A stretch of 47,724 bases of DNA, from assembly GCA_023150835.1 (NCBI GenBank), contig JAKLKB010000036.1, forward strand, positions 1 to 47,724. The letters are read 5' to 3'. Below, in pieces: positions 1 through 47,724 of the stretch. The DNA is from Myxococcota bacterium (GTDB lineage: Bacteria; Myxococcota_C; UBA6777). The stretch's first letter is position 1, and each line of letters starts with the position of its first letter. The position numbers were made by a program, and so were the translations under genes. Below the pieces are notes generated by a model that was not told the DNA's origin, ran no database searches, and saw only the letters and a list, made by a program, of their open reading frames with translations.

Positions 1-85
1 GGGGAAGTTGGAACGGGCAGCGTCTGCATTTGGTGCATACAGCGTGCGTCATGAAAAAACAAAATCCCCGAGGCTTCCGACTTTC

Positions 86-124
86 GCTCCCTCCCCTGTT
101 CACGGGGGAGGGCGGGGTGGGGGG
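86..124. repeat. REP-like GC-rich palindromic element (CCCTCCCC-N-GGGGAGGG followed by GGGGTGGGG)
   Basis: ctccctcccctgttcacgggggagggcggggtggggg forms a hairpin with a G-rich tail; intergenic, downstream of the 225..2300 gene. Confidence 0.5.
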
Positions 125-138
125 CTTTCCTCCGCTTA

Positions 139-165
139 ACAAGGCGCGTATGGGGCTTTGCCCCA
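139..165. repeat. Dispersed short hairpin repeat (second copy inverted at 39506-39532)
   Basis: acaaggcgcgtatggggctttgcccca equals the reverse complement of 39506-39532 apart from 3 loop bases. Confidence 0.7.
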
Positions 166-224
166 CAAACACAAACGAGCCGCGTAAATCGTGTTGGGGT
201 GAATCGTTGAAAAAGAAGCAAGCC

Positions 225-2300
225 CTAACGAGAGACAGGTTGGAGAGCAAGTTCGGAGACTTGGTGCGTGGGAGCGAAGCACTGGGCTGTATCGCAAAGA
301 TAGAACGTACACCGTCCATCGCGAGAGGGTCGGTCTTTCCAAAGATGCGCGGGGATCTCGGAAGGTGCTTGTCCATCGCGAAAAAGCAAACAAAGATCAC
401 TTGCGGTGAGAACCGATGCGAGCGTTGCCCGAACAGCGGCCATCTCCGCATCCGAAGAGGCAGCGGGGAACACAGCGACGACCATCCGAGGGCTTTGCAA
501 GCGATGGAGATGGACGCGCAGCAGCGAAGAAAAAGCCGAGGGTCCGCGCTGGATCGCCAATGCATGGGATCGCAAGATCGCATCAGCGACTTCCAGATCG
601 GCAGGCTCGCCTGTCCACAGCGCAGATCGCAAAAAAGCCAAAGCGGCTGCTCCAAGAGCCGATGGTACGGCTTCATCTAGCGCGCTTTGTGGCGAAACGA
701 TCAGGGCTTCTGCCGAAGTATCGTTGTACTGCAAAGCCCCGTCTTGGTTCAAAAACCGCCGTTTCATCGCCGCACAGAGATCCTTGGCTGCGGATATCCA
801 AAGGGCATCACCCGTTGCGGTGTAGAGATCCATCCAAGCAAGCGCCAAAAAGGCGTAATCATCGAGGAATCCCAAGGTCTTCCATTGGAGACCTTCGGGC
901 GCATCGTAGGCCAAACGGTGGAGATAGCCGTCTTTTTGGAAGGCTTCGAGATAGACCCGAGCAGCGCGCTCTGCTTGCGCACACCACGAAGCTTGTTGCA
1001 ACACGAAGCCTGATCGAGCAAGTCCTTGGATCGCCAAGGCATTCCAAGCTGTAATCCGCTTTTCATCGCGCAACGGCTTGGGGCGTTGTTCACGCGCTTG
1101 CCACAACAAACGCCGTCCTCGCTCGATGCGTTCTTGCAATTCGTGAAGCTCGCCTCCCCACACCGCTTGCAGCGCTGCAAGATCTTTTCGGCACGACAAG
1201 ACGCTCCGTCCGCCTTCAAAGTTGCCCTCTTGCGAGACCCCGAAGGCATCGCACAAAAACGCGCTGTCTTCGCCCAAAACAGCCTCCACAGTCGTCGGCT
1301 CCCAGACAAAAAAGCGCCCTTCTTCTCCGTCAGAATCCGCATCTTGTGCGGCATAAAACAAGCCTTCTTCGCCCGTCATCTCACGTTGAAGATAAGAGGC
1401 CGTCGCCTCGATGATCCGATGATCCCGAACCGACGGTGCGATCCGTGTGATCTCTGCATACAGACGCAACAACAAGCCATTGTCGTACAACATCTTTTCA
1501 AAGTGCGGCACAGCCCACGCTTGATCGACGCTATAGCGATGAAAGCCCCCGCCAAGATGGTCAAACAATCCACCTTCCGCCATCGCGCTCAAAGCCTGTC
1601 GCACCCGCCTCAAAGCTTCGGCGTCTTCAAAAGCCACACCGCACCACAACATCGTCTCTAAGATCGGAACATTCGGGAACTTGGGTGCGCGCCCCAACCC
1701 GCCGTGTTCTTGATCGAAGCGGGGTCCAAGCACCTGTACAAAGCGCTTGAGAACTTCATCGCCCAACACGGCTTCGGCCCCAACCACCGCTGACTCACGA
1801 CGGAGCATCTCGGTCAATTGGGCGGCATCCGAGATCACTTCTTCGCGGTGTTCTTGGTACAGCGCGTGGATGCGTTTCAACAACTCCAACCACCCAAGAC
1901 GGCCATAACGCGCTTCTTTGGGAAAATACGTCCCAGCAAAAAAAGGCCGACCATCGGGCAGTAAAAACACATTGAGCGGCCATCCTCCGCTGCCCGTTAA
2001 GATCTGACAGGCTTCCATATACACCCGATCGACATCGGGGCGTTCTTCTCGATCCACCTTGATCGAGACAAATTGCGCATTCTGAAACGCCGCAACTCTC
2101 GCATCTTCAAAGCTCTCTGCTTCCATGACATGACACCAATGGCAAGCTGAATAACCCACCGAAACAAGGATCGGCTTGTCTTCGCTGCGCGCTCGATCAA
2201 AGGCTTCTTCTCCCCAAGGATACCAGTCGACGGGGTTTCTTGCATGTTGGCGTAGATACAAACTCTGCTCATGGATCAGACGGTTGACTCCTCCGTACAT
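225..2300 (-). CDS. Thioredoxin-domain protein, YyaL/SSP411 (DUF255) family
   Basis: [25 protein letters not shown], [48 protein letters not shown] motifs. Confidence 0.93.
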
Positions 2301-2329
2301 CCGACACTCCTTCTATCGTGCAGATTCGA

Positions 2330-4225
2330 TCACCAACCGCAGCTTCGGCCTTGGTTTTGCTGCTTGAGCCAACGCTGAAGTGGCGCAAAGTAGGCGAGGA
2401 TCGCCGAAGCATCCATCTCGCGTTTGCCGGTCAACAGCGCCAACGTCTCAGGCCACGGACGACTCGAACCCGCCTGCAACATCTGCCACAACTTTTGACC
2501 TGCGGCCTTGTTCCCATAATTCGAACAGGTGTGCAAAGACCCCTTGTGACCGGACTCTGCGCAAAGAGTGCGATGGAATTGAAATTGGAGGATCGCCGCC
2601 AAAAAATACCGCATATACGGGGTGTTTGCAGGGATATGATACTTTGCACCCGGGTCAAAGTCTCGCTCGCTTCGGGGCAATGGAGCTTGGATCCCTTGGT
2701 AGGCTTCGCGCAACTCCCACCAGCGCTTGTTGTATGCCGATGGCGGGACTTTTCCTGAAAACACCTCCCAACGCCACTTGTCGATCATCCGACCAAAGGG
2801 CAAAAAGGCCACTTTTTCCAACGCCATCTGCAACAAAAACGCGATGTCATCGGGCTTTTTGGCATCTGCTCCAGCTAGACCGATCTTTTGAAGATACGAA
2901 GGCGTCACCGACAAGGCCACCGCATCCCCGATCCCTTCGTGAAATCCGTCATGTGCGCCTTCTCGAAACAACACATCCTGTTTGTGGTAGGCGAGGTAGT
3001 AGTAGATGTGGCCGAGTTCGTGGTGAAGGGTTTGGAAGTCCTCTGCGGTCACTTCGATGCACTGGCTCAAACGCACATCTTGATCCAGATCGATGTGCCA
3101 CGCCGAAGCGTGGCAAACCACCGAGCGATCGCGTGGCTTTGCAAACAACGAACGCTCCCAAAAACTCTTGGGCAGCGCAGGCATCCCCAACGAACGGAAG
3201 AATTGCTCGGCGATCCGCACCATCCCTTTTGGATCGATCTGCTTCTTTTTTAATAACAAGCCGATGTCTTCGCCCTTTTCGCTGCTTTTTGGCGCAACCA
3301 ACGGAAACAGATGTTCCCAACTCTGCGCCCACATATTCCCCAAAAGATGCGCAGGGATCTTTCCTTTCGGCGCGACGCGCTGCCCCCCGTATTGCTCGGA
3401 AAGCTTCGCCCTCACATAACAATGCAGATCGTCGTACAACGGCTTGACTTGTTGCCACAGACGCTCCACTTCGCCCTCAAAAGCACCTGTCGGCATCTCA
3501 TACCGCCGACGCCAGATCTGCCCAAGATCCGCCGCCCCCAACTCCCGCGCTCCCGCATTCGCAAGCTCCACATAACGCGCATACTTCTCCCTCATCACGG
3601 GCGAGATCGTGCGCCAACATCGCCAAGCCTCCAACTGCTCGTCATAATCCCGACTCTTGGCCAAGATCGCAGAAAGCTCTTGCAGATCCAAATGCCGCTT
3701 CTTTGTGGCCATGTAGCACTTCCCTTTGCCGTAGATCGCCGTCAAATCCGAGGCGATCTGCGCCAACTCTAAACGCAAATGATCTTGGGATGGCGCTGGC
3801 AAAGACAGGTAATTGCGGAATATCCGAAACTTTCTCCGTTGCACATCGGACAGCTTTACGCCGTCGAACTGTTTCATCTCTTTGATCTTTCGGCTGACGA
3901 AAGCCATCATCCGCGCTTCGGCTTCCGCAGCAAGCATCTGCGTATCGTGCGTAATAAACGTATTTTGCAGCCAGCCCGTCCGATCGCGGTACGTCGAAAG
4001 CGCCAACATCTCGCGCTCCAGCCCACGCAAAAATGTATCGACCGCCAAAGCAGAAACCCTTGGCGGACTCGCAGGACGCGAAGACGCGAATGGACGCGGA
4101 GGATGCGCTTCGCTGTTCCATTGCCAGATCCCCCAACCGATCCCACACACCACACACCACAGGCTCCCCCACAACAAACGCCAACCTGTTGATACCACGA
4201 TCTGTTTTGACTTCTTTCGCTGCAT
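2330..4225 (-). CDS. M2 family metallopeptidase (peptidyl-dipeptidase A, ACE-like) with N-terminal membrane anchor
   Basis: HHELGH zinc motif, FHEGIGD, PAHLLGNMWAQ, FDPGAKYH, YMRYF; start moved to ATG 4225 (MQRKKSKQ) behind GAGGA; the longer ORF overlaps the HEAT gene. Confidence 0.93.
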   Translation of the reverse strand: MQRKKSKQIVVSTGWRLLWGSLWCVVCGIGWGIWQWNSEAHPPRPFASSRPASPPRVSALAVDTFLRGLEREMLALSTYRDRTGWLQNTFITHDTQMLAAEAEARMMAFVSRKIKEMKQFDGVKLSDVQRRKFRIFRNYLSLPAPSQDHLRLELAQIASDLTAIYGKGKCYMATKKRHLDLQELSAILAKSRDYDEQLEAWRCWRTISPVMREKYARYVELANAGARELGAADLGQIWRRRYEMPTGAFEGEVERLWQQVKPLYDDLHCYVRAKLSEQYGGQRVAPKGKIPAHLLGNMWAQSWEHLFPLVAPKSSEKGEDIGLLLKKKQIDPKGMVRIAEQFFRSLGMPALPKSFWERSLFAKPRDRSVVCHASAWHIDLDQDVRLSQCIEVTAEDFQTLHHELGHIYYYLAYHKQDVLFREGAHDGFHEGIGDAVALSVTPSYLQKIGLAGADAKKPDDIAFLLQMALEKVAFLPFGRMIDKWRWEVFSGKVPPSAYNKRWWELREAYQGIQAPLPRSERDFDPGAKYHIPANTPYMRYFLAAILQFQFHRTLCAESGHKGSLHTCSNYGNKAAGQKLWQMLQAGSSRPWPETLALLTGKREMDASAILAYFAPLQRWLKQQNQGRSCGW

Positions 4226-4417
4226 GCGCCCTTTTCCTCTCCGATGTTCTTGGTGTACAGAATTGCGGGCAAGACAACAGCCCGCGAGGTTCCCTTGCGA
4301 CGGCAGGAAACACAAGCGCAAAACTTTACCATCGCCCCATCTTTCTGTAAAAGGGATCCACAAGCCGTCCCGCCAACCCAAACGACGGTTTCTCGGCACA
4401 CAAAGCAAGGAAGCTCC

Positions 4418-5281
4418 ATGACATCCCGTAGAGTCGAACGCGCCAAAAGTGATGCGCGTCCAAGCGCCAAACTTGTACAAGCCGCCCTCAAAAACAAAGA
4501 CGACGAAGCGTATGGGGATATCGTCGCGATCCTCCATGCACGCGGCGGAGACACCGAATTTCGGCTGGCAAAAGATCTTTGTGCAGGACTCGATACACCC
4601 AAAAGGCTTCTTGGTATCGAGATATTGGGCCAATTGGGTTGGTCTGATCGCACATTTCTCGAAGAATCGGTTGCTCTGTTGGTCGATATGCTCCAAACAG
4701 AAGACGAACCCGCCCTTTTGCGCTGCATCGCGATCGCTCTTGGACATCGCAGCCACCCCAACGCCATCCCTGCGTTGCTCAAGCACAAAGCACACCCTGA
4801 CGCAAGCGTCCGCTACGGCGTGGTCTTTGGCTTGCTGGGTTTAGAATCTCCCCAAGCCATCGACACATTGGTCGAACTGTCGGACGATCCCGATCAAGAA
4901 GTCCGAAACTGGGCGACCTTTGGACTCGGCTCCCAAGTAGACACCGATACACCCGCCCTGCAAAAAGCTCTGCTCGCCCGCACCCAAGACAAACACCAAG
5001 AAACACGCGGCGAAGCCATGATCGGCCTCGCACGGCGCAAACACAACCAAGCCCGCACCCTGATCCGAAAAGAACTCAGCCGACGCGACCTCAGCCCCCT
5101 CACTCTCGAAGCCGCAGCAGAACTCGCTGACACCGCCCTTTACGCTGACCTGTTAAAACTCAAACAGTCTCTCCAACGCCACAAAGACTCCTATCTGTTG
5201 GAACGCCTTGAAGCCGCCATCCAAGCCTGCCAACCTCCCCCCCCTGAATCTGCTCCAGAACTGAGGTCGTCGGACGAATGA
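4418..5281 (+). CDS. HEAT/PBS-lyase-like repeat protein
   Basis: Repeats HPDASVRYGVVFGL, DPDQEVRNWATFGLG, DKHQETRGEAMIGLA; ATG 4418 after AAGGAAG; ATGA overlap with TetR gene. Confidence 0.85.
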   Translation: MTSRRVERAKSDARPSAKLVQAALKNKDDEAYGDIVAILHARGGDTEFRLAKDLCAGLDTPKRLLGIEILGQLGWSDRTFLEESVALLVDMLQTEDEPALLRCIAIALGHRSHPNAIPALLKHKAHPDASVRYGVVFGLLGLESPQAIDTLVELSDDPDQEVRNWATFGLGSQVDTDTPALQKALLARTQDKHQETRGEAMIGLARRKHNQARTLIRKELSRRDLSPLTLEAAAELADTALYADLLKLKQSLQRHKDSYLLERLEAAIQACQPPPPESAPELRSSDE

Positions 5282-5931
5282 ACGAGATCAAAAAGCCGGA
5301 CAGAAGAACGATCCGCTCACGCAGCCGCTTGCAAGAAGCCTTGTTGGTGTTGCTTGACGAAAAAGAATACGATCAGATATCTGTTGCGGACGTCGCGGAT
5401 CGCGCAAACGTCTCCCGCCCAACCTTTTATGCGCACTACAAAACAAAAGACGATCTCTTGCTCAGCTACTTCGATCGCATCTTCGCATCCAACGCCAAAG
5501 ATCTCGAAGACGCCATCACAAACGCCGAACAGATCGAACAGATCGACATAACAGCACTCGGCCACCTGATGACCAACGTCTTTGCCCAATGGCAAAAACA
5601 CCGTGCGCTGATCCAGACCCTTTTGCGCTCACGCGGCGAAGGCTTGATCCTACAGCGCTTTCAAGAAAACACCCTTCGGACCTTTGCTTGGATCTTTGAA
5701 CAAACTCACCTACCACCGCGAGATCCGCATATCTTGCGCCTACTCGCAGATTATTTCTCAGGTGTGGCCTTGTCTTTGGTCAAGCATTGGTCCGAAGGGG
5801 GATTTGTTTATTCGGCGGAAAGTATGGGGAGGATCTATAGTCTTCTTGTTCGGCCCGCCATCGAACAACTGCTTGGCCAAGGCGATCTTGACAAGCTGTT
5901 GTTTGGCTCCCTGCAAACTTCTGTCGACTAG
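5278..5931 (+). CDS. TetR/AcrR family transcriptional regulator
   Basis: DRRTIRSRSRLQEALLVLL...ISVADVADRANVSRPTFYAHYKTKDDLL helix-turn-helix. Confidence 0.92.
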   Translation: MNEIKKPDRRTIRSRSRLQEALLVLLDEKEYDQISVADVADRANVSRPTFYAHYKTKDDLLLSYFDRIFASNAKDLEDAITNAEQIEQIDITALGHLMTNVFAQWQKHRALIQTLLRSRGEGLILQRFQENTLRTFAWIFEQTHLPPRDPHILRLLADYFSGVALSLVKHWSEGGFVYSAESMGRIYSLLVRPAIEQLLGQGDLDKLLFGSLQTSVD

Positions 5932-5935
5932 GGTC

Positions 5936-6442
5936 TTAGTGCAAATAGCTCAGCCAGTTGGGGGGAGGTTGAGAGCGTTGAAGCTGGGCGGAGACTTGGG
6001 CATGTGCAGCAGGTTTGTTTGGACGTGCCAACAGCCGCATCCCTGCTTCTTCGGGCGTGCGGTTTCCTTTGCGACGATTACAAGAAACACAACAAGAAAC
6101 GATATTTTCCCAACACGTTTTGCCACCGCGAGAGCGCGGGATCACATGGTCAAAGCTGAGTTCGTCTTCGCTGAAATAATCTGTGCAGTATTGGCACTGA
6201 TACCCGTCACGTGCGTAGATATTTTGCCGAGAGAACCGCAAGCCAAAGTAGCGGCGTTTCACATACTTTAGCAAGCGTACCACCGACGGCATACTCATCG
6301 TCAAAGAGATCGAACGCACAGGATGATCGTACTCTTCAACGACTTCTACTTTCCCCATAAAGAACAACGCCAAGGCGCGCTGCCACGGGATCACGCTCAA
6401 AGGTTCGAAGGAAGCGTTCAACAAAAGAGTTCGGTTATGCAT
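5936..6442 (-). CDS. HNH endonuclease (McrA-like, Zn-finger HNH)
   Basis: TLLLNASFEPL N-terminus, RDGYQCQYC, DHVIPRSRGG, ENIVSCCVSCNRRKGNRTP; start ATG 6442. Confidence 0.92.
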   Translation of the reverse strand: MHNRTLLLNASFEPLSVIPWQRALALFFMGKVEVVEEYDHPVRSISLTMSMPSVVRLLKYVKRRYFGLRFSRQNIYARDGYQCQYCTDYFSEDELSFDHVIPRSRGGKTCWENIVSCCVSCNRRKGNRTPEEAGMRLLARPNKPAAHAQVSAQLQRSQPPPNWLSYLH

Positions 6443-6923
6443 GGTCTTTTTCCCTTTGCTTCGTATGGTGCAACGCCGAAACATCCGGCGTCAGGACCCG
6501 AAGCGCGGTGCGATTTCCCTGCCCCGACAGAGAGAACAACACACACGCCATGGCGCGAGTTTGAACGGCTTGGTACGGAGGCCCACGACCAACAATCCAA
6601 GCAAGCCCACGACGCTCGCTTTGTGCGGTTTGTTGGACTCCTCTCTTCCACAAAGACAGCCATGCAGGATTTTCGTGAAAGATCGGAGCGTCGTTTTCTT
6701 TGGCGACGCCGCAAGGCTCCGAACAAAAAACATTCGGTACCGGCAAGAATGGAGCGAGAATGGCTGGAAAAGGATGGAATCGTTTGAACGCATCTCTCCT
6801 TCAAAGACATCCGCGATGCCCCAAGCTCAGACCCGAGGCTTCGGCTTTAACGACACACTTTCAAAAAAGTTCAAAAGCAACCACCTCATCGCCCAAGGGT
6901 TTTCAGCACACGAGCTCGACCGC

Positions 6924-7838
6924 TCACTTTTTCCGACGTACACGCGGGATCAACAACACTTTGAGTCGTATCTCCTGCCCTTCAGAGATACGAATGCGCC
7001 GAGTATACGGGGAAAACCCTTCGGATTCTACACGCAACAGATAATTTCCCACAGCCAAACCGCCGCTGATCACGGGCGTTTGTCCCATATAGCGACCGTT
7101 GAGTGTCACCTTTGCCCCTGTCGGATTGGAAAGCACCACAAACTGCGTTTGGGAGCCTTGACCGTCTTGCTGAACCGCCCCATCCCCCGCGTCTTTGGTT
7201 TCACGCCCGCCTCCTTCAAATCGGATCGAAAGCCGAGAACTGATCGAGGGTTGGATGTTGATGGACTTTTCGATACTTTTGTGCCCGTCCAAAACAAACC
7301 GCAACACGTGCGTACCGATCGGCAAGCTCGCCAACAACGGAGTGCGTCCAAGCATACGCTCGCCTTGGAACACTTGGGCTCCAGAGGGCGTAGACTGCGC
7401 GATCAACAGACCGCTGCTTTCGGGCTTTGGGAAAGGTGAACCTTGACGCGGCAAAGGTTCCTCAAGGCGAGGTGAACCGTCTTCTTTTCCGTCCTCTTTT
7501 CCCTCTTCTTTTTGTCCGACCGCCCCATCGCCGCTGCGTTCTTCGAGTCGTACCCGCAAGGTCAACTCTGAGCGCGACGGAAGGATGACATGGCTGGTCC
7601 ACGTCAGTCGGTTCGGATGGCGAAGTTCGAGATGATGGCGCCCCACAGGTAGGCGCAGATCAAGGGGTGTCTTTCCCCTACGTTCACCGTTGACCCAGAC
7701 CGTCGCAGAAGGCGTTGAACGCAAGACAAGGCGCTCTGCATGGGCTTCTTGAACAAGTCCCGCCGACCACAACACGCTCCAAACGGCCACACCATGCAGC
7801 CAACGCGACCACCGACCACACAAACGATCCGTATTCAC
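6924..7838 (-). CDS. Secreted protein with three PEGA domains
   Basis: Signal peptide ending AHA; three S(T/N)PxxAxVxxNG...G.TP repeats; GTG 7838 after GGAGG. Confidence 0.85.
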   Translation of the reverse strand: MNTDRLCGRWSRWLHGVAVWSVLWSAGLVQEAHAERLVLRSTPSATVWVNGERRGKTPLDLRLPVGRHHLELRHPNRLTWTSHVILPSRSELTLRVRLEERSGDGAVGQKEEGKEDGKEDGSPRLEEPLPRQGSPFPKPESSGLLIAQSTPSGAQVFQGERMLGRTPLLASLPIGTHVLRFVLDGHKSIEKSINIQPSISSRLSIRFEGGGRETKDAGDGAVQQDGQGSQTQFVVLSNPTGAKVTLNGRYMGQTPVISGGLAVGNYLLRVESEGFSPYTRRIRISEGQEIRLKVLLIPRVRRKK

Positions 7839-8155
7839 ACGAAACCTCCGTTTCCAAGAGCGCCGCTCCTCTGTGCAACATCTCTGCAACATCTTCTTTC
7901 GCCCTCATTAAAGCCGATATCGCTTGCATTTGCGATGCTTTCGCAAAAGAGCGCTTCTTTGTAATAAGGCAACCCCAAAGACAATGCAAGATCTCCAACC
8001 CCCTAAAAACAAAAACCCACCCAACGATCACCAAACCACCCACGAGAAGATTTGACAGTCTGCCGAGAAAAGGGCATCTTGGTGGCCGATGACGTGGAGA
8101 TGGATCTTGCGTGTAAGACTTTTCAAAAGATTTCACGCGAAAAAGGAGGATGCGC

Positions 8156-8989
8156 ATGAAGCGCGTGTTGGTCATTGCGGGATCGGATTCAGGGGGCGGG
8201 GCAGGCATTCAAGCGGATATCAAAACCATCGCAGCACGCGGTGTGTATGGCATGACCGCCATCACGGCATTGACGGCACAAAATACGATGGGAGTAGAAG
8301 ATGTCTTTGAGATCCCGTTGGCTTTCGTGGGACGCCAGATCGACGTTGTGATGAAGGATATCGGTGCAAACGTCTGGAAGACAGGGATGCTCTCAAGCCG
8401 CGAGATCATCGGACTCGTAGCAGGAAGGGCGCGAGATTACCTTGTCGATCGGCTGATCGTGGACCCCGTGATGGTTGCCAAAGGCGGTAGCCTGTTGCTC
8501 AAAACAGACGCCAAAGACGCTTTGATCCGAGAACTCTTCCCTGTGGCATTTGCGATCACCCCCAACCATCACGAAGCCCAAGAGCTTACAGGTTTGGAGA
8601 TCAAAACCCCCCAAGATATGGAAGAAGCGGCGCGAAAGCTCCATCAGATGGGGCCTCGTTATGTGATCGTCAAAGGCGGCGATCTTCCCAAAGAACAAGA
8701 CGCCCTTGATATCCTCTACGATGGAGGGTCTTTTTTTACACTGCGCGCACGCCGCCGCCAAACCTACAACACTCATGGGACGGGATGCACCTTTGCCTCT
8801 GCTTTCGCAGCGGAGATCGCCCGAGGACAGCCCGTATTGGATGCGGCCCGCCTTGCCAAACGCTACGTCACCGCCGCCATCGACTATGCCGACGAGATGG
8901 ATATCGGCAACGGCAACGGCCCCCTCAATCACTTCTTTGGAAAAGTCACCCCACTCCCCGACGAATCTTCCCAAACCACAAAAAGCTGA
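8156..8989 (+). CDS. thiD: Hydroxymethylpyrimidine/phosphomethylpyrimidine kinase
   Basis: IAGSDSGGGAGIQADIKT, TAQNT, KTGML, VDPVMVAKGG, TPN, HGTGCTFASA; GGAGG RBS. Confidence 0.96.
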   Translation: MKRVLVIAGSDSGGGAGIQADIKTIAARGVYGMTAITALTAQNTMGVEDVFEIPLAFVGRQIDVVMKDIGANVWKTGMLSSREIIGLVAGRARDYLVDRLIVDPVMVAKGGSLLLKTDAKDALIRELFPVAFAITPNHHEAQELTGLEIKTPQDMEEAARKLHQMGPRYVIVKGGDLPKEQDALDILYDGGSFFTLRARRRQTYNTHGTGCTFASAFAAEIARGQPVLDAARLAKRYVTAAIDYADEMDIGNGNGPLNHFFGKVTPLPDESSQTTKS

Positions 8990-10938
8990 TCGCTTAATAA
9001 GCGCATTTGTGCATCTTTTGCATACCGCGATGTGGGATGCAGACGTAAGATATCTTGCAATAAAGCATACGCCTTTGCGCGCTGGCCTGCTTCACGCAGT
9101 TGATCTGCTTCTTCCAAGATCCCCTCGCAACGGCGTGCATCTTCCAACAAGATCCCACCCAAGATCGGCGGATGCTCGCGCAACCACGCATCGATCTCGG
9201 CTTCGACGCGCCGAATCGCGCTCGCCTCCGCAACACGCCGCGCATCGGTCGTTTGCGGATTCGGTTTGGTCGACACTTGCGAGATACCCTGCGCATCGGT
9301 CGTTTGCGGATTTGGTTTGGTCGACACTTGCGAAACACGCCGCGCATCGGTCGTTTGCGGATTCGGTTTGGTCGACACTTGCGAGACACGCCGCGCATCG
9401 GTCGTTTGCGGGTTTGTGCTGATCTGAGATTGCGATTTGCGCCGCGTATCGGTCGTTTGCGGGTTTGTGCTGATCTGAGATTGCGATTTGCGCCGCGTAT
9501 CGGTCGTTTGAGCCTCTGCCCTCGCTGATACTTGGGGGCCTATCGCCGTTGCCAAGCGATCGACTTGGGGTGTTTGGATGGTTTGGATCTGTTGGGAGGT
9601 GTTGCGCAGCGGTTCGGGGTTGGGGTGTGCGTGGAAAGAGTGAGAGAGTTTTTCTAGTTCATCTTCTGAAAAGATCGCCTCTTCAAGCAAAGGAAGATGG
9701 CGGGCAAGCTGTTCTTCTTCGATGTTATGGGGCGTTGGAGTCAAGATACCAAAGGACGGAACGGGTGGCGTGGGAGAGGCATCGCCTGTGGGAGCGATCA
9801 AGGCGGCATAGGCGACAGGAGCGACAGGGCGTTTGACCAACGTTTGGAGTGTGTAGTTATCGTCTTGATCGTGTTCAAAAGCCGAAGGGAGCGAAGACAA
9901 GGCGTCTTCGATGTCGTCGACGATTGTGGGATGGGCGACTTCTGCGAGATCATCTTCTGTACGGATCCCCGAGTCGCTGTCGTTGTGTGTTGTGTGCTCG
10001 AATGAAGCGGGATATTGGGGCAGTTGATCCGCAGAAGGTGATCGCAACATCTGATCGAGTTGTTCGGGCTTGAGCAGCGGAGATCGAGAAACAGAAGTGG
10101 ATTGTTGGAAGATATCTTGTTCTTGCGCAGAAGAGCGAGCAGCAGAGCGCGGTTTTGACCCCGCAGCCAAGGCCGAAGAGGACGGCAACGGAACACTTGG
10201 GGCGGGCGCATCCACAGGCAAAGCCGCCCCTTCGTGGCCAAACTCTAAGCGTGCAGCGAGTTCCAAAAGCGCCGCATCTTGGGCATAACGAGTCTGAGCG
10301 TAGCGTTGTTGAACTTCTGCAAAGACGCGATAGGCTTGGGGTTGACGGCCAAGATGCAACAGGATCTGCGCACGCGCCAACATCCACTCGGGAGCGCGCC
10401 CATCCCGCCCTTCTTGGCGTTCCAGTTCTTTGAGGGCTTTTTCGTAACTGGCGGGATCACGGGCAAAGATCAACGTTTCCAATAAGGCCCTTGCCCCCGG
10501 CTGGATCACATCCAATAAACCGATCGCGGGCGGTTTCGGCAAAGAAGCCAGATAAGCGATCGTCGGATCGACTTTTTCTTCTTCAAGGCCCAAGCGTTTT
10601 GTTCGGGCTTCACGGCTTTCTTTCTTGATGCCTTGTAAGGTCCGACGAATAAACCACACCAACCAACCGACACTCACCGCAACCAACAGCAAAAAAACCC
10701 ACCCGAGGATGTTGTTGATATTGCGCAGCATCAAGAAGGTCTGGGCAAAATGAAACACCACAGACCACACCAGCCACAAAGCCAGCACAAAAGCCAAGAC
10801 CACAAGGCCGATCTTGAGATAGGCAGCGTGATGTTGGAAGGCCCCTTGCGCATTACGCCAGATCGACCCCAACCCCGTCCATTGGGAGACCCCTCGTTGC
10901 AAAGACTGCCATTGTGAACGAAACCACTCCATGCTCAC
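8929..10938 (-). CDS. Hypothetical membrane protein: two N-terminal TM helices, TPR-like segments, long low-complexity linker with 17-aa repeats
   Basis: 669-aa ORF directly after the dynamin-like gene; hydrophobic segments near aa 42-97; similar motifs QAYRVFAEVQQRYAQTRYAQDA and KAYALLQDILRLHPTSRYAKDA. Confidence 0.7.
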   Translation of the reverse strand: MSMEWFRSQWQSLQRGVSQWTGLGSIWRNAQGAFQHHAAYLKIGLVVLAFVLALWLVWSVVFHFAQTFLMLRNINNILGWVFLLLVAVSVGWLVWFIRRTLQGIKKESREARTKRLGLEEEKVDPTIAYLASLPKPPAIGLLDVIQPGARALLETLIFARDPASYEKALKELERQEGRDGRAPEWMLARAQILLHLGRQPQAYRVFAEVQQRYAQTRYAQDAALLELAARLEFGHEGAALPVDAPAPSVPLPSSSALAAGSKPRSAARSSAQEQDIFQQSTSVSRSPLLKPEQLDQMLRSPSADQLPQYPASFEHTTHNDSDSGIRTEDDLAEVAHPTIVDDIEDALSSLPSAFEHDQDDNYTLQTLVKRPVAPVAYAALIAPTGDASPTPPVPSFGILTPTPHNIEEEQLARHLPLLEEAIFSEDELEKLSHSFHAHPNPEPLRNTSQQIQTIQTPQVDRLATAIGPQVSARAEAQTTDTRRKSQSQISTNPQTTDTRRKSQSQISTNPQTTDARRVSQVSTKPNPQTTDARRVSQVSTKPNPQTTDAQGISQVSTKPNPQTTDARRVAEASAIRRVEAEIDAWLREHPPILGGILLEDARRCEGILEEADQLREAGQRAKAYALLQDILRLHPTSRYAKDAQMRLLSDQLFVVWEDSSGSGVTFPKK
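9236..9510. repeat. Coding tandem repeat, 51-bp unit, ~5.5 copies in two subtypes
   Basis: atcggtcgtttg core recurs every 51 bp; encodes PQTTDARRVSQVSTKPN / PQTTDTRRKSQSQISTN. Confidence 0.9.
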
Positions 10939-11001
10939 CTCGCGGTCGTCGAGTGTACGCAGACAACGCCTAGATGCGAAAAAATCTTTGTGCTTCGGAC
11001 G

Positions 11002-12960
11002 TTACGGGCTTGAACGCACAGAAGCTCCTTGTACGGGGGCCACCGAAGAGGAAGGGCTTTGAAGCAAAGCGCGGATCTCTTGAAGACGAGCAAGAAAACG
11101 ATCTCGCAACAAGTCGAGCTCTTTTTGGCGAATTTCCAAGATGGCACGTTGTGATTCCAAATACCCCGCCTGTCCGAGTTGATCGCGATGCTCTTCCATC
11201 ATCCGCGTGATCCGACCGAACAAGCTATCAAAGTACTGACTCACCCATTGTTTGATGCCTTGCGACACCCGATCAAGGATCAAAGCCATCTTGTCTGGAA
11301 GCAGGCGGCGTCCTTCGTGTAGCTGTTTGATCTGCGACTCGATATGTTGCCGAAGCTGCCGCGCTTTCATATAGTTTCGCGCAAACAGTCCCACCATAAA
11401 ACCGCCGATCCCACCGACAGGAAAAGCCAACGGACCTAAGAAAGACAGCAACGCCATCCCCTGCCCCCCCGCTGCCATCGTCGCACTCACCGTTGTCAGA
11501 CCCAAGATCGCCTCGGCAGCGCCCAAACGATCCTCGTATCCATCAAAGATCCCAAGCAGCGCTTTTTGGTTGCGGCTCAAGGCAAAAGACGTGCTGCTGT
11601 GCTTGAGTTGCCCGGGATCGCTCATCGCCAGCAGATCATCCAATTGCCGATAAAGCCATCGATGCGCGGCTTGAAAGATCGCATCCACCCGCTCTGCGAT
11701 CACTTTTTCGATCTTCGACCCCTGCACCAAGTTCTTTTGGTACAGCGCCTCGATCGACTCCACCATCGTACCAAAGACCTGCATCGTTTGGATCTCTTCG
11801 AGAGCCTGCACCGTTCCGTCCAACAACGCCCCAACTTCCGGCTCGATCATCGCTTGCAGACCCTTGATCTCCCCATCGATCGCATCAAAAAGTTCGTACT
11901 TTTTGAGTTCGGCTTTTTCGTGCGACTTATGCAGCGCGTGGATCTTCTTCTCGACATCGGCGCGTTTGGTAAACAGCACCTCGCCGCGCAACGTCAAGAG
12001 CTTTTGCAACAGCGTCACCACTTCAAAGCTATTGCGGATCGAAGAGGCCAGCACCGCACGGCTCGCATCTTGGGCCAAGAATCGCTCCAGATCCGACTGA
12101 AACGCTGGAAAACCGCTCGCGACAAAAGCCGCTTCATCGCCTTGTGTGATCGCTTCCCACGCCATCCGTGCGTTGATCACATACGCCCGTATCCGATCAG
12201 GCCGCAGATCGGGGTGGGCGCTCAGATCAGGGTCACGCGAGATATTGTGGATCACGCGCTCGCGCAACCGCTCGCGTTGCGGCCAAAAATCGCCCGAAAG
12301 ATTGATCACCAAAAACACTTTGTCGCACTGGTGGGTTGCACGCTTGAGAAAGTCCATCTCCCCACGCGTAAAGGGCGGATAAATGGACGTGATAATCACC
12401 GCCCCCATCTCATCCAAAAATCGCGTAGAAAGCTCGGTATAACTTTGGATCACGTCGTTGAGTCCGGGCGTATCAAAGAAACGGATGCCGTTTTTTAGAT
12501 AGCCCAGAGGCAAGCAGACACGCACCTTTGCGACACCTTTTTGATTTTCGGGATTGTGCATCTGATCAGTAAAGTGTGGGAGTTCTGCCCACGAAGTCGG
12601 CGCAACGCGACCATCCAGATAATGCACCTCCAAACGCTCCGTCTCACCGTACTCAAACTCCATCAGCGAGCCTGTGTTGGAGACCACATCAGGGCGCGTC
12701 ACTTCGCGGCGCGAAAGGCAATTGATCGTGGTCGACTTTCCACTACAAGTCTCGCCAAAGATCCCGATGGTCAGGCGATCATCTTGAACCAACTGCAGCC
12801 GCTTTTGGATCCGATCCAGAACGGTTTGTGTCAGCGAATCTCCCCCATCTTGCGCCTGATCGCGCCGCAACATCTCTGCCATCATCTCCAAATCCGAAAG
12901 CAGTTCTTGGCGGATCTCTATGTAGCGAGAAAGGCTTCCTTGCGGGTGTCGAAGCGTCAC
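11002..12960 (-). CDS. Bacterial dynamin-like GTPase
   Basis: G1 GETCSGKSTTIN, G3 FFDTPGLN, helical stalk, Gly-rich hydrophobic paddle (LGPLAFPVGGIGGFMVGLF); start GTG 12960 (or 12966) behind AGGAG. Confidence 0.85.
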   Translation of the reverse strand: MTLRHPQGSLSRYIEIRQELLSDLEMMAEMLRRDQAQDGGDSLTQTVLDRIQKRLQLVQDDRLTIGIFGETCSGKSTTINCLSRREVTRPDVVSNTGSLMEFEYGETERLEVHYLDGRVAPTSWAELPHFTDQMHNPENQKGVAKVRVCLPLGYLKNGIRFFDTPGLNDVIQSYTELSTRFLDEMGAVIITSIYPPFTRGEMDFLKRATHQCDKVFLVINLSGDFWPQRERLRERVIHNISRDPDLSAHPDLRPDRIRAYVINARMAWEAITQGDEAAFVASGFPAFQSDLERFLAQDASRAVLASSIRNSFEVVTLLQKLLTLRGEVLFTKRADVEKKIHALHKSHEKAELKKYELFDAIDGEIKGLQAMIEPEVGALLDGTVQALEEIQTMQVFGTMVESIEALYQKNLVQGSKIEKVIAERVDAIFQAAHRWLYRQLDDLLAMSDPGQLKHSSTSFALSRNQKALLGIFDGYEDRLGAAEAILGLTTVSATMAAGGQGMALLSFLGPLAFPVGGIGGFMVGLFARNYMKARQLRQHIESQIKQLHEGRRLLPDKMALILDRVSQGIKQWVSQYFDSLFGRITRMMEEHRDQLGQAGYLESQRAILEIRQKELDLLRDRFLARLQEIRALLQSPSSSVAPVQGASVRSSP

Positions 12961-13264
12961 GGTCACTCTCCTGCCTTGCGTGGCCCTACGGGGCCGATCT
13001 ATCCCTGTCCAATGCGCCCCAAAGATATACGCATGGCTGCACAAAAGCAAAGCCTCCGCCCTTCCTTCCTTGCCTACATACTGTATCTCCCGAAGGAAAT
13101 AGAGGTTCGAGGGGGTTGATCTTGCTCGGTCCTTGCAACATCCTGTTGTGTTGTGCGCGAGCAGAAAAATATCCTTGATGTTCTGTTTGCACCATCGTTC
13201 GGCACAAATCCACTTCGCGTTGTACGAACACACCTCCCAACCCCGAAGAAAGCAGGCAAGCCTC

Positions 13265-16200
13265 ATGGCAACGCAAGAAGCCCAAACCCTTCCAGCCTCC
13301 CCACCTCCCAAAAAACGCCGATGGCTCAGGCGGATCTTGTGGTTGCTGGGTGGCCTCTTGATGCTTCCTGTGGTGATCTTGCTGCTGTTTCTAGTCTTTT
13401 GGCAGATCGGGCCAAGTCGCGCTTTGGTTCGGTCCGTCGGTCTGTCCGTTGCATCGGGATTTTTGCATGGAAAGATCGAGCTAGACTCTCTCGGTGGAAC
13501 TTTGCTGACTGGACTTGAAGTCAGCGGCGTCCGCTGGTACAGCCGACAAGGCAAGCTGATCGCTGGACTCAAACGGCTCGATGTCCGCTATGATCTGATG
13601 AAGTTTCTGACCCAAGGCGAACTCGTCGTCACTTCGCTGACGCTCGAAAAACCCGAAGGATACTTGTTTGTCCAAAAAGACGGCCAGATCAACTTGCTCG
13701 CCCATCTCAACCTCGGCCCACCAAGCCAAGCCCCTCCCCCCGAAGTCGACTTGTCCTGTACCCCCCAAACCTTCGGAAAATCCGCAGGCTTTCGGCTATC
13801 TGTGCAAAAGATCGCGATCCACGACGTGCGGTTTTCATGGGGAGAAGGCGAAAATGCCCTTCGTGTCGAAGGATTGAACCTTTCCACTGACTTCAAAATG
13901 ATCGGATCCACCCTGATGGCCCATCTCAGCGACCTCCATCTCGACCTGTTCAACCCCGACGTCAAAGTCCGCAAGATCAGCCTCCGCTTCAAGATGGAAA
14001 CCCTCTGCGATCCCCGCACCAAGAGACAGATCACACAACTCCACGCCAAACAACTCGATCTCGACTTTGGTCAGCGTTCGGCCCTCCATCTCGACGCCAC
14101 CATCAAAGACCTCTCGACCCTCGATCTGCAAGTCAAATCCCGCCGATTCTTCGTAGCGACCGACGATATCAAGCGCATCGTCCCCGTCTATCCCGTCAAA
14201 CCCGATGTCCAAGCCGATCTCTTTACCGCCAGCGGTCCCCTTTCCGATCTTAAAGCCGACCTCAAACTCCGCCTCGGTCAAACCTCTCTCAAACTCGATG
14301 CCCGCGCAGGCATCCTCAACCAAAGCTACGATGTCAAGCTCCAACTCTCCAAAGCTGATCTCGCCGAGATATTGGGCAACCCCGCCCTTCAAAGCCTGCT
14401 TTCTCTTGAATTAACCGCCAAAGGAAAAGGCTTTTCGGATAAAACCAAAGGAAAAGTTCACCTTAAAGTCCGGCCAAGTTCATTTCAGCAATTCAAGATC
14501 GAAGAAGTCTCCGTTCTCGTCGACGCCGCCGACGGAGCCTTTACCATCCCCGCCCTACGTGTGCGCACGCCCTACCTCAACATCCCCAAGGGGGAAGCCT
14601 ACGTCAAACTCGACGGCGGCATCGTACGCGCTGACATCGACGGACGCATCGCAAACCTTTCTCCCCTCGGGAAAGTCGTCAAGCAAAAGCTCGCAGGAAG
14701 CGTCTCCTTCAACCTCAAAGCCAACGGAAAAAAATTCCTCCCCCAAGCCAACCTCACACTCAGCGGTCGAAGCATCCGCCATCCCGCAGCAAGTGTCGAG
14801 ACGATCCGCCTTCGCGCCGCCTTGCTCGATCTTCAGCCCATCACCGCCGAGATCAAAGAACTCTCCGTTCAAGGCGTCCAAGCAGGCGGACAAACCGTCT
14901 ACCGCGCCGATATCGGACTCCAGTACAAGATGGGACAAGGCAAACAAGGCCCCGCTCATCTTGTTCGCTTAGACAAACTCCAATTCGATGTCGGAACGGG
15001 TCTCTTTCGATTGCAGCCCAAAAACAAAAAGACCCGCACGCAGATCTCCTTTCAAGACGATATCGCAACGATCAAAAACTTTCGCCTCCAAAACGACCGT
15101 AGCAGCGCACGACAACGCCTGCGCAGACAACTTGCGATCCTCCGACGCCACCTCTTGCGCGCCCCCAAAACATCCGTCACCACACGATCTTTTGCAACAT
15201 ACCAAAGCGAACTCCAGCGCCGCGCAGAACAAAGCGATCTCCCTCGCCTTTGTCGCACCCTTTACAAACAACGCTATCTCGCATCACGCGCAACCACCCA
15301 ACGCCCAAGCCGCTCAAAGCGCACCGTCACCCCCTCAAAACAACGCTCGATCCGATCAAAACAACGCTCGATCCGATCAAAACAACGCTCGGTCCGATCA
15401 AAGCAACGCTCGGCCCCATCAAGGCACACAGCCTCAAGATCAAAGCAACCCTCGACCAAAGCAGCGGCTGCTGCGCAGGTTTACACCATCGCAAGCTGCC
15501 ACAGTCTCCTCGAACGCGCAGAGCAACACTTCGAACACACGACCCAAGCATGCACCACCCAAAACCCCGAATCCATCGCCATCCAAGACGCTCGCTTTCA
15601 CATCAAAGGCGCGGGTCAAACCTTGGGTCTGGCGATCCGCGATCTCGCGGTGGGCTGCGTCACAGGCGTACTTGGGATCATGCCCGATACACCGTTGCGT
15701 GGGTATCTTGATGTCGCGTTGGATGTCGCTGGAGACTTTCGCAAACCCCGCCTCGAAAACCTCTCTATCCACCTGAAAGACGGTCAATTCGACAAGTTCC
15801 GCGATCTCACCCTCGCCCTCAACGCATCTTACAACCCCAAACGCTCTCCCAAAAACCTGCGGCTCCCGCGTGATGTCTTTCACCTCGATCTCAACGCTGG
15901 ATACAAAGAACTCAACTTGCTGCGCCGAACCGATGCAAACACCCCCCAAAAGGCCGAACGGAAGCTGATCGCGCTCAAAGCCCGTCTCCCCATCCGCGCC
16001 GCCATCCAAGGAATGCCGCGTCAGCCCATCCAGTTCGAACGAAAGCTCCGCGAACCCATCCTCTTCCTCTCGCTCCCCAAGATATCCCTTGGCTGGCTTG
16101 CCCGCGTCCTCAATCAAGGCGACCTCGCCCGAGGGCAACAGCCCGGGACGCTCCAACTTGGCGGCACCGTCGATGCCGAGATCAAGCTACTCGGGCCGCT

Positions 16201-19200
16201 GAGTGTCCCCACGCTCGATCTGCGCTTTGCCCTCGAAAAAGGCCGCTACGAGCAACTCAGCGATATCGACCTCAAACTCAACGTCCACTTCCATGACGGC
16301 GAACTCCGCCTCCCCAAAGAAGAGAATCGCCTCTACATCAACAAAAAGCCGATCTTTGCGCTCGGTGGGATGCTCCCCCTCCACCTTCGCCTTTCTCCTC
16401 CAACGCGCCCTCAAAAACGCAAAGCGGCCGCTGCTTCGCTTTATTGGTTGGATGATACACCGCTCGACTTTTTCTTTAAGATCTATGGTCAACAAGTTCA
16501 AACATGGCGAGACTTTTTACCTACCGATCTGCGCGATGCGATCGGTGGTCTTTTGCACGCAGATATCCTGCTTGCAGGCAAACCCAGCGCCCCCTCATTC
16601 CGCTTTGATATCCGGTTTGAAGAAGGCAGCTTCTGCCCACTTGTTTCTCAAAACGTCCGACTGTCCGCCAAGGAAAGACGAGCGCTGTTAAAGAAAGCCC
16701 AAGCAGACGAAAAAAAGCGCATCGCTGCGCTGCGTAAACAAGGCAAAAACGAAGCCCCCCAAACGATCACGCTCGACGATATGCCTTTGACTCGCTCTGT
16801 CAGTGCCTTCCGATGTAGCCAAAAAGTTCGCTCTCTTGTCAGCAAACAGCCCAAAGCCACTTCCTTGCGCGTGAAAGGCATCCATTACCACCTCGGTTTG
16901 CGCTATCTTCCCCCGGGACAAAGCCACGAGATCTCGCCGCTTTGCCCAAAAGAGTCGGGGTGCTTCTCGTTTTTCTCCAAGCTCCACCTTGCCCAACACA
17001 AGGCGGCCAAAGCCACGACCTACTTTGAACTTCCCGAAAAAACCAACTGGCTTGCGATGACCCTGCGCGTCGATCCCAAAACGCTCCAACCATCGGTTCG
17101 GATCTTCGATCACGTCAGCCTCGACCTCCAGATGCCCGGGCTTCCCTTGCGCGATCTCTACCGATTTGTCCGTATCCCCGCACTTTTACAACTCAAACCC
17201 GGAAGCCGCTTTGTCTTTTCTTTCCGCGAACAAGGCAAACTCTCGCAACCCCGCCTCGCCCTTTCCGCACGCCTCCAAGACGTCGGCTACGAGATGGGTC
17301 GCGACGTGGACGACAAGCCACTTTACCTCGATGGAGTACAGGCGATCGTCGATCTGTCCCTTCAGCCCGGCCAAACTAAAGCTCTGATTAAAACCCACGT
17401 GTTCAACAAGCCTCTGCTCACCAACACCACGCGCTATGATCTCGATGTCGCCGTCGATCTGGCTCAACTCAACCAGATGCTGCCCGGCAACCCCCGCCCC
17501 AAAACCCCCGCCAAACAAGGCATGGTGCGCGTCGAAGCGGGACGCTTCTTCTCCAATCGCTTGACCTTCCATAACTTCCGATTGGAAAACTTCGCACAAC
17601 TCGGCGGCATCTACACCAAACTCGCAGGGATGCTCACAGGCGCGGTACTGCTTGAGGGCGATCCTGCCTGCCCTGAATGGAAAACCATCGAACGGGCCCA
17701 AGGCAGCGCCCCCCCCAAAGAAAGCCACATCGAACTGCGCAACGGCATCCTTGGTGATCGCGGTAGCCCAAAAGCCCAAAGCAAAGAGTTTGTCGCAGCC
17801 CTCAAAGCACGCGAAGCCTTCGAAGCGATCGCACGACGTTGGCGAGTCGCCACCAACCAAGAAAACGAACTCAGCAACAAGATCGATCAGATCCAAAAAA
17901 AGCCAAACCTCGCTGACGAAGACAAAGCCAAACTTCGCTCGTTGCTTGCTCAACGCCAAGACTTTCGACGACGCACTTTTTACCCGATTACAGGACGCTA
18001 TAACCGCGCCCGCCAAGCGCTGCTCGCCTTCTCTCGCAGCAGCAAAAAAGCCCTACGCTTTAGCCATTTTTATATCGGCTTTTTTTCTACAACCAACGAT
18101 GAGCAAACGCAAAAAGACGGACGCACACGCATCCTGCTCAAGATGGTTCAAGACGGCTCATGGAAGATCGAAGGCAAAAAGCGGATCATGCGCGGCTTTG
18201 ATATCCTCGACGGAGAGATCCTTGCGGCCCTGCCTCTCGCGCTTGCGGCGATCTCAAACCCACAAGAGCGCCAACGGCGTTGTCCTGCCCTGAAACAGGG
18301 AAAGGCCGACGAACGCCTGTACGTCAAACTCGGCGTGATCGGTGAGCGCATGAAGCTCGATTTCATCGAAGCCTTTGCTCCCGGGATCGAGATCCAAGGT
18401 GAACCCAAACTGGTCGTCAACCTCTCTGGAACCCTCCAATCTCCCGAGATCAAAAGCGGTCAAGTCGGTGTCGAGATCAGCAAACTGACCTATCCCGCTT
18501 TTGGGGTAGAGATCGGCGAGCAAAAAAATCCGCAATATCGCTTCGCAAAGCCGATGCGTTCGCAGTTTGTGATCCAACTCAAACCCAAACAATATCAAGT
18601 CCTCTGCCGACTTTACGGAAAAACGGGAACCCCCTTCCAAATCGACGGGTGGATCGCTCACAAGAACTTTGTCCCCTCGGACATGAGCCTCAAGATCTTT
18701 TCCAAAGAATTCAAGCCGATGGACACCCTGCGCTACCGCGCAACGCTCCAAACCAACATCTCCATCCAAGAAGCCCTTGATGCCCCCAAGATACGCGGAT
18801 CGATCACCATCCCCGAATTTCTTTTCACTCTCCCAGAAAGCAGCCGCAGCCCACAAACCTACATCGAAGACGAAGATATCTATATCCTCGGTGAACCTCG
18901 CAAAAAACGACGTAGCCGCGACCCATTCGAGGAAAAGCCCCCTCCATCGGGCATCACACAAAAGATGCTGCTCGATCTACAGATCATCATCCCGCGCAAC
19001 TTCTTTGTACGCAACCGCGATCTCAGCATCGAAGCCAAAACCGAAGACTTCCGTCCACTCGGCGTCAACCTACAACGCGGACGCCTCCGCCTGACAGGTG
19101 GTTTGCAGATCCAACGCGGCGAGTTGGCCTTTTACGGGAAAAAATTTCTTGTCGAAAGCGGAAGCGCCGTCGCTTTTACAGGTCAATCCTTTGGCATGGA

Positions 19201-19882
19201 TGAACTCGGATACATCGACCCCAAACTCAATGTGATCGCGGTGTACATCGTCAAAGTCCAAAGCGGCACAAGCCTCGCAAAACAAGGCTACAAGCGTGTC
19301 AAAGTCTTGCTCAAAGCCCTTGGCTCGGCCCAAAACCCGATCATCGAGTTCGAAGTCATCGACGCCGACACCGAAACCAAGATCTCTATGGATCGCATCA
19401 ACGTGCTTTCCTTGATCCTCACAGGCACCACCACCGAAGATCTCAGCCGAGGCCAACAAGACAACATCACCAAACAAGCCGTCGGAATGGTCGGAAGTGC
19501 CGTCGCTTCCGAACTCAAAAACGCGCTCTCTGGCGTCGTTAAAATGGACGTCCTCAACATCGAAACAGGCGCAAACGTCAGTGATCTCAAAGTCGAAGCG
19601 GGTTGGTACTTGACGCCTGACCTCTACCTCGAAGTCGCCGTCAAGCCCGCCCCCCTCGAAGAAGAAAGCTACCTCGATATGCGCCTCGACTACGCCATCA
19701 ACCGCAATCTCTCCCTCGAACTGCGCTCCGGCCTCGTCAAGCGCAACGACGCGTTGTGGTTTCGTGGGTCGGGCCACTTTTTTGTCAAAGGAAAATTCTT
19801 GTGCCTTTGGCCGTTCTGTCCAGAAGACAGAAGGCTCCCCAAACCCCCACCGAAACGAAAAACTCCTCCACCAAAACGATAA
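13265..19882 (+). CDS. tamB: Very large TamB/AsmA-like (DUF490) protein, ~2200 aa
   Basis: N-terminal TM after KKRRWLRR, long amphipathic beta-strand repeats, C-terminal TamB-like region (G.L.FYGKKF.VE.G...DPKLNVIA...LSLILTG...EAGWYLTPDLYLE...LDYAINRNLSLE); start ATG 13265. Confidence 0.8.
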   Translation: MATQEAQTLPASPPPKKRRWLRRILWLLGGLLMLPVVILLLFLVFWQIGPSRALVRSVGLSVASGFLHGKIELDSLGGTLLTGLEVSGVRWYSRQGKLIAGLKRLDVRYDLMKFLTQGELVVTSLTLEKPEGYLFVQKDGQINLLAHLNLGPPSQAPPPEVDLSCTPQTFGKSAGFRLSVQKIAIHDVRFSWGEGENALRVEGLNLSTDFKMIGSTLMAHLSDLHLDLFNPDVKVRKISLRFKMETLCDPRTKRQITQLHAKQLDLDFGQRSALHLDATIKDLSTLDLQVKSRRFFVATDDIKRIVPVYPVKPDVQADLFTASGPLSDLKADLKLRLGQTSLKLDARAGILNQSYDVKLQLSKADLAEILGNPALQSLLSLELTAKGKGFSDKTKGKVHLKVRPSSFQQFKIEEVSVLVDAADGAFTIPALRVRTPYLNIPKGEAYVKLDGGIVRADIDGRIANLSPLGKVVKQKLAGSVSFNLKANGKKFLPQANLTLSGRSIRHPAASVETIRLRAALLDLQPITAEIKELSVQGVQAGGQTVYRADIGLQYKMGQGKQGPAHLVRLDKLQFDVGTGLFRLQPKNKKTRTQISFQDDIATIKNFRLQNDRSSARQRLRRQLAILRRHLLRAPKTSVTTRSFATYQSELQRRAEQSDLPRLCRTLYKQRYLASRATTQRPSRSKRTVTPSKQRSIRSKQRSIRSKQRSVRSKQRSAPSRHTASRSKQPSTKAAAAAQVYTIASCHSLLERAEQHFEHTTQACTTQNPESIAIQDARFHIKGAGQTLGLAIRDLAVGCVTGVLGIMPDTPLRGYLDVALDVAGDFRKPRLENLSIHLKDGQFDKFRDLTLALNASYNPKRSPKNLRLPRDVFHLDLNAGYKELNLLRRTDANTPQKAERKLIALKARLPIRAAIQGMPRQPIQFERKLREPILFLSLPKISLGWLARVLNQGDLARGQQPGTLQLGGTVDAEIKLLGPLSVPTLDLRFALEKGRYEQLSDIDLKLNVHFHDGELRLPKEENRLYINKKPIFALGGMLPLHLRLSPPTRPQKRKAAAASLYWLDDTPLDFFFKIYGQQVQTWRDFLPTDLRDAIGGLLHADILLAGKPSAPSFRFDIRFEEGSFCPLVSQNVRLSAKERRALLKKAQADEKKRIAALRKQGKNEAPQTITLDDMPLTRSVSAFRCSQKVRSLVSKQPKATSLRVKGIHYHLGLRYLPPGQSHEISPLCPKESGCFSFFSKLHLAQHKAAKATTYFELPEKTNWLAMTLRVDPKTLQPSVRIFDHVSLDLQMPGLPLRDLYRFVRIPALLQLKPGSRFVFSFREQGKLSQPRLALSARLQDVGYEMGRDVDDKPLYLDGVQAIVDLSLQPGQTKALIKTHVFNKPLLTNTTRYDLDVAVDLAQLNQMLPGNPRPKTPAKQGMVRVEAGRFFSNRLTFHNFRLENFAQLGGIYTKLAGMLTGAVLLEGDPACPEWKTIERAQGSAPPKESHIELRNGILGDRGSPKAQSKEFVAALKAREAFEAIARRWRVATNQENELSNKIDQIQKKPNLADEDKAKLRSLLAQRQDFRRRTFYPITGRYNRARQALLAFSRSSKKALRFSHFYIGFFSTTNDEQTQKDGRTRILLKMVQDGSWKIEGKKRIMRGFDILDGEILAALPLALAAISNPQERQRRCPALKQGKADERLYVKLGVIGERMKLDFIEAFAPGIEIQGEPKLVVNLSGTLQSPEIKSGQVGVEISKLTYPAFGVEIGEQKNPQYRFAKPMRSQFVIQLKPKQYQVLCRLYGKTGTPFQIDGWIAHKNFVPSDMSLKIFSKEFKPMDTLRYRATLQTNISIQEALDAPKIRGSITIPEFLFTLPESSRSPQTYIEDEDIYILGEPRKKRRSRDPFEEKPPPSGITQKMLLDLQIIIPRNFFVRNRDLSIEAKTEDFRPLGVNLQRGRLRLTGGLQIQRGELAFYGKKFLVESGSAVAFTGQSFGMDELGYIDPKLNVIAVYIVKVQSGTSLAKQGYKRVKVLLKALGSAQNPIIEFEVIDADTETKISMDRINVLSLILTGTTTEDLSRGQQDNITKQAVGMVGSAVASELKNALSGVVKMDVLNIETGANVSDLKVEAGWYLTPDLYLEVAVKPAPLEEESYLDMRLDYAINRNLSLELRSGLVKRNDALWFRGSGHFFVKGKFLCLWPFCPEDRRLPKPPPKRKTPPPKR
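15335..15411. repeat. Coding tandem repeat, 21-bp unit x ~3.7 (SKQRSIR)
   Basis: tcaaaacaacgctcgatccga repeated. Confidence 0.85.
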
Positions 19883-20049
19883 AGCTGCTTTCACTTTTCA
19901 AAGCACCTTGCATAAAACAAACAAGGCTCTAAGATGGGGTCTGTTTCACCGAGCATTGCACGAAGCGCCCGTCTATACGGGATGCTCCCACTTCACCATG
20001 ACGCGCAACACAAACGCGCCTTCTTCTCGAACCCGCAAAGGAAACGCTG

Positions 20050-20988
20050 ATGTTTCAGACGATGTATGACATCTCCATGGGCGGACGCGCTGGCATCCTC
20101 AACCGCATCTTTACCGTTGCGATGTTGCTGGTCGTCGCCGTCCAACTTTGGCGCTTGCTCCACTTTCGTGTACGCCTCTCGCGCTGGCGCGATCGGCTTC
20201 GCCTTCTTGAACAAGAAGCCCGCGAAGAAGGCGTTGTCACCGCCACCGACGAAGACGTCCTCCCCCCCACCAACCCCTATGCCCGCTTTTGGGATATGGT
20301 CCCTTCGATGGCCATTATGTTCGGACTTCTCGGAACCTTCGTCGGCCTCACGCTCTCTTTGAGCGAACTCCCCGTCACAGGCGAAGTCGATCAAATCCAA
20401 AAAGGTCTGTCTCGATCGATCCCTTCGATGGGTACGGCCTTTTGGACCAGCCTTGCAGGTCTGATCGTTGCTCTGGCTGTTCGGATCTCGAACGCCTTTA
20501 TGGCTTCAAGCTTCCGCAAGCGCGTCATCCAAACCCTGATGCAAAGTGAACCCGCTGTGATCGAAGCCCTTGAAAGCAAAGCCTTCCAACTTGGCCGAGA
20601 TGGCGCGCTTTTGCGCACGCACAGCATCCGTGAGCTACTCTGGCACCAAAACCGACTGCTCAATCAAACCGTCGCCCGCGTCGCCCCCCAAGTCTCCGAA
20701 GGTATCGCACGCGGTCTCGGCCAGCTTAACGGGCAAACACCTACTCCCATCGCAACAAACACCAGCAGCCCTTCCCTTGACCGCCTTGTTCGACAGCTTG
20801 AGACCCAACAACAAGATCAACAACGCAGCCTCCAAGCCATGATCGAACAACAACAAGCCATCCTTCAACAACTCCAGCACCTGATCGCCCTCTGGAGCCA
20901 AGCCCCCACCGCCGACTCGACCGCTGATTATTCCCTCGAACGTACCAACGTCGGCACGCCCACACCTTTTCCCAACAAAGGCCGATAA
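20050..20988 (+). CDS. MotA/TolQ/ExbB-family ion-channel subunit, ZorA-like
   Basis: Three TM helices; VPSMAIMFGLLGTFVGLTLSL and MGTAFWTSLAGL signatures; ~160-aa tail with Gln-rich coiled coil. Confidence 0.8.
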   Translation: MFQTMYDISMGGRAGILNRIFTVAMLLVVAVQLWRLLHFRVRLSRWRDRLRLLEQEAREEGVVTATDEDVLPPTNPYARFWDMVPSMAIMFGLLGTFVGLTLSLSELPVTGEVDQIQKGLSRSIPSMGTAFWTSLAGLIVALAVRISNAFMASSFRKRVIQTLMQSEPAVIEALESKAFQLGRDGALLRTHSIRELLWHQNRLLNQTVARVAPQVSEGIARGLGQLNGQTPTPIATNTSSPSLDRLVRQLETQQQDQQRSLQAMIEQQQAILQQLQHLIALWSQAPTADSTADYSLERTNVGTPTPFPNKGR

Positions 20989-21044
20989 ACCTCGCGGATC
21001 AAGCCGATCCGCTCCACAACTCTTTGCAATCTGGAGGTGGTTTC

Positions 21045-22172
21045 GTGAACCCACAAAACGATTGGGATGAAGGCGGCGAAGAAGAACTCGATCCTTGGGC
21101 GAGCGTCGTGGATCTAATGAGCGCTTTTGCGCTCGTACTTTTTCTTGCTGTCACCTTCTTTGTCATCAACTACAACAGCGCAAGCACCAAACTCAAAGAG
21201 CGGCAGTCTCAACTTGTCGTCAAAGAAAAACTCCTGCAAAGCTCGATCTTGAGCTTGCGCCAACGCACCGAAAGCCTTGAAAAGTCCCGAGCATCCGAGG
21301 CCAGCTTGACCAAGAAAAACGATGAGATCCAACGTCAACTGATCCTGCTCGCCGAACAAGAGAAAAAGCTGCGCACCGAGCGCGAAAAACTACTTGGCGA
21401 TCGACAAGCCCTCCTTGCAGACAAGGAAAAGCTGATCGCCGATCAAGAAAAACTCAAAAAAGAAAAACAAGAACTCACCATGATGCTTGGGCGTCAAGAA
21501 GCCCTTGTCAGCGAGCAAAAACAACTTGCGGAGCGCCAGAAACAGGCCACCGAAGAACAAAAACAAGAAACACTTCGCCAACAAAACCTCGCATCACAGG
21601 CCCAAACCAGCCGTCAACGTTGCCAAGAACGCCTCGAAAGCTTGCTCAAACAGCGCCGCGAAGTCCTCAGCGCCGTCTACAAATCCTTTGTGATCGCCCA
21701 ACAAAACAACCAAACCCGCTCAGCCGTCGGATTTGACCCCAAAACAGGCCGATTCCGCCTTGGTGGCGAAGTGTTGTTTGCCGAAGGAAAAGATCAACTC
21801 ACTCCTGAAGGAAAGCGCCAATTGGACGTTGTCATGGAGGCTTTGCAAAAAGTCGTCAAACAAAAAGACGTCGTCGCCCTGCTTTCCGGCATTATGATCG
21901 AAGGACACACCAGCCAAACGGGCTCCGAAACCACCAACTGGGTTCTGTCCTCTCGGCGATCTCTTGCGGCGTTGCGCTACTTGTTGTCTCGCGCAGACGC
22001 ATCGCAACGCAGCACTTATGCCAAGCTGCTCTTTTCCGCTGCCTACGGCCCATTTCGACCTGTAAAAAGCGAAAAAGGCACCGTCGATAACCGGCGCAGC
22101 CGACGCATCGAGATCAAGATCGTCTTCAAAAGTCAAGACCAGCTCCAAGGCATCTTGCGCCAAATCAACTAA
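21045..22172 (+). CDS. MotB/OmpA-family subunit, ZorB-like, with long coiled-coil spacer
   Basis: WASVVDLMS TM motif with conserved Asp; heptad-rich linker; OmpA-like domain VLFAEGKDQL...IEGHTS...NWVLSSRRS...RRIEIKI; GTG 21045 after GGAGG. Confidence 0.85.
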   Translation: MNPQNDWDEGGEEELDPWASVVDLMSAFALVLFLAVTFFVINYNSASTKLKERQSQLVVKEKLLQSSILSLRQRTESLEKSRASEASLTKKNDEIQRQLILLAEQEKKLRTEREKLLGDRQALLADKEKLIADQEKLKKEKQELTMMLGRQEALVSEQKQLAERQKQATEEQKQETLRQQNLASQAQTSRQRCQERLESLLKQRREVLSAVYKSFVIAQQNNQTRSAVGFDPKTGRFRLGGEVLFAEGKDQLTPEGKRQLDVVMEALQKVVKQKDVVALLSGIMIEGHTSQTGSETTNWVLSSRRSLAALRYLLSRADASQRSTYAKLLFSAAYGPFRPVKSEKGTVDNRRSRRIEIKIVFKSQDQLQGILRQIN

Positions 22173-22231
22173 GCACTTCGCCCTTCACGCAAGGGTTGAC
22201 GCGCCATATCCTGCGCGATCAAGGAGAGAGC

Positions 22232-23422
22232 ATGCCCATCCACATCTCCGAAAAGGAACGCCGCCTCCCTTTCGATACCTATTATGTCGAAGGCACCGAG
22301 TCCGGCTTGACCGATGATCTCAAGTTCCGACCCAACAAATACTTCCATCCCATCGACTCGATCGACGCCAACGATCGAGAGTGCATTTTTCGCTACCAGC
22401 GCTCCCTTGCGCCCGTCGAAGGCGAACTCACGCTCGAACAAGTCCGCCAGATCTTGCTCGGCGTTCTTGATGCCCAACAGCGCGTCGCGCATGACCAAAC
22501 CTTTTACCTCTTTCCCGGGGTCGAAGCCTTTGGCCTTGACCGCCGACACAACCTACGCATCGCCCTGATCAACGCACGACCGATCCGCGACCGCGAGTGT
22601 GATCCCCAAGAAATGAATGTGGACGCCTTCATCCGCCTGCTCGCCGCTCACTGCCCCGAAGCACACAAACGCATCGTGGCCTACAACAAGCCGATCCTCA
22701 CCCTGCGCCATCTCCAACAGATCCTCGAATACAAAGGCGCTCCCATCCTCACCACCGCCTTCGCAACGCTCGCTGTCGTCGGCCTGATCGTCTTTGGACT
22801 GCTCCACCAATACGGCCCCCCCCGCATCCGTCAACCCCTCCAACAATGGACCGCTGGCGTCCTCCAAAGCGGAAAGCGCTTTACCCGCTCAGGCACAGAC
22901 GAATGGTACGTCCAGATCGGCGAAGAACGCCGCAAGCGCGAATACACTCACCCTCCGCTCTCCTTGACCCTCGTCCTTCAACCCCAAGTCAACACCGACG
23001 AAGAACGCCAAACCCTCTTCCAATTCCTCAATCGCTTGCTTGCCACAGAATTCCCCAACACACGATACCAACTCCTGCTCCCTTCGCCCGATCTGTCCTC
23101 CAAAGCCTATATGCGCTGGAAAGCTGCCTGCGAGTACGGCTTCCAAAAACAAAAGTGCCTGCCCAAAAGCTGGCTGCTGCAAATCGAGGAATACAAAGGC
23201 GCGATCCGCCCCCTCCTTGGAGCCCTCCGCGAAGCCATGCACCAAGAACGCGCCAACAAACCACTCGTCGAACTCCGTTACGTCGAACTGATCGGCATGG
23301 CGGACTTGACCCTCAAACAAAACACTCCTCCCACCACCCCCCAAACAACGCCGCACTCACCCGCACCCACCAAAACCCCCGCTCCCGCTACTCCAAACAG
23401 AACCGCCCCTCCCACACGCTAA
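22232..23422 (+). CDS. Hypothetical single-pass membrane protein, possible N-terminal pseudokinase domain
   Basis: ATG after AAGGAG, 59 bp after the ZorB-like stop; central TM (AFATLAVVGLIVFGLL); Pro/Thr-rich tail. Confidence 0.7.
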   Translation: MPIHISEKERRLPFDTYYVEGTESGLTDDLKFRPNKYFHPIDSIDANDRECIFRYQRSLAPVEGELTLEQVRQILLGVLDAQQRVAHDQTFYLFPGVEAFGLDRRHNLRIALINARPIRDRECDPQEMNVDAFIRLLAAHCPEAHKRIVAYNKPILTLRHLQQILEYKGAPILTTAFATLAVVGLIVFGLLHQYGPPRIRQPLQQWTAGVLQSGKRFTRSGTDEWYVQIGEERRKREYTHPPLSLTLVLQPQVNTDEERQTLFQFLNRLLATEFPNTRYQLLLPSPDLSSKAYMRWKAACEYGFQKQKCLPKSWLLQIEEYKGAIRPLLGALREAMHQERANKPLVELRYVELIGMADLTLKQNTPPTTPQTTPHSPAPTKTPAPATPNRTAPPTR

Positions 23423-23446
23423 AACGAACACAACGCCCCACCCCTA

Positions 23447-23648
23447 CGGGATTTCCGCAATTGTATTTTCGCCCTATCCCTACGGGATTTCCGCGATGGT
23501 GTTTCGTGGGGTTCCACCCCACGCCCCGCAAGGGAGCACGGCCCCCTTGACCCCGTATTGGCCAAAAGATCGCTGCTTTTCAAACAAACGACTCTGTCGC
23601 CTCAAGCGGCACGAACACGGGGAGTTTGCGTCAACAACGCCACTCCTA
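23447..23648. mobile_element. MITE-like dispersed element, family B copy
   Basis: Collinear with 33508-33698 and 37992-38160 (GGGG-N5-CCCC hairpin, cccc.caaggga, ccttgacccc, ttcaaac, gaac.cgg, gtcaac...cactcc); degenerate left end cgggatttccgcaattg, partly duplicated at 23483. Confidence 0.6.
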
Positions 23649-23662
23649 TCCACAATTCGCTC

Positions 23663-24523
23663 CTATTCCAAATAAACGCGAACCCCTTGCAACGAGTAGA
23701 TCGGCACAAAGGGAAACAACACAGGTGTTGTGCGGATATACGCCTGATACGCAGGATCCTCGCCATAACGCTCTCCCTGCGAATGCTCTAGGCGTTTCGT
23801 CGATCCCATCATAATCAACACGATGCAGACATACCCCACGATGCACAAAAACCACCGCAGCGCCGATGTGTAAAACGGGATCGCCAGCACAAAACTCCCT
23901 GTCCAAAACAATATCTCCCCGAGATAGTTGGGGCATCGCACAAGACGATACAAGCCCGTGTCGCAAAAGCGCTTGGGATGGGACTTTTTGAAGTCAGACT
24001 TTTGCTTATCTGCCAGCGATTCCATCACCAAACCACCCGTCGCCACAAGCACCCCCACCACTCGCACAAAAAGCGTCGTTCCTGCCCCAAACATCGGTGG
24101 TGTCAAAAGATGCAGCAGCCCGGGCAAAAACATCAGCACATACAACAACGACACCGCCAGCCAGATCAATACATCGAGCCAGCGCTGCCCTTGGCGTTTT
24201 TGTTGGTAGTGTACCTCACGATCTTGTGCATACGAAGTCGCCCGCTCACGGTGCAATAGATAACTCCCCAAACGCACCCCATACAGGCCCAACAGCGCAA
24301 GATGAACCCATGCCCACAAGGTAGCGTGCGCACCACACCCGATCGCGCACCAGACGGCCATTCCCGCGATCGAAAACGCATATCCGAGGCTCACAAAGTA
24401 CACGCGCCGATAAAACCCCGCCGAAGACACCAACAACGCCAAACCAAACAACCACACCGACACACTCGGGATCGACGCTCCTTGCGCACGAAACCAATCC
24501 ACCACGCTCGCTACCAACCACAT
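23663..24523 (-). CDS. DUF1295 / steroid 5-alpha-reductase-like membrane protein
   Basis: Multiple TMs; ESLADKQK, FCDTGLYRLVRCPNYLGEILFW, YQAYIRTTP motifs; start uncertain (24523 or 24574). Confidence 0.85.
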   Translation of the reverse strand: MWLVASVVDWFRAQGASIPSVSVWLFGLALLVSSAGFYRRVYFVSLGYAFSIAGMAVWCAIGCGAHATLWAWVHLALLGLYGVRLGSYLLHRERATSYAQDREVHYQQKRQGQRWLDVLIWLAVSLLYVLMFLPGLLHLLTPPMFGAGTTLFVRVVGVLVATGGLVMESLADKQKSDFKKSHPKRFCDTGLYRLVRCPNYLGEILFWTGSFVLAIPFYTSALRWFLCIVGYVCIVLIMMGSTKRLEHSQGERYGEDPAYQAYIRTTPVLFPFVPIYSLQGVRVYLE

Positions 24524-24630
24524 CGCTTGTTCTGCTCCTACACAAAGAGGCTCACAAACCGCCCAAACCACCACACGTTATTTACGCAACAGCACACTCA
24601 CACGCTCTTGCTCACACAAACCCACACCGC

Positions 24631-26613
24631 TCAAGGAGTCCGTTGGTAGGCGGGGCCTTGGGCATTGCGAAGATAATTGGCGCGGGCTGTCGGCCACAAC
24701 AAACACTTTGTTCCTGAATTCGGTACACGGTAGATGTGGAATCCGACGCCAAAGCTTTGGAGCAAGATCTCGATATCCCCGTTGCCATCGATATCTGCGA
24801 GCGTGGGGGCGGCTGGATACCCCGCACCGTTTCCGTTGGTTCCAACAGGCAACTTGACATCGTGCAACAACTTTCCTTGCGCATCCAAGATCACCAGCCA
24901 TCCCGCGTCGGGATCTTTGGGGGCGCCCCATGTGGAGAAGATCAGCTCAGGACGGCCATCTTTGTTGAGATCCGCCACCACCACTTCGCTTGCATACAAC
25001 AAGGGCCGACCATGCCGATAATCAAAGCGCCACAGCGGCTGGCCCGTCGATGACAGCACATGAATAAATCCATCGTTCAACGGCGCGATCACTTCGGGCT
25101 TTCCGTCTCCGTCCAAGTCCACCACCGTAGGCGAAGGGATCCCATCCGGCGGATAATAGCCCGCAGGTCGCGTCTGTGGCTTTCCGCCACGTGGCGGATC
25201 TTCCCATCCAGCGAGGCGCATCGCGCTTCGTTGTGGATCAAAGGCTCCTTCGAGAACAAAAAAGGCGTAGAACTGGGTCTCGTAAGGCTCGTTTTTCTCA
25301 GCATTGGGGACGCCGATCACTTCGTTCTTTCCGTCCCGATTGAGATCCGCCACCACAGGCGGCGAAGCCGTCCATTGCAACCAGATCTGCGTCTTCGGAT
25401 GCGGCCATTCGCCTGTTTGCTTGTTGTAATGGTTCTCTTCGACGCTCGGTTCAAGCCAACGAATAAATTGTCCCCAACTCATCCGACTTCCCGAACACTT
25501 AGAAGATCGATTCTTGAAATAGGGCGACGCCAAGATCGCCTTCCCATCGTGCTTAAAGGCTTGGATGTGGTGGTTGTCGTAAGTCACCAAGATCTCTTGA
25601 TCGGGTTCGTTGTCGATGTTGCCGATGGCGACGTTCAATCCGTAAGCCCCGTACCCTTGGTGTCCACAAGTGTTCGCGTCAGCATCGTTGCCTTCGCCCG
25701 TCAACTTGTTGTAGCGGGGCCACGCTTGCCACTTGGTCAACCCTTTGGGCTGGTAGAGCTTGCCGTCAGCTTGATACACCCACACTTGCGCATCTTCGCC
25801 ATTTTGTGTGGTCGTGACCACCACTTCGAGCTTTCCGTCACCATCGAGATCCGCTGCGGCCATACCGCGCACCTCAACGGAGCTTTCACGCACCGCGCAG
25901 GCTTTTACAGGCCATCCTGCCTTGATCTGTAGCTTGCCGCCTTTGTATTCGTACGCAGCTACCGAACAACGCGATCCACCTACCACCACCTCAAAGACGC
26001 CATCTCCATCCAGATCCGCGACCACACCGGGCGCATAAACACGCCCTTGGTGATGTTCGCCTGACTTGGCCCGCGCCAACTCTTTGCCTTGTGCATCCCA
26101 CACAAACACATCATAAAACGTCCCCACGATCTCCTTTTTGCCGTCGCCGTCGAGATCCACCACCGCAGGCGAGCCATACCAAGAGGTCCCCGTGTACTGG
26201 ATCTGCTTGACAAAAACAGGCTTGGCAACGGCTCCAACGCCTCCCTCCGCAGCACAAGCCGTCGGAGGAGGCGTTGTTTCGGTCCCTTGCTCGGGAGGCG
26301 AAGCAGGCTCTGTCGATATCTCTTCCGAAGAAACAGGCGTTTCTGGCTGCTCCGCTTCTTTGGTAGGTTCGGCGTCAGATAGACGCTCGTCAGGAGGCGA
26401 GGTCGGCTCGTTGGTAGTCTCGATCACTTGGGCTTTTTCCGAAGCATCCGAAACAACAGTCTCTGTGGGATCTTTGGGAGCACATCGCCCCTGCGAGCAG
26501 ATCCAACCGCCCGAACAGTCGGCGTCTTGCTTGCAGACACCTTCGCAAGCCAACGCCCACCCACACCCAACCGCCAAGATCAACAAGGCTTTCGCCCAAC
26601 GCATCTTCGCCAT
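24631..26613 (-). CDS. Lipoprotein with Cys-rich N-terminal motif and FG-GAP/VCBS repeats
   Basis: Lipobox-like LAC; CKQDADCSGGWICSQGRC; Glu/Pro linker; many DLDGDGKxE repeats. Confidence 0.88.
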   Translation of the reverse strand: MAKMRWAKALLILAVGCGWALACEGVCKQDADCSGGWICSQGRCAPKDPTETVVSDASEKAQVIETTNEPTSPPDERLSDAEPTKEAEQPETPVSSEEISTEPASPPEQGTETTPPPTACAAEGGVGAVAKPVFVKQIQYTGTSWYGSPAVVDLDGDGKKEIVGTFYDVFVWDAQGKELARAKSGEHHQGRVYAPGVVADLDGDGVFEVVVGGSRCSVAAYEYKGGKLQIKAGWPVKACAVRESSVEVRGMAAADLDGDGKLEVVVTTTQNGEDAQVWVYQADGKLYQPKGLTKWQAWPRYNKLTGEGNDADANTCGHQGYGAYGLNVAIGNIDNEPDQEILVTYDNHHIQAFKHDGKAILASPYFKNRSSKCSGSRMSWGQFIRWLEPSVEENHYNKQTGEWPHPKTQIWLQWTASPPVVADLNRDGKNEVIGVPNAEKNEPYETQFYAFFVLEGAFDPQRSAMRLAGWEDPPRGGKPQTRPAGYYPPDGIPSPTVVDLDGDGKPEVIAPLNDGFIHVLSSTGQPLWRFDYRHGRPLLYASEVVVADLNKDGRPELIFSTWGAPKDPDAGWLVILDAQGKLLHDVKLPVGTNGNGAGYPAAPTLADIDGNGDIEILLQSFGVGFHIYRVPNSGTKCLLWPTARANYLRNAQGPAYQRTP

Positions 26614-26661
26614 CGCCAAACCCTCCCGCAGCAACGTGCGAAACACAGCCTATCTTTCGGG

Positions 26662-28461
26662 TCAGTCCAGTCCGAGTTGAAGCATCACGGGTTTGTTGTA
26701 GCGCAGTGGACTCTTTTCACGCAAGGTCTTTTCCATCCCCTCCAGCGCCTTTTGCTGTGCGCCGCGCTTCATTTTGTTGAGTATCTCTTTGGCTTCGCGA
26801 GCAAATTCTTCTTTGTTCGGGCCGATCCGACGAACGAGGCGCACCAGATAATACTGGTTGCCCACCAGATAAGGTTTCGAGACCCAAGGTTTTTTCTCGT
26901 TGAGCGCCAAAACTTCACTGCGCAGCGCATCGTTGGACTGGAGCAACGGATGGCGAGGCATGGTCGAGATCACGACAGTCGCCTCGGGGGTTTTGAGATC
27001 CCCAAGCGTACTCAAAACCAGATCTCGAACAAGCTGCGCGGGCTGAGCTGCCGTCGGCGGGGCCGCAGGATTTGGTGCAACAGAGCGCAGCACAGGCAAC
27101 GGATCGCGGCCCAGACTTTTCCACACACCAAGAACCCACGGAAGACCTTGTAGCTCCAACAATTGTTGGAGATAGGCGCGAGAAAGTTTATCAAAATACA
27201 GCTTGCCCAGTTCGAGGCGTGCGTCTTCAAAACTTCCCGACGGACCGCCCTTTTGGCCGATCAGTTTGATGATATGCAGGCCAAACTGTGTGCGTACGAT
27301 CGAGCTAATCGCGCCGATCTTTTGCAACGCAAAGGCCGCCTGATCAAAGGACGGAACCATCGCGCCGCGTGGGAAAAACCCAAGATCGCCACCTTGCGCA
27401 CGCGAAGGGCAAGTCGAATGTTGGCGCGCAAGATCCGAAAAGCGCTTGGGAGAAGCGAGGGCTTCTTGGCGGATCTTTTCCATTTTTTGATAGACTTCTG
27501 CGGTGCTTTGCTTGTCTGCGTTGGGGTCCAAACGCAGCAAGATGTGGCGAGCGCGGATCTGTTTCCCTTCGGCGCGTTGGGTGATCTCTTGATACATCTC
27601 ACGCAACGCAGCGTCATGCTCCGCAAGAAAACGCTTGAGATCGTCCCCTTCGGGTTTGGCGATCTGCGGCAGACGCTGTAGATCAAAGCGAAGCATCTCC
27701 AACTCAAGCTTGAACCAGTCGCGTTGAAATGCTTTCCAAGCCTCTTCCTTTGAGGGGTTCGCGGCTTCCGCCACTTTTTTCATCATGTGGCTCGAAAGGA
27801 TCATCGCTCCCAACCATACGCGCAGATCGCTGTCTTGGATCTTCCAGTCTTTTAACGTATCATCATACTTTTTCTTAGAAAACACCGCGCCGTCATAAAA
27901 GAGCTTGGTTTTTTCGATTAATTCTTGAACTTCGTTGGGCTTCAACTGAATGCCTTGGCGCGAAGCTTCAAGGGCAAACAATTGTTGACGGATCAAAAAG
28001 CCCAAAAAATTCTTTTTAATTTGTTTTTGATACTGTGGTGGAAAACGAGACAAGCGCACCCGCGCAAAGTTCCATTCGAGAAACTTGGTCTCCAACAAAC
28101 AAACCTTGCCGCTGTAGATCGCACACGCCGAAGACATCTTGGTTTGTTCAAGGATATCCTGAATTACTCCGTCGATCTTTTTTGACGTGTCCTCTTTCGC
28201 ATCACCCGCTAACTTGGGCTTTTGCGCTGTATCTCCCTTTGAATCACCCGCTAACTTGGGCTTTTGCGCTGTATCACCCCTTGCATCACCCGATAACTTG
28301 GGCTTTTGCGCTGTATCGCCCTTGGTATCTTCCACCGTGTTGGGCGGTAGATCCGCAGGTTGTGAAGCTGCGACAGGCTGTGAGACAGGGCGCGAAGTAG
28401 GCTCCGCATGGGCAGACAAGGCCATCCCACCGAAGCAAAGAACCAAGAGAAGCAAACGCAT
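26662..28461 (-). CDS. Exported parvulin-type peptidyl-prolyl isomerase (SurA/PpiD-like)
   Basis: Signal peptide ending AHA; IRARHILL, FSDLARQHSTCPSRAQGGDLGFFPRGAMVPSFDQAAF, RTQFGLHIIK. Confidence 0.9.
   Translation of the reverse strand: MRLLLLVLCFGGMALSAHAEPTSRPVSQPVAASQPADLPPNTVEDTKGDTAQKPKLSGDARGDTAQKPKLAGDSKGDTAQKPKLAGDAKEDTSKKIDGVIQDILEQTKMSSACAIYSGKVCLLETKFLEWNFARVRLSRFPPQYQKQIKKNFLGFLIRQQLFALEASRQGIQLKPNEVQELIEKTKLFYDGAVFSKKKYDDTLKDWKIQDSDLRVWLGAMILSSHMMKKVAEAANPSKEEAWKAFQRDWFKLELEMLRFDLQRLPQIAKPEGDDLKRFLAEHDAALREMYQEITQRAEGKQIRARHILLRLDPNADKQSTAEVYQKMEKIRQEALASPKRFSDLARQHSTCPSRAQGGDLGFFPRGAMVPSFDQAAFALQKIGAISSIVRTQFGLHIIKLIGQKGGPSGSFEDARLELGKLYFDKLSRAYLQQLLELQGLPWVLGVWKSLGRDPLPVLRSVAPNPAAPPTAAQPAQLVRDLVLSTLGDLKTPEATVVISTMPRHPLLQSNDALRSEVLALNEKKPWVSKPYLVGNQYYLVRLVRRIGPNKEEFAREAKEILNKMKRGAQQKALEGMEKTLREKSPLRYNKPVMLQLGLD
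28201..28329. repeat. Coding tandem repeat, 42-bp x 3 (KGDTAQKPKLAGD-like)
   Basis: atcacccgctaacttgggcttttgcgctgtatc repeated at 42-bp spacing. Confidence 0.9.
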
Positions 28462-28570
28462 CAACGATTTCCTTTCCACTCGAATGTGTCAACAAGAAGC
28501 ACGACCACACCGCGCCGAAACTCCCAGCCAACAAGCTCCTTGGCGCCCCCTCTGAGAAGCGCACCTTCTC

Positions 28571-31402
28571 TCAAGGCACACCAAGCACACGCACACAATG
28601 ATTTTCCGCCTCAACCGTCAAGAGCCGCCGCGTCGATGCCTGCCACAACAAGCCCGCAGGATGCGCAAACATTGCCTGATGCAATGGCCCATCCAAAAAG
28701 CTACGCCCCCAACGCGCAGAACCTGCAACGATCTCCGCTTGCTTCTTACCGACACGCCAACGCACGATCTGATGGCTCCCAAATAACGAGATGTACAACC
28801 ACCCCTCCCCCCACACCAAACCAAAAGGCCGACTCCCCGAAGCAAAGCGCAACACAGTCTGAACGCGCCCCGCTGGATCGATCTGTCGCAGCGCATCACC
28901 CAGCATATCCGTCACAAAAAGACCCCCCGCCTGATCTCCAACGATCCGAACAGGACCGAAAAACCCGGCCTCCATCCGATCTCCATCTTCCACCACAGCC
29001 CGCCCCGATCCCGCCCATGTCTCCACTCGACCATCCGTCCGTAATCTTCGGATACGATGCGCCCCTGCATCCGCGATATACACCCTCCCATCCGCAGAAC
29101 GCCACAAGCCTTGTGGTTGCACAAACCTCGCCTCCTCCGCCGCTACATCCGTAGCTTCGCGCTTTCCGCCTCTATCCGTAGCCCCGCGCTTTCCGCCTCT
29201 ATCCGTAGCCCCGCGCTTTCCGCCTCTATCCGTAGCTTCGCGCTTTCCGCCTCTATCCGTAGCCCCGCGCTGCCCCCCTCCATCCGTAGCCCCGTGCTTT
29301 CCGCCTCTATCCGTAGCCCCGCGCTTTCCGCCTCTATCCGTAGCCCCGCGCTGCCCCCCTCCATCCGTAGCCCCGTGCTTTCCGCCTCCTGCCACCGTCG
29401 TCACGCGCCCAAGCGCAGACACCCGTCGGATCCGCTTGTTTCCTGTATCAGAGACATACACTCCACCCGCTCCATCCGAGACCAGAGCGGTCGGTCCATC
29501 AAAACGCGCCCGCTCTCCCACACCATCGAGAAAGCCACGCTCCCCTCCCACCCAACGGCTCACCCCACCCTCTCGATCAATCCGACGGATACGATGTCCT
29601 TCCATCTCCAACACAAGAACGCTTCCATCCGCTTGCTGCAAAAGATCCATCGGCATCGCAATCCGAGCCCGCCAGCGCCGACCGTCTCGCTCTCCCGCCA
29701 ACGTCGGCATCCCCGCCAACGTCCACACACAACCGCGATCTCCGCCCACCCGAGGGATCGCAGACCATGCCCCCCGATATGCCGAACAATCGGGCTTTTT
29801 CAACAAGACCGACGTGTCACTTGGCGCAGAAGAGATCCTCGGTGCGCTCGGTCGCGTTGACGTTCGACCCGAAGATGCAGGGCGTGTACTTGATTCAGAA
29901 AAGTTCTGCGCAAGATCGGAGCGCGGATGCCTGCCAAGCCGAGGGGGCGTGTTTCGCTCGGAAAAGGTCTCAGCCCGCTGTGTGTTGTAGAGGTATGCCG
30001 TAAAATCATTGCGCCGAAACACCTCTTGCGCAAAAAGACCACGCCCCAGCTTTTTAAGATACAGGCGATCGATCACCGCCCATTGATACGGATTTTTGGG
30101 CTGATTCATTTTTTCTCGCGTGATCAGCCCCCCCCAATCGTGCATCGGCTGATCGCTATAAAAAGCCAGCGTACCGACTTCGACACTTGCGATCCGATCC
30201 GTTTTCTTCCCAACTTCCCGAAGATACGACACGATATCGCGATACACTTCTTGCCGCGCCCCCAACCAATAATGCGTTGGATACGCTTGTATCGACGATA
30301 TCGTCTGCGTCCCGTACCATGCTCCCCCCACAACAAACACGCCCACCAAGCCCCAACGCAACCAAACCACACGAACAACCGCCTCCCACAGCGCAAAGCC
30401 ACCACACCAAACGCACAACACAAACACCACCACCGCAGGGTAAAGGTGCCACGCATGGCTTGTAAACGGTCGCAAGTATAGATACGCGAGCAGATGCAGC
30501 CCCCCATACAAGGGCAAGATCCACAACGAACGCGACCGACGCCCCATCCACACGATCCCCCACATACACACACCCCACACCACCACGATCACCTCACACG
30601 AAACCGCCACTCCCCCCACAGACCACGACGCCAGATGACGCAACTCATGGAAAAGATAACCCCACACACCCACCCGCTGAAACTTCGCCGCTGCGGATTG
30701 CGGCAACGGCGAACCAAAATACCACCACGCAAACCCCAGCCAAGGCCCCCAGATCGCTGCGTATACCACAGCGCTCGCCATCAGTCGCTGCGGCGCTCTC
30801 CACAAACACCATCCCCCCAACAATGCCCCCCACAAGGCCGCATCGGGCCGAAGCAAAGCCGCTACCGACGCCCAGATCGCCGCCATCACCCACCGCTGCT
30901 CCACCGCCATCACCGCCGCCCAAAGCCCCGCAGCCATCACAAGATGCGTCTCCATCGCCACCCAAGCCGACGAACCCGCACCACCCACCGCCAAGATCAT
31001 CGCTAACACCACTGCATACCCTTCGCCCACGATCCGAAACAGCCGATACACCGCAACAGACTGCAAGCACCATCCCAAACACCCCAGCAACGACATCACC
31101 GACGGCATCCACGCTTTCCCCACCCAAGCATACACCCACGCCGACAACAGCAGATGCCCCGGAGCCGTCGAACCCATCAGCCGTTCGCCCGGATTGAAAA
31201 CCACCCCTCGCCCCAACGCCAAATTCTCCCCATAGCGGTAAGTGATAAACGCATCATCAAACCGATAACCATGCAGTCCCCACGCCATCCCCAACCACCA
31301 GATCACCCCCAACACCCCCAACACCCCCCAACCGCGCCGTGTGAGACCCCCCTCCCAAACCAACCCACCAACGCCCAACGCTCCAACCCACAACACGATC
31401 AA
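28571..31402 (-). CDS. GT-C-like polytopic membrane glycosyltransferase fused to C-terminal NHL-repeat propeller
   Basis: DDAFITYRYGENLALGRGVVFNPGER, METHL, LRPD motifs and many TMs; C-terminal NHL repeats (ARFDGPTAL..VYVSDTGNKRIRRV; VYIADAGAHRIRRL); 4-bp overlap with flotillin stop. Confidence 0.8.
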   Translation of the reverse strand: MIVLWVGALGVGGLVWEGGLTRRGWGVLGVLGVIWWLGMAWGLHGYRFDDAFITYRYGENLALGRGVVFNPGERLMGSTAPGHLLLSAWVYAWVGKAWMPSVMSLLGCLGWCLQSVAVYRLFRIVGEGYAVVLAMILAVGGAGSSAWVAMETHLVMAAGLWAAVMAVEQRWVMAAIWASVAALLRPDAALWGALLGGWCLWRAPQRLMASAVVYAAIWGPWLGFAWWYFGSPLPQSAAAKFQRVGVWGYLFHELRHLASWSVGGVAVSCEVIVVVWGVCMWGIVWMGRRSRSLWILPLYGGLHLLAYLYLRPFTSHAWHLYPAVVVFVLCVWCGGFALWEAVVRVVWLRWGLVGVFVVGGAWYGTQTISSIQAYPTHYWLGARQEVYRDIVSYLREVGKKTDRIASVEVGTLAFYSDQPMHDWGGLITREKMNQPKNPYQWAVIDRLYLKKLGRGLFAQEVFRRNDFTAYLYNTQRAETFSERNTPPRLGRHPRSDLAQNFSESSTRPASSGRTSTRPSAPRISSAPSDTSVLLKKPDCSAYRGAWSAIPRVGGDRGCVWTLAGMPTLAGERDGRRWRARIAMPMDLLQQADGSVLVLEMEGHRIRRIDREGGVSRWVGGERGFLDGVGERARFDGPTALVSDGAGGVYVSDTGNKRIRRVSALGRVTTVAGGGKHGATDGGGQRGATDRGGKRGATDRGGKHGATDGGGQRGATDRGGKREATDRGGKRGATDRGGKRGATDRGGKREATDVAAEEARFVQPQGLWRSADGRVYIADAGAHRIRRLRTDGRVETWAGSGRAVVEDGDRMEAGFFGPVRIVGDQAGGLFVTDMLGDALRQIDPAGRVQTVLRFASGSRPFGLVWGEGWLYISLFGSHQIVRWRVGKKQAEIVAGSARWGRSFLDGPLHQAMFAHPAGLLWQASTRRLLTVEAENHCVRVLGVP
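29147..29389. repeat. Coding tandem repeat, 27-bp x 9 (GGKRGATDR)
   Basis: atccgtagc core at 29147, 29174 ... 29363. Confidence 0.92.
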
Positions 31403-32730
31403 GGCCCGTCATCCTCCATCAATCCAAAACCGCCCGATGATTCGGAGGCTTGCGCTTCCTCTCCCGTCCGCACAAGCGTTGCTTCTTTTGACGTAGTTTG
31501 CGCTTCGACCAAACGCTGCAAACTTTCGATCAAGCCTCCCAACAGGCCCGTAGGACCGCCTTGTGCATCCGAAGAGTACCAACGGATATCACGCAACGGC
31601 AACTGACGCAAGGCTTGCGAGGCTTCTTGCACGATCCACCGCGTAATCTCGGCTTGGCGCACTTCGGGCAACTTCTGTTCTTCGAGCGCGTTGCGTTGTG
31701 CAAGGTTCTCCAACAAGGCCGACTCCAGCGCTTTTTCCCGCGAGACTCGTGCTTCCACTTCTTGAAACGCACGTTGCTGTTCCTCTTGCTGTAGTACCAT
31801 CCGCAGGCGCTCGTCCTCCAACCGCCGCGCATAATCAAAGGCCAACCGCTTCATCGACAACGTGTGTTGGGCCTCCAGTTGCAGCGCGTCGAGCGCCGAT
31901 TGTTGGGCCAGTTGGCGTTGGCGACTGACTAACTCTTGCTCAAACAATCGCGCCTTTTCTTCTTCTTTCTCTAGCGCGATCTGGGCGATCTGAACTTCTT
32001 GTTCGCGCTGCGTTTGCGCCCGCTTTAGCGCGATATCTCGCTCTTGTTCCAGCTCCATCTCGCTGCGTTTTTGCTGCGCCTCCAACCGAATCCGCAACGC
32101 ATCCCGCTTGCTCCCTTCGACATACGCCGCCTGTAGATCCGCAAACAACGCGCCTTCCACCACATCAGTCCCCGTCACCTCCAAACTTTCCAACGCCACC
32201 CCCCAACCTTTCACCGCCACCTTGAGCTCGCCCTCGATCAACCCCCCAAGTTCTTTTGGATCCGCCAACAGCGCAGGCAAAGACAACCGCACCACGCTCT
32301 TGCGCAACGCAGCCTCCAACATCCGTCGAAACGCTTGATACTGCGCCCGATTCAACGCATGGTGAAACGTCAGATCGCGTGTGCGTTGGCCCCATTTGTT
32401 CTCAATCCCCAACTTGGAAAAAGCCAAAAAAGGATCGTTTCCCTCTGGATTGACCGACCACAACACAAATCCACGCACCACCACAGGCTGGTTTTCTTTC
32501 GTATACACCTGCGTTTCAAACGTCACCCGCTGCATCGTACTCGTAAAAGAAACCACCATATCCCCCCACCCTCGCCACAAACGAATCCCCACACCCGCTT
32601 TGACGAGCTTTCCATTCCGCACCAACAACAACCACTGGTTCGGTTCTGCCACCTCATAACGCGACCATACCCACCACAACAGCGCGATCCCCCCCACGCT
32701 TAGCCACAACGTCGAATACTCCCAAAACAT
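31399..32730 (-). CDS. SPFH/band-7 (flotillin-like) membrane protein
   Basis: N-terminal TM, VAEPNQWLLLVRNGK, VYTKENQPVVVRG, KGWGVALESLEV, long E/Q/A coiled coil. Confidence 0.8.
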   Translation of the reverse strand: MFWEYSTLWLSVGGIALLWWVWSRYEVAEPNQWLLLVRNGKLVKAGVGIRLWRGWGDMVVSFTSTMQRVTFETQVYTKENQPVVVRGFVLWSVNPEGNDPFLAFSKLGIENKWGQRTRDLTFHHALNRAQYQAFRRMLEAALRKSVVRLSLPALLADPKELGGLIEGELKVAVKGWGVALESLEVTGTDVVEGALFADLQAAYVEGSKRDALRIRLEAQQKRSEMELEQERDIALKRAQTQREQEVQIAQIALEKEEEKARLFEQELVSRQRQLAQQSALDALQLEAQHTLSMKRLAFDYARRLEDERLRMVLQQEEQQRAFQEVEARVSREKALESALLENLAQRNALEEQKLPEVRQAEITRWIVQEASQALRQLPLRDIRWYSSDAQGGPTGLLGGLIESLQRLVEAQTTSKEATLVRTGEEAQASESSGGFGLMEDDGP

Positions 32731-32874
32731 CGATCACCTCCCATTTGATACAGGCTCCTTTGCACCATAACCCAAGTTCACCCCACAACCCAAGACGCTG
32801 CCGCCCCTTCACAATCTCCCCCCTCTATGCTACACCACCTCTCCGCTTCCACGCCATTAAGGAGCAAGATCCGT

Positions 32875-33510
32875 ATGTTTCGCCCATATTCTCCTCTGTT
32901 GTTTCTTCTCTTTGGCCTCGCCGCCGTTTTGTTGACTCAATGCCAAACCCCCGTCAACTACCCTCCCCTCGCTTGTAAACAAGACGACGATTGCGGAGCC
33001 TTCCGCCGCTGTGTTTCAGGTGTATGCAGCTTTTCTCAGATCGAAGCCGTCAACCCCTACGAACCCCCCTTCCAACTCGAACCCTTCACTCCCGAAGAAG
33101 GCTCCACAGAACCCCTCCCCGACGAATCCATCCTCCCCGAAGAATTCACCGCTCCTGACGAGACCGCAAATCCCGACGAGACCGCAAATCCCGACGAGAC
33201 CGCAAATCCCGACGAGACCACAAATCCCGATGAGGCCACAAATCCCGATGAGGCCGCAAATCCCGACGAGGCCGCAAATCCCGACGAGACCTCAAACCCT
33301 GACGAGGCTGTCCTTCCCGATGAGCTCACCTCCCCCGATGAGGCCGCAAACCCCGATGAGGCCACAAACCCCGATGAGGCCACAAACCCCGATGAGGCCA
33401 CAAACCCCGACGAGTCTGTTCTTCCCGACGAACCCACTCCCCCCAGCGAACCCACCCCCGAATCCGAAATGTCTCCCGAAGAGCTCTCCCTCCCAGACGC
33501 CGGCCCCTAA
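32875..33510 (+). CDS. Putative lipoprotein: Cys-rich motif plus acidic PDExxN repeats
   Basis: AAGGAG RBS, signal peptide ending LLTQC, CKQDDDCGAFRRCVSGVC, 16 hexapeptide repeats. Confidence 0.75.
   Translation: MFRPYSPLLFLLFGLAAVLLTQCQTPVNYPPLACKQDDDCGAFRRCVSGVCSFSQIEAVNPYEPPFQLEPFTPEEGSTEPLPDESILPEEFTAPDETANPDETANPDETANPDETTNPDEATNPDEAANPDEAANPDETSNPDEAVLPDELTSPDEAANPDEATNPDEATNPDEATNPDESVLPDEPTPPSEPTPESEMSPEELSLPDAGP
33154..33441. repeat. Coding tandem repeat, 18-bp x 16 (PDETAN)
   Basis: cccgacgagaccgcaaat-type units. Confidence 0.9.
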
Positions 33511-33698
33511 GGACTCTTTGCTCGCTGGATCAGAGCCAACTGCGGGATCATTTTTTATGGGGCGTTGCCCCATACCCCACAAGGGAACTCCGTCCCCTTG
33601 ACCCCACGTTGGCGGAACAAACATACGTTTTTCAAACCAGCGTCTGCACCGTTTGAGACGCCGCGAACGCGGGGTCTTTGTCAACCGCATCACTCCTA
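33508..33698. mobile_element. MITE-like dispersed element, family B copy
   Basis: Collinear with copies at 23447 and 37992; right end gtcaaccgcatcactccta; left end degenerate (taaggact). Confidence 0.6.
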
Positions 33699-33720
33699 TC
33701 TGGCCGAGAGAGGCACCCCA

Positions 33721-34012
33721 GAGGTACCTTGCTCGCGAAATCTGAGCGTTCGAGCCACCTCAGAGGTACCCTGCTCGTAGAATCTGAGCGTTCGAGCCAC
33801 CTCAGAGGTACCTTGCTCGCGAAATCTGAGCGTTCGAGCCGCCTCGAAGGTACTTTGCGCGTAGAATCTGAGCGTTCGAGCCACCTCGAAGGTACCTTGC
33901 TCGCAAAATCTGAGCGTTCGAGCCACCTCGAAGGTACCTTGCTCGCAAAATCTGAGCGTTCGAGCCACCTCGAAGGTACCCTGCGCGTAGAATCTGAGCG
34001 AGAAAGGTACCT
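33721..34012. repeat. Intergenic tandem array, 42-bp unit x ~6.7
   Basis: GAGGTACCTTGCTCGCGAAATCTGAGCGTTCGAGCCACCTCA-like units starting 33721, 33763, 33805, 33847, 33889, 33931, 33973, then a final aggtacct. Confidence 0.92.
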
Positions 34013-34035
34013 AAATATAGAACTTTTTTTCAGTA

Positions 34036-34509
34036 TAGGACTTATACGATATCCAAATGATGTGTGATCGTAGGAGAGTGCGTAGAGGCCCGACCATTGG
34101 GCAGCCACAGGGGGCTGCCCCTACGTGTTGGAAATCACACGGTGTTTTGTAGGGGCAGGCCCCCGTGCCTGCCCTCGCTCATATCATCTGTTGCGTCGCT
34201 GACCTCTTCATCGCTATCTGTTTTGAATGAACCCGTTCTTCGGGCGCGAAAGTTGAAGAAACTTAGTGATACTTACTTAGGACTTATACGATATCCAAAT
34301 GATGTGTGATCGTAGGAGAGTGCGTAGAGGCCCGATTATTGGGCAGCCACAGGGGGCTGCCCCTACGTCTTTACGATAACGCAACGGGCGGATTTCGTAT
34401 CACGCAGTTGAAAAGGGAAATCCTGAGATATCAGAATGTTGTAGGGGCGGTTCGCGAACCGCCCACGCCCGAACATGGGCCTTTTTCGTATCCAACTGCG
34501 TAAGTCCTA
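34036..34509. mobile_element. Composite/nested MITE bounded by TAGGACTTA...TAAGTCCTA with TCAGTA direct repeats
   Basis: TCAGTA at 34030-34035 and 34510-34515; 91-bp direct repeat 34036-34126 / 34278-34368 (2 mismatches); inner element 34286-34400. Confidence 0.75.
34099..34174. repeat. Inverted pair of GTAG-type REP-like palindromes (REPIN-like); further copies at 34341-34366 and 34441-34464
   Basis: gggcagccacagggggctgcccctac and gtaggggcaggcccccgtgcctgccc; gtaggggcggttcgcgaaccgccc. Confidence 0.7.
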
Positions 34510-34531
34510 TCAGTAATCATAAAAGAAAGGC

Positions 34532-37500
34532 TCAAGGTCCGAAGGGGTCATCCTGCTTGGGACGAGGGCGAGGGCGGGTATTTCGGGAGGGTGCGCGAGA
34601 CTTATTGAGTTCGAGGAGGTGGAGCATACGCAAGCGACGCTGTTGGATGGTGTAGCGCCGATATTTTTGTTTGATTCGGGAAGGCAAGCGGATGTAGATC
34701 CGATCCAGCCGCACCCACAGAGACATCAGATCCATGCGGCGTTGGTGGTGGGGTTTGGCCATGTATTCGGCGCGGATGATGGGAGGCATACCGTTGACAA
34801 AATCATCGAAGAAAGGCGTACCTGTGGGAGTTCCAGCACCGAAACTCAAAGGAGAAACAGGCGGAATATAGGGGCGAGGAACATAAGGGCGAGGAACATA
34901 GGGGTTGATTCTCGGGCGGTAGGTTCCGAGACCACCATAAGGGTTGCTTGTGTCGTAACGGTTGTAGGTGCTGGAGTTGTAGCGTGGGATGCCATAGACG
35001 CCAAACTGTCTTTGCAATACCAGAGAGAAGCGTTGGAAGGCGCTTTGGGCGATCTGCCTGTAAACGTCGACGGGATCGTGGGTTTGACCGCCGAGTCGGA
35101 TGCTTGCGGCAGCGTCGGAAGCGAAGGTAAATTGTTCGGAAGGCTGACCTGCGAGTTGAATCTCCATCCCCCAATCGATCTCGACGCCAAAGAGCGTACG
35201 GACGGGCGTTTTTGTGGTGCGTCCGTATTTCGCAGCGCTACCGTAGCCGTAGCTTCGGGTTTGGGTTTGGGTGTAGATCACAGGCACTTTTTGAAGGTTC
35301 GGATCGTTGAGGGCATCTCGGAGAGCCATCGCGAGAGGCGAGCGGCTGTAGCGAAGAGATTGATGGAGTGCGGCCAGCCGCTCGCGGCTCGTGTACTTTT
35401 GTCGGATGTCGTACTTGATGCTTAGGACAACACGGGCATTGGGTGGGGCTTGTTCCACGCGAGCAAAGTCCATGATGCCTTGTGGGATGATGGCGCGAAA
35501 GGCTTGTTCGAGTTGTTGAACGATGTATTGTTCGCGGGAGAAGTTTTCTTCAGGGCGGAACGCGGGCTTGATCGGTGCGGGAACATACGTTCCAAGGTTT
35601 TGCAAAGTGGCGGCGTCTTGGGGGGGGACGTTGATCTTTAACGCATGTTCGAGCGCTTTTTGGGAGATGGCATCTTTGTTGTCTTCGAGCAAAAGACGGG
35701 GAGAGAAGCGAACAAACACGGTGTAGGTATCGTGTTTTTTGAGGTCTTGGAGGATCTTGAGCATCAGTCCTGTGGAGCGGTTGGGCGTGCCGATCTGCTT
35801 TTGGTAGCTGCTCAACGCTTTTTCGTAGAGATCTTGGAGCATCTCGCGGGCAGCTTTGGCGTTGTTGCCTTGGGGGAATTCGTTGAGGTATTTGCGAAAA
35901 GCCACGGCAGTATAGGATTTTCGGGCCTCTTCAAAGACGACGTTGTCGATGGCAAGCCGTGCATCATTGGCATAACGCCCGTAGGGATGGAGGCGGAGGT
36001 AAAATTCAAAGCTGCTGCGGCGGGCAGAAGAGACCGCGTAATCCCAATCTTTTTCTTCGAGGAAATAAGCGTTAACAGGCGAACCGACCGCGATCGTGAG
36101 AAGGGTGATGCCCACCCAGATCGCAGGTCGAAACCACCAACGCTTGGCAGGGGCGGAATCGACGGGGCCTTGGGTGTGCATCAAGTCGGCCCCTTGGGCG
36201 CGTTTGAAATCGCTTTCTGCAAGATCCGCAAACGTATCGGCGCGTTGTTGAAAGACCTGTCCGAGAAAGTCCTCCGCAAGGTGCATATCATGAAAAGTGA
36301 TGGCGACGTTGCCGTATCCAAGGAAATGAAGTTGCAGATCGCTATAGCTGTAGTTTCCATCGGTGGTGTGGTGCGTTAAGCTGCAAGCATCGGGATAAAG
36401 GAAGACATAGGGCCATGCTTCGACGCGGTCAAAATCGGTGCGGATCAAATAAAAGCTGTGGGGGAAGAAAAAAGAACCGATGCGCGAACGCAAGAGTCCC
36501 CATAAACGAGCGGCTCCCCAGACAAGGCACATCGCCCCAAAAAAGGCGAATAGACTGGTCATGATCGCAAAATTGTTGCGGAACTCGCCTTCGCTCATCA
36601 AAAAGAACCAAAAAGCAAAGATCCCCAGTCCCGAAAGCAAGCCGCAACTCGCAAGAAACCAACCCGCACCCTTGGCGACCTTCATCCGATCTTTGTTTTT
36701 GCGAAGTTGGACGAGTTCAGTTTGGGCTTTGGAAGACAGATTCGTCAGGTGGGTGTAGATGCTTTTGTTGGGTCCAAGTTTGACGCCGAGATTTTTGAGG
36801 ACTTCATCCAGATCCAGCGAGGGTTTGTTGTCGGGTTGCTCGTCTTCGTTTTGATCGTCGTCACGGCGACGGCGACGGCGGCGGCGAGTCGGTTCGCGAT
36901 CTTCTTCTTCATCGCGTGCCGATGAAGCCGATGAAGCCGATGAAGCCGATGAAGCCGATGAAGCCGGCTCTTGTGGAGGAGCAAAGGCTTCGTCATCGGG
37001 ATGGATGCCGAAGTCCGAGAGTTTGCGGGGGCCATCGATGGCGGCGCTGGTCTTTTCGTCGGTGATATCGAGGTTAAAGAAAAGGCGAACAGAGCGTTGT
37101 TGTGCGTCTCGTGCGTCGACGATCTCGATGAAGTGTTGGGGATCAGGGTGGCGTTGTTCGCTGATGAACTGGTAGCCTTGGGAGTCCAAGAAGGCCCATT
37201 TTTCGGAAGAATCGATCAAGACATAGGCCGTTGCCGCAGAGAGTCCGTCGCCCGATGCTTTGATGGAATCAAGAAGAGCGTTGGCGAAGTTGTAGTGGGA
37301 CCAAGCGCGATCGTGTTGTTCGAGTTGTTCGTAAGCTGTTTTGGCCCACAGATGGGCTTTGATATCGAGTTCGTTTTTTTCGATGCGCTGTTGGCAGGTT
37401 TGAAGGACGAGCGGCCAGTCTTGTTGTGCGATGGCATCGTTAAGTTGCAGATCAAGGGCATCATTGCGGGAGTGTGGGCTGTAAGCAGGGGTTTCGGTGT

Positions 37501-37582
37501 AGGCCATGCGCAGATCAGAAAAATCAACAGAGGCTGGATCGTGTTTGGCTTGTTCCAGCAACTGTTCAAAAGAAGGGTGCAT
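34532..37582 (-). CDS. Large membrane protein with N-terminal DUF4919-like domain
   Basis: DFSDLRMAY...LLDSIKASGDG..AYVLI..E pattern; charged linker; three TMs; two YL..(H/F)P.G..A..AR helical repeats; Pro/Tyr-rich tail. Confidence 0.7.
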   Translation of the reverse strand: MHPSFEQLLEQAKHDPASVDFSDLRMAYTETPAYSPHSRNDALDLQLNDAIAQQDWPLVLQTCQQRIEKNELDIKAHLWAKTAYEQLEQHDRAWSHYNFANALLDSIKASGDGLSAATAYVLIDSSEKWAFLDSQGYQFISEQRHPDPQHFIEIVDARDAQQRSVRLFFNLDITDEKTSAAIDGPRKLSDFGIHPDDEAFAPPQEPASSASSASSASSASSARDEEEDREPTRRRRRRRRDDDQNEDEQPDNKPSLDLDEVLKNLGVKLGPNKSIYTHLTNLSSKAQTELVQLRKNKDRMKVAKGAGWFLASCGLLSGLGIFAFWFFLMSEGEFRNNFAIMTSLFAFFGAMCLVWGAARLWGLLRSRIGSFFFPHSFYLIRTDFDRVEAWPYVFLYPDACSLTHHTTDGNYSYSDLQLHFLGYGNVAITFHDMHLAEDFLGQVFQQRADTFADLAESDFKRAQGADLMHTQGPVDSAPAKRWWFRPAIWVGITLLTIAVGSPVNAYFLEEKDWDYAVSSARRSSFEFYLRLHPYGRYANDARLAIDNVVFEEARKSYTAVAFRKYLNEFPQGNNAKAAREMLQDLYEKALSSYQKQIGTPNRSTGLMLKILQDLKKHDTYTVFVRFSPRLLLEDNKDAISQKALEHALKINVPPQDAATLQNLGTYVPAPIKPAFRPEENFSREQYIVQQLEQAFRAIIPQGIMDFARVEQAPPNARVVLSIKYDIRQKYTSRERLAALHQSLRYSRSPLAMALRDALNDPNLQKVPVIYTQTQTRSYGYGSAAKYGRTTKTPVRTLFGVEIDWGMEIQLAGQPSEQFTFASDAAASIRLGGQTHDPVDVYRQIAQSAFQRFSLVLQRQFGVYGIPRYNSSTYNRYDTSNPYGGLGTYRPRINPYVPRPYVPRPYIPPVSPLSFGAGTPTGTPFFDDFVNGMPPIIRAEYMAKPHHQRRMDLMSLWVRLDRIYIRLPSRIKQKYRRYTIQQRRLRMLHLLELNKSRAPSRNTRPRPRPKQDDPFGP
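36918..36966. repeat. Coding 9-bp tandem repeat x ~5 (SSA)
   Basis: gccgatgaa repeated. Confidence 0.85.
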
Positions 37583-37612
37583 GATCGGGCTCCTGTGGAC
37601 GGGGTGGGAAGA

Positions 37613-37954
37613 CTAGAAGGTGGTGAGCGCGTCAGGGATCGCGTCGAAGACTTCAAAGAGATCGAGCAGCGATAACATCGAAAGCGCACGCGCAACACGC
37701 GGTTGAACGTGCGCAAGTTTGAGTTGTCCGCCTTGATCTTGGATCTGATTGAGGCAACCGACGAGTACGCCGATGCCTGCGCTGCTGATGTAATCGACCC
37801 CCTGAAGATCGATCAAAAAGGCTTGTTTTCCTTGTTGGATCAAGGAGCTGAGGGCTTGATCAAAGGAGTCAGCCGTTTCCGTGTCCAGCGCGCCGTGCAA
37901 ACGTACGAGCATCACTTGATTTTGTTCTTGGATATCGATCTGTAGCTTTTGCAT
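37613..37954 (-). CDS. STAS-domain anti-sigma-factor antagonist (RsbV/SpoIIAA-like)
   Basis: LHGALD, IDLQGVDYISSAGIGVL motif with phospho-acceptor Ser. Confidence 0.92.
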   Translation of the reverse strand: MQKLQIDIQEQNQVMLVRLHGALDTETADSFDQALSSLIQQGKQAFLIDLQGVDYISSAGIGVLVGCLNQIQDQGGQLKLAHVQPRVARALSMLSLLDLFEVFDAIPDALTTF

Positions 37955-37991
37955 CGGGAAATCCTTGTCGGTGGATCAAAGTCCTGTGTGA

Positions 37992-38160
37992 TGGAAGTGA
38001 CGCAGTTGGATGGTTTTCGTGGGGTTTTACCCCACACCCCACAAGGGAGCGCGGCTCCCTTGACCCCGTATCGACGGGGAGATCATTGCATTTCAAACCA
38101 ACAGCCCTACCGCTTGGCATGGCGCGAACGCGGCTTTTTTTGTCAACGGCATCACTCCAA
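37992..38160. mobile_element. MITE-like dispersed element, family B copy
   Basis: Ends tggaagtgacgcagttg / caacggcatcactcca are imperfect inverted repeats; interior collinear with 23497-23650. Confidence 0.65.
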
Positions 38161-38235
38161 GACGAAGCGGGATGGCTCTTGTAGCGTTGGTGTGTGACAG
38201 GCTACGTCACAAGCAAGAGGGCGAAAACCAAGAGA

Positions 38236-38814
38236 TCAGGATCGGGCTTCTGAAAGCGCGTTGTATTCGAGATCTTTTTGCATCACCAAGGTATTTTCTC
38301 CGCCTTGTGTGGTGTAGTGGATCTGATCCATTAAGCGGCGGATCAAGTACAAGCCCAAGCCACCGCGATGACGGAGCGGGGGTCGCCCTTCTTTGGTGAT
38401 CGCCGCGATGCGTTCGGCCAATTGGGGGTCGCATCCAGCAGGCCCACGATCGTGGAGAGAGATCGTCAATCGCTGTTGTGTGAGTATGATGGAAGTGGCG
38501 CACCATCCGCGATCTTGGCCTGCGTAAGCGTGCCGCGAGATATTGGCGAGAGCCTCTTCGTAGGCAAGGATCAGATCACTTGCGAGATCTTCGTGCAAGC
38601 CCAACCGCCGAAAGATCCAAAAGGCCAAGGATCGCATCAAAGGGATCTCCGACAGAGATATCTCTGCCTGTAAGGTCGCGTGGTTGTCGGAGATGGCGTA
38701 GCGAAGGGAGAGATGAAAAGGTTCAGAAGGCTTGCAGCGATCGAGTTGTTCGTGCAGGTGTTCTTCGAAGTCTTTGGGGGAGAGTGCCGTGATGGAGATG
38801 CGTTCTTCGGACAC
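38236..38814 (-). CDS. Anti-sigma factor / Ser kinase (RsbW-like HATPase)
   Basis: LILAYEEALANISRHAY, ISLHDRG, RGGLGLYLIRRLMDQIHY, NTLVMQK; GTG 38814 after GGAG. Confidence 0.88.
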   Translation of the reverse strand: MSEERISITALSPKDFEEHLHEQLDRCKPSEPFHLSLRYAISDNHATLQAEISLSEIPLMRSLAFWIFRRLGLHEDLASDLILAYEEALANISRHAYAGQDRGWCATSIILTQQRLTISLHDRGPAGCDPQLAERIAAITKEGRPPLRHRGGLGLYLIRRLMDQIHYTTQGGENTLVMQKDLEYNALSEARS

Positions 38815-38858
38815 GATAGGACTCCCAAAGCATCCTAGGCACGCGCAACAAGCAAAGC

Positions 38859-39335
38859 TCACACTTCAAAGGGGGGATTGCCGCGCGCGTCTAGTGGTGG
38901 ACGATTCGGTCTCGGAGCATGAGCGCCCTCCATATAAACAAGATCAGGACGCGCCGTAAAGATGACAGCTTGTTGTTGGACCCAAACTTCGATGCGGTGC
39001 TGTAAAGAACGCAAGAGAAAAGTCCGAAACGACGGGATTAACAGCGCAAAGCCCGTCATATCGGTCAACAGGCCGGGCGTAATCAACAGCGCCCCCGCGA
39101 TCAAGATGCAGACGCCATCGAGAAGCTCGCGGGTGGGGACTTCGCCGCGTTGAAGGCTTTCTTGGATGGCGCGCAAGACCGCAAAGCCTTGATGACGGGC
39201 CAAGGCCGCCCCCAGAAATCCTGTCAACAGGATCAAGCCGATGGTCACGCCGATGTGAAAGTGTATCGTGATCTGAACGAAGATATACAACTCAAGCGCC
39301 GTCACGGTGATAAAAAGCAAAGAAAGACGAAACAT
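38859..39335 (-). CDS. fxsA: FxsA family membrane protein
   Basis: LELYIF, LTGFLGAALARHQG, LLITPGLLTDMTGFALLIP; ATG 39335 after GGAGG. Confidence 0.92.
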   Translation of the reverse strand: MFRLSLLFITVTALELYIFVQITIHFHIGVTIGLILLTGFLGAALARHQGFAVLRAIQESLQRGEVPTRELLDGVCILIAGALLITPGLLTDMTGFALLIPSFRTFLLRSLQHRIEVWVQQQAVIFTARPDLVYMEGAHAPRPNRPPLDARGNPPFEV

Positions 39336-39505
39336 CGCCCCCTCCTTCTTTTCAGGTGGAAAGATGCGGTGGATACGCTCACCCAAGCCTATCCCACACA
39401 AAAGCAGCGCCCATCATGGTGACGCCCGTCAGGGAAAAAAAGCCCCGTCCAAGAAACGCCCCCTCGCGCAACTGCTCTGTTCACCGGATTGAGCGGTTTG
39501 TTGGA

Positions 39506-39567
39506 TGGGGCGTTGCCCCATACGCGCCTTGTCGTACTTACCGTACTTACCGTGCTTTCCGTGCTTT
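39506..39567. repeat. Hairpin repeat (inverted copy of 139-165) followed by four 9-bp units
   Basis: tggggcgttgccccatacgcgccttgt then cgtacttac cgtacttac cgtgctttc cgtgcttt. Confidence 0.65.
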
Positions 39568-39611
39568 GCGAAGCGCGCAACTCCCGTTGGTCGTTGTCCG
39601 TGGACTCTTCT

Positions 39612-39727
39612 TTTCGATATCCTCTGCGTGATGCCCGCGTTTTGCACCAAGCCAGATGTGGCTTCACCTAACGCCGATGGGGGCTGCCCCTGCATCCTTA
39701 CGATCACACAACGGGCGGATTTCGTAT
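39612..39727. mobile_element. MITE-like element family A, diverged copy of 34286-34400
   Basis: Shares gggggctgcccct...ttacgat...caacgggcggatttcgtatcac with 34352-34403; left end cgatatcc; near-identical length. Confidence 0.65.
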
Positions 39728-41517
39728 CACTTCGAAGCGAAGGGGCTTGGGAGCATTCGAGGCTTTTTCTGATCGATCTTGACGCGCTGAAACTCGACGG
39801 TTTTCAACAAGAGGCTGGGTGCGATCGCCGAGACAGGGACATAACCCGATTCGGCTCCGCAAAAGCCGTTGAATACGCCATAATCGTCGCCTGTTGCGAT
39901 GATGTTGTTCACGACCGTTAGGGGAGTGCCGATCATCTCAAGCCCTTTGACAAGGGTTTGCTCGCCCGTTTTGGCGTCGATACGCAGAACAAGGTTGGGT
40001 CGGTTTTTGAAGGACTGGATATCGTAGGTGCTGGTGTGGGTGTAGCCCCCCGAAGATTTGCCGATGATAAAGGCGTAAGGTTTGCCCTGTTTACGGGCTT
40101 CTTCGATCAACATCGTGCGGAGTTGTTGGATGGGATGGGCGCGATGGCTGCGCACCAACAGGTTTCCTTGGCGACTGACAGGATTTGCACCAAAGACGCC
40201 GCGTCCGTGGCCGTTGGAGCGCTTGAATTGATCGATGGGTTTGCGCGAAAGCAAGAAATTTTGCAGGACGCCTTCTTTGATCAAGGGGACAGGTTGGGAA
40301 CGCACGCCCTGCTCATCGACGAGATAGTGACCGTTGAGCGGGGTGTCTTGCCAACGGCGAAGGGTGGGATCATCCAGAACGGAAAGGAAAGAGGGGATAA
40401 TTTTTTTGCCGATCTTGGAGCGAAAGGTGCGTCCGTCCGACTCGCTCAACATCCGCTGCGCTTCGAGACGATGCCCAAGAGCCTCGTGAAACAACACACC
40501 GGCCACATCGTTGAGTAAGATCGCGGGTGCTTCGATGGGTTCGGCTTCGGGTGCTTTGCTGAGATCGACGATCTCTTGGAGTGCGCTTTTTGTGATGGAG
40601 GTGAGCTGCTTTTCGTCGGGGAGGCCGGCCTCGGTGTCGAAATAAGCCAGCCGCGTGTTGGAGAGGTATTCTTTTTTTGCCGAGAGATAGGACACTTGAA
40701 CGACATACATATAAAGCGTTTTGTGTTGAATGATCGCGCTTCCGTCGCTATCGACCATCACCACAGCGCCTTGTTGGCCGCCCAAAGAGATCGTCGCTTT
40801 GACGATGCGGGGATCTTTGAGCGAAAACAGCGAGACCTTTTTGGCGATCTGGTTCCATTTTTTCATATCGAAGCGAAGAAGTGGCGGAGCATCGGTGAGG
40901 AGGACGCGCTGTTCTTTAGAGAAGTCGCCGCTTTTGTCCTTGATCTCGACTTTGAGGCTTTGGACGTAGCGTTTGCGATGGTACTGCGCAAGGCTCTCTT
41001 TGTATTCGCGATCAGCAAGCTGCCAGAGTCGTTTGCGCAAGGTGGGTTCATCGAGTTCTTTGGAAAAGCTGGAGGGGAATTGGAGAAGGTGTCGGTAGAT
41101 CTGCCAGTCGCGACCGTCGGGTCCGGTGTTATCGCGCTGGTGGTCGCCGATGCGGATAGATACTTGGAGTTGGTGTTTTGGGGATTTTCGGTTGTCTTCT
41201 TGTTTGAGGATCACCCCATCGCTGGCTTGAAGAGAAACCGATTGGCTGCGGAGCAAGCGAAAGCTCGCATAATAGGCCCGAGGCAGCTTTTGGGCGCGGA
41301 AAAAGCTCATGTATCGCTGGAGTTCATCACGCAAGATCGACTGGTAGCGTTGGAGAGATTCGAGCGAACGGGCCAGTTTTTGAGCGTCGGTCTGTTTGGG
41401 CAAAACGGACGTTGAGACCACAGGAGGCTGTGCAAAGGCCGAAGAGGTGAAGGCAAACAATCCAAGAGCGAGCAGAGAACAGCGCAAGAAGGCGGAGGAT
41501 CGGGTGGTTTGGGTCAT
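39727..41517 (-). CDS. TldD/PmbA-family metalloprotease with signal peptide
   Basis: HEALGH zinc motif, DEQGV, SNGHGR, RQGNL, FCGAESGYVPVS; signal peptide ending AFA; ATG 41517 after AAGGAG. Confidence 0.88.
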   Translation of the reverse strand: MTQTTRSSAFLRCSLLALGLFAFTSSAFAQPPVVSTSVLPKQTDAQKLARSLESLQRYQSILRDELQRYMSFFRAQKLPRAYYASFRLLRSQSVSLQASDGVILKQEDNRKSPKHQLQVSIRIGDHQRDNTGPDGRDWQIYRHLLQFPSSFSKELDEPTLRKRLWQLADREYKESLAQYHRKRYVQSLKVEIKDKSGDFSKEQRVLLTDAPPLLRFDMKKWNQIAKKVSLFSLKDPRIVKATISLGGQQGAVVMVDSDGSAIIQHKTLYMYVVQVSYLSAKKEYLSNTRLAYFDTEAGLPDEKQLTSITKSALQEIVDLSKAPEAEPIEAPAILLNDVAGVLFHEALGHRLEAQRMLSESDGRTFRSKIGKKIIPSFLSVLDDPTLRRWQDTPLNGHYLVDEQGVRSQPVPLIKEGVLQNFLLSRKPIDQFKRSNGHGRGVFGANPVSRQGNLLVRSHRAHPIQQLRTMLIEEARKQGKPYAFIIGKSSGGYTHTSTYDIQSFKNRPNLVLRIDAKTGEQTLVKGLEMIGTPLTVVNNIIATGDDYGVFNGFCGAESGYVPVSAIAPSLLLKTVEFQRVKIDQKKPRMLPSPFASK

Positions 41518-41549
41518 GAAAACTCCTTTTTGTGGAGGGCAGAAAAAGC

Positions 41550-44500
41550 TTAAAAAGCTTCTCCGATAGAAAAGTGGAATTGCCAGTCGCGTTGGAGAGG
41601 ATAACGATCGGCGTCTGGGAAAAGACGCCAAGCGATATCCAGTCGGATGGCCCCGATCACGGTGTGATAACGGATGCCAAAGCCAAGGCTCCAGCTTGGG
41701 CTAAGATCCGAGGGAGGGGCATTCTTGGCATCGTCCCAAAAACGACGTTCCAATTGAACCACCCCGACATCGGCAAACAAGACGATCCCAAGCGAACTCA
41801 CAAGAAAAGAAAGTGGGATGCGAAGCTCCAACGATCCGTAGATCTCTTGTTCACCACCCATCGGGATCACTTGGACGATGGTATCGGACACAGGGCCATA
41901 TTCACCGCGTCGGCCATCTTGGGAAAGCGAATCGTTGTAGCGCGCCATATCACGAAAACGATCGAGCGCGTTGCGCCCCGTCTGTTCGCGACAACGGACG
42001 CCACCAGTAGCGCTCCCAGCCCCTGAAAGCGTGACCGCATCGCCTGTTCGGATGCGAAAGTCGGTAATGCCGCTTTCTCCGCTGGAGGTGTTGGTTTCGA
42101 CGTAGTTGGGATTCGCGCTTTGAAAGCTTCGTTGGCACGCCAAAGGCCCAAGATACCGGGCTGTCCAGCCCCGCACACTGTTTGCGCCCCCGAGATAAAA
42201 ACGCTGCGTCAAGGGGCTTCGGTACACAACGCTTGAGGTGCGTTTGTCTTCGTCGGTGATACCGAAGTTCGGGGGCGAATCGCCGATCAGACGTGTCGAA
42301 AACAGCACACCATACTGAAAGCGCCCTGCGAGGATGACCTTGTCAGGGCCGAGGGTGGCGAGAGGGATGTAGAAACTGAGTTCGGGTGCAGCTTTGAAAT
42401 AAGCGTAGGAGCCAAGGGCTTGTTGGAGTGTGATCTTGAATTCAAACCCGCTGATGCGGCGGATCGGATCGTTGAGCCAACTCCAGATCAGTTGTTGCTC
42501 AAGGTACGCAAAGGCATAGGTTTCGCGCTCTCTTGGGAGCAAGACATTTTGCACGTTTGCAAGCTCCCCGTTGAGGCTGATGGTGCCTTGGATCGTACCG
42601 AATGTCGGACTCACAAGCAGCGGATAAGAGACGCTCGCCGAAGGAACCAGCCGCCAAAAGTCGGCATCACCGATCTGTTGGGTGTAGCTCCCAAGCAAAC
42701 GCAAACGAAAGTCACCTTGACGCTCGTTGACAAAAAAAGGCTGCACAAACGAGGCAGAGCCCGTGACATCGGGTCCCGAGTCGATCCGTCGAAGTACATC
42801 GGGAAGAAACGACCAACCGGGCCGAAGTTGAAGTTCCAACCGCCCCAACTCACCGATGTTATGGATCGTGATGCTGCCGCTGACTTCGATCTGGTTGCGT
42901 TGTCCGTCGATCACAAGACCGCCCCCAAACTTGCCAAGTCCGGGTCGATCTTCGCGAAGTTCGAGGGTGATGGGGATGCTGACCTGTTCGTTGAGCGCTC
43001 GGAAAGCCCGTTCTTCGAGGACAGCGGAGGCTTGGAACTCTTTATCGAGCAAGGCGGTTTCTTTTTGAAGGGCTTGTTCTTGGAGCAAGAGCGGATCGAG
43101 TTGTTTTTGTGTGAGTTGGATCGCGTTGATATCGTTAAATAGCTCGATCATCTCGTCTTGAAGGGGTGTAATCGCGGTGCGCGACTTGTTCTTTTCGCGA
43201 TAGGCTTTGCGAAAAGCGCGAAGCTCTTTTGTTGCTTCGTCGATCAGACGGGCGACATCTTGTTTTTGGATCTCGATCTCGCCCGATCTTGGGACAAAAA
43301 GCGGCGGAGGCTGTTGTTGTTCGCGTTTGGCGCGTGCGATCTGAAAAGCGCGGTAGCTGGTTTCGAGTCGGGCTTTTTGCTCGTAGTAGCGCTCGATCCA
43401 TGATTGTTTTTGAGCCGCCAGCTTTTCAAGGCGAGCTTTGTTTTGGTTTTGCTTTTCTGTTTTTTGGAGGCGGATATCACGGGCTTGTCGGATCTGATTG
43501 CGCAAGAAGGTTTGTCGAGCGCGAACGCCCGTGATATCGGGCTTAAAGTCGACCGCGCTAAACAGTCCAAGTCCTGAAAGGGTGCGTTGGGTTTGGATCA
43601 GCGTCTGGATCTTGTAGATCTCGCCTTTTTTGAACTTGATGTAGTTGCGCAAGGCTTTGTAGTTGACACGCGGAGGATACGAGCGCCCCTCGATCACCAG
43701 AGGCAAAGGCTTGAGAGCGATCTCTCCAAAGCGGCAAGAAGGCCCGCTGTTGATGATCAAACGCATCTTGACCGCTGTTGCCGAACGCATCGGCGGCGTG
43801 GGAGCAACAGCATCGGGACTTGTTGCGGCAGGCGGACGCTGCGAGGATGGATTCGGTTTTTGGGGACTGGCCTTGATCTCCAAAGCGACATCTTTCTCGA
43901 TGATGACTTCACCCGTAAACTCTGCGAGGGCGAAACTCGCGTCTTGAAGACGCTGGATCACGGCGGCCTTGGTATTTTGGTAATCTGGCGTCGAAAAGCT
44001 CTCGCCCTTCTTGATCTTTAATCCCTGCAAGATCTCCGCTTTGAAGGCTTCTTCGATCTTGCGACGCCAAGCGATTTTTGCGCGCAAGGAGGGGACCTTG
44101 CCTTTGCCGTCCCACAGTTTGAGCTGGATCAGTTTTTTTCCGATGTACTCATCAGGCAGGCGCCCCAACTGCCAAATGATCTCCGCATCGGTCAAAAGCT
44201 CGGCCTGTGGGCCTTCTTGGATCTGAAAGATCACACGAACCCGTTGATAGGGACGATACGTGTTCTTTTGCGTCAGGATGATCGGAGAATGGGGGGCTTC
44301 TTCGACTTTTGCGCGATAAAACCCGTGATAGCGATAAGCATTTTGCAAGCGTTGAAGATCAGCCCGAACGATGGCCTTGTTGTAGACAGTGTATTGGCCC
44401 GAAGCCCGAAGCCTTGTGGTGCGCGCAAAAAACGCCGTAGGAGCGGTCTCGATGGCTTTTTGAAGCGTTGAATCGGAGAGTTTTTTGTTGCCTTGAAACT

Positions 44501-44627
44501 CAATGCCCCAGATCACTTGGGGGATGGCTCCGGGTCGTGTGGGCTTGGGTAAACTCATACACCCGCTCAGAAACACAGAACAGACCACCAACCATCGAGC
44601 GAACACTGCGGCAGGATCAGGCTTCAT
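41550..44627 (-). CDS. Omp85-family outer membrane protein (TamA/BamA-like), lipoprotein type
   Basis: Lipobox LSGC; POTRA motifs (IEFQGNKKLS, YRYHGFY, LSGLGLFSAV); RFYLGGANSVRGW; GIRYHTVIGAIRLDIA; C-terminal FHFSIGEAF. Confidence 0.9.
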   Translation of the reverse strand: MKPDPAAVFARWLVVCSVFLSGCMSLPKPTRPGAIPQVIWGIEFQGNKKLSDSTLQKAIETAPTAFFARTTRLRASGQYTVYNKAIVRADLQRLQNAYRYHGFYRAKVEEAPHSPIILTQKNTYRPYQRVRVIFQIQEGPQAELLTDAEIIWQLGRLPDEYIGKKLIQLKLWDGKGKVPSLRAKIAWRRKIEEAFKAEILQGLKIKKGESFSTPDYQNTKAAVIQRLQDASFALAEFTGEVIIEKDVALEIKASPQKPNPSSQRPPAATSPDAVAPTPPMRSATAVKMRLIINSGPSCRFGEIALKPLPLVIEGRSYPPRVNYKALRNYIKFKKGEIYKIQTLIQTQRTLSGLGLFSAVDFKPDITGVRARQTFLRNQIRQARDIRLQKTEKQNQNKARLEKLAAQKQSWIERYYEQKARLETSYRAFQIARAKREQQQPPPLFVPRSGEIEIQKQDVARLIDEATKELRAFRKAYREKNKSRTAITPLQDEMIELFNDINAIQLTQKQLDPLLLQEQALQKETALLDKEFQASAVLEERAFRALNEQVSIPITLELREDRPGLGKFGGGLVIDGQRNQIEVSGSITIHNIGELGRLELQLRPGWSFLPDVLRRIDSGPDVTGSASFVQPFFVNERQGDFRLRLLGSYTQQIGDADFWRLVPSASVSYPLLVSPTFGTIQGTISLNGELANVQNVLLPRERETYAFAYLEQQLIWSWLNDPIRRISGFEFKITLQQALGSYAYFKAAPELSFYIPLATLGPDKVILAGRFQYGVLFSTRLIGDSPPNFGITDEDKRTSSVVYRSPLTQRFYLGGANSVRGWTARYLGPLACQRSFQSANPNYVETNTSSGESGITDFRIRTGDAVTLSGAGSATGGVRCREQTGRNALDRFRDMARYNDSLSQDGRRGEYGPVSDTIVQVIPMGGEQEIYGSLELRIPLSFLVSSLGIVLFADVGVVQLERRFWDDAKNAPPSDLSPSWSLGFGIRYHTVIGAIRLDIAWRLFPDADRYPLQRDWQFHFSIGEAF

Positions 44628-45288
44628 CGTCGTTTTTCTACCCACAACATGAGATCAAGAGAAACATCGGGGACGCTCTATTTTGTCTTGGTTCCGAGAG
44701 ATTCGGGAAAAAAGATGCCCAAGGAAGCAGGATCGTGCGCTTAGGTTCGTGGATCCTACCCGTTGCGTCAAGGAGCGGCCAAAAGAATCTGCCACCAAGC
44801 GCATCGGACCGACACCGTAAGATGGTTTTGTGAAGAAGACGTTTTTCACACAAACGCCTCTACCGATTGGAATGTCCGCCCTCTGCGCGAAGGAGCGATA
44901 CTTGGGCAGAGATTGGAGCAGGGATGCTCCACGGATCGATGTTCCAGCCAAAGAGTCCTCCGCGAAAAGGCAGACGGACAGATCCTCGACAGAGATGGCA
45001 CAATTTATGATGAGGGCGCATCCACACAAACAGAACGCTGTCACCCCAAGGCAGATCGCTCAAACAAACAGAGAACAAAGCGGAGGGGTATCTCAAAAAG
45101 CACTCAGCTTTCTAATGCGAAAAGCGCCAAGCAGCGGTCGGTTTGGAAAAAGAAGAGACAAAAAACAAGCAAGATCGTTGAAAAGAGGCTCGCGGTTGGG
45201 CTATACAAGACGGCCTGTGCGAGATCAGCAAAGAAAACGAACCAAGGTTCGCGAAAAACACCGCGACCACGTCGAGGAGTGATAGACC

Positions 45289-45888
45289 ATGAAAAAGTTG
45301 CTGTTTTGGATCCCGTTGGCTTGCCTGTTTTGGGTTTCGTTGCCCGCTCAAGAAGCCGAGGCTTATTGGGGCTATCGCAACTATACCGTAGAACGCCAAA
45401 CCTTTCGTCCACGTTTTTCTGTGACGCTTGCGGGCGGTCTGCACTTTGTGGACTTTTTTGACAACGGATCGTACGGATTCACCTACGGCTTGATCGAAGC
45501 GGGTGGTCACTTGTGGGTTCATCCCAATATCTCGATCGACTTGAACGTCGGGGGACACCTGACAGCAAACAACTGGAGCGGGCAAGGATGGGGCTATTTG
45601 AGCATCAAACCGGGTGCGCGCTTCCGTTTTGGCATCTTTTACTTGCGGGCAGCCGTGGATCTTGGGTTTGGTTCCCCCCAAGTCTCGCCAACAACAGCCA
45701 CCGATATGCGTTCGCGCAGCAAAGAAAGTTCGCTGTTTTTGTTTGGCATCCTGATGGGTGCAGGGTTGCGCATCCCTGTGAGCCGCCATGTTCGGGTGTT
45801 TGGAGAGTTGACCTACCAGTTCAACTTCTCTCCTGATCCGCTGTATATGCCGTTCTACGGCCAAGTCGGTGTCGAAGTCGTCTTCTAA
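45289..45888 (+). CDS. Small outer-membrane beta-barrel protein
   Basis: GAGGAG RBS, signal peptide ending AEA, amphipathic strands, C-terminal GVEVVF. Confidence 0.8.
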   Translation: MKKLLFWIPLACLFWVSLPAQEAEAYWGYRNYTVERQTFRPRFSVTLAGGLHFVDFFDNGSYGFTYGLIEAGGHLWVHPNISIDLNVGGHLTANNWSGQGWGYLSIKPGARFRFGIFYLRAAVDLGFGSPQVSPTTATDMRSRSKESSLFLFGILMGAGLRIPVSRHVRVFGELTYQFNFSPDPLYMPFYGQVGVEVVF

Positions 45889-45993
45889 AAAGGTTTGCGA
45901 GTGGACAACAGGGGGAGGGTTCAGGGGAATTCAGGGGAACGGAGCAATCTTCATCCTTGCGGAGGGCGTTTCATCCGTAGGAGGTGGTCACAA

Positions 45994-47724
45994 GTGGAGC
46001 AAACACACCTTGAAGAAAACATCGATATCTCGGAGGGCGGTTTTCCGGGTGGGTGGGGGGCGGATTCGCCCTATCGCAAGTGGCCGCAGCCTGTGGGTTC
46101 GGCGATCATCGATATGCTACAAGAACCCCCGATCAACAGCGCAGACGAGTTGGTGCATCTGCTCGAAGTGTGGTTGCGCCATATCGGTCTATTGTGGATG
46201 GCCTCGTATCTGCGGGGAAGATGGCACGATTCACGTCTTGATCGCCTGTTGTTTTCGATGCTATTGGATGGAGAGCGGGATCTTTCGGTAGGTGCGTGGG
46301 CTTATCTAGGCTCGCAGATCTTCCACACCTATCGGCGTCATGGGTGGGATGCGGATTGGCCGCGTCTGTCTTCGTTTGATTATGGCGATCCACGCGATGA
46401 AGAGTCGCGGCTGTCTCGGCTACTGCGCTATCGCAACAGTTTTGCGCATGGCAGTTTTCAGGCAGCCCTACAGGATATCTTGGAACATCGGCGTTGTTTG
46501 TGGGAGATGATCGCCGCATTTGATGCGCTGCGCGAAGCCCCGATCTTGTTTTGGGAAAGCGGGCAACAACGCTGGTGTTGTATGGATCTCGACGCAACGC
46601 TGTGGGAAGGCGAAGTCCCCAACGAGGTGCAACAAGACACGCTCTATTGGCGCGTGGAAAGGGGGCGATGGTTCACGCTTTCGCCTTTTTGGTCGGTTCA
46701 ACCAAAAACGACGCCCGCGTTGTATGCGAGCCATCCGTTTCATCTTGTACCTTTTTCGTTGTCCGAGATCACGCTGGCAGAACGCGAAGCAGCGTTGTCT
46801 GCTCACCCGCAGATCGCGGCGCATCTTCAACGATACCAGTCGATACGGATGGGGGATCTAGACAGCCATCAGACATGGGATGGGGAGACCTTGGAAGCAC
46901 TCCATCCCGATACGCGAGAGAGGATCCTTGAACGCCTGCGGGGTGCGCTCTCCAAAAAACAGCCCGACAAACCCAACTTCGTTTTGGTGTCTGCTTACCC
47001 GGGCAGCGGGAAAAGCGCCTTGGTCGGCCAAGCCGATACGTTGTTTTCGGGCTTTGATCAAGTGCTGCGTTATCGGGTGGATCGGCACACGCCGTCGCTT
47101 TCGGGCAGAACCTTCGCACGTTACCTGCTGCGGAAGTTGGAGCCGTATCGCGCAAAAGACGATGGCAGCGAAGAGATCACATCTTCTCCTGAAGAAGCTT
47201 TGCATCGGGCATTTGCAGCGTTTGCACGCCACAACAAACGTCTGTTGGTGTGCATCGATCGTTTTCATCTGGCGTATGAATCGTTTCAAAAAGATCCATC
47301 GATCTATGAGATATTGTCGAATATTCGGGGAGAATGGGCTTCAAGCCTGTGCTTCTTGTTGGCAGCCCGAACAGGATACCGCGATCATCTGATGTACGAC
47401 ACGGTGATCGAATTGCCTCCCGTCGAGTTCGACAAGACGGCTGCTTATCCCCGTCTATTGGGGGAGTTGGGATTGTTGCTGGATGATCCAGATACCCCTT
47501 ACCCGCCTGACGAGGTCAGACTACGAAGACACCTGTTGCGGATCATGGCGGCAAAGTCCGAAGCCGTATCGGTGTTTTCGTTGTGTGATCGGCTGCACGA
47601 CGAAGCAGATCGCGGTGTCCTCGATTGGACGGAAGCCCAACGCTTTTCGCCGCACATCGAGCGGATCATTTGGGAGCTACGCCCGATCCTTCGGTGTGAA
47701 ACACGCCAAGAGGCGGACGGTTTT
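45994..47724 (+). CDS. HEPN-motif + P-loop (STAND-like) NTPase protein, partial (3' end beyond window)
   Basis: Hand translation: GTG 45994 after AGGAGGT, open for 577 codons to the edge; LSVGAW, RNSFAHG (46432-46452), Walker A AYPGSGKS (46993-47016), Walker B LLVCID (47242-47259). Not in the supplied ORF track because no stop is in the window. Confidence 0.8.
   Translation, partial: MEQTHLEENIDISEGGFPGGWGADSPYRKWPQPVGSAIIDMLQEPPINSADELVHLLEVWLRHIGLLWMASYLRGRWHDSRLDRLLFSMLLDGERDLSVGAWAYLGSQIFHTYRRHGWDADWPRLSSFDYGDPRDEESRLSRLLRYRNSFAHGSFQAALQDILEHRRCLWEMIAAFDALREAPILFWESGQQRWCCMDLDATLWEGEVPNEVQQDTLYWRVERGRWFTLSPFWSVQPKTTPALYASHPFHLVPFSLSEITLAEREAALSAHPQIAAHLQRYQSIRMGDLDSHQTWDGETLEALHPDTRERILERLRGALSKKQPDKPNFVLVSAYPGSGKSALVGQADTLFSGFDQVLRYRVDRHTPSLSGRTFARYLLRKLEPYRAKDDGSEEITSSPEEALHRAFAAFARHNKRLLVCIDRFHLAYESFQKDPSIYEILSNIRGEWASSLCFLLAARTGYRDHLMYDTVIELPPVEFDKTAAYPRLLGELGLLLDDPDTPYPPDEVRLRRHLLRIMAAKSEAVSVFSLCDRLHDEADRGVLDWTEAQRFSPHIERIIWELRPILRCETRQEADGF

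What the first reader, a model, noticed from the sequence alone, without database searches (positions are those of the whole stretch)
20050..23422. Zorya-like ZorA/ZorB motor pair coupled to an unknown membrane (pseudokinase-like) protein rather than ZorC/D/E
Seen: three closely spaced co-oriented genes (gaps <60 bp): a 3-TM protein with GLLGTFVGL/TAFWTSLAG and a short Gln-rich tail, a WxSxxDLMS TM + coiled coil + OmpA-like protein, and a single-pass hypothetical. Known: this motif pair fits ZorA/ZorB-type ion-driven motors better than ExbBD/TolQR (which lack an OmpA domain); Zorya type I carries ZorC/ZorD and type II the ZorE nuclease. No such effector and no flagellar gene is adjacent. Inference: an effector-swapped Zorya-like defence/envelope-sensing module, or a non-defence motor.
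Basis: partly seen in the sequence, partly recalled or inferred. Interest (0 to 1): 0.72.

Follow-up and report, generated by a model that had tools for sequence, protein, structure and literature searches.

The report
Zorya-type motor with pseudokinase partner
Three adjacent genes encode a relative of the membrane motor of the Zorya anti-phage system and a membrane protein predicted to have an inactive kinase fold; two distant bacterial families keep the trio without Zorya's DNA-cutting partners, so it likely forms an undescribed everyday cell-envelope machine rather than a phage defence.

Summary
Observation confirmed. A (20050-20988) is a 3-TM ZorA-lineage protein with a short tail. B (21045-22172) has the TM Asp, a long predicted coiled-coil stalk and an OmpA-like domain. 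C (22232-23422) is single-pass; its cytoplasmic domain is predicted kinase-like, closest to YukC/EssB and TraF, without catalytic motifs.

The trio occurs in this small phylum and in 3 of 3 genomes of one family of another phylum. There, A orthologues and C fall in the same 2 of 401 genomes.

It is not a Zorya member: no linked ZorC, ZorD or ZorE; tail short; stalk long; housekeeping neighbours; purifying selection. Best reading (0.5): a core, ion-driven, wall-anchored envelope motor that uses C as scaffold. Binding of C to the motor and the motor's job are untested. Defence remains possible (0.2).

The scan had not noted this module before. It noted other Zorya-derived core genes on other DNA.

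The parts
20050..20988 (+). Gene A: 3-TM ZorA-lineage rotor subunit, 312 aa. About 157 aa follow TM3, including a clade-specific conserved block (about aa 165-222) and a variable Gln-rich helix.
   Evidence: Pfam MotA_ExbB 4.9e-9; PADLOC ZorA1 best 44.7 bits; only PDB sequence hit under E 0.1 is ZorA 8vvn; Foldseek top hits ZorA; tail lengths; motif
20335..20337 (+). A Thr96 (GTF), the likely ion-path residue of TM2; equivalence to EcZorA Thr147 is inferred
   Evidence: Invariant in 22 of 22 and 18 of 18 rows including the distant family; aligns to ZorA 8vvn GTF
20446..20451 (+). A Thr133-Ser134 (FWTS), the likely ion-path residues of TM3; equivalence to EcZorA Ser184 is inferred
   Evidence: Invariant; aligns to 8vvn AFLTS
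21045..22172 (+). Gene B: ZorB/MotB-type stator subunit, 375 aa. TM with Asp23, a long Pro-free predicted coiled-coil stalk, and a C-terminal OmpA-like peptidoglycan-binding domain.
   Evidence: Pfam OmpA 4.4e-13; PADLOC ZorB1 113 bits; NCBIfam best PRK09039 60 bits, far under cut-off; Asp-to-GH distance 260 aa against 101-135 in 7 other ZorB-like proteins
21111..21113 (+). B Asp23, the conserved TM aspartate of 5:2 ion motors
   Evidence: Invariant in 21 of 21 rows; role of the equivalent ZorB Asp26 from PMC11946911 section 7
22232..23422 (+). Gene C: single-pass protein, 396 aa. Predicted cytoplasmic pseudokinase-fold domain (1-169), TM (about 172-190), helix, predicted periplasmic alpha/beta domain with a Cys pair (about 240-360), Pro/Thr-rich tail.
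   Evidence: AlphaFold2 model pLDDT 73; Foldseek top hit YukC/EssB E 7.5e-5; VIA-align Z 9.8, rmsd 3.2, 158 aligned to kinases; Atlas nearest clusters TraF/YukC, 0.90 (homologue P0001)
13133..19882 (+). tamB-like gene directly upstream. Linked to the module in the window's own family only; probably co-transcribed there, but not a universal part.
   Evidence: Pfam TamB 8.2e-41; directly upstream of A or B in 5 of 5 own-family genomes with the locus; not adjacent in 3 of 3 f332 genomes

Best explanation
The three genes are a conserved module that likely encodes a constitutive, non-defence envelope motor: a predicted A5B2 ion-driven rotor of the ZorAB lineage, tethered to the wall, with C as its likely scaffold or coupling subunit.

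Steps. (1) Shown: A and B keep the ion-path residues and the wall-binding motif of ZorAB-type motors. (2) Inferred from homology: five A surround two B, B's OmpA-like domain grips peptidoglycan, and ion flow through Asp23 turns the A ring. (3) Inferred: B's stalk, about 125-160 aa longer than in other ZorB-like proteins (roughly 20 nm if helical), sets the anchor far from the inner membrane. (4) Predicted: C's cytoplasmic domain is a dead kinase fold that works by binding, as YukC/EssB and TraF do. (5) Untested: C engages A's conserved cytoplasmic block and passes the motor's state back across the membrane to its periplasmic domain, acting on envelope upkeep or assembly. In the window's family this is genetically tied to tamB.
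For: Motor residues invariant across both lineages. A groups with ZorA-like proteins apart from TolQ/ExbB/AglR-type (100/99), and the 13 trio rows form one side of a branch (79/85).

C follows B in 9 of 9 loci where the DNA behind B is assembled; A precedes B in 8 of 10 loci. C's start overlaps B's stop in the distant family. A orthologues and C fall in the same 2 of 401 genomes of the second phylum; C is in 3 of 113 genomes of the class, all 3 of family f332. A's cytoplasmic motif is in 13 of 13 trio-type A and 0 of 15 other ZorA-like proteins (partly circular).

Core behaviour: one copy per genome; dN/dS under 0.1; A more conserved across genera (56-62%) than tamB or the PEGA gene (33-38%); GC3 like host genes. 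Neighbours are tamB and PEGA, or xdhC, a PPIase, an MFS transporter and an FtsJ-type methylase. No ZorC signature in 8 of 9 genomes of the two families, while the control G401 rang. Two methods place C near YukC/TraF, both described as interaction hubs (PMC9600267 passages; PMC13037476 abstract).
Against: No function is tested. A sits away from B-C in G003 and G005. Related long-stalk A/B pairs exist without C in G003 and G004, so such a motor does not always need C. C is shorter in part of the distant family (271-309 aa) and lacks much of the periplasmic domain, which weakens step 5. The tamB link holds in one family only.

The kinase-fold call rests on a 12-sequence model with pTM 0.45. It has no sequence support (HHalign probability 0.4% against host kinases; no EssB hit), and the Atlas hit shares 157 features, under its 170 guide value. 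The trio clade has only moderate support (79/85). Some defence genes can be fixed in a lineage (own knowledge).
Confidence: 0.5

Rival explanations
1. A nuclease-free Zorya-like defence. The motor senses phage damage to the envelope and, through C, triggers depolarisation or an unlinked effector.
For: Closest solved relatives of A are ZorA; B's best PADLOC hit is ZorB1 at 113 bits. A dynamin-like gene with weak LeoBC/LeoA hits (1.4e-13) lies beyond tamB in G000, G001 and G004, and an HNH gene lies two genes behind C in G004.
Against: No linked ZorC, ZorD, ZorE or ZorF. The HNH has no ZorE hit and is not beside the module in G003, G005 or f332. Fixed, single-copy, housekeeping context. True Zorya loci in the same sample sit with ZorD or ZorF, or near other defence genes (L093, L104, L102, L095). 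The tail is shorter than in all three solved ZorA, and EcZorA tail truncations abolish defence.
Confidence: 0.2
2. The trio is the energiser and hub of an unrecognised secretion or cell-contact apparatus, for example in predation. C plays the part that EssB/YukC plays in type VIIb and TraF in Gram-positive type IV secretion.
For: C's best structural and language-model neighbours are both secretion hubs with the same layout: cytoplasmic pseudokinase, one TM, outer domain. C's degenerate catalytic-loop stretch QTFYLFPG resembles the EssB entry 'Ytfvlapd' in a review table. tamB is adjacent in one family.
Against: No WXG100 in 5 of 5 genomes (control rang). No PF10140 match in the 6 own-family genomes. 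No ATPase, channel or substrate gene is conserved beside the trio in both families. A shared fold shows no function.
Confidence: 0.15
3. A and B form an orphan ZorAB-like motor, and C is only a co-regulated neighbour with a separate job.
For: Orphan ZorAB-like pairs without C are common in the second phylum and in own-family genomes.
Against: B-C adjacency survives at 21-33% C identity between two phyla and survives A's relocation; the two genes overlap in f332; A orthologues and C co-occur exactly in the sample.
Confidence: 0.1
4. A divergent stator for motility, flagellar or gliding.
For: B has MotB's layout (TM Asp, linker, OmpA-like domain). The three f332 genomes carry FliG.
Against: A has three TMs, and no MotA chain appears in either fold list. 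No FliG in G000, G001, G002 or G005 (64-93% complete), only weak partial hits in G003 and G004. No motility gene adjacent. G000 has 10 other MotA_ExbB-family genes.
Confidence: 0.05

Closest known systems
ZorA5B2 of Zorya types I and II (E. coli 8qyd; Shewanella ANA-3 8vvn; Sulfuricurvum 8vvi; PMC11946911, PMC11890865)
   Same: Three-TM A subunit with TM2 Thr and TM3 Thr/Ser; B with TM Asp and an OmpA-like domain that keeps N, L and R of the wall-binding helix (N298, L301, R305 nearly invariant); a helical cytoplasmic A tail; A-B gene order.
   Different: Tail about 130-230 aa against 269-507 aa. B has a long stalk, whereas EcZorB's wall-binding domain is fused without a linker. No ZorC, ZorD, ZorE or ZorF; a membrane pseudokinase-like gene instead. 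Core, single-copy, housekeeping context. All NCBIfam ZorA and ZorB scores are far below cut-off.
YukC/EssB (type VIIb secretion, PDB 6z0f) and TraF of pIP501 (8cba)
   Same: Predicted truncated cytoplasmic pseudokinase fold without catalytic motifs, one TM, an outer domain; top Foldseek hit and top Atlas clusters for C.
   Different: No detectable sequence homology. C's outer domain is predicted alpha/beta, whereas YukC's is all-helical. Diderm host, no WXG100 found, and linked to an ion motor rather than an ATPase.
ExbBD / TolQR / AglRQS ('generic ion transporters', PMC12505986)
   Same: Three-TM A fold (ExbB Z 11.9, tied with ZorA Z 11.4 and 11.0); non-flagellar ion motors acting on the envelope.
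   Different: Their B subunits lack an OmpA-like domain, no TonB/TolA-like partner is adjacent, and the tree separates A from the host's TolQ/ExbB/AglR-type proteins 100/99.
Flagellar MotAB/PomAB
   Same: B layout: TM Asp, linker, OmpA-like domain.
   Different: A has three TMs, not four, and no torque-generating interface; the window's genome has no FliG match.
PRK09039 'peptidoglycan-binding protein' family (NCBIfam NF006542-5)
   Same: Best NCBIfam match of B, over nearly its whole length (TM, long helix, OmpA-like domain).
   Different: 60 bits against cut-offs of 305-388. No paper on the family was listed; its neighbourhoods were not examined.

Membership tests
Zorya (types I-III) | ZorA-type 3-TM subunit with TM2/TM3 polar residues | tested here: met
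   PADLOC ZorA hits on TM2-TM3; T96, T133 and S134 invariant and aligned to 8vvn; Foldseek top hits ZorA
Zorya (types I-III) | ZorB with TM Asp and OmpA-like wall-binding domain | tested here: met
   D23 invariant in 21 of 21; N298, L301, R305 nearly invariant; ZorB1 113 bits
Zorya (types I-III) | Wall-binding domain close to the TM helix (no long linker) | tested here: not met
   Asp-to-GH distance 234-264 aa in 7 of 7 trio B against 101-135 in 7 other ZorB-like proteins (4 of 18 lacked the motif); EcZorB is fused without linker
Zorya (types I-III) | Long cytoplasmic ZorA rod (269-507 aa in the solved systems) | tested here: not met
   132-230 aa after TM3 in 13 trio-type A; solved lengths; a short helical tail is present
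Zorya (types I-III) | Linked soluble partners ZorC/ZorD, ZorE or ZorF/G | tested here: not met
   None adjacent in any trio locus. EH signature absent from 8 of 9 genomes; G835 has one on another contig. ZorD-model hits in G000, G004, G680 and G755 cover only the generic SNF2 part, on other contigs; control G401 gave 1023 bits.
Zorya (types I-III) | Curated NCBIfam ZorA/ZorB cut-offs | tested here: not met
   ZorA 36.5 against 100 and 32.6 against 500; ZorB 40.5 and 32.7 against 400
Zorya (types I-III) | Beta-hairpin and Ca2+ site in the membrane-proximal cytoplasmic domain (type I) | tested here: inconclusive
   No strand in the monomer model; E59/E60 are conserved, but no metal site was modelled
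Zorya (types I-III) | 5:2 assembly, ion flow and anti-phage activity | not testable with these tools
   Needs cryo-EM and phage challenge
Flagellar MotAB/PomAB (FIT) | Four-TM square-fold A subunit with torque-generating interface | tested here: not met
   Three hydrophobic segments; model has three TM helices and a short TM1-TM2 link; features
Flagellar MotAB/PomAB (FIT) | FliG rotor in the genome | tested here: inconclusive
   Not found in G000 (93% complete), G001, G002, G005; present in 3 of 3 f332 genomes
ExbBD/TolQR/AglRQS | B subunit with compact ExbD/TolR domain, not OmpA-like | tested here: not met
   B carries Pfam OmpA 4.4e-13 and no ExbD hit
EssB/YukC pseudokinases | Cytoplasmic pseudokinase fold, single TM, outer domain | tested here: met
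   Predicted only:
EssB/YukC pseudokinases | Sequence membership (PF10140) | tested here: not met
   No Pfam hit for C; no PF10140 match in 6 of 6 own-family genomes, control rang; no EssB hit with the C profile
EssB/YukC pseudokinases | Part of a type VIIb locus with WXG100 substrates | tested here: not met
   No WXG100 in 5 of 5 genomes tested, controls rang; no such genes adjacent
Active Hanks-type kinases | VAIK, HRD and DFG motifs | tested here: not met
   No such motifs in 27 aligned C sequences; no Pkinase hit; ATP binding not tested

The most novel reading that the evidence does not exclude
A new class of 5:2 ion motor: a housekeeping, wall-anchored ZorAB-lineage rotor wired to a membrane pseudokinase of the EssB/TraF layout, forming a three-part machine that carries mechanical work or a signal across the inner membrane in myxobacteria-like lineages. 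It would join parts known only from anti-phage defence and from Gram-positive secretion, and would show that ZorAB-type motors have a standing cellular job outside defence.
Probability: 0.35. Interest if true: 0.85.

Novelty: new variant of a known kind. Interest (0 to 1): 0.63.

Why it matters
Wall-anchored 5:2 motors are described for two jobs: turning the flagellum and Zorya defence. A ZorAB-lineage motor kept as a core gene set with a pseudokinase-like partner would be a third, and it offers a short-tailed, effector-free motor for testing what ZorAB rotation does mechanically. It also warns that ZorA/ZorB profile hits in these lineages should not be counted as defence systems. C would extend the EssB/TraF layout to diderm bacteria. 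No paper in the library holds 'Zorya' with 'pseudokinase' or 'ZorA', 'ZorB' with 'Myxococc'; most subscription journals are not covered. The hosts are uncultured, so tests need a laboratory host.

Tried and rejected
Complex prediction of A(1-226) + B + C(1-363) gave no verdict (0.31 against a mark of 0.32, controls not run); it is not used either way.

HHalign of C's N-domain against an alignment of host Ser/Thr kinases gave probability 0.4%, no better than unrelated controls. The C profile found only designed proteins in the PDB. The Atlas gave no usable hit for C's outer domain; that domain was not folded and searched alone, so its fold is open.

No MotA chain was listed in the fold searches of A; absence from a list is not exclusion. 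The EH-signature search of G000 alone had no ringing control and was repeated with one. The attempt to fetch EssB homologues gave one sub-threshold hit in 131 genomes, so no profile comparison with EssB was made.

The HNH gene (5936-6484) was considered as a ZorE stand-in and rejected: no ZorE hit, and not linked in G003, G005 or f332. The dynamin-like gene was not found at E 1e-10 in G002, G003, G005 or G680. The promoter and terminator scan was uninformative.

RNA-run contigs cover A-B in two studies and A-B-C in one. The runs were chosen with this stretch, may hold DNA, and contigs show neither level nor a single transcript, so this is only a weak hint; lack of cover on C in X13 and X14 is no evidence.

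Two diverse C alignments were too loose for a locus scan; a tighter one returned 1 locus. G002's lack of the trio is uninformative: it is 64% complete and lacks the tamB and dynamin matches too. Literature searches listed nothing on this module.
Full report
Observation. The likely starts are ATG 20050 (A), GTG 21045 (B) and ATG 22232 (C), which gives gaps of 56 and 59 bp. Each gene is single-copy in the 7.56-Mb genome G000. A large tamB gene ends 167 bp upstream on the same strand; the genes downstream run the other way.

Host. The window's phylum holds 6 genomes, all of one family. Named records and proteins of close relatives are labelled Myxococcota, Myxococcales or Deltaproteobacteria; one is filed in a Bacteroidia assembly. 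Runs holding the stretch are from activated sludge, wastewater and bioreactors.

Protein A. It matches MotA_ExbB and many PADLOC ZorA models, almost only over TM2-TM3, and stays far below NCBIfam ZorA cut-offs. Its profile finds one solved structure under E 0.1, Shewanella ZorA 8vvn. The model (pLDDT 75) has ZorA chains in Foldseek ranks 1-5 and 7, with best E 1.8e-3. VIA-align ties ExbB (Z 11.9, rmsd 3.7, 161 aligned) with ZorA (Z 11.4 and 11.0). A tree of 33 cores separates ZorA-like from TolQ/ExbB/AglR-type rows at 100/99 and puts the 13 trio rows on one side of a branch at 79/85 (no curated ZorA or MotA rows were included, and several outer branches are long). T96, T133 and S134 are invariant; their match to EcZorA Thr147/Ser184 (PMC11946911 section 7) is inferred. 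The tail after TM3 is 132-230 aa, shorter than the solved rods of 269-507 aa. It begins with a block found in 13 of 13 trio-type A and 0 of 15 other ZorA-like proteins (the motif was derived from the trio).

Protein B. The TM Asp is invariant in 21 of 21 homologues, and the wall-binding N, L and R are nearly so. Between TM and OmpA-like domain lies a Pro-free stretch of about 190 aa, read as a coiled coil from its sequence; B was not folded. The Asp-to-GH distance is 234-264 aa in 7 trio B against 101-135 in 7 other ZorB-like proteins. EcZorB has no linker here.

Protein C. No library names it. A search of 1.84 billion representatives found 18 relatives. The AlphaFold2 model (12 rows, pLDDT 73, pTM 0.45) gives YukC/EssB as top Foldseek hit (E 7.5e-5), with TraF fifth and pseudokinases and kinases filling the list. 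VIA-align assigns residues 1-169 to the kinase fold (best Z 9.8, rmsd 3.2, 158 aligned). The language-model search with the 96% identical P0001 ranks a TraF/YukC cluster first (0.90, 157 shared features). No kinase motif is conserved and there is no sequence-level link to kinases or to EssB. So C resembles EssB in predicted fold and layout but is not shown to be a member. YukC and TraF are described as non-catalytic hubs (PMC9600267 passages; PMC13037476 abstract; PMC12599244 passages).

Synteny. Own family: G004 has tamB-A-B-C-PEGA; G001 has tamB-A-B and then the contig ends; G005 and G003 have tamB-B-C-PEGA (G003 across a contig break inside B) with A in another operon; L038 has A-B-C. Distant lineage: a metagenome contig (L056) and G755, G680 and G835 all have A-B-C, with C at 21-29% identity and overlapping B's stop. 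C follows B in 9 of 9 assessable loci, and A precedes B in 8 of 10. Five further B/C homologue pairs share a longest-contig length, an indirect sign of co-location.

Distribution. C was found in 4 of 401 genomes around G000, all of its own family; in 2 of 401 genomes of a second phylum reached through a MYXO-CTERM-rich genome; and in 3 of 113 genomes of that class, which are 3 of 3 of family f332. In the same 401-genome sample, A orthologues (E about 1e-112) occur in exactly those 2 genomes; 13 others have only TM2-TM3 hits. Kin are not independent, so this amounts to two lineages. Whether the gap between them is transfer or loss was not tested.

Defence or housekeeping. The 13 weak-hit loci give controls: L093 has ZorD, L104 has ZorF, and L102 and L095 lie near Old-type and DruE-like genes (16 selected proteins scanned). 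Many others are orphan pairs with short B. The trio has no such partners. Its neighbours are tamB and PEGA, or xdhC, a PPIase, an MFS transporter and an FtsJ-type methylase. It is under purifying selection, A is better conserved than tamB, and GC3 is ordinary. Against this reading: a dynamin-like gene with weak Leo hits and an HNH gene lie nearby in part of the family, A is unlinked in one genus, C is shortened in some distant members, and long-stalk pairs without C exist.

Mechanism. Most likely (0.5), A5B2 is an ion-driven rotor anchored to peptidoglycan through a long stalk, and C is a non-catalytic partner that couples the rotor's short tail to a periplasmic output in envelope upkeep. The residues, the gene linkage and the distribution are shown. 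Stoichiometry, rotation and wall binding are inferred from ZorAB. C's fold is predicted. C's binding and the output are untested. Rivals: nuclease-free defence (0.2), energiser of a secretion or contact apparatus (0.15), C as mere neighbour (0.1), motility stator (0.05).

Literature seen. PMC11946911: passages and section 7. PMC11890865: passages. PMC12505986: parts 1-2 of 6 and passages. PMC12599244 and PMC9600267: passages. PMC13037476: abstract and outline. No supplements were read; those of the two Zorya papers and of PMC12505986 may list orphan ZorAB-like pairs. Searches for this combination found no paper; searches listed nothing on it. The labels 'AglR-type' for two outgroup rows and 'about 0.15 nm per helical residue' are from my own knowledge.

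Verdict. A real, conserved, apparently undescribed three-gene module. It is built like ZorAB but is not a Zorya member. New variant of a known kind; interest 0.63.

Noticed in passing
window about 23495-23635; also 33568-33700 and 38009-38102: A roughly 130-bp interspersed repeat behind gene C gives 604 blastn segments across G000; RNA-run contigs break there. It looks like a REP- or MITE-type element.
   Followed up: partly
window 5936-6484 and 6924-7892: A 182-aa HNH endonuclease gene (no ZorE hit) and a PEGA-domain gene. The pair lies directly behind C in G004; PEGA alone follows C in G003 and G005.
   Followed up: partly
window 11002-13572 and 8929-10938: A dynamin-like GTPase (weak PADLOC LeoBC/LeoA hits) divergent from tamB, followed by a membrane/TPR protein; the same arrangement in G001 and, for the GTPase, G004.
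   Followed up: partly
L059:4612-7049, L060:1915-4509, L026:1-1708: G004 and G003 carry sister A/B pairs with longer A tails (267-370 aa) and long B stalks but no C. They are absent from G000 and sit beside housekeeping genes.
   Followed up: partly
L092, L094, L096-L098, L100, L101: A clade of orphan ZorA/ZorB-like pairs with about 200-aa B and no recognised effector among the neighbours looked at recurs in several families of the second phylum.
   Followed up: no
L057:6214-11367 and L020:1-4536: In genus g2 the relocated A gene ends an operon with a transglutaminase-like gene and a DUF4129/CarboxypepD gene.
   Followed up: no
G835:C229:1523-3410: G835 carries, apart from the trio, a ZorB-like gene next to an EH-signature (ZorC-like) gene, probably a true type I Zorya.
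   Followed up: no
window 2330-4795: An angiotensin-converting-enzyme-family (Peptidase_M2) gene, 706 bits.
   Followed up: no
L038: The trio lies on a 5.6-kb contig filed in a Bacteroidia assembly with A at 62% identity; likely a binning error, not tested.
   Followed up: no

Follow-up and report, generated by a model that had tools for sequence, protein, structure and literature searches.

The DNA analysed here (a stretch of 47,724 nt, referred to below as the window) ends within a gene for a 607-aa protein in which a domain bearing an invariant Arg-x4-His motif is joined, through a small second domain, to a STAND-type P-loop NTPase and a short C-terminal tail (Table 1). The reading that we favour, and in which we place about half of our confidence, is that of a HEPN RNase gated by NTP through a minimal NOD, with no sensor.

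Table 1. Positions in the window of the HEPN-like/STAND gene, its parts and the adjoining upstream gene.
Feature	Coordinates	Strand	Basis or remark
Small outer-membrane beta-barrel protein (OMP) gene, 199 aa	45289..45888	+	Pfam OMP_b-brl, E 1.2e-4, below cut-off
Ribosome-binding site AGGAGG	45979..45984	+	Read from sequence; 9-nt spacer to GTG 45994
CDS, codons 1-577 of 607	45994..47724	+	Last 30 codons and TAG stop on contig C69 (L003 nt 41-133)
N-terminal helical HEPN-like domain, aa 25-182	46066..46539	+	Invariant motif, weak HEPN profile matches, dN/dS 0.056
Glu58, conserved upstream acidic residue (E-x3-R/K in the window's subfamily)	46165..46167	+	E in 48/52, D in 3/52
LSVGAW, aa 97-102 (SxGxW of the sequence-only reading)	46282..46299	+	G100 in 52/52, W102 in 49/52
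Y-R-N-S-F-A-H-G-S-F, aa 146-155, with candidate catalytic Rx4H dyad R147/H152	46429..46458	+	Alignment of 52 relatives
Middle, non-helical (possibly beta-rich) domain, aa 183-262	46540..46779	+	Co-aligns with the N-terminal domain; crude propensities only
STAND-type P-loop NTPase domain, aa 301-470	46894..47403	+	Pfam AAA_16 at aa 308-430
Walker A AYPGSGKS (K340)	46993..47016	+	GYPG[ST]GK[ST] or close variants in 13/13 of the window's subfamily
Walker B LLVCID, then R423	47242..47262	+	[IV]-D-[RQN]-[FI]-[HQ] in 13/13 of the subfamily
Arg459, candidate sensor-1 Arg in LLAAR(T/P)GYRD	47368..47370	+	R in 13/13 of the subfamily, 13/52 overall
C-terminal helical, probable winged-helix part, aa 471-577 of 607	47404..47724	+	Motif F-x-P-x-[VI]-E-R-x-L-W-x-L-R-P-x-L

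Extent of the gene

The open frame (45895..47724, + strand) reaches the end of the window, and the default ORF list omits it solely because it is open at its 3' end. An earlier, sequence-only reading of the window had picked out this un-called frame together with a strong ribosome-binding site, and both are present: the AGGAGG lies 9 nt before GTG 45994, the likely translation start, and a database protein (P0001) begins at the same residue. The positions which that reading gave for LSVGAW (aa 97-102), RNSFAH (aa 147-152), AYPGSGKS (K340) and LLVCID (D422-R423) are likewise all correct. The window is the entire contig C191, and contig C69 opens with the window's final 40 nt, so that the frame can be followed across the overlap to a stop 30 codons into C69, giving a full-length product of 607 aa. 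P0001 is also 607 aa long, is 100% identical and has the same C-terminal end as the joined C191/C69 frame, while L004, an intact ortholog contig of 40 kb, has the same 607-aa gene followed by the same convergent 1025-aa gene. The gene is genuine, since relatives exist and since dN/dS for the whole gene is 0.11 relative to the 92%-identical L004 ortholog; this value reflects purifying selection, and no diversifying selection is seen in the same comparison.

The sequence-only reading had further proposed a tripartite antiviral protein of the Avs/bNACHT kind, with a helical region running off the window toward a TPR, WD40 or FGE sensor. Beyond the window, however, only 30 residues remain, with no TPR, WD40 or FGE domain among them, and P0001 ends alike; the gene thus ends shortly and gains no further domain, an outcome that the reading had itself named as counting against it. 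The stop falls likewise on L004, the next gene downstream is convergent (its product is a secreted Ig-like/vWA-type protein), and lengths within the window's subfamily (13 members) run from 562 to 644 aa. More widely, the relatives have 503–650 aa, barring fragments (the short matches P0016, P0054, P0059, P0060 and P0062 are probably such, judging from their odd C-terminal tails) and one 1737-aa protein, P0072. This remote relative, in which the N-terminal domain and the NTPase are followed by a C-terminal extension of ~1200 aa, is what speaks for the tripartite model, to which we nevertheless leave next to no probability, and for the 607-aa gene itself a sensor-bearing architecture is refuted by the stop codon and the full-length P0001. 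A Pfam profile search finds no repeat family in the 607-aa protein.

The STAND-type NTPase and C-terminal tail

The STAND-like NTPase proposed from the sequence is borne out by the profile searches. Pfam AAA_16 matches the protein with 44.4 bits (cut-off 32.6, E 3.3e-11), accompanied by sub-cut-off matches to nSTAND1, nSTAND_NTPase5 and ATPase_2, and the 52 aligned relatives match AAA_16 (19 members), AAA_22 (18), nSTAND_NTPase5 (12), NPHP3_N (9), nSTAND1 (5) and NACHT (4), with sub-threshold nSTAND, NACHT, NPHP3_N and NB-ARC matches scattered through the family. Compared by sequence with solved structures, the family profile finds no match lower than E 0.04, the best being a plant NLR, whose E of 0.044 is not significant. 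Variants of the Walker A motif within the subfamily consist of Ala for the first Gly in three rows and GAGKS in P0003. Its lysine is kept in 22 of the 52 relatives overall, and the 30 that have lost it all retain the Arg and His of the N-terminal motif. In Walker B the D-R noted earlier is D422-R423; the residue after the Asp is Arg, Gln or Asn throughout the subfamily, the acidic pair being absent from all 13 members, and the final position of the motif is His in 12 of them and Gln in P0013. Because the Walker B Asp is followed by R, Q or N rather than by Asp or Glu, hydrolysis is probably slow, in which case the protein would work as a binding switch. The placement of Arg459, 37 aa after Walker B, makes it a candidate for sensor 1. 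The chain continues for 137 aa beyond the NTPase core, and this tail, a probable winged helix, carries a motif that is conserved among the 52 relatives at P553 (52/52), E556 (48/52), F551 (45/52) and L566 (46/52).

A P-loop and an HEPN-like motif within one chain also recall Las1-Grc3, in which a polynucleotide kinase works on the ends generated by a HEPN nuclease. By this analogy the protein would be an RNA processing or repair enzyme whose P-loop domain is the kinase, and weak matches to Zeta_toxin (3/52) and to AAA_18, a kinase-type P-loop (3/52), could be taken in its favour. We regard this as very improbable: the families matched significantly and repeatedly are of STAND/AAA+ type (AAA_16, AAA_22, nSTAND, NPHP3_N, NACHT, NB-ARC), the spacing of K340, D422 and R459 fits the same class, and a kinase coupled to the nuclease would not tolerate loss of the Walker A lysine in 30 of 52 relatives that keep the Arg and the His. 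The polynucleotide-kinase reading of the P-loop was rejected on these three grounds.

The N-terminal domain and its relation to HEPN

R147 and H152 are present in all 52 aligned relatives and in all 65 sequences of a wider alignment, and both are kept in five of five downstream paralogs; the RxxxxH motif singled out in the sequence-only reading is therefore no chance match. Conservation extends to N148 (50/52), the Phe of the motif (49/52) and G153 (50/52). HEPN domains are described, in the consulted part of Anantharaman et al. (2013; PMC3710099), by Rx4-6H with a polar residue (N, D or H) right after the Arg and by a second conserved acidic residue upstream, typically in E-x3-[KR]. The conservation of R147, H152, N148, G153 and E58 fits these descriptors as far as that text gives them, N148 supplying the polar residue in 50 of the 52 relatives. 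The basic residue of the E-x3-[KR] pattern (position 62) is found in just 20/52, and the paralogs of the sister clade that have an intact P-loop lack Glu58. When hhalign is run permissively (greedy), it matches Glu58 to the conserved Glu of RiboL-PSP HEPN domains, with low confidence in this part of the alignment. In the comparison with the L004 ortholog, no part of the gene is under tighter constraint than this domain. A HEPN domain is a four-helix up-down bundle in which the motif lies where helix 3 ends. A crude propensity analysis reads the N-terminal domain as mostly helix, with residues 30–59, 70–76, 80–94 and 159–179 assigned to helix and residues 66–69 to strand, and is weak evidence.

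Profile comparisons point in the same direction at scores below curated thresholds. No curated Pfam HEPN model reaches its cut-off for the 607-aa protein (best 13.6 bits, cut-off 28.4), and the best HEPN score across the family is 20.8 bits, below a threshold of 26.8. HEPN_RiboL-PSP is matched by 8 of 52 members (best E 0.0049) and HEPN_MAE_28990 by 4 of 52 (best E 0.01), and these two are the sole non-NTPase Pfam families to match more than one of the 52. When pieces of the N-terminal domain are compared, 6 of 11 match HEPN_RiboL-PSP, MAE_28990 or Swt1, each time at the motif end of the profile. A search with PF18737 returns mostly the same proteins as PF18735 and adds no independent family. 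The PADLOC Csx1/Csm6 model is matched by one relative, and CARF_HEPN by one paralog. Aligned by hhalign with 24 bona fide RiboL-PSP HEPN domains, the N-terminal domain scores a probability of 80.7% (P 1.3e-5), compared with P of at least 0.3 for the reversed, C-domain, NTPase and middle-domain controls and probabilities of at most 0.5% for 30 column-shuffled profiles. Masking of aa 147-152 lowers this probability to 0.2%, so that the hhalign signal comes from the motif and the residues close to it. With an HMM built from the same 24 domains the ORF ranks 5th among the 48,353 ORFs of its own genome, at an E-value of just 0.84. Searched by sequence against solved structures, the N-domain profile gives no match at E values up to 10, and profile searches for standalone or longer relatives of the domain (longer proteins with aa 25-300; a near-length N-domain profile) find none. 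Of the HEPN RNase domain proposed in the sequence-only reading, the invariant RxxxxH thus stands, but the Pfam HEPN matches are all sub-cut-off and the hhalign match is lost on masking; together the results weakly support homology of the N-terminal domain to HEPN.

The ESM Atlas holds no model of P0001 or P0007. Matches there are to unnamed clusters of 214–241 aa (0.93–0.94) and, at 0.77–0.78, to a cluster of which 11% of members carry RnlA-toxin_DBD; all of these are leads only.

The middle domain (aa 183-262) has no Pfam family match in the protein or its 52 relatives. It always accompanies the N-terminal domain, in the paralogs as well as in two fusions recognised by hhalign at 98% each: P0069, where the two are joined to a cNMP-binding domain, and P0072, where they precede the NTPase and its long extension. 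This recurrence suggests an effector-like modularity of the pair.

In a rival reading the domain is not HEPN at all but a new helical domain, whose invariant Arg/His motif would serve to bind nucleic acid, a ligand or a partner, within a nuclease-free STAND signalling or regulatory ATPase. We consider this rather unlikely. Every HEPN match is sub-cut-off and the profile similarity vanishes when six residues are masked, the N-terminal domain matches no solved structure, and a core, syntenic, non-defence context suits a regulator, non-defence STAND clades such as transcriptional regulators being common according to the portion of PMC13581612 consulted. The conserved residues, however, are the exact HEPN catalytic signature as the available text of PMC3710099 describes it, including the polar Asn after the Arg and the upstream Glu; moreover HEPN families are the sole recurrent non-NTPase matches, and Pfam finds no DNA-binding output domain.

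Inheritance and genomic setting

The family is small, with 68 representatives among 1.84 billion proteins, and no relative lies on a viral contig. The gene is fixed and vertically inherited in a small bacterial phylum: it occurs as a single copy at a syntenic site in five of six genomes, the same six being returned by order-, class- and phylum-level genome searches. The sister clade has paralog pairs made up of a pseudo-NTPase and an NTPase, and the RNase motif is kept in the P-loop-dead and the intact copies alike.

Each of the five genomes of the phylum with the HEPN-like/STAND gene has the small OMP gene immediately before it, in the same orientation. The OMP of L004 is 100% identical at the protein level, and the upstream orthologs in L005, L006 and L016 are 45–51% identical; genes for Omp85 and TldD/PmbA lie alongside. 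This arrangement raises the possibility that the same enzyme is a housekeeping or envelope-linked RNase switch tied to the OMP gene, tuning for example RNA turnover to the state of the envelope. The two genes are separated by only 3 nt in L006, and in the window no promoter-like or terminator-like site is found between them, nor is a promoter or terminator detected near the start or past the stop of the HEPN-like/STAND gene. Synteny within one small phylum can, however, be mere inheritance, the sister clade has no OMP neighbour, and no mechanism joins a cytoplasmic NTPase to an outer-membrane barrel. RNA-library contigs from two studies end at 45941–45998, at the start of the gene, which hints weakly at a separate transcript. 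Taken together, we judge the envelope-linked switch improbable. Parts of the gene are not covered by RNA-library contigs in X15-X17, from which we conclude nothing.

The setting also bears on the antiviral role proposed for the gene in the sequence-only reading, which the context does not favour. PADLOC returns no match for the 607-aa protein or for any of ten neighbouring genes, and no PADLOC family is found in more than 3 of the 52 relatives; NCBIfam returns no family for the protein. The neighbours (Omp85, TldD/PmbA, FxsA and an outer-membrane protein) do not form a defence island. The absence of relatives from viral contigs, the syntenic single copy in 5/6 genomes and the lack of any sign of diversifying selection likewise speak against an Avs/bNACHT-type defence gene. 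As a precedent for the NTP-gated RNase that we favour, the part of 10.1101/2022.07.19.500537 consulted lists HEPN among the effectors of bacterial NACHT proteins and describes a phage-defence clade with short, repeat-free C-termini. We put antiviral or abortive-infection immunity somewhat short of an even chance, and assign the remaining weight to a lineage-fixed switch in stress, dormancy or RNA turnover.

Proposed mechanism

In the NTP-gated RNase that we favour, the 607-aa protein would be cytoplasmic and have four parts, a helical N-terminal domain, a small non-helical domain, a minimal STAND NOD and a short helical tail. The first, which contains Glu58 and R147-N-x-F-A-H152-G, most likely represents a divergent HEPN endoribonuclease, and the NOD would combine the P-loop lysine K340, the Walker B D422 and the putative sensor-1 R459. 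Binding of nucleotide to the NOD is proposed to cause self-association, which would pair two HEPN-like domains so that their Rx4H motifs assemble a composite RNase site able to cut RNA independently of metal. The NOD would thereby act through binding, with hydrolysis probably slow, and reading the trigger would have to fall to the middle domain, the tail or a partner.

A wider picture is conceivable in which the protein is a "domesticated" NLR. It would be an RNase switch of HEPN-NOD type that lacks a sensor, is fixed across the phylum as part of the core genome and is inherited vertically next to genes of outer-membrane biogenesis. The sister clade would work as an obligate pair, one partner being a pseudo-NTPase that has lost Walker A but kept the RNase motif and the other an intact NTPase paralog. 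Such a pair would be a bacterial equivalent of the sensor/helper NLR pairs found in plants, and the composite HEPN site would span the heterodimer. We hold this picture to be distinctly unlikely.

Comparison with known systems

The general kind of protein is known: the prediction of HEPN + STAND fusions dates back to 2013, and bacteria use NACHT proteins with enzymatic heads in defence against phage. To these the present family adds a minimal version with no repeat sensor, in which a bare NOD is combined with an effector and one small additional domain, and which raises the question of how it is triggered. Its gene behaves as a core gene of the phylum, unlike a mobile defence gene, and if the RNase switch is real it would be a case of NLR-type machinery with a fixed role in the cell. 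The sister clade, with a P-loop-dead and an intact copy and the RNase motif in both, offers a simple system for cooperation in NLR pairs and HEPN dimers.

The closest architecture is that of the bacterial N-terminal HEPN + STAND fusions catalogued by Anantharaman et al. (2013; PMC3710099), which in the sections consulted share the order of an N-terminal HEPN followed by a STAND NTPase, the Rx4H motif with a polar residue after the Arg, and the prediction of an NTP-regulated RNase. Compared by their description in that text, the catalogued fusions carry TPR, S1 or cold-shock-type C-terminal domains, whereas the 607-aa protein has none, its N-terminal domain falls below the Pfam HEPN cut-offs and it possesses an extra conserved middle domain. 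Among Pfam families the nearest are HEPN_RiboL-PSP (PF18735) and HEPN_MAE_28990 (PF18737), with which the R-N-x-x-A-H-G motif and the next helix align; the family scores 11–21 bits against cut-offs of 26.8–28.4, and no similarity is detectable outside the motif region.

The bNACHT proteins of the short-C-terminus clade (for example bNACHT01), as described in the portion of 10.1101/2022.07.19.500537 consulted, are alike in having an NLR-type NTPase, an N-terminal enzymatic effector and no repeats. They differ in that the 607-aa protein has no PADLOC or Pfam NACHT match (NACHT is matched by 4/52 relatives, all sub-cut-off) and in that its gene is vertically inherited outside a defence island. 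The PrrC/RloC anticodon nucleases likewise have a HEPN RNase restrained and released by an NTPase of the same chain, but in the available text of PMC3710099 they combine an N-terminal ABC/Rad50-type NTPase with a C-terminal HEPN and lie in R-M loci; in the 607-aa protein the order is reversed, the NTPase is of STAND type and there is no R-M neighbour. As in the mechanism proposed for the 607-aa protein, the KEN-domain RNases RNase L and Ire1 have an HEPN RNase activated by a nucleotide-binding module that drives dimerisation or oligomerisation; they differ in being eukaryotic and in using a (pseudo)kinase as this module, where the 607-aa protein has a P-loop NOD. Both are named in the consulted part of PMC3710099.

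The split gene and its true end

The open frame runs off the end of the window, which is the only reason that it is missing from the default ORF list. The best start is GTG 45994, which follows an AGGAGG at 45979-45984 with a spacer of 9 nt and has the same first residue as P0001, a database protein 100% identical to the gene product. Numbered from this GTG, all residues and coordinates in the sequence-only reading of this DNA proved correct (see the table of features).

That reading had also placed a sensor domain beyond the window. The window is the whole of contig C191 in a genome of 239 contigs (7.56 Mb, 93% complete), and the assembly break falls inside the gene. A second contig of this genome, C69 (L003), opens with the last 40 bases of the window (47685-47724; L003 1-133 spans the join) and supplies the last 30 codons with a TAG stop. 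P0001 is 607 residues long, and its last 30 residues are exactly these. On L004, an unbroken 40-kb contig of a sister species (92% identical), the 607-aa gene is complete and is followed by the two convergent Ig-like genes (1025 aa and 559 aa) with which C69 opens, confirming both the join and the gene order. The C69 join, P0001 and L004 therefore define a protein of 607 aa with no subsequent sensor domain, and this part of the reading falls. Relatives are 503-650 aa in length, with the exception of evident fragments and one protein of 1737 aa.

Features of the gene, its neighbourhood and the sister-clade loci
Feature	Location	Strand	Remarks
HATPase_c_2 protein, FxsA, TldD/PmbA-like peptidase, 1031-aa Omp85/POTRA, small OMP (conserved block)	window 38236-45888		39-59% identity to other genera of the phylum
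Open frame	window 45895 to last base	+	ORF reading
LSVGAW	aa 97-102	+	from GTG 45994
RNSFAH	aa 147-152	+	from GTG 45994
Walker A lysine	K340	+	from GTG 45994
Walker B LLVCID422, then R423		+	from GTG 45994
Convergent 1025-aa and 559-aa proteins, HYDIN/ASH/Cep192-type Ig-like and PKD domains	L003 259-5203	minus	97-99% identical in L004
Sister-clade pair	L007 7887-11689
Sister-clade pair	L008 ~7971-11785
Sister-clade pair	L009 ~7630-11432
Sister-clade pair	L047 ~5147-8040
Sister-clade pair	L048 ~354-3010

The N-domain carries a HEPN signature

Only five alignment columns are invariant among 52 relatives (18-60% identity to the gene product): G100, R147, H152, G287 and P553. The RxxxxH motif proposed for the N-domain (aa 25-182) is thus conserved in 52/52 relatives, and G100, R147 and H152 are also the invariant columns of a 65-sequence alignment. 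Nearly invariant among the 52 are N148 (50), G153 (50), F150 (49), W102 (49) and E58 (48, with D in a further 3). The HEPN signature, in the available text of Anantharaman et al. 2013 (PMC3710099), is Rx4-6H in which the Arg is followed by a polar N, D or H, with an acidic residue further upstream, often in E-x3-[KR], and by sequence the conserved N-domain residues correspond to it.

Matches of the family to curated HEPN models are weak but specific at the sequence level. HEPN_RiboL-PSP (8/52 members, best E 0.0049) and HEPN_MAE_28990 (4/52, best E 0.01) fall below their curated cut-offs but are the only non-NTPase families to match more than one of the 52 members. Among 11 N-domain pieces, 6 match RiboL-PSP, MAE_28990 or Swt1-type HEPN models, below cut-offs and in every case at the end of the profile that holds the motif, and the PADLOC Csx1/Csm6 and CARF_HEPN models match one relative and one paralog respectively, again below cut-offs. 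Profile alignment (hhalign) of family residues 25-190 with 24 bona fide RiboL-PSP HEPN domains from other genomes gives a probability of 80.7% (P 1.3e-5) over 47 columns comprising the motif and the helices before and after it, whereas control queries (reversed, or the C-terminal, NTPase or middle domain) give P >= 0.3 and 30 column-shuffled HEPN profiles give probabilities <= 0.5%. In a permissive (greedy) alignment Glu58 pairs, at low confidence, with the conserved Glu of the HEPN family. With aa 147-152 masked the signal disappears (probability 0.2%), so that the sequence evidence for HEPN homology does not extend past the motif and the residues around it.

When all 48,353 ORFs of the genome are scored with an HMM of the 24 domains, the gene comes 5th, though with an E of only 0.84. 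The four ORFs that outscore it (E 0.0067-0.3), on contigs C70 (+0 frame, aa offset 43538), C223 (two) and C216, may be further HEPN proteins. A crude propensity script predicts helix at aa 30-59, 70-76, 80-94 and 159-179, a strand at 66-69 and a non-helical stretch at 181-262, and a search of solved structures by sequence with the N-domain profile returned no match. We think it probable that the N-domain adopts a HEPN fold and acts as an RNase.

The NTPase domain and C-terminal tail

The Pfam AAA_16 model aligns to aa 308-430 with 44.4 bits (cut-off 32.6), with nSTAND1, nSTAND_NTPase5, AAA_22 and ATPase_2 below their cut-offs. The families that recur across the 52 relatives are AAA_16 (19), AAA_22 (18), nSTAND_NTPase5 (12), NPHP3_N (9), nSTAND1 (5), NACHT (4) and ATPase_2 (4). 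Among solved structures the top match by sequence is to a plant NLR, without significance (E 0.044).

The gene belongs to a subfamily of 13 of the 52 aligned sequences, all of which have Walker A GYPG[ST]GK[ST] (first G replaced by A in 3 rows, the gene product included, and GAGKS in one) and Walker B [IV]-D-[RQN]-[FI]-H (Q for H in one row). The second acidic residue of Walker B, noted as missing from the gene product, is accordingly R, Q or N in 13/13, which suggests that hydrolysis may be slow. An Arg 37 residues past Walker B (R459), within L-L-[AT]-A-R-[PT]-G-Y-R, is likewise present in 13/13 and from its position is a candidate sensor 1. The 137 residues past the NTPase core hold a conserved F-x-P-x-[VI]-E-R-x-L-W-x-L-R-P-x-L (P553 in 52/52) and, by analogy with other STAND proteins, are taken as a putative helical and winged-helix part.

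Modularity and a sister clade of paired paralogs

The family is small: a search of 1.84 billion clustered proteins gives 68 representatives at E <= 0.001, and a word-indexed search gives 12 matches. The N-domain co-occurs with the non-helical middle domain (aa 183-262), and the two are found together in other settings. In P0069 (442 aa; hhalign 98%) they lie behind a cyclic-nucleotide-binding domain (cNMP_binding E 3.7e-20) with no NTPase, and in P0072 (1737 aa; hhalign 98%, 345 columns) they precede an NPHP3_N/NB-ARC-like NTPase and a C-terminal extension of ~1200 aa. Recurrence in such settings is what one would expect from an effector module that has come under different switches.

The remaining 39 of the 52 aligned sequences form a sister clade in which 30 have lost the Walker A lysine (K is kept in 22/52 overall), while every member retains R147 and H152. 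In 5/5 loci of this clade the upstream copy lacks Walker A yet keeps RNSFAHGSF, and a 712-728-aa paralog lies directly downstream, with overlapping start and stop in L007. These paralogs share the same N-domain with RNxxxH. The three full-length paralogs (those of L047 and L048 are cut by contig ends) match NPHP3_N above and NACHT below cut-off; for AAA_16 only the L007 paralog exceeds the cut-off, and in it an intact GMGKT P-loop can be read. The loci look like pseudo-NTPase and NTPase pairs, suggesting that two-chain pairing is intrinsic to the family. An LRR gene (L007 11619-12521), a TPR gene (L009 5664-7763, minus strand) and a WD40/APAF1_C gene (L008 5303-8368, minus strand) each lie near a pair at a single locus.

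Distribution, neighbourhood and selection

The GTDB phylum, class and order of the host hold only six species genomes (5.1-10.8 Mb) and are poorly sampled. Exactly one copy of the gene is present in 5/6 of these genomes, the sixth being 64% complete. A ~200-aa outer-membrane beta-barrel gene (45-51% identity between genera) lies directly upstream on the same strand in 5/5 carriers, with Omp85/POTRA and TldD/PmbA genes beyond it, and two further metagenome contigs (L044, L046) share this arrangement. The small outer-membrane protein has the same sequence (100% identity) in the window and in L004, although the two genes differ by 21 synonymous changes.

Relative to its 92% ortholog the gene has a dN/dS of 0.11 (HEPN-like domain 0.056, other parts 0.11-0.14), compared with 0.00-0.12 for neighbouring genes and 0.02-0.05 for the downstream 1025-aa and 559-aa genes; it is under purifying selection with no diversifying region. 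PADLOC matched none of 10 genes within ~11 kb, neither PADLOC nor NCBIfam models matched the gene product, and none of 14 pattern matches in viral contigs was a relative.

Sequencing runs from nine studies contain the DNA, under the labels sludge, wastewater, aquatic or bioreactor metagenome. Parts of the gene are matched at 100% identity by RNA-library contigs of two studies, but this does not prove transcription because such libraries can contain DNA. RNA-library contigs over the small outer-membrane protein gene (sets X15/X16 and X17; two studies) stop within 58 nt (45941-45998) where a DNA run continues, weakly hinting that a transcript ends, or that RNA abundance falls sharply, where the HEPN-like gene starts.

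Proposed role and comparison with known systems

In the mechanism we propose, nucleotide binding would promote self-association of the protein, which would in turn pair the Rx4H motifs into an active site. The likeliest molecular reading, to which we give even chances, is that the gene product is such an NTP-gated HEPN RNase with a minimal STAND-type nucleotide-binding oligomerisation module (NOD). Given this mechanism, the antiviral role originally put forward is possible but somewhat doubtful. The missing repeat sensor is not enough to exclude immunity, because a bacterial NACHT defence clade has short, repeat-free C-termini and HEPN is among the NACHT effector heads listed in the available part of that report (10.1101/2022.07.19.500537); a defence effector domain is also one criterion for a defence-associated STAND clade in the portion seen of a recent survey (PMC13581612). 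A domesticated cellular switch acting in stress, dormancy, suicide or RNA turnover fits at least as well as immunity, because the gene has a fixed single-copy position in a syntenic housekeeping neighbourhood and is absent from viral contigs.

The kind of protein is already known, since N-terminal HEPN and STAND fusions were catalogued in 2013 (PMC3710099, as far as its available part extends). In the accessible literature on HEPN with STAND NTPase, or HEPN with NACHT/RNase/phage, a description of this family was not found; supplementary tables, outside that scope, may well list members. No Pfam HEPN model matches the family above cut-off, and PADLOC and NCBIfam models do not match it at all. 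The catalogued fusions, in the part of PMC3710099 available, have C-terminal domains, whereas the present family is without them. It has a further conserved domain, and it is also set apart by the unusual way in which it is inherited and by its paired sister clade.
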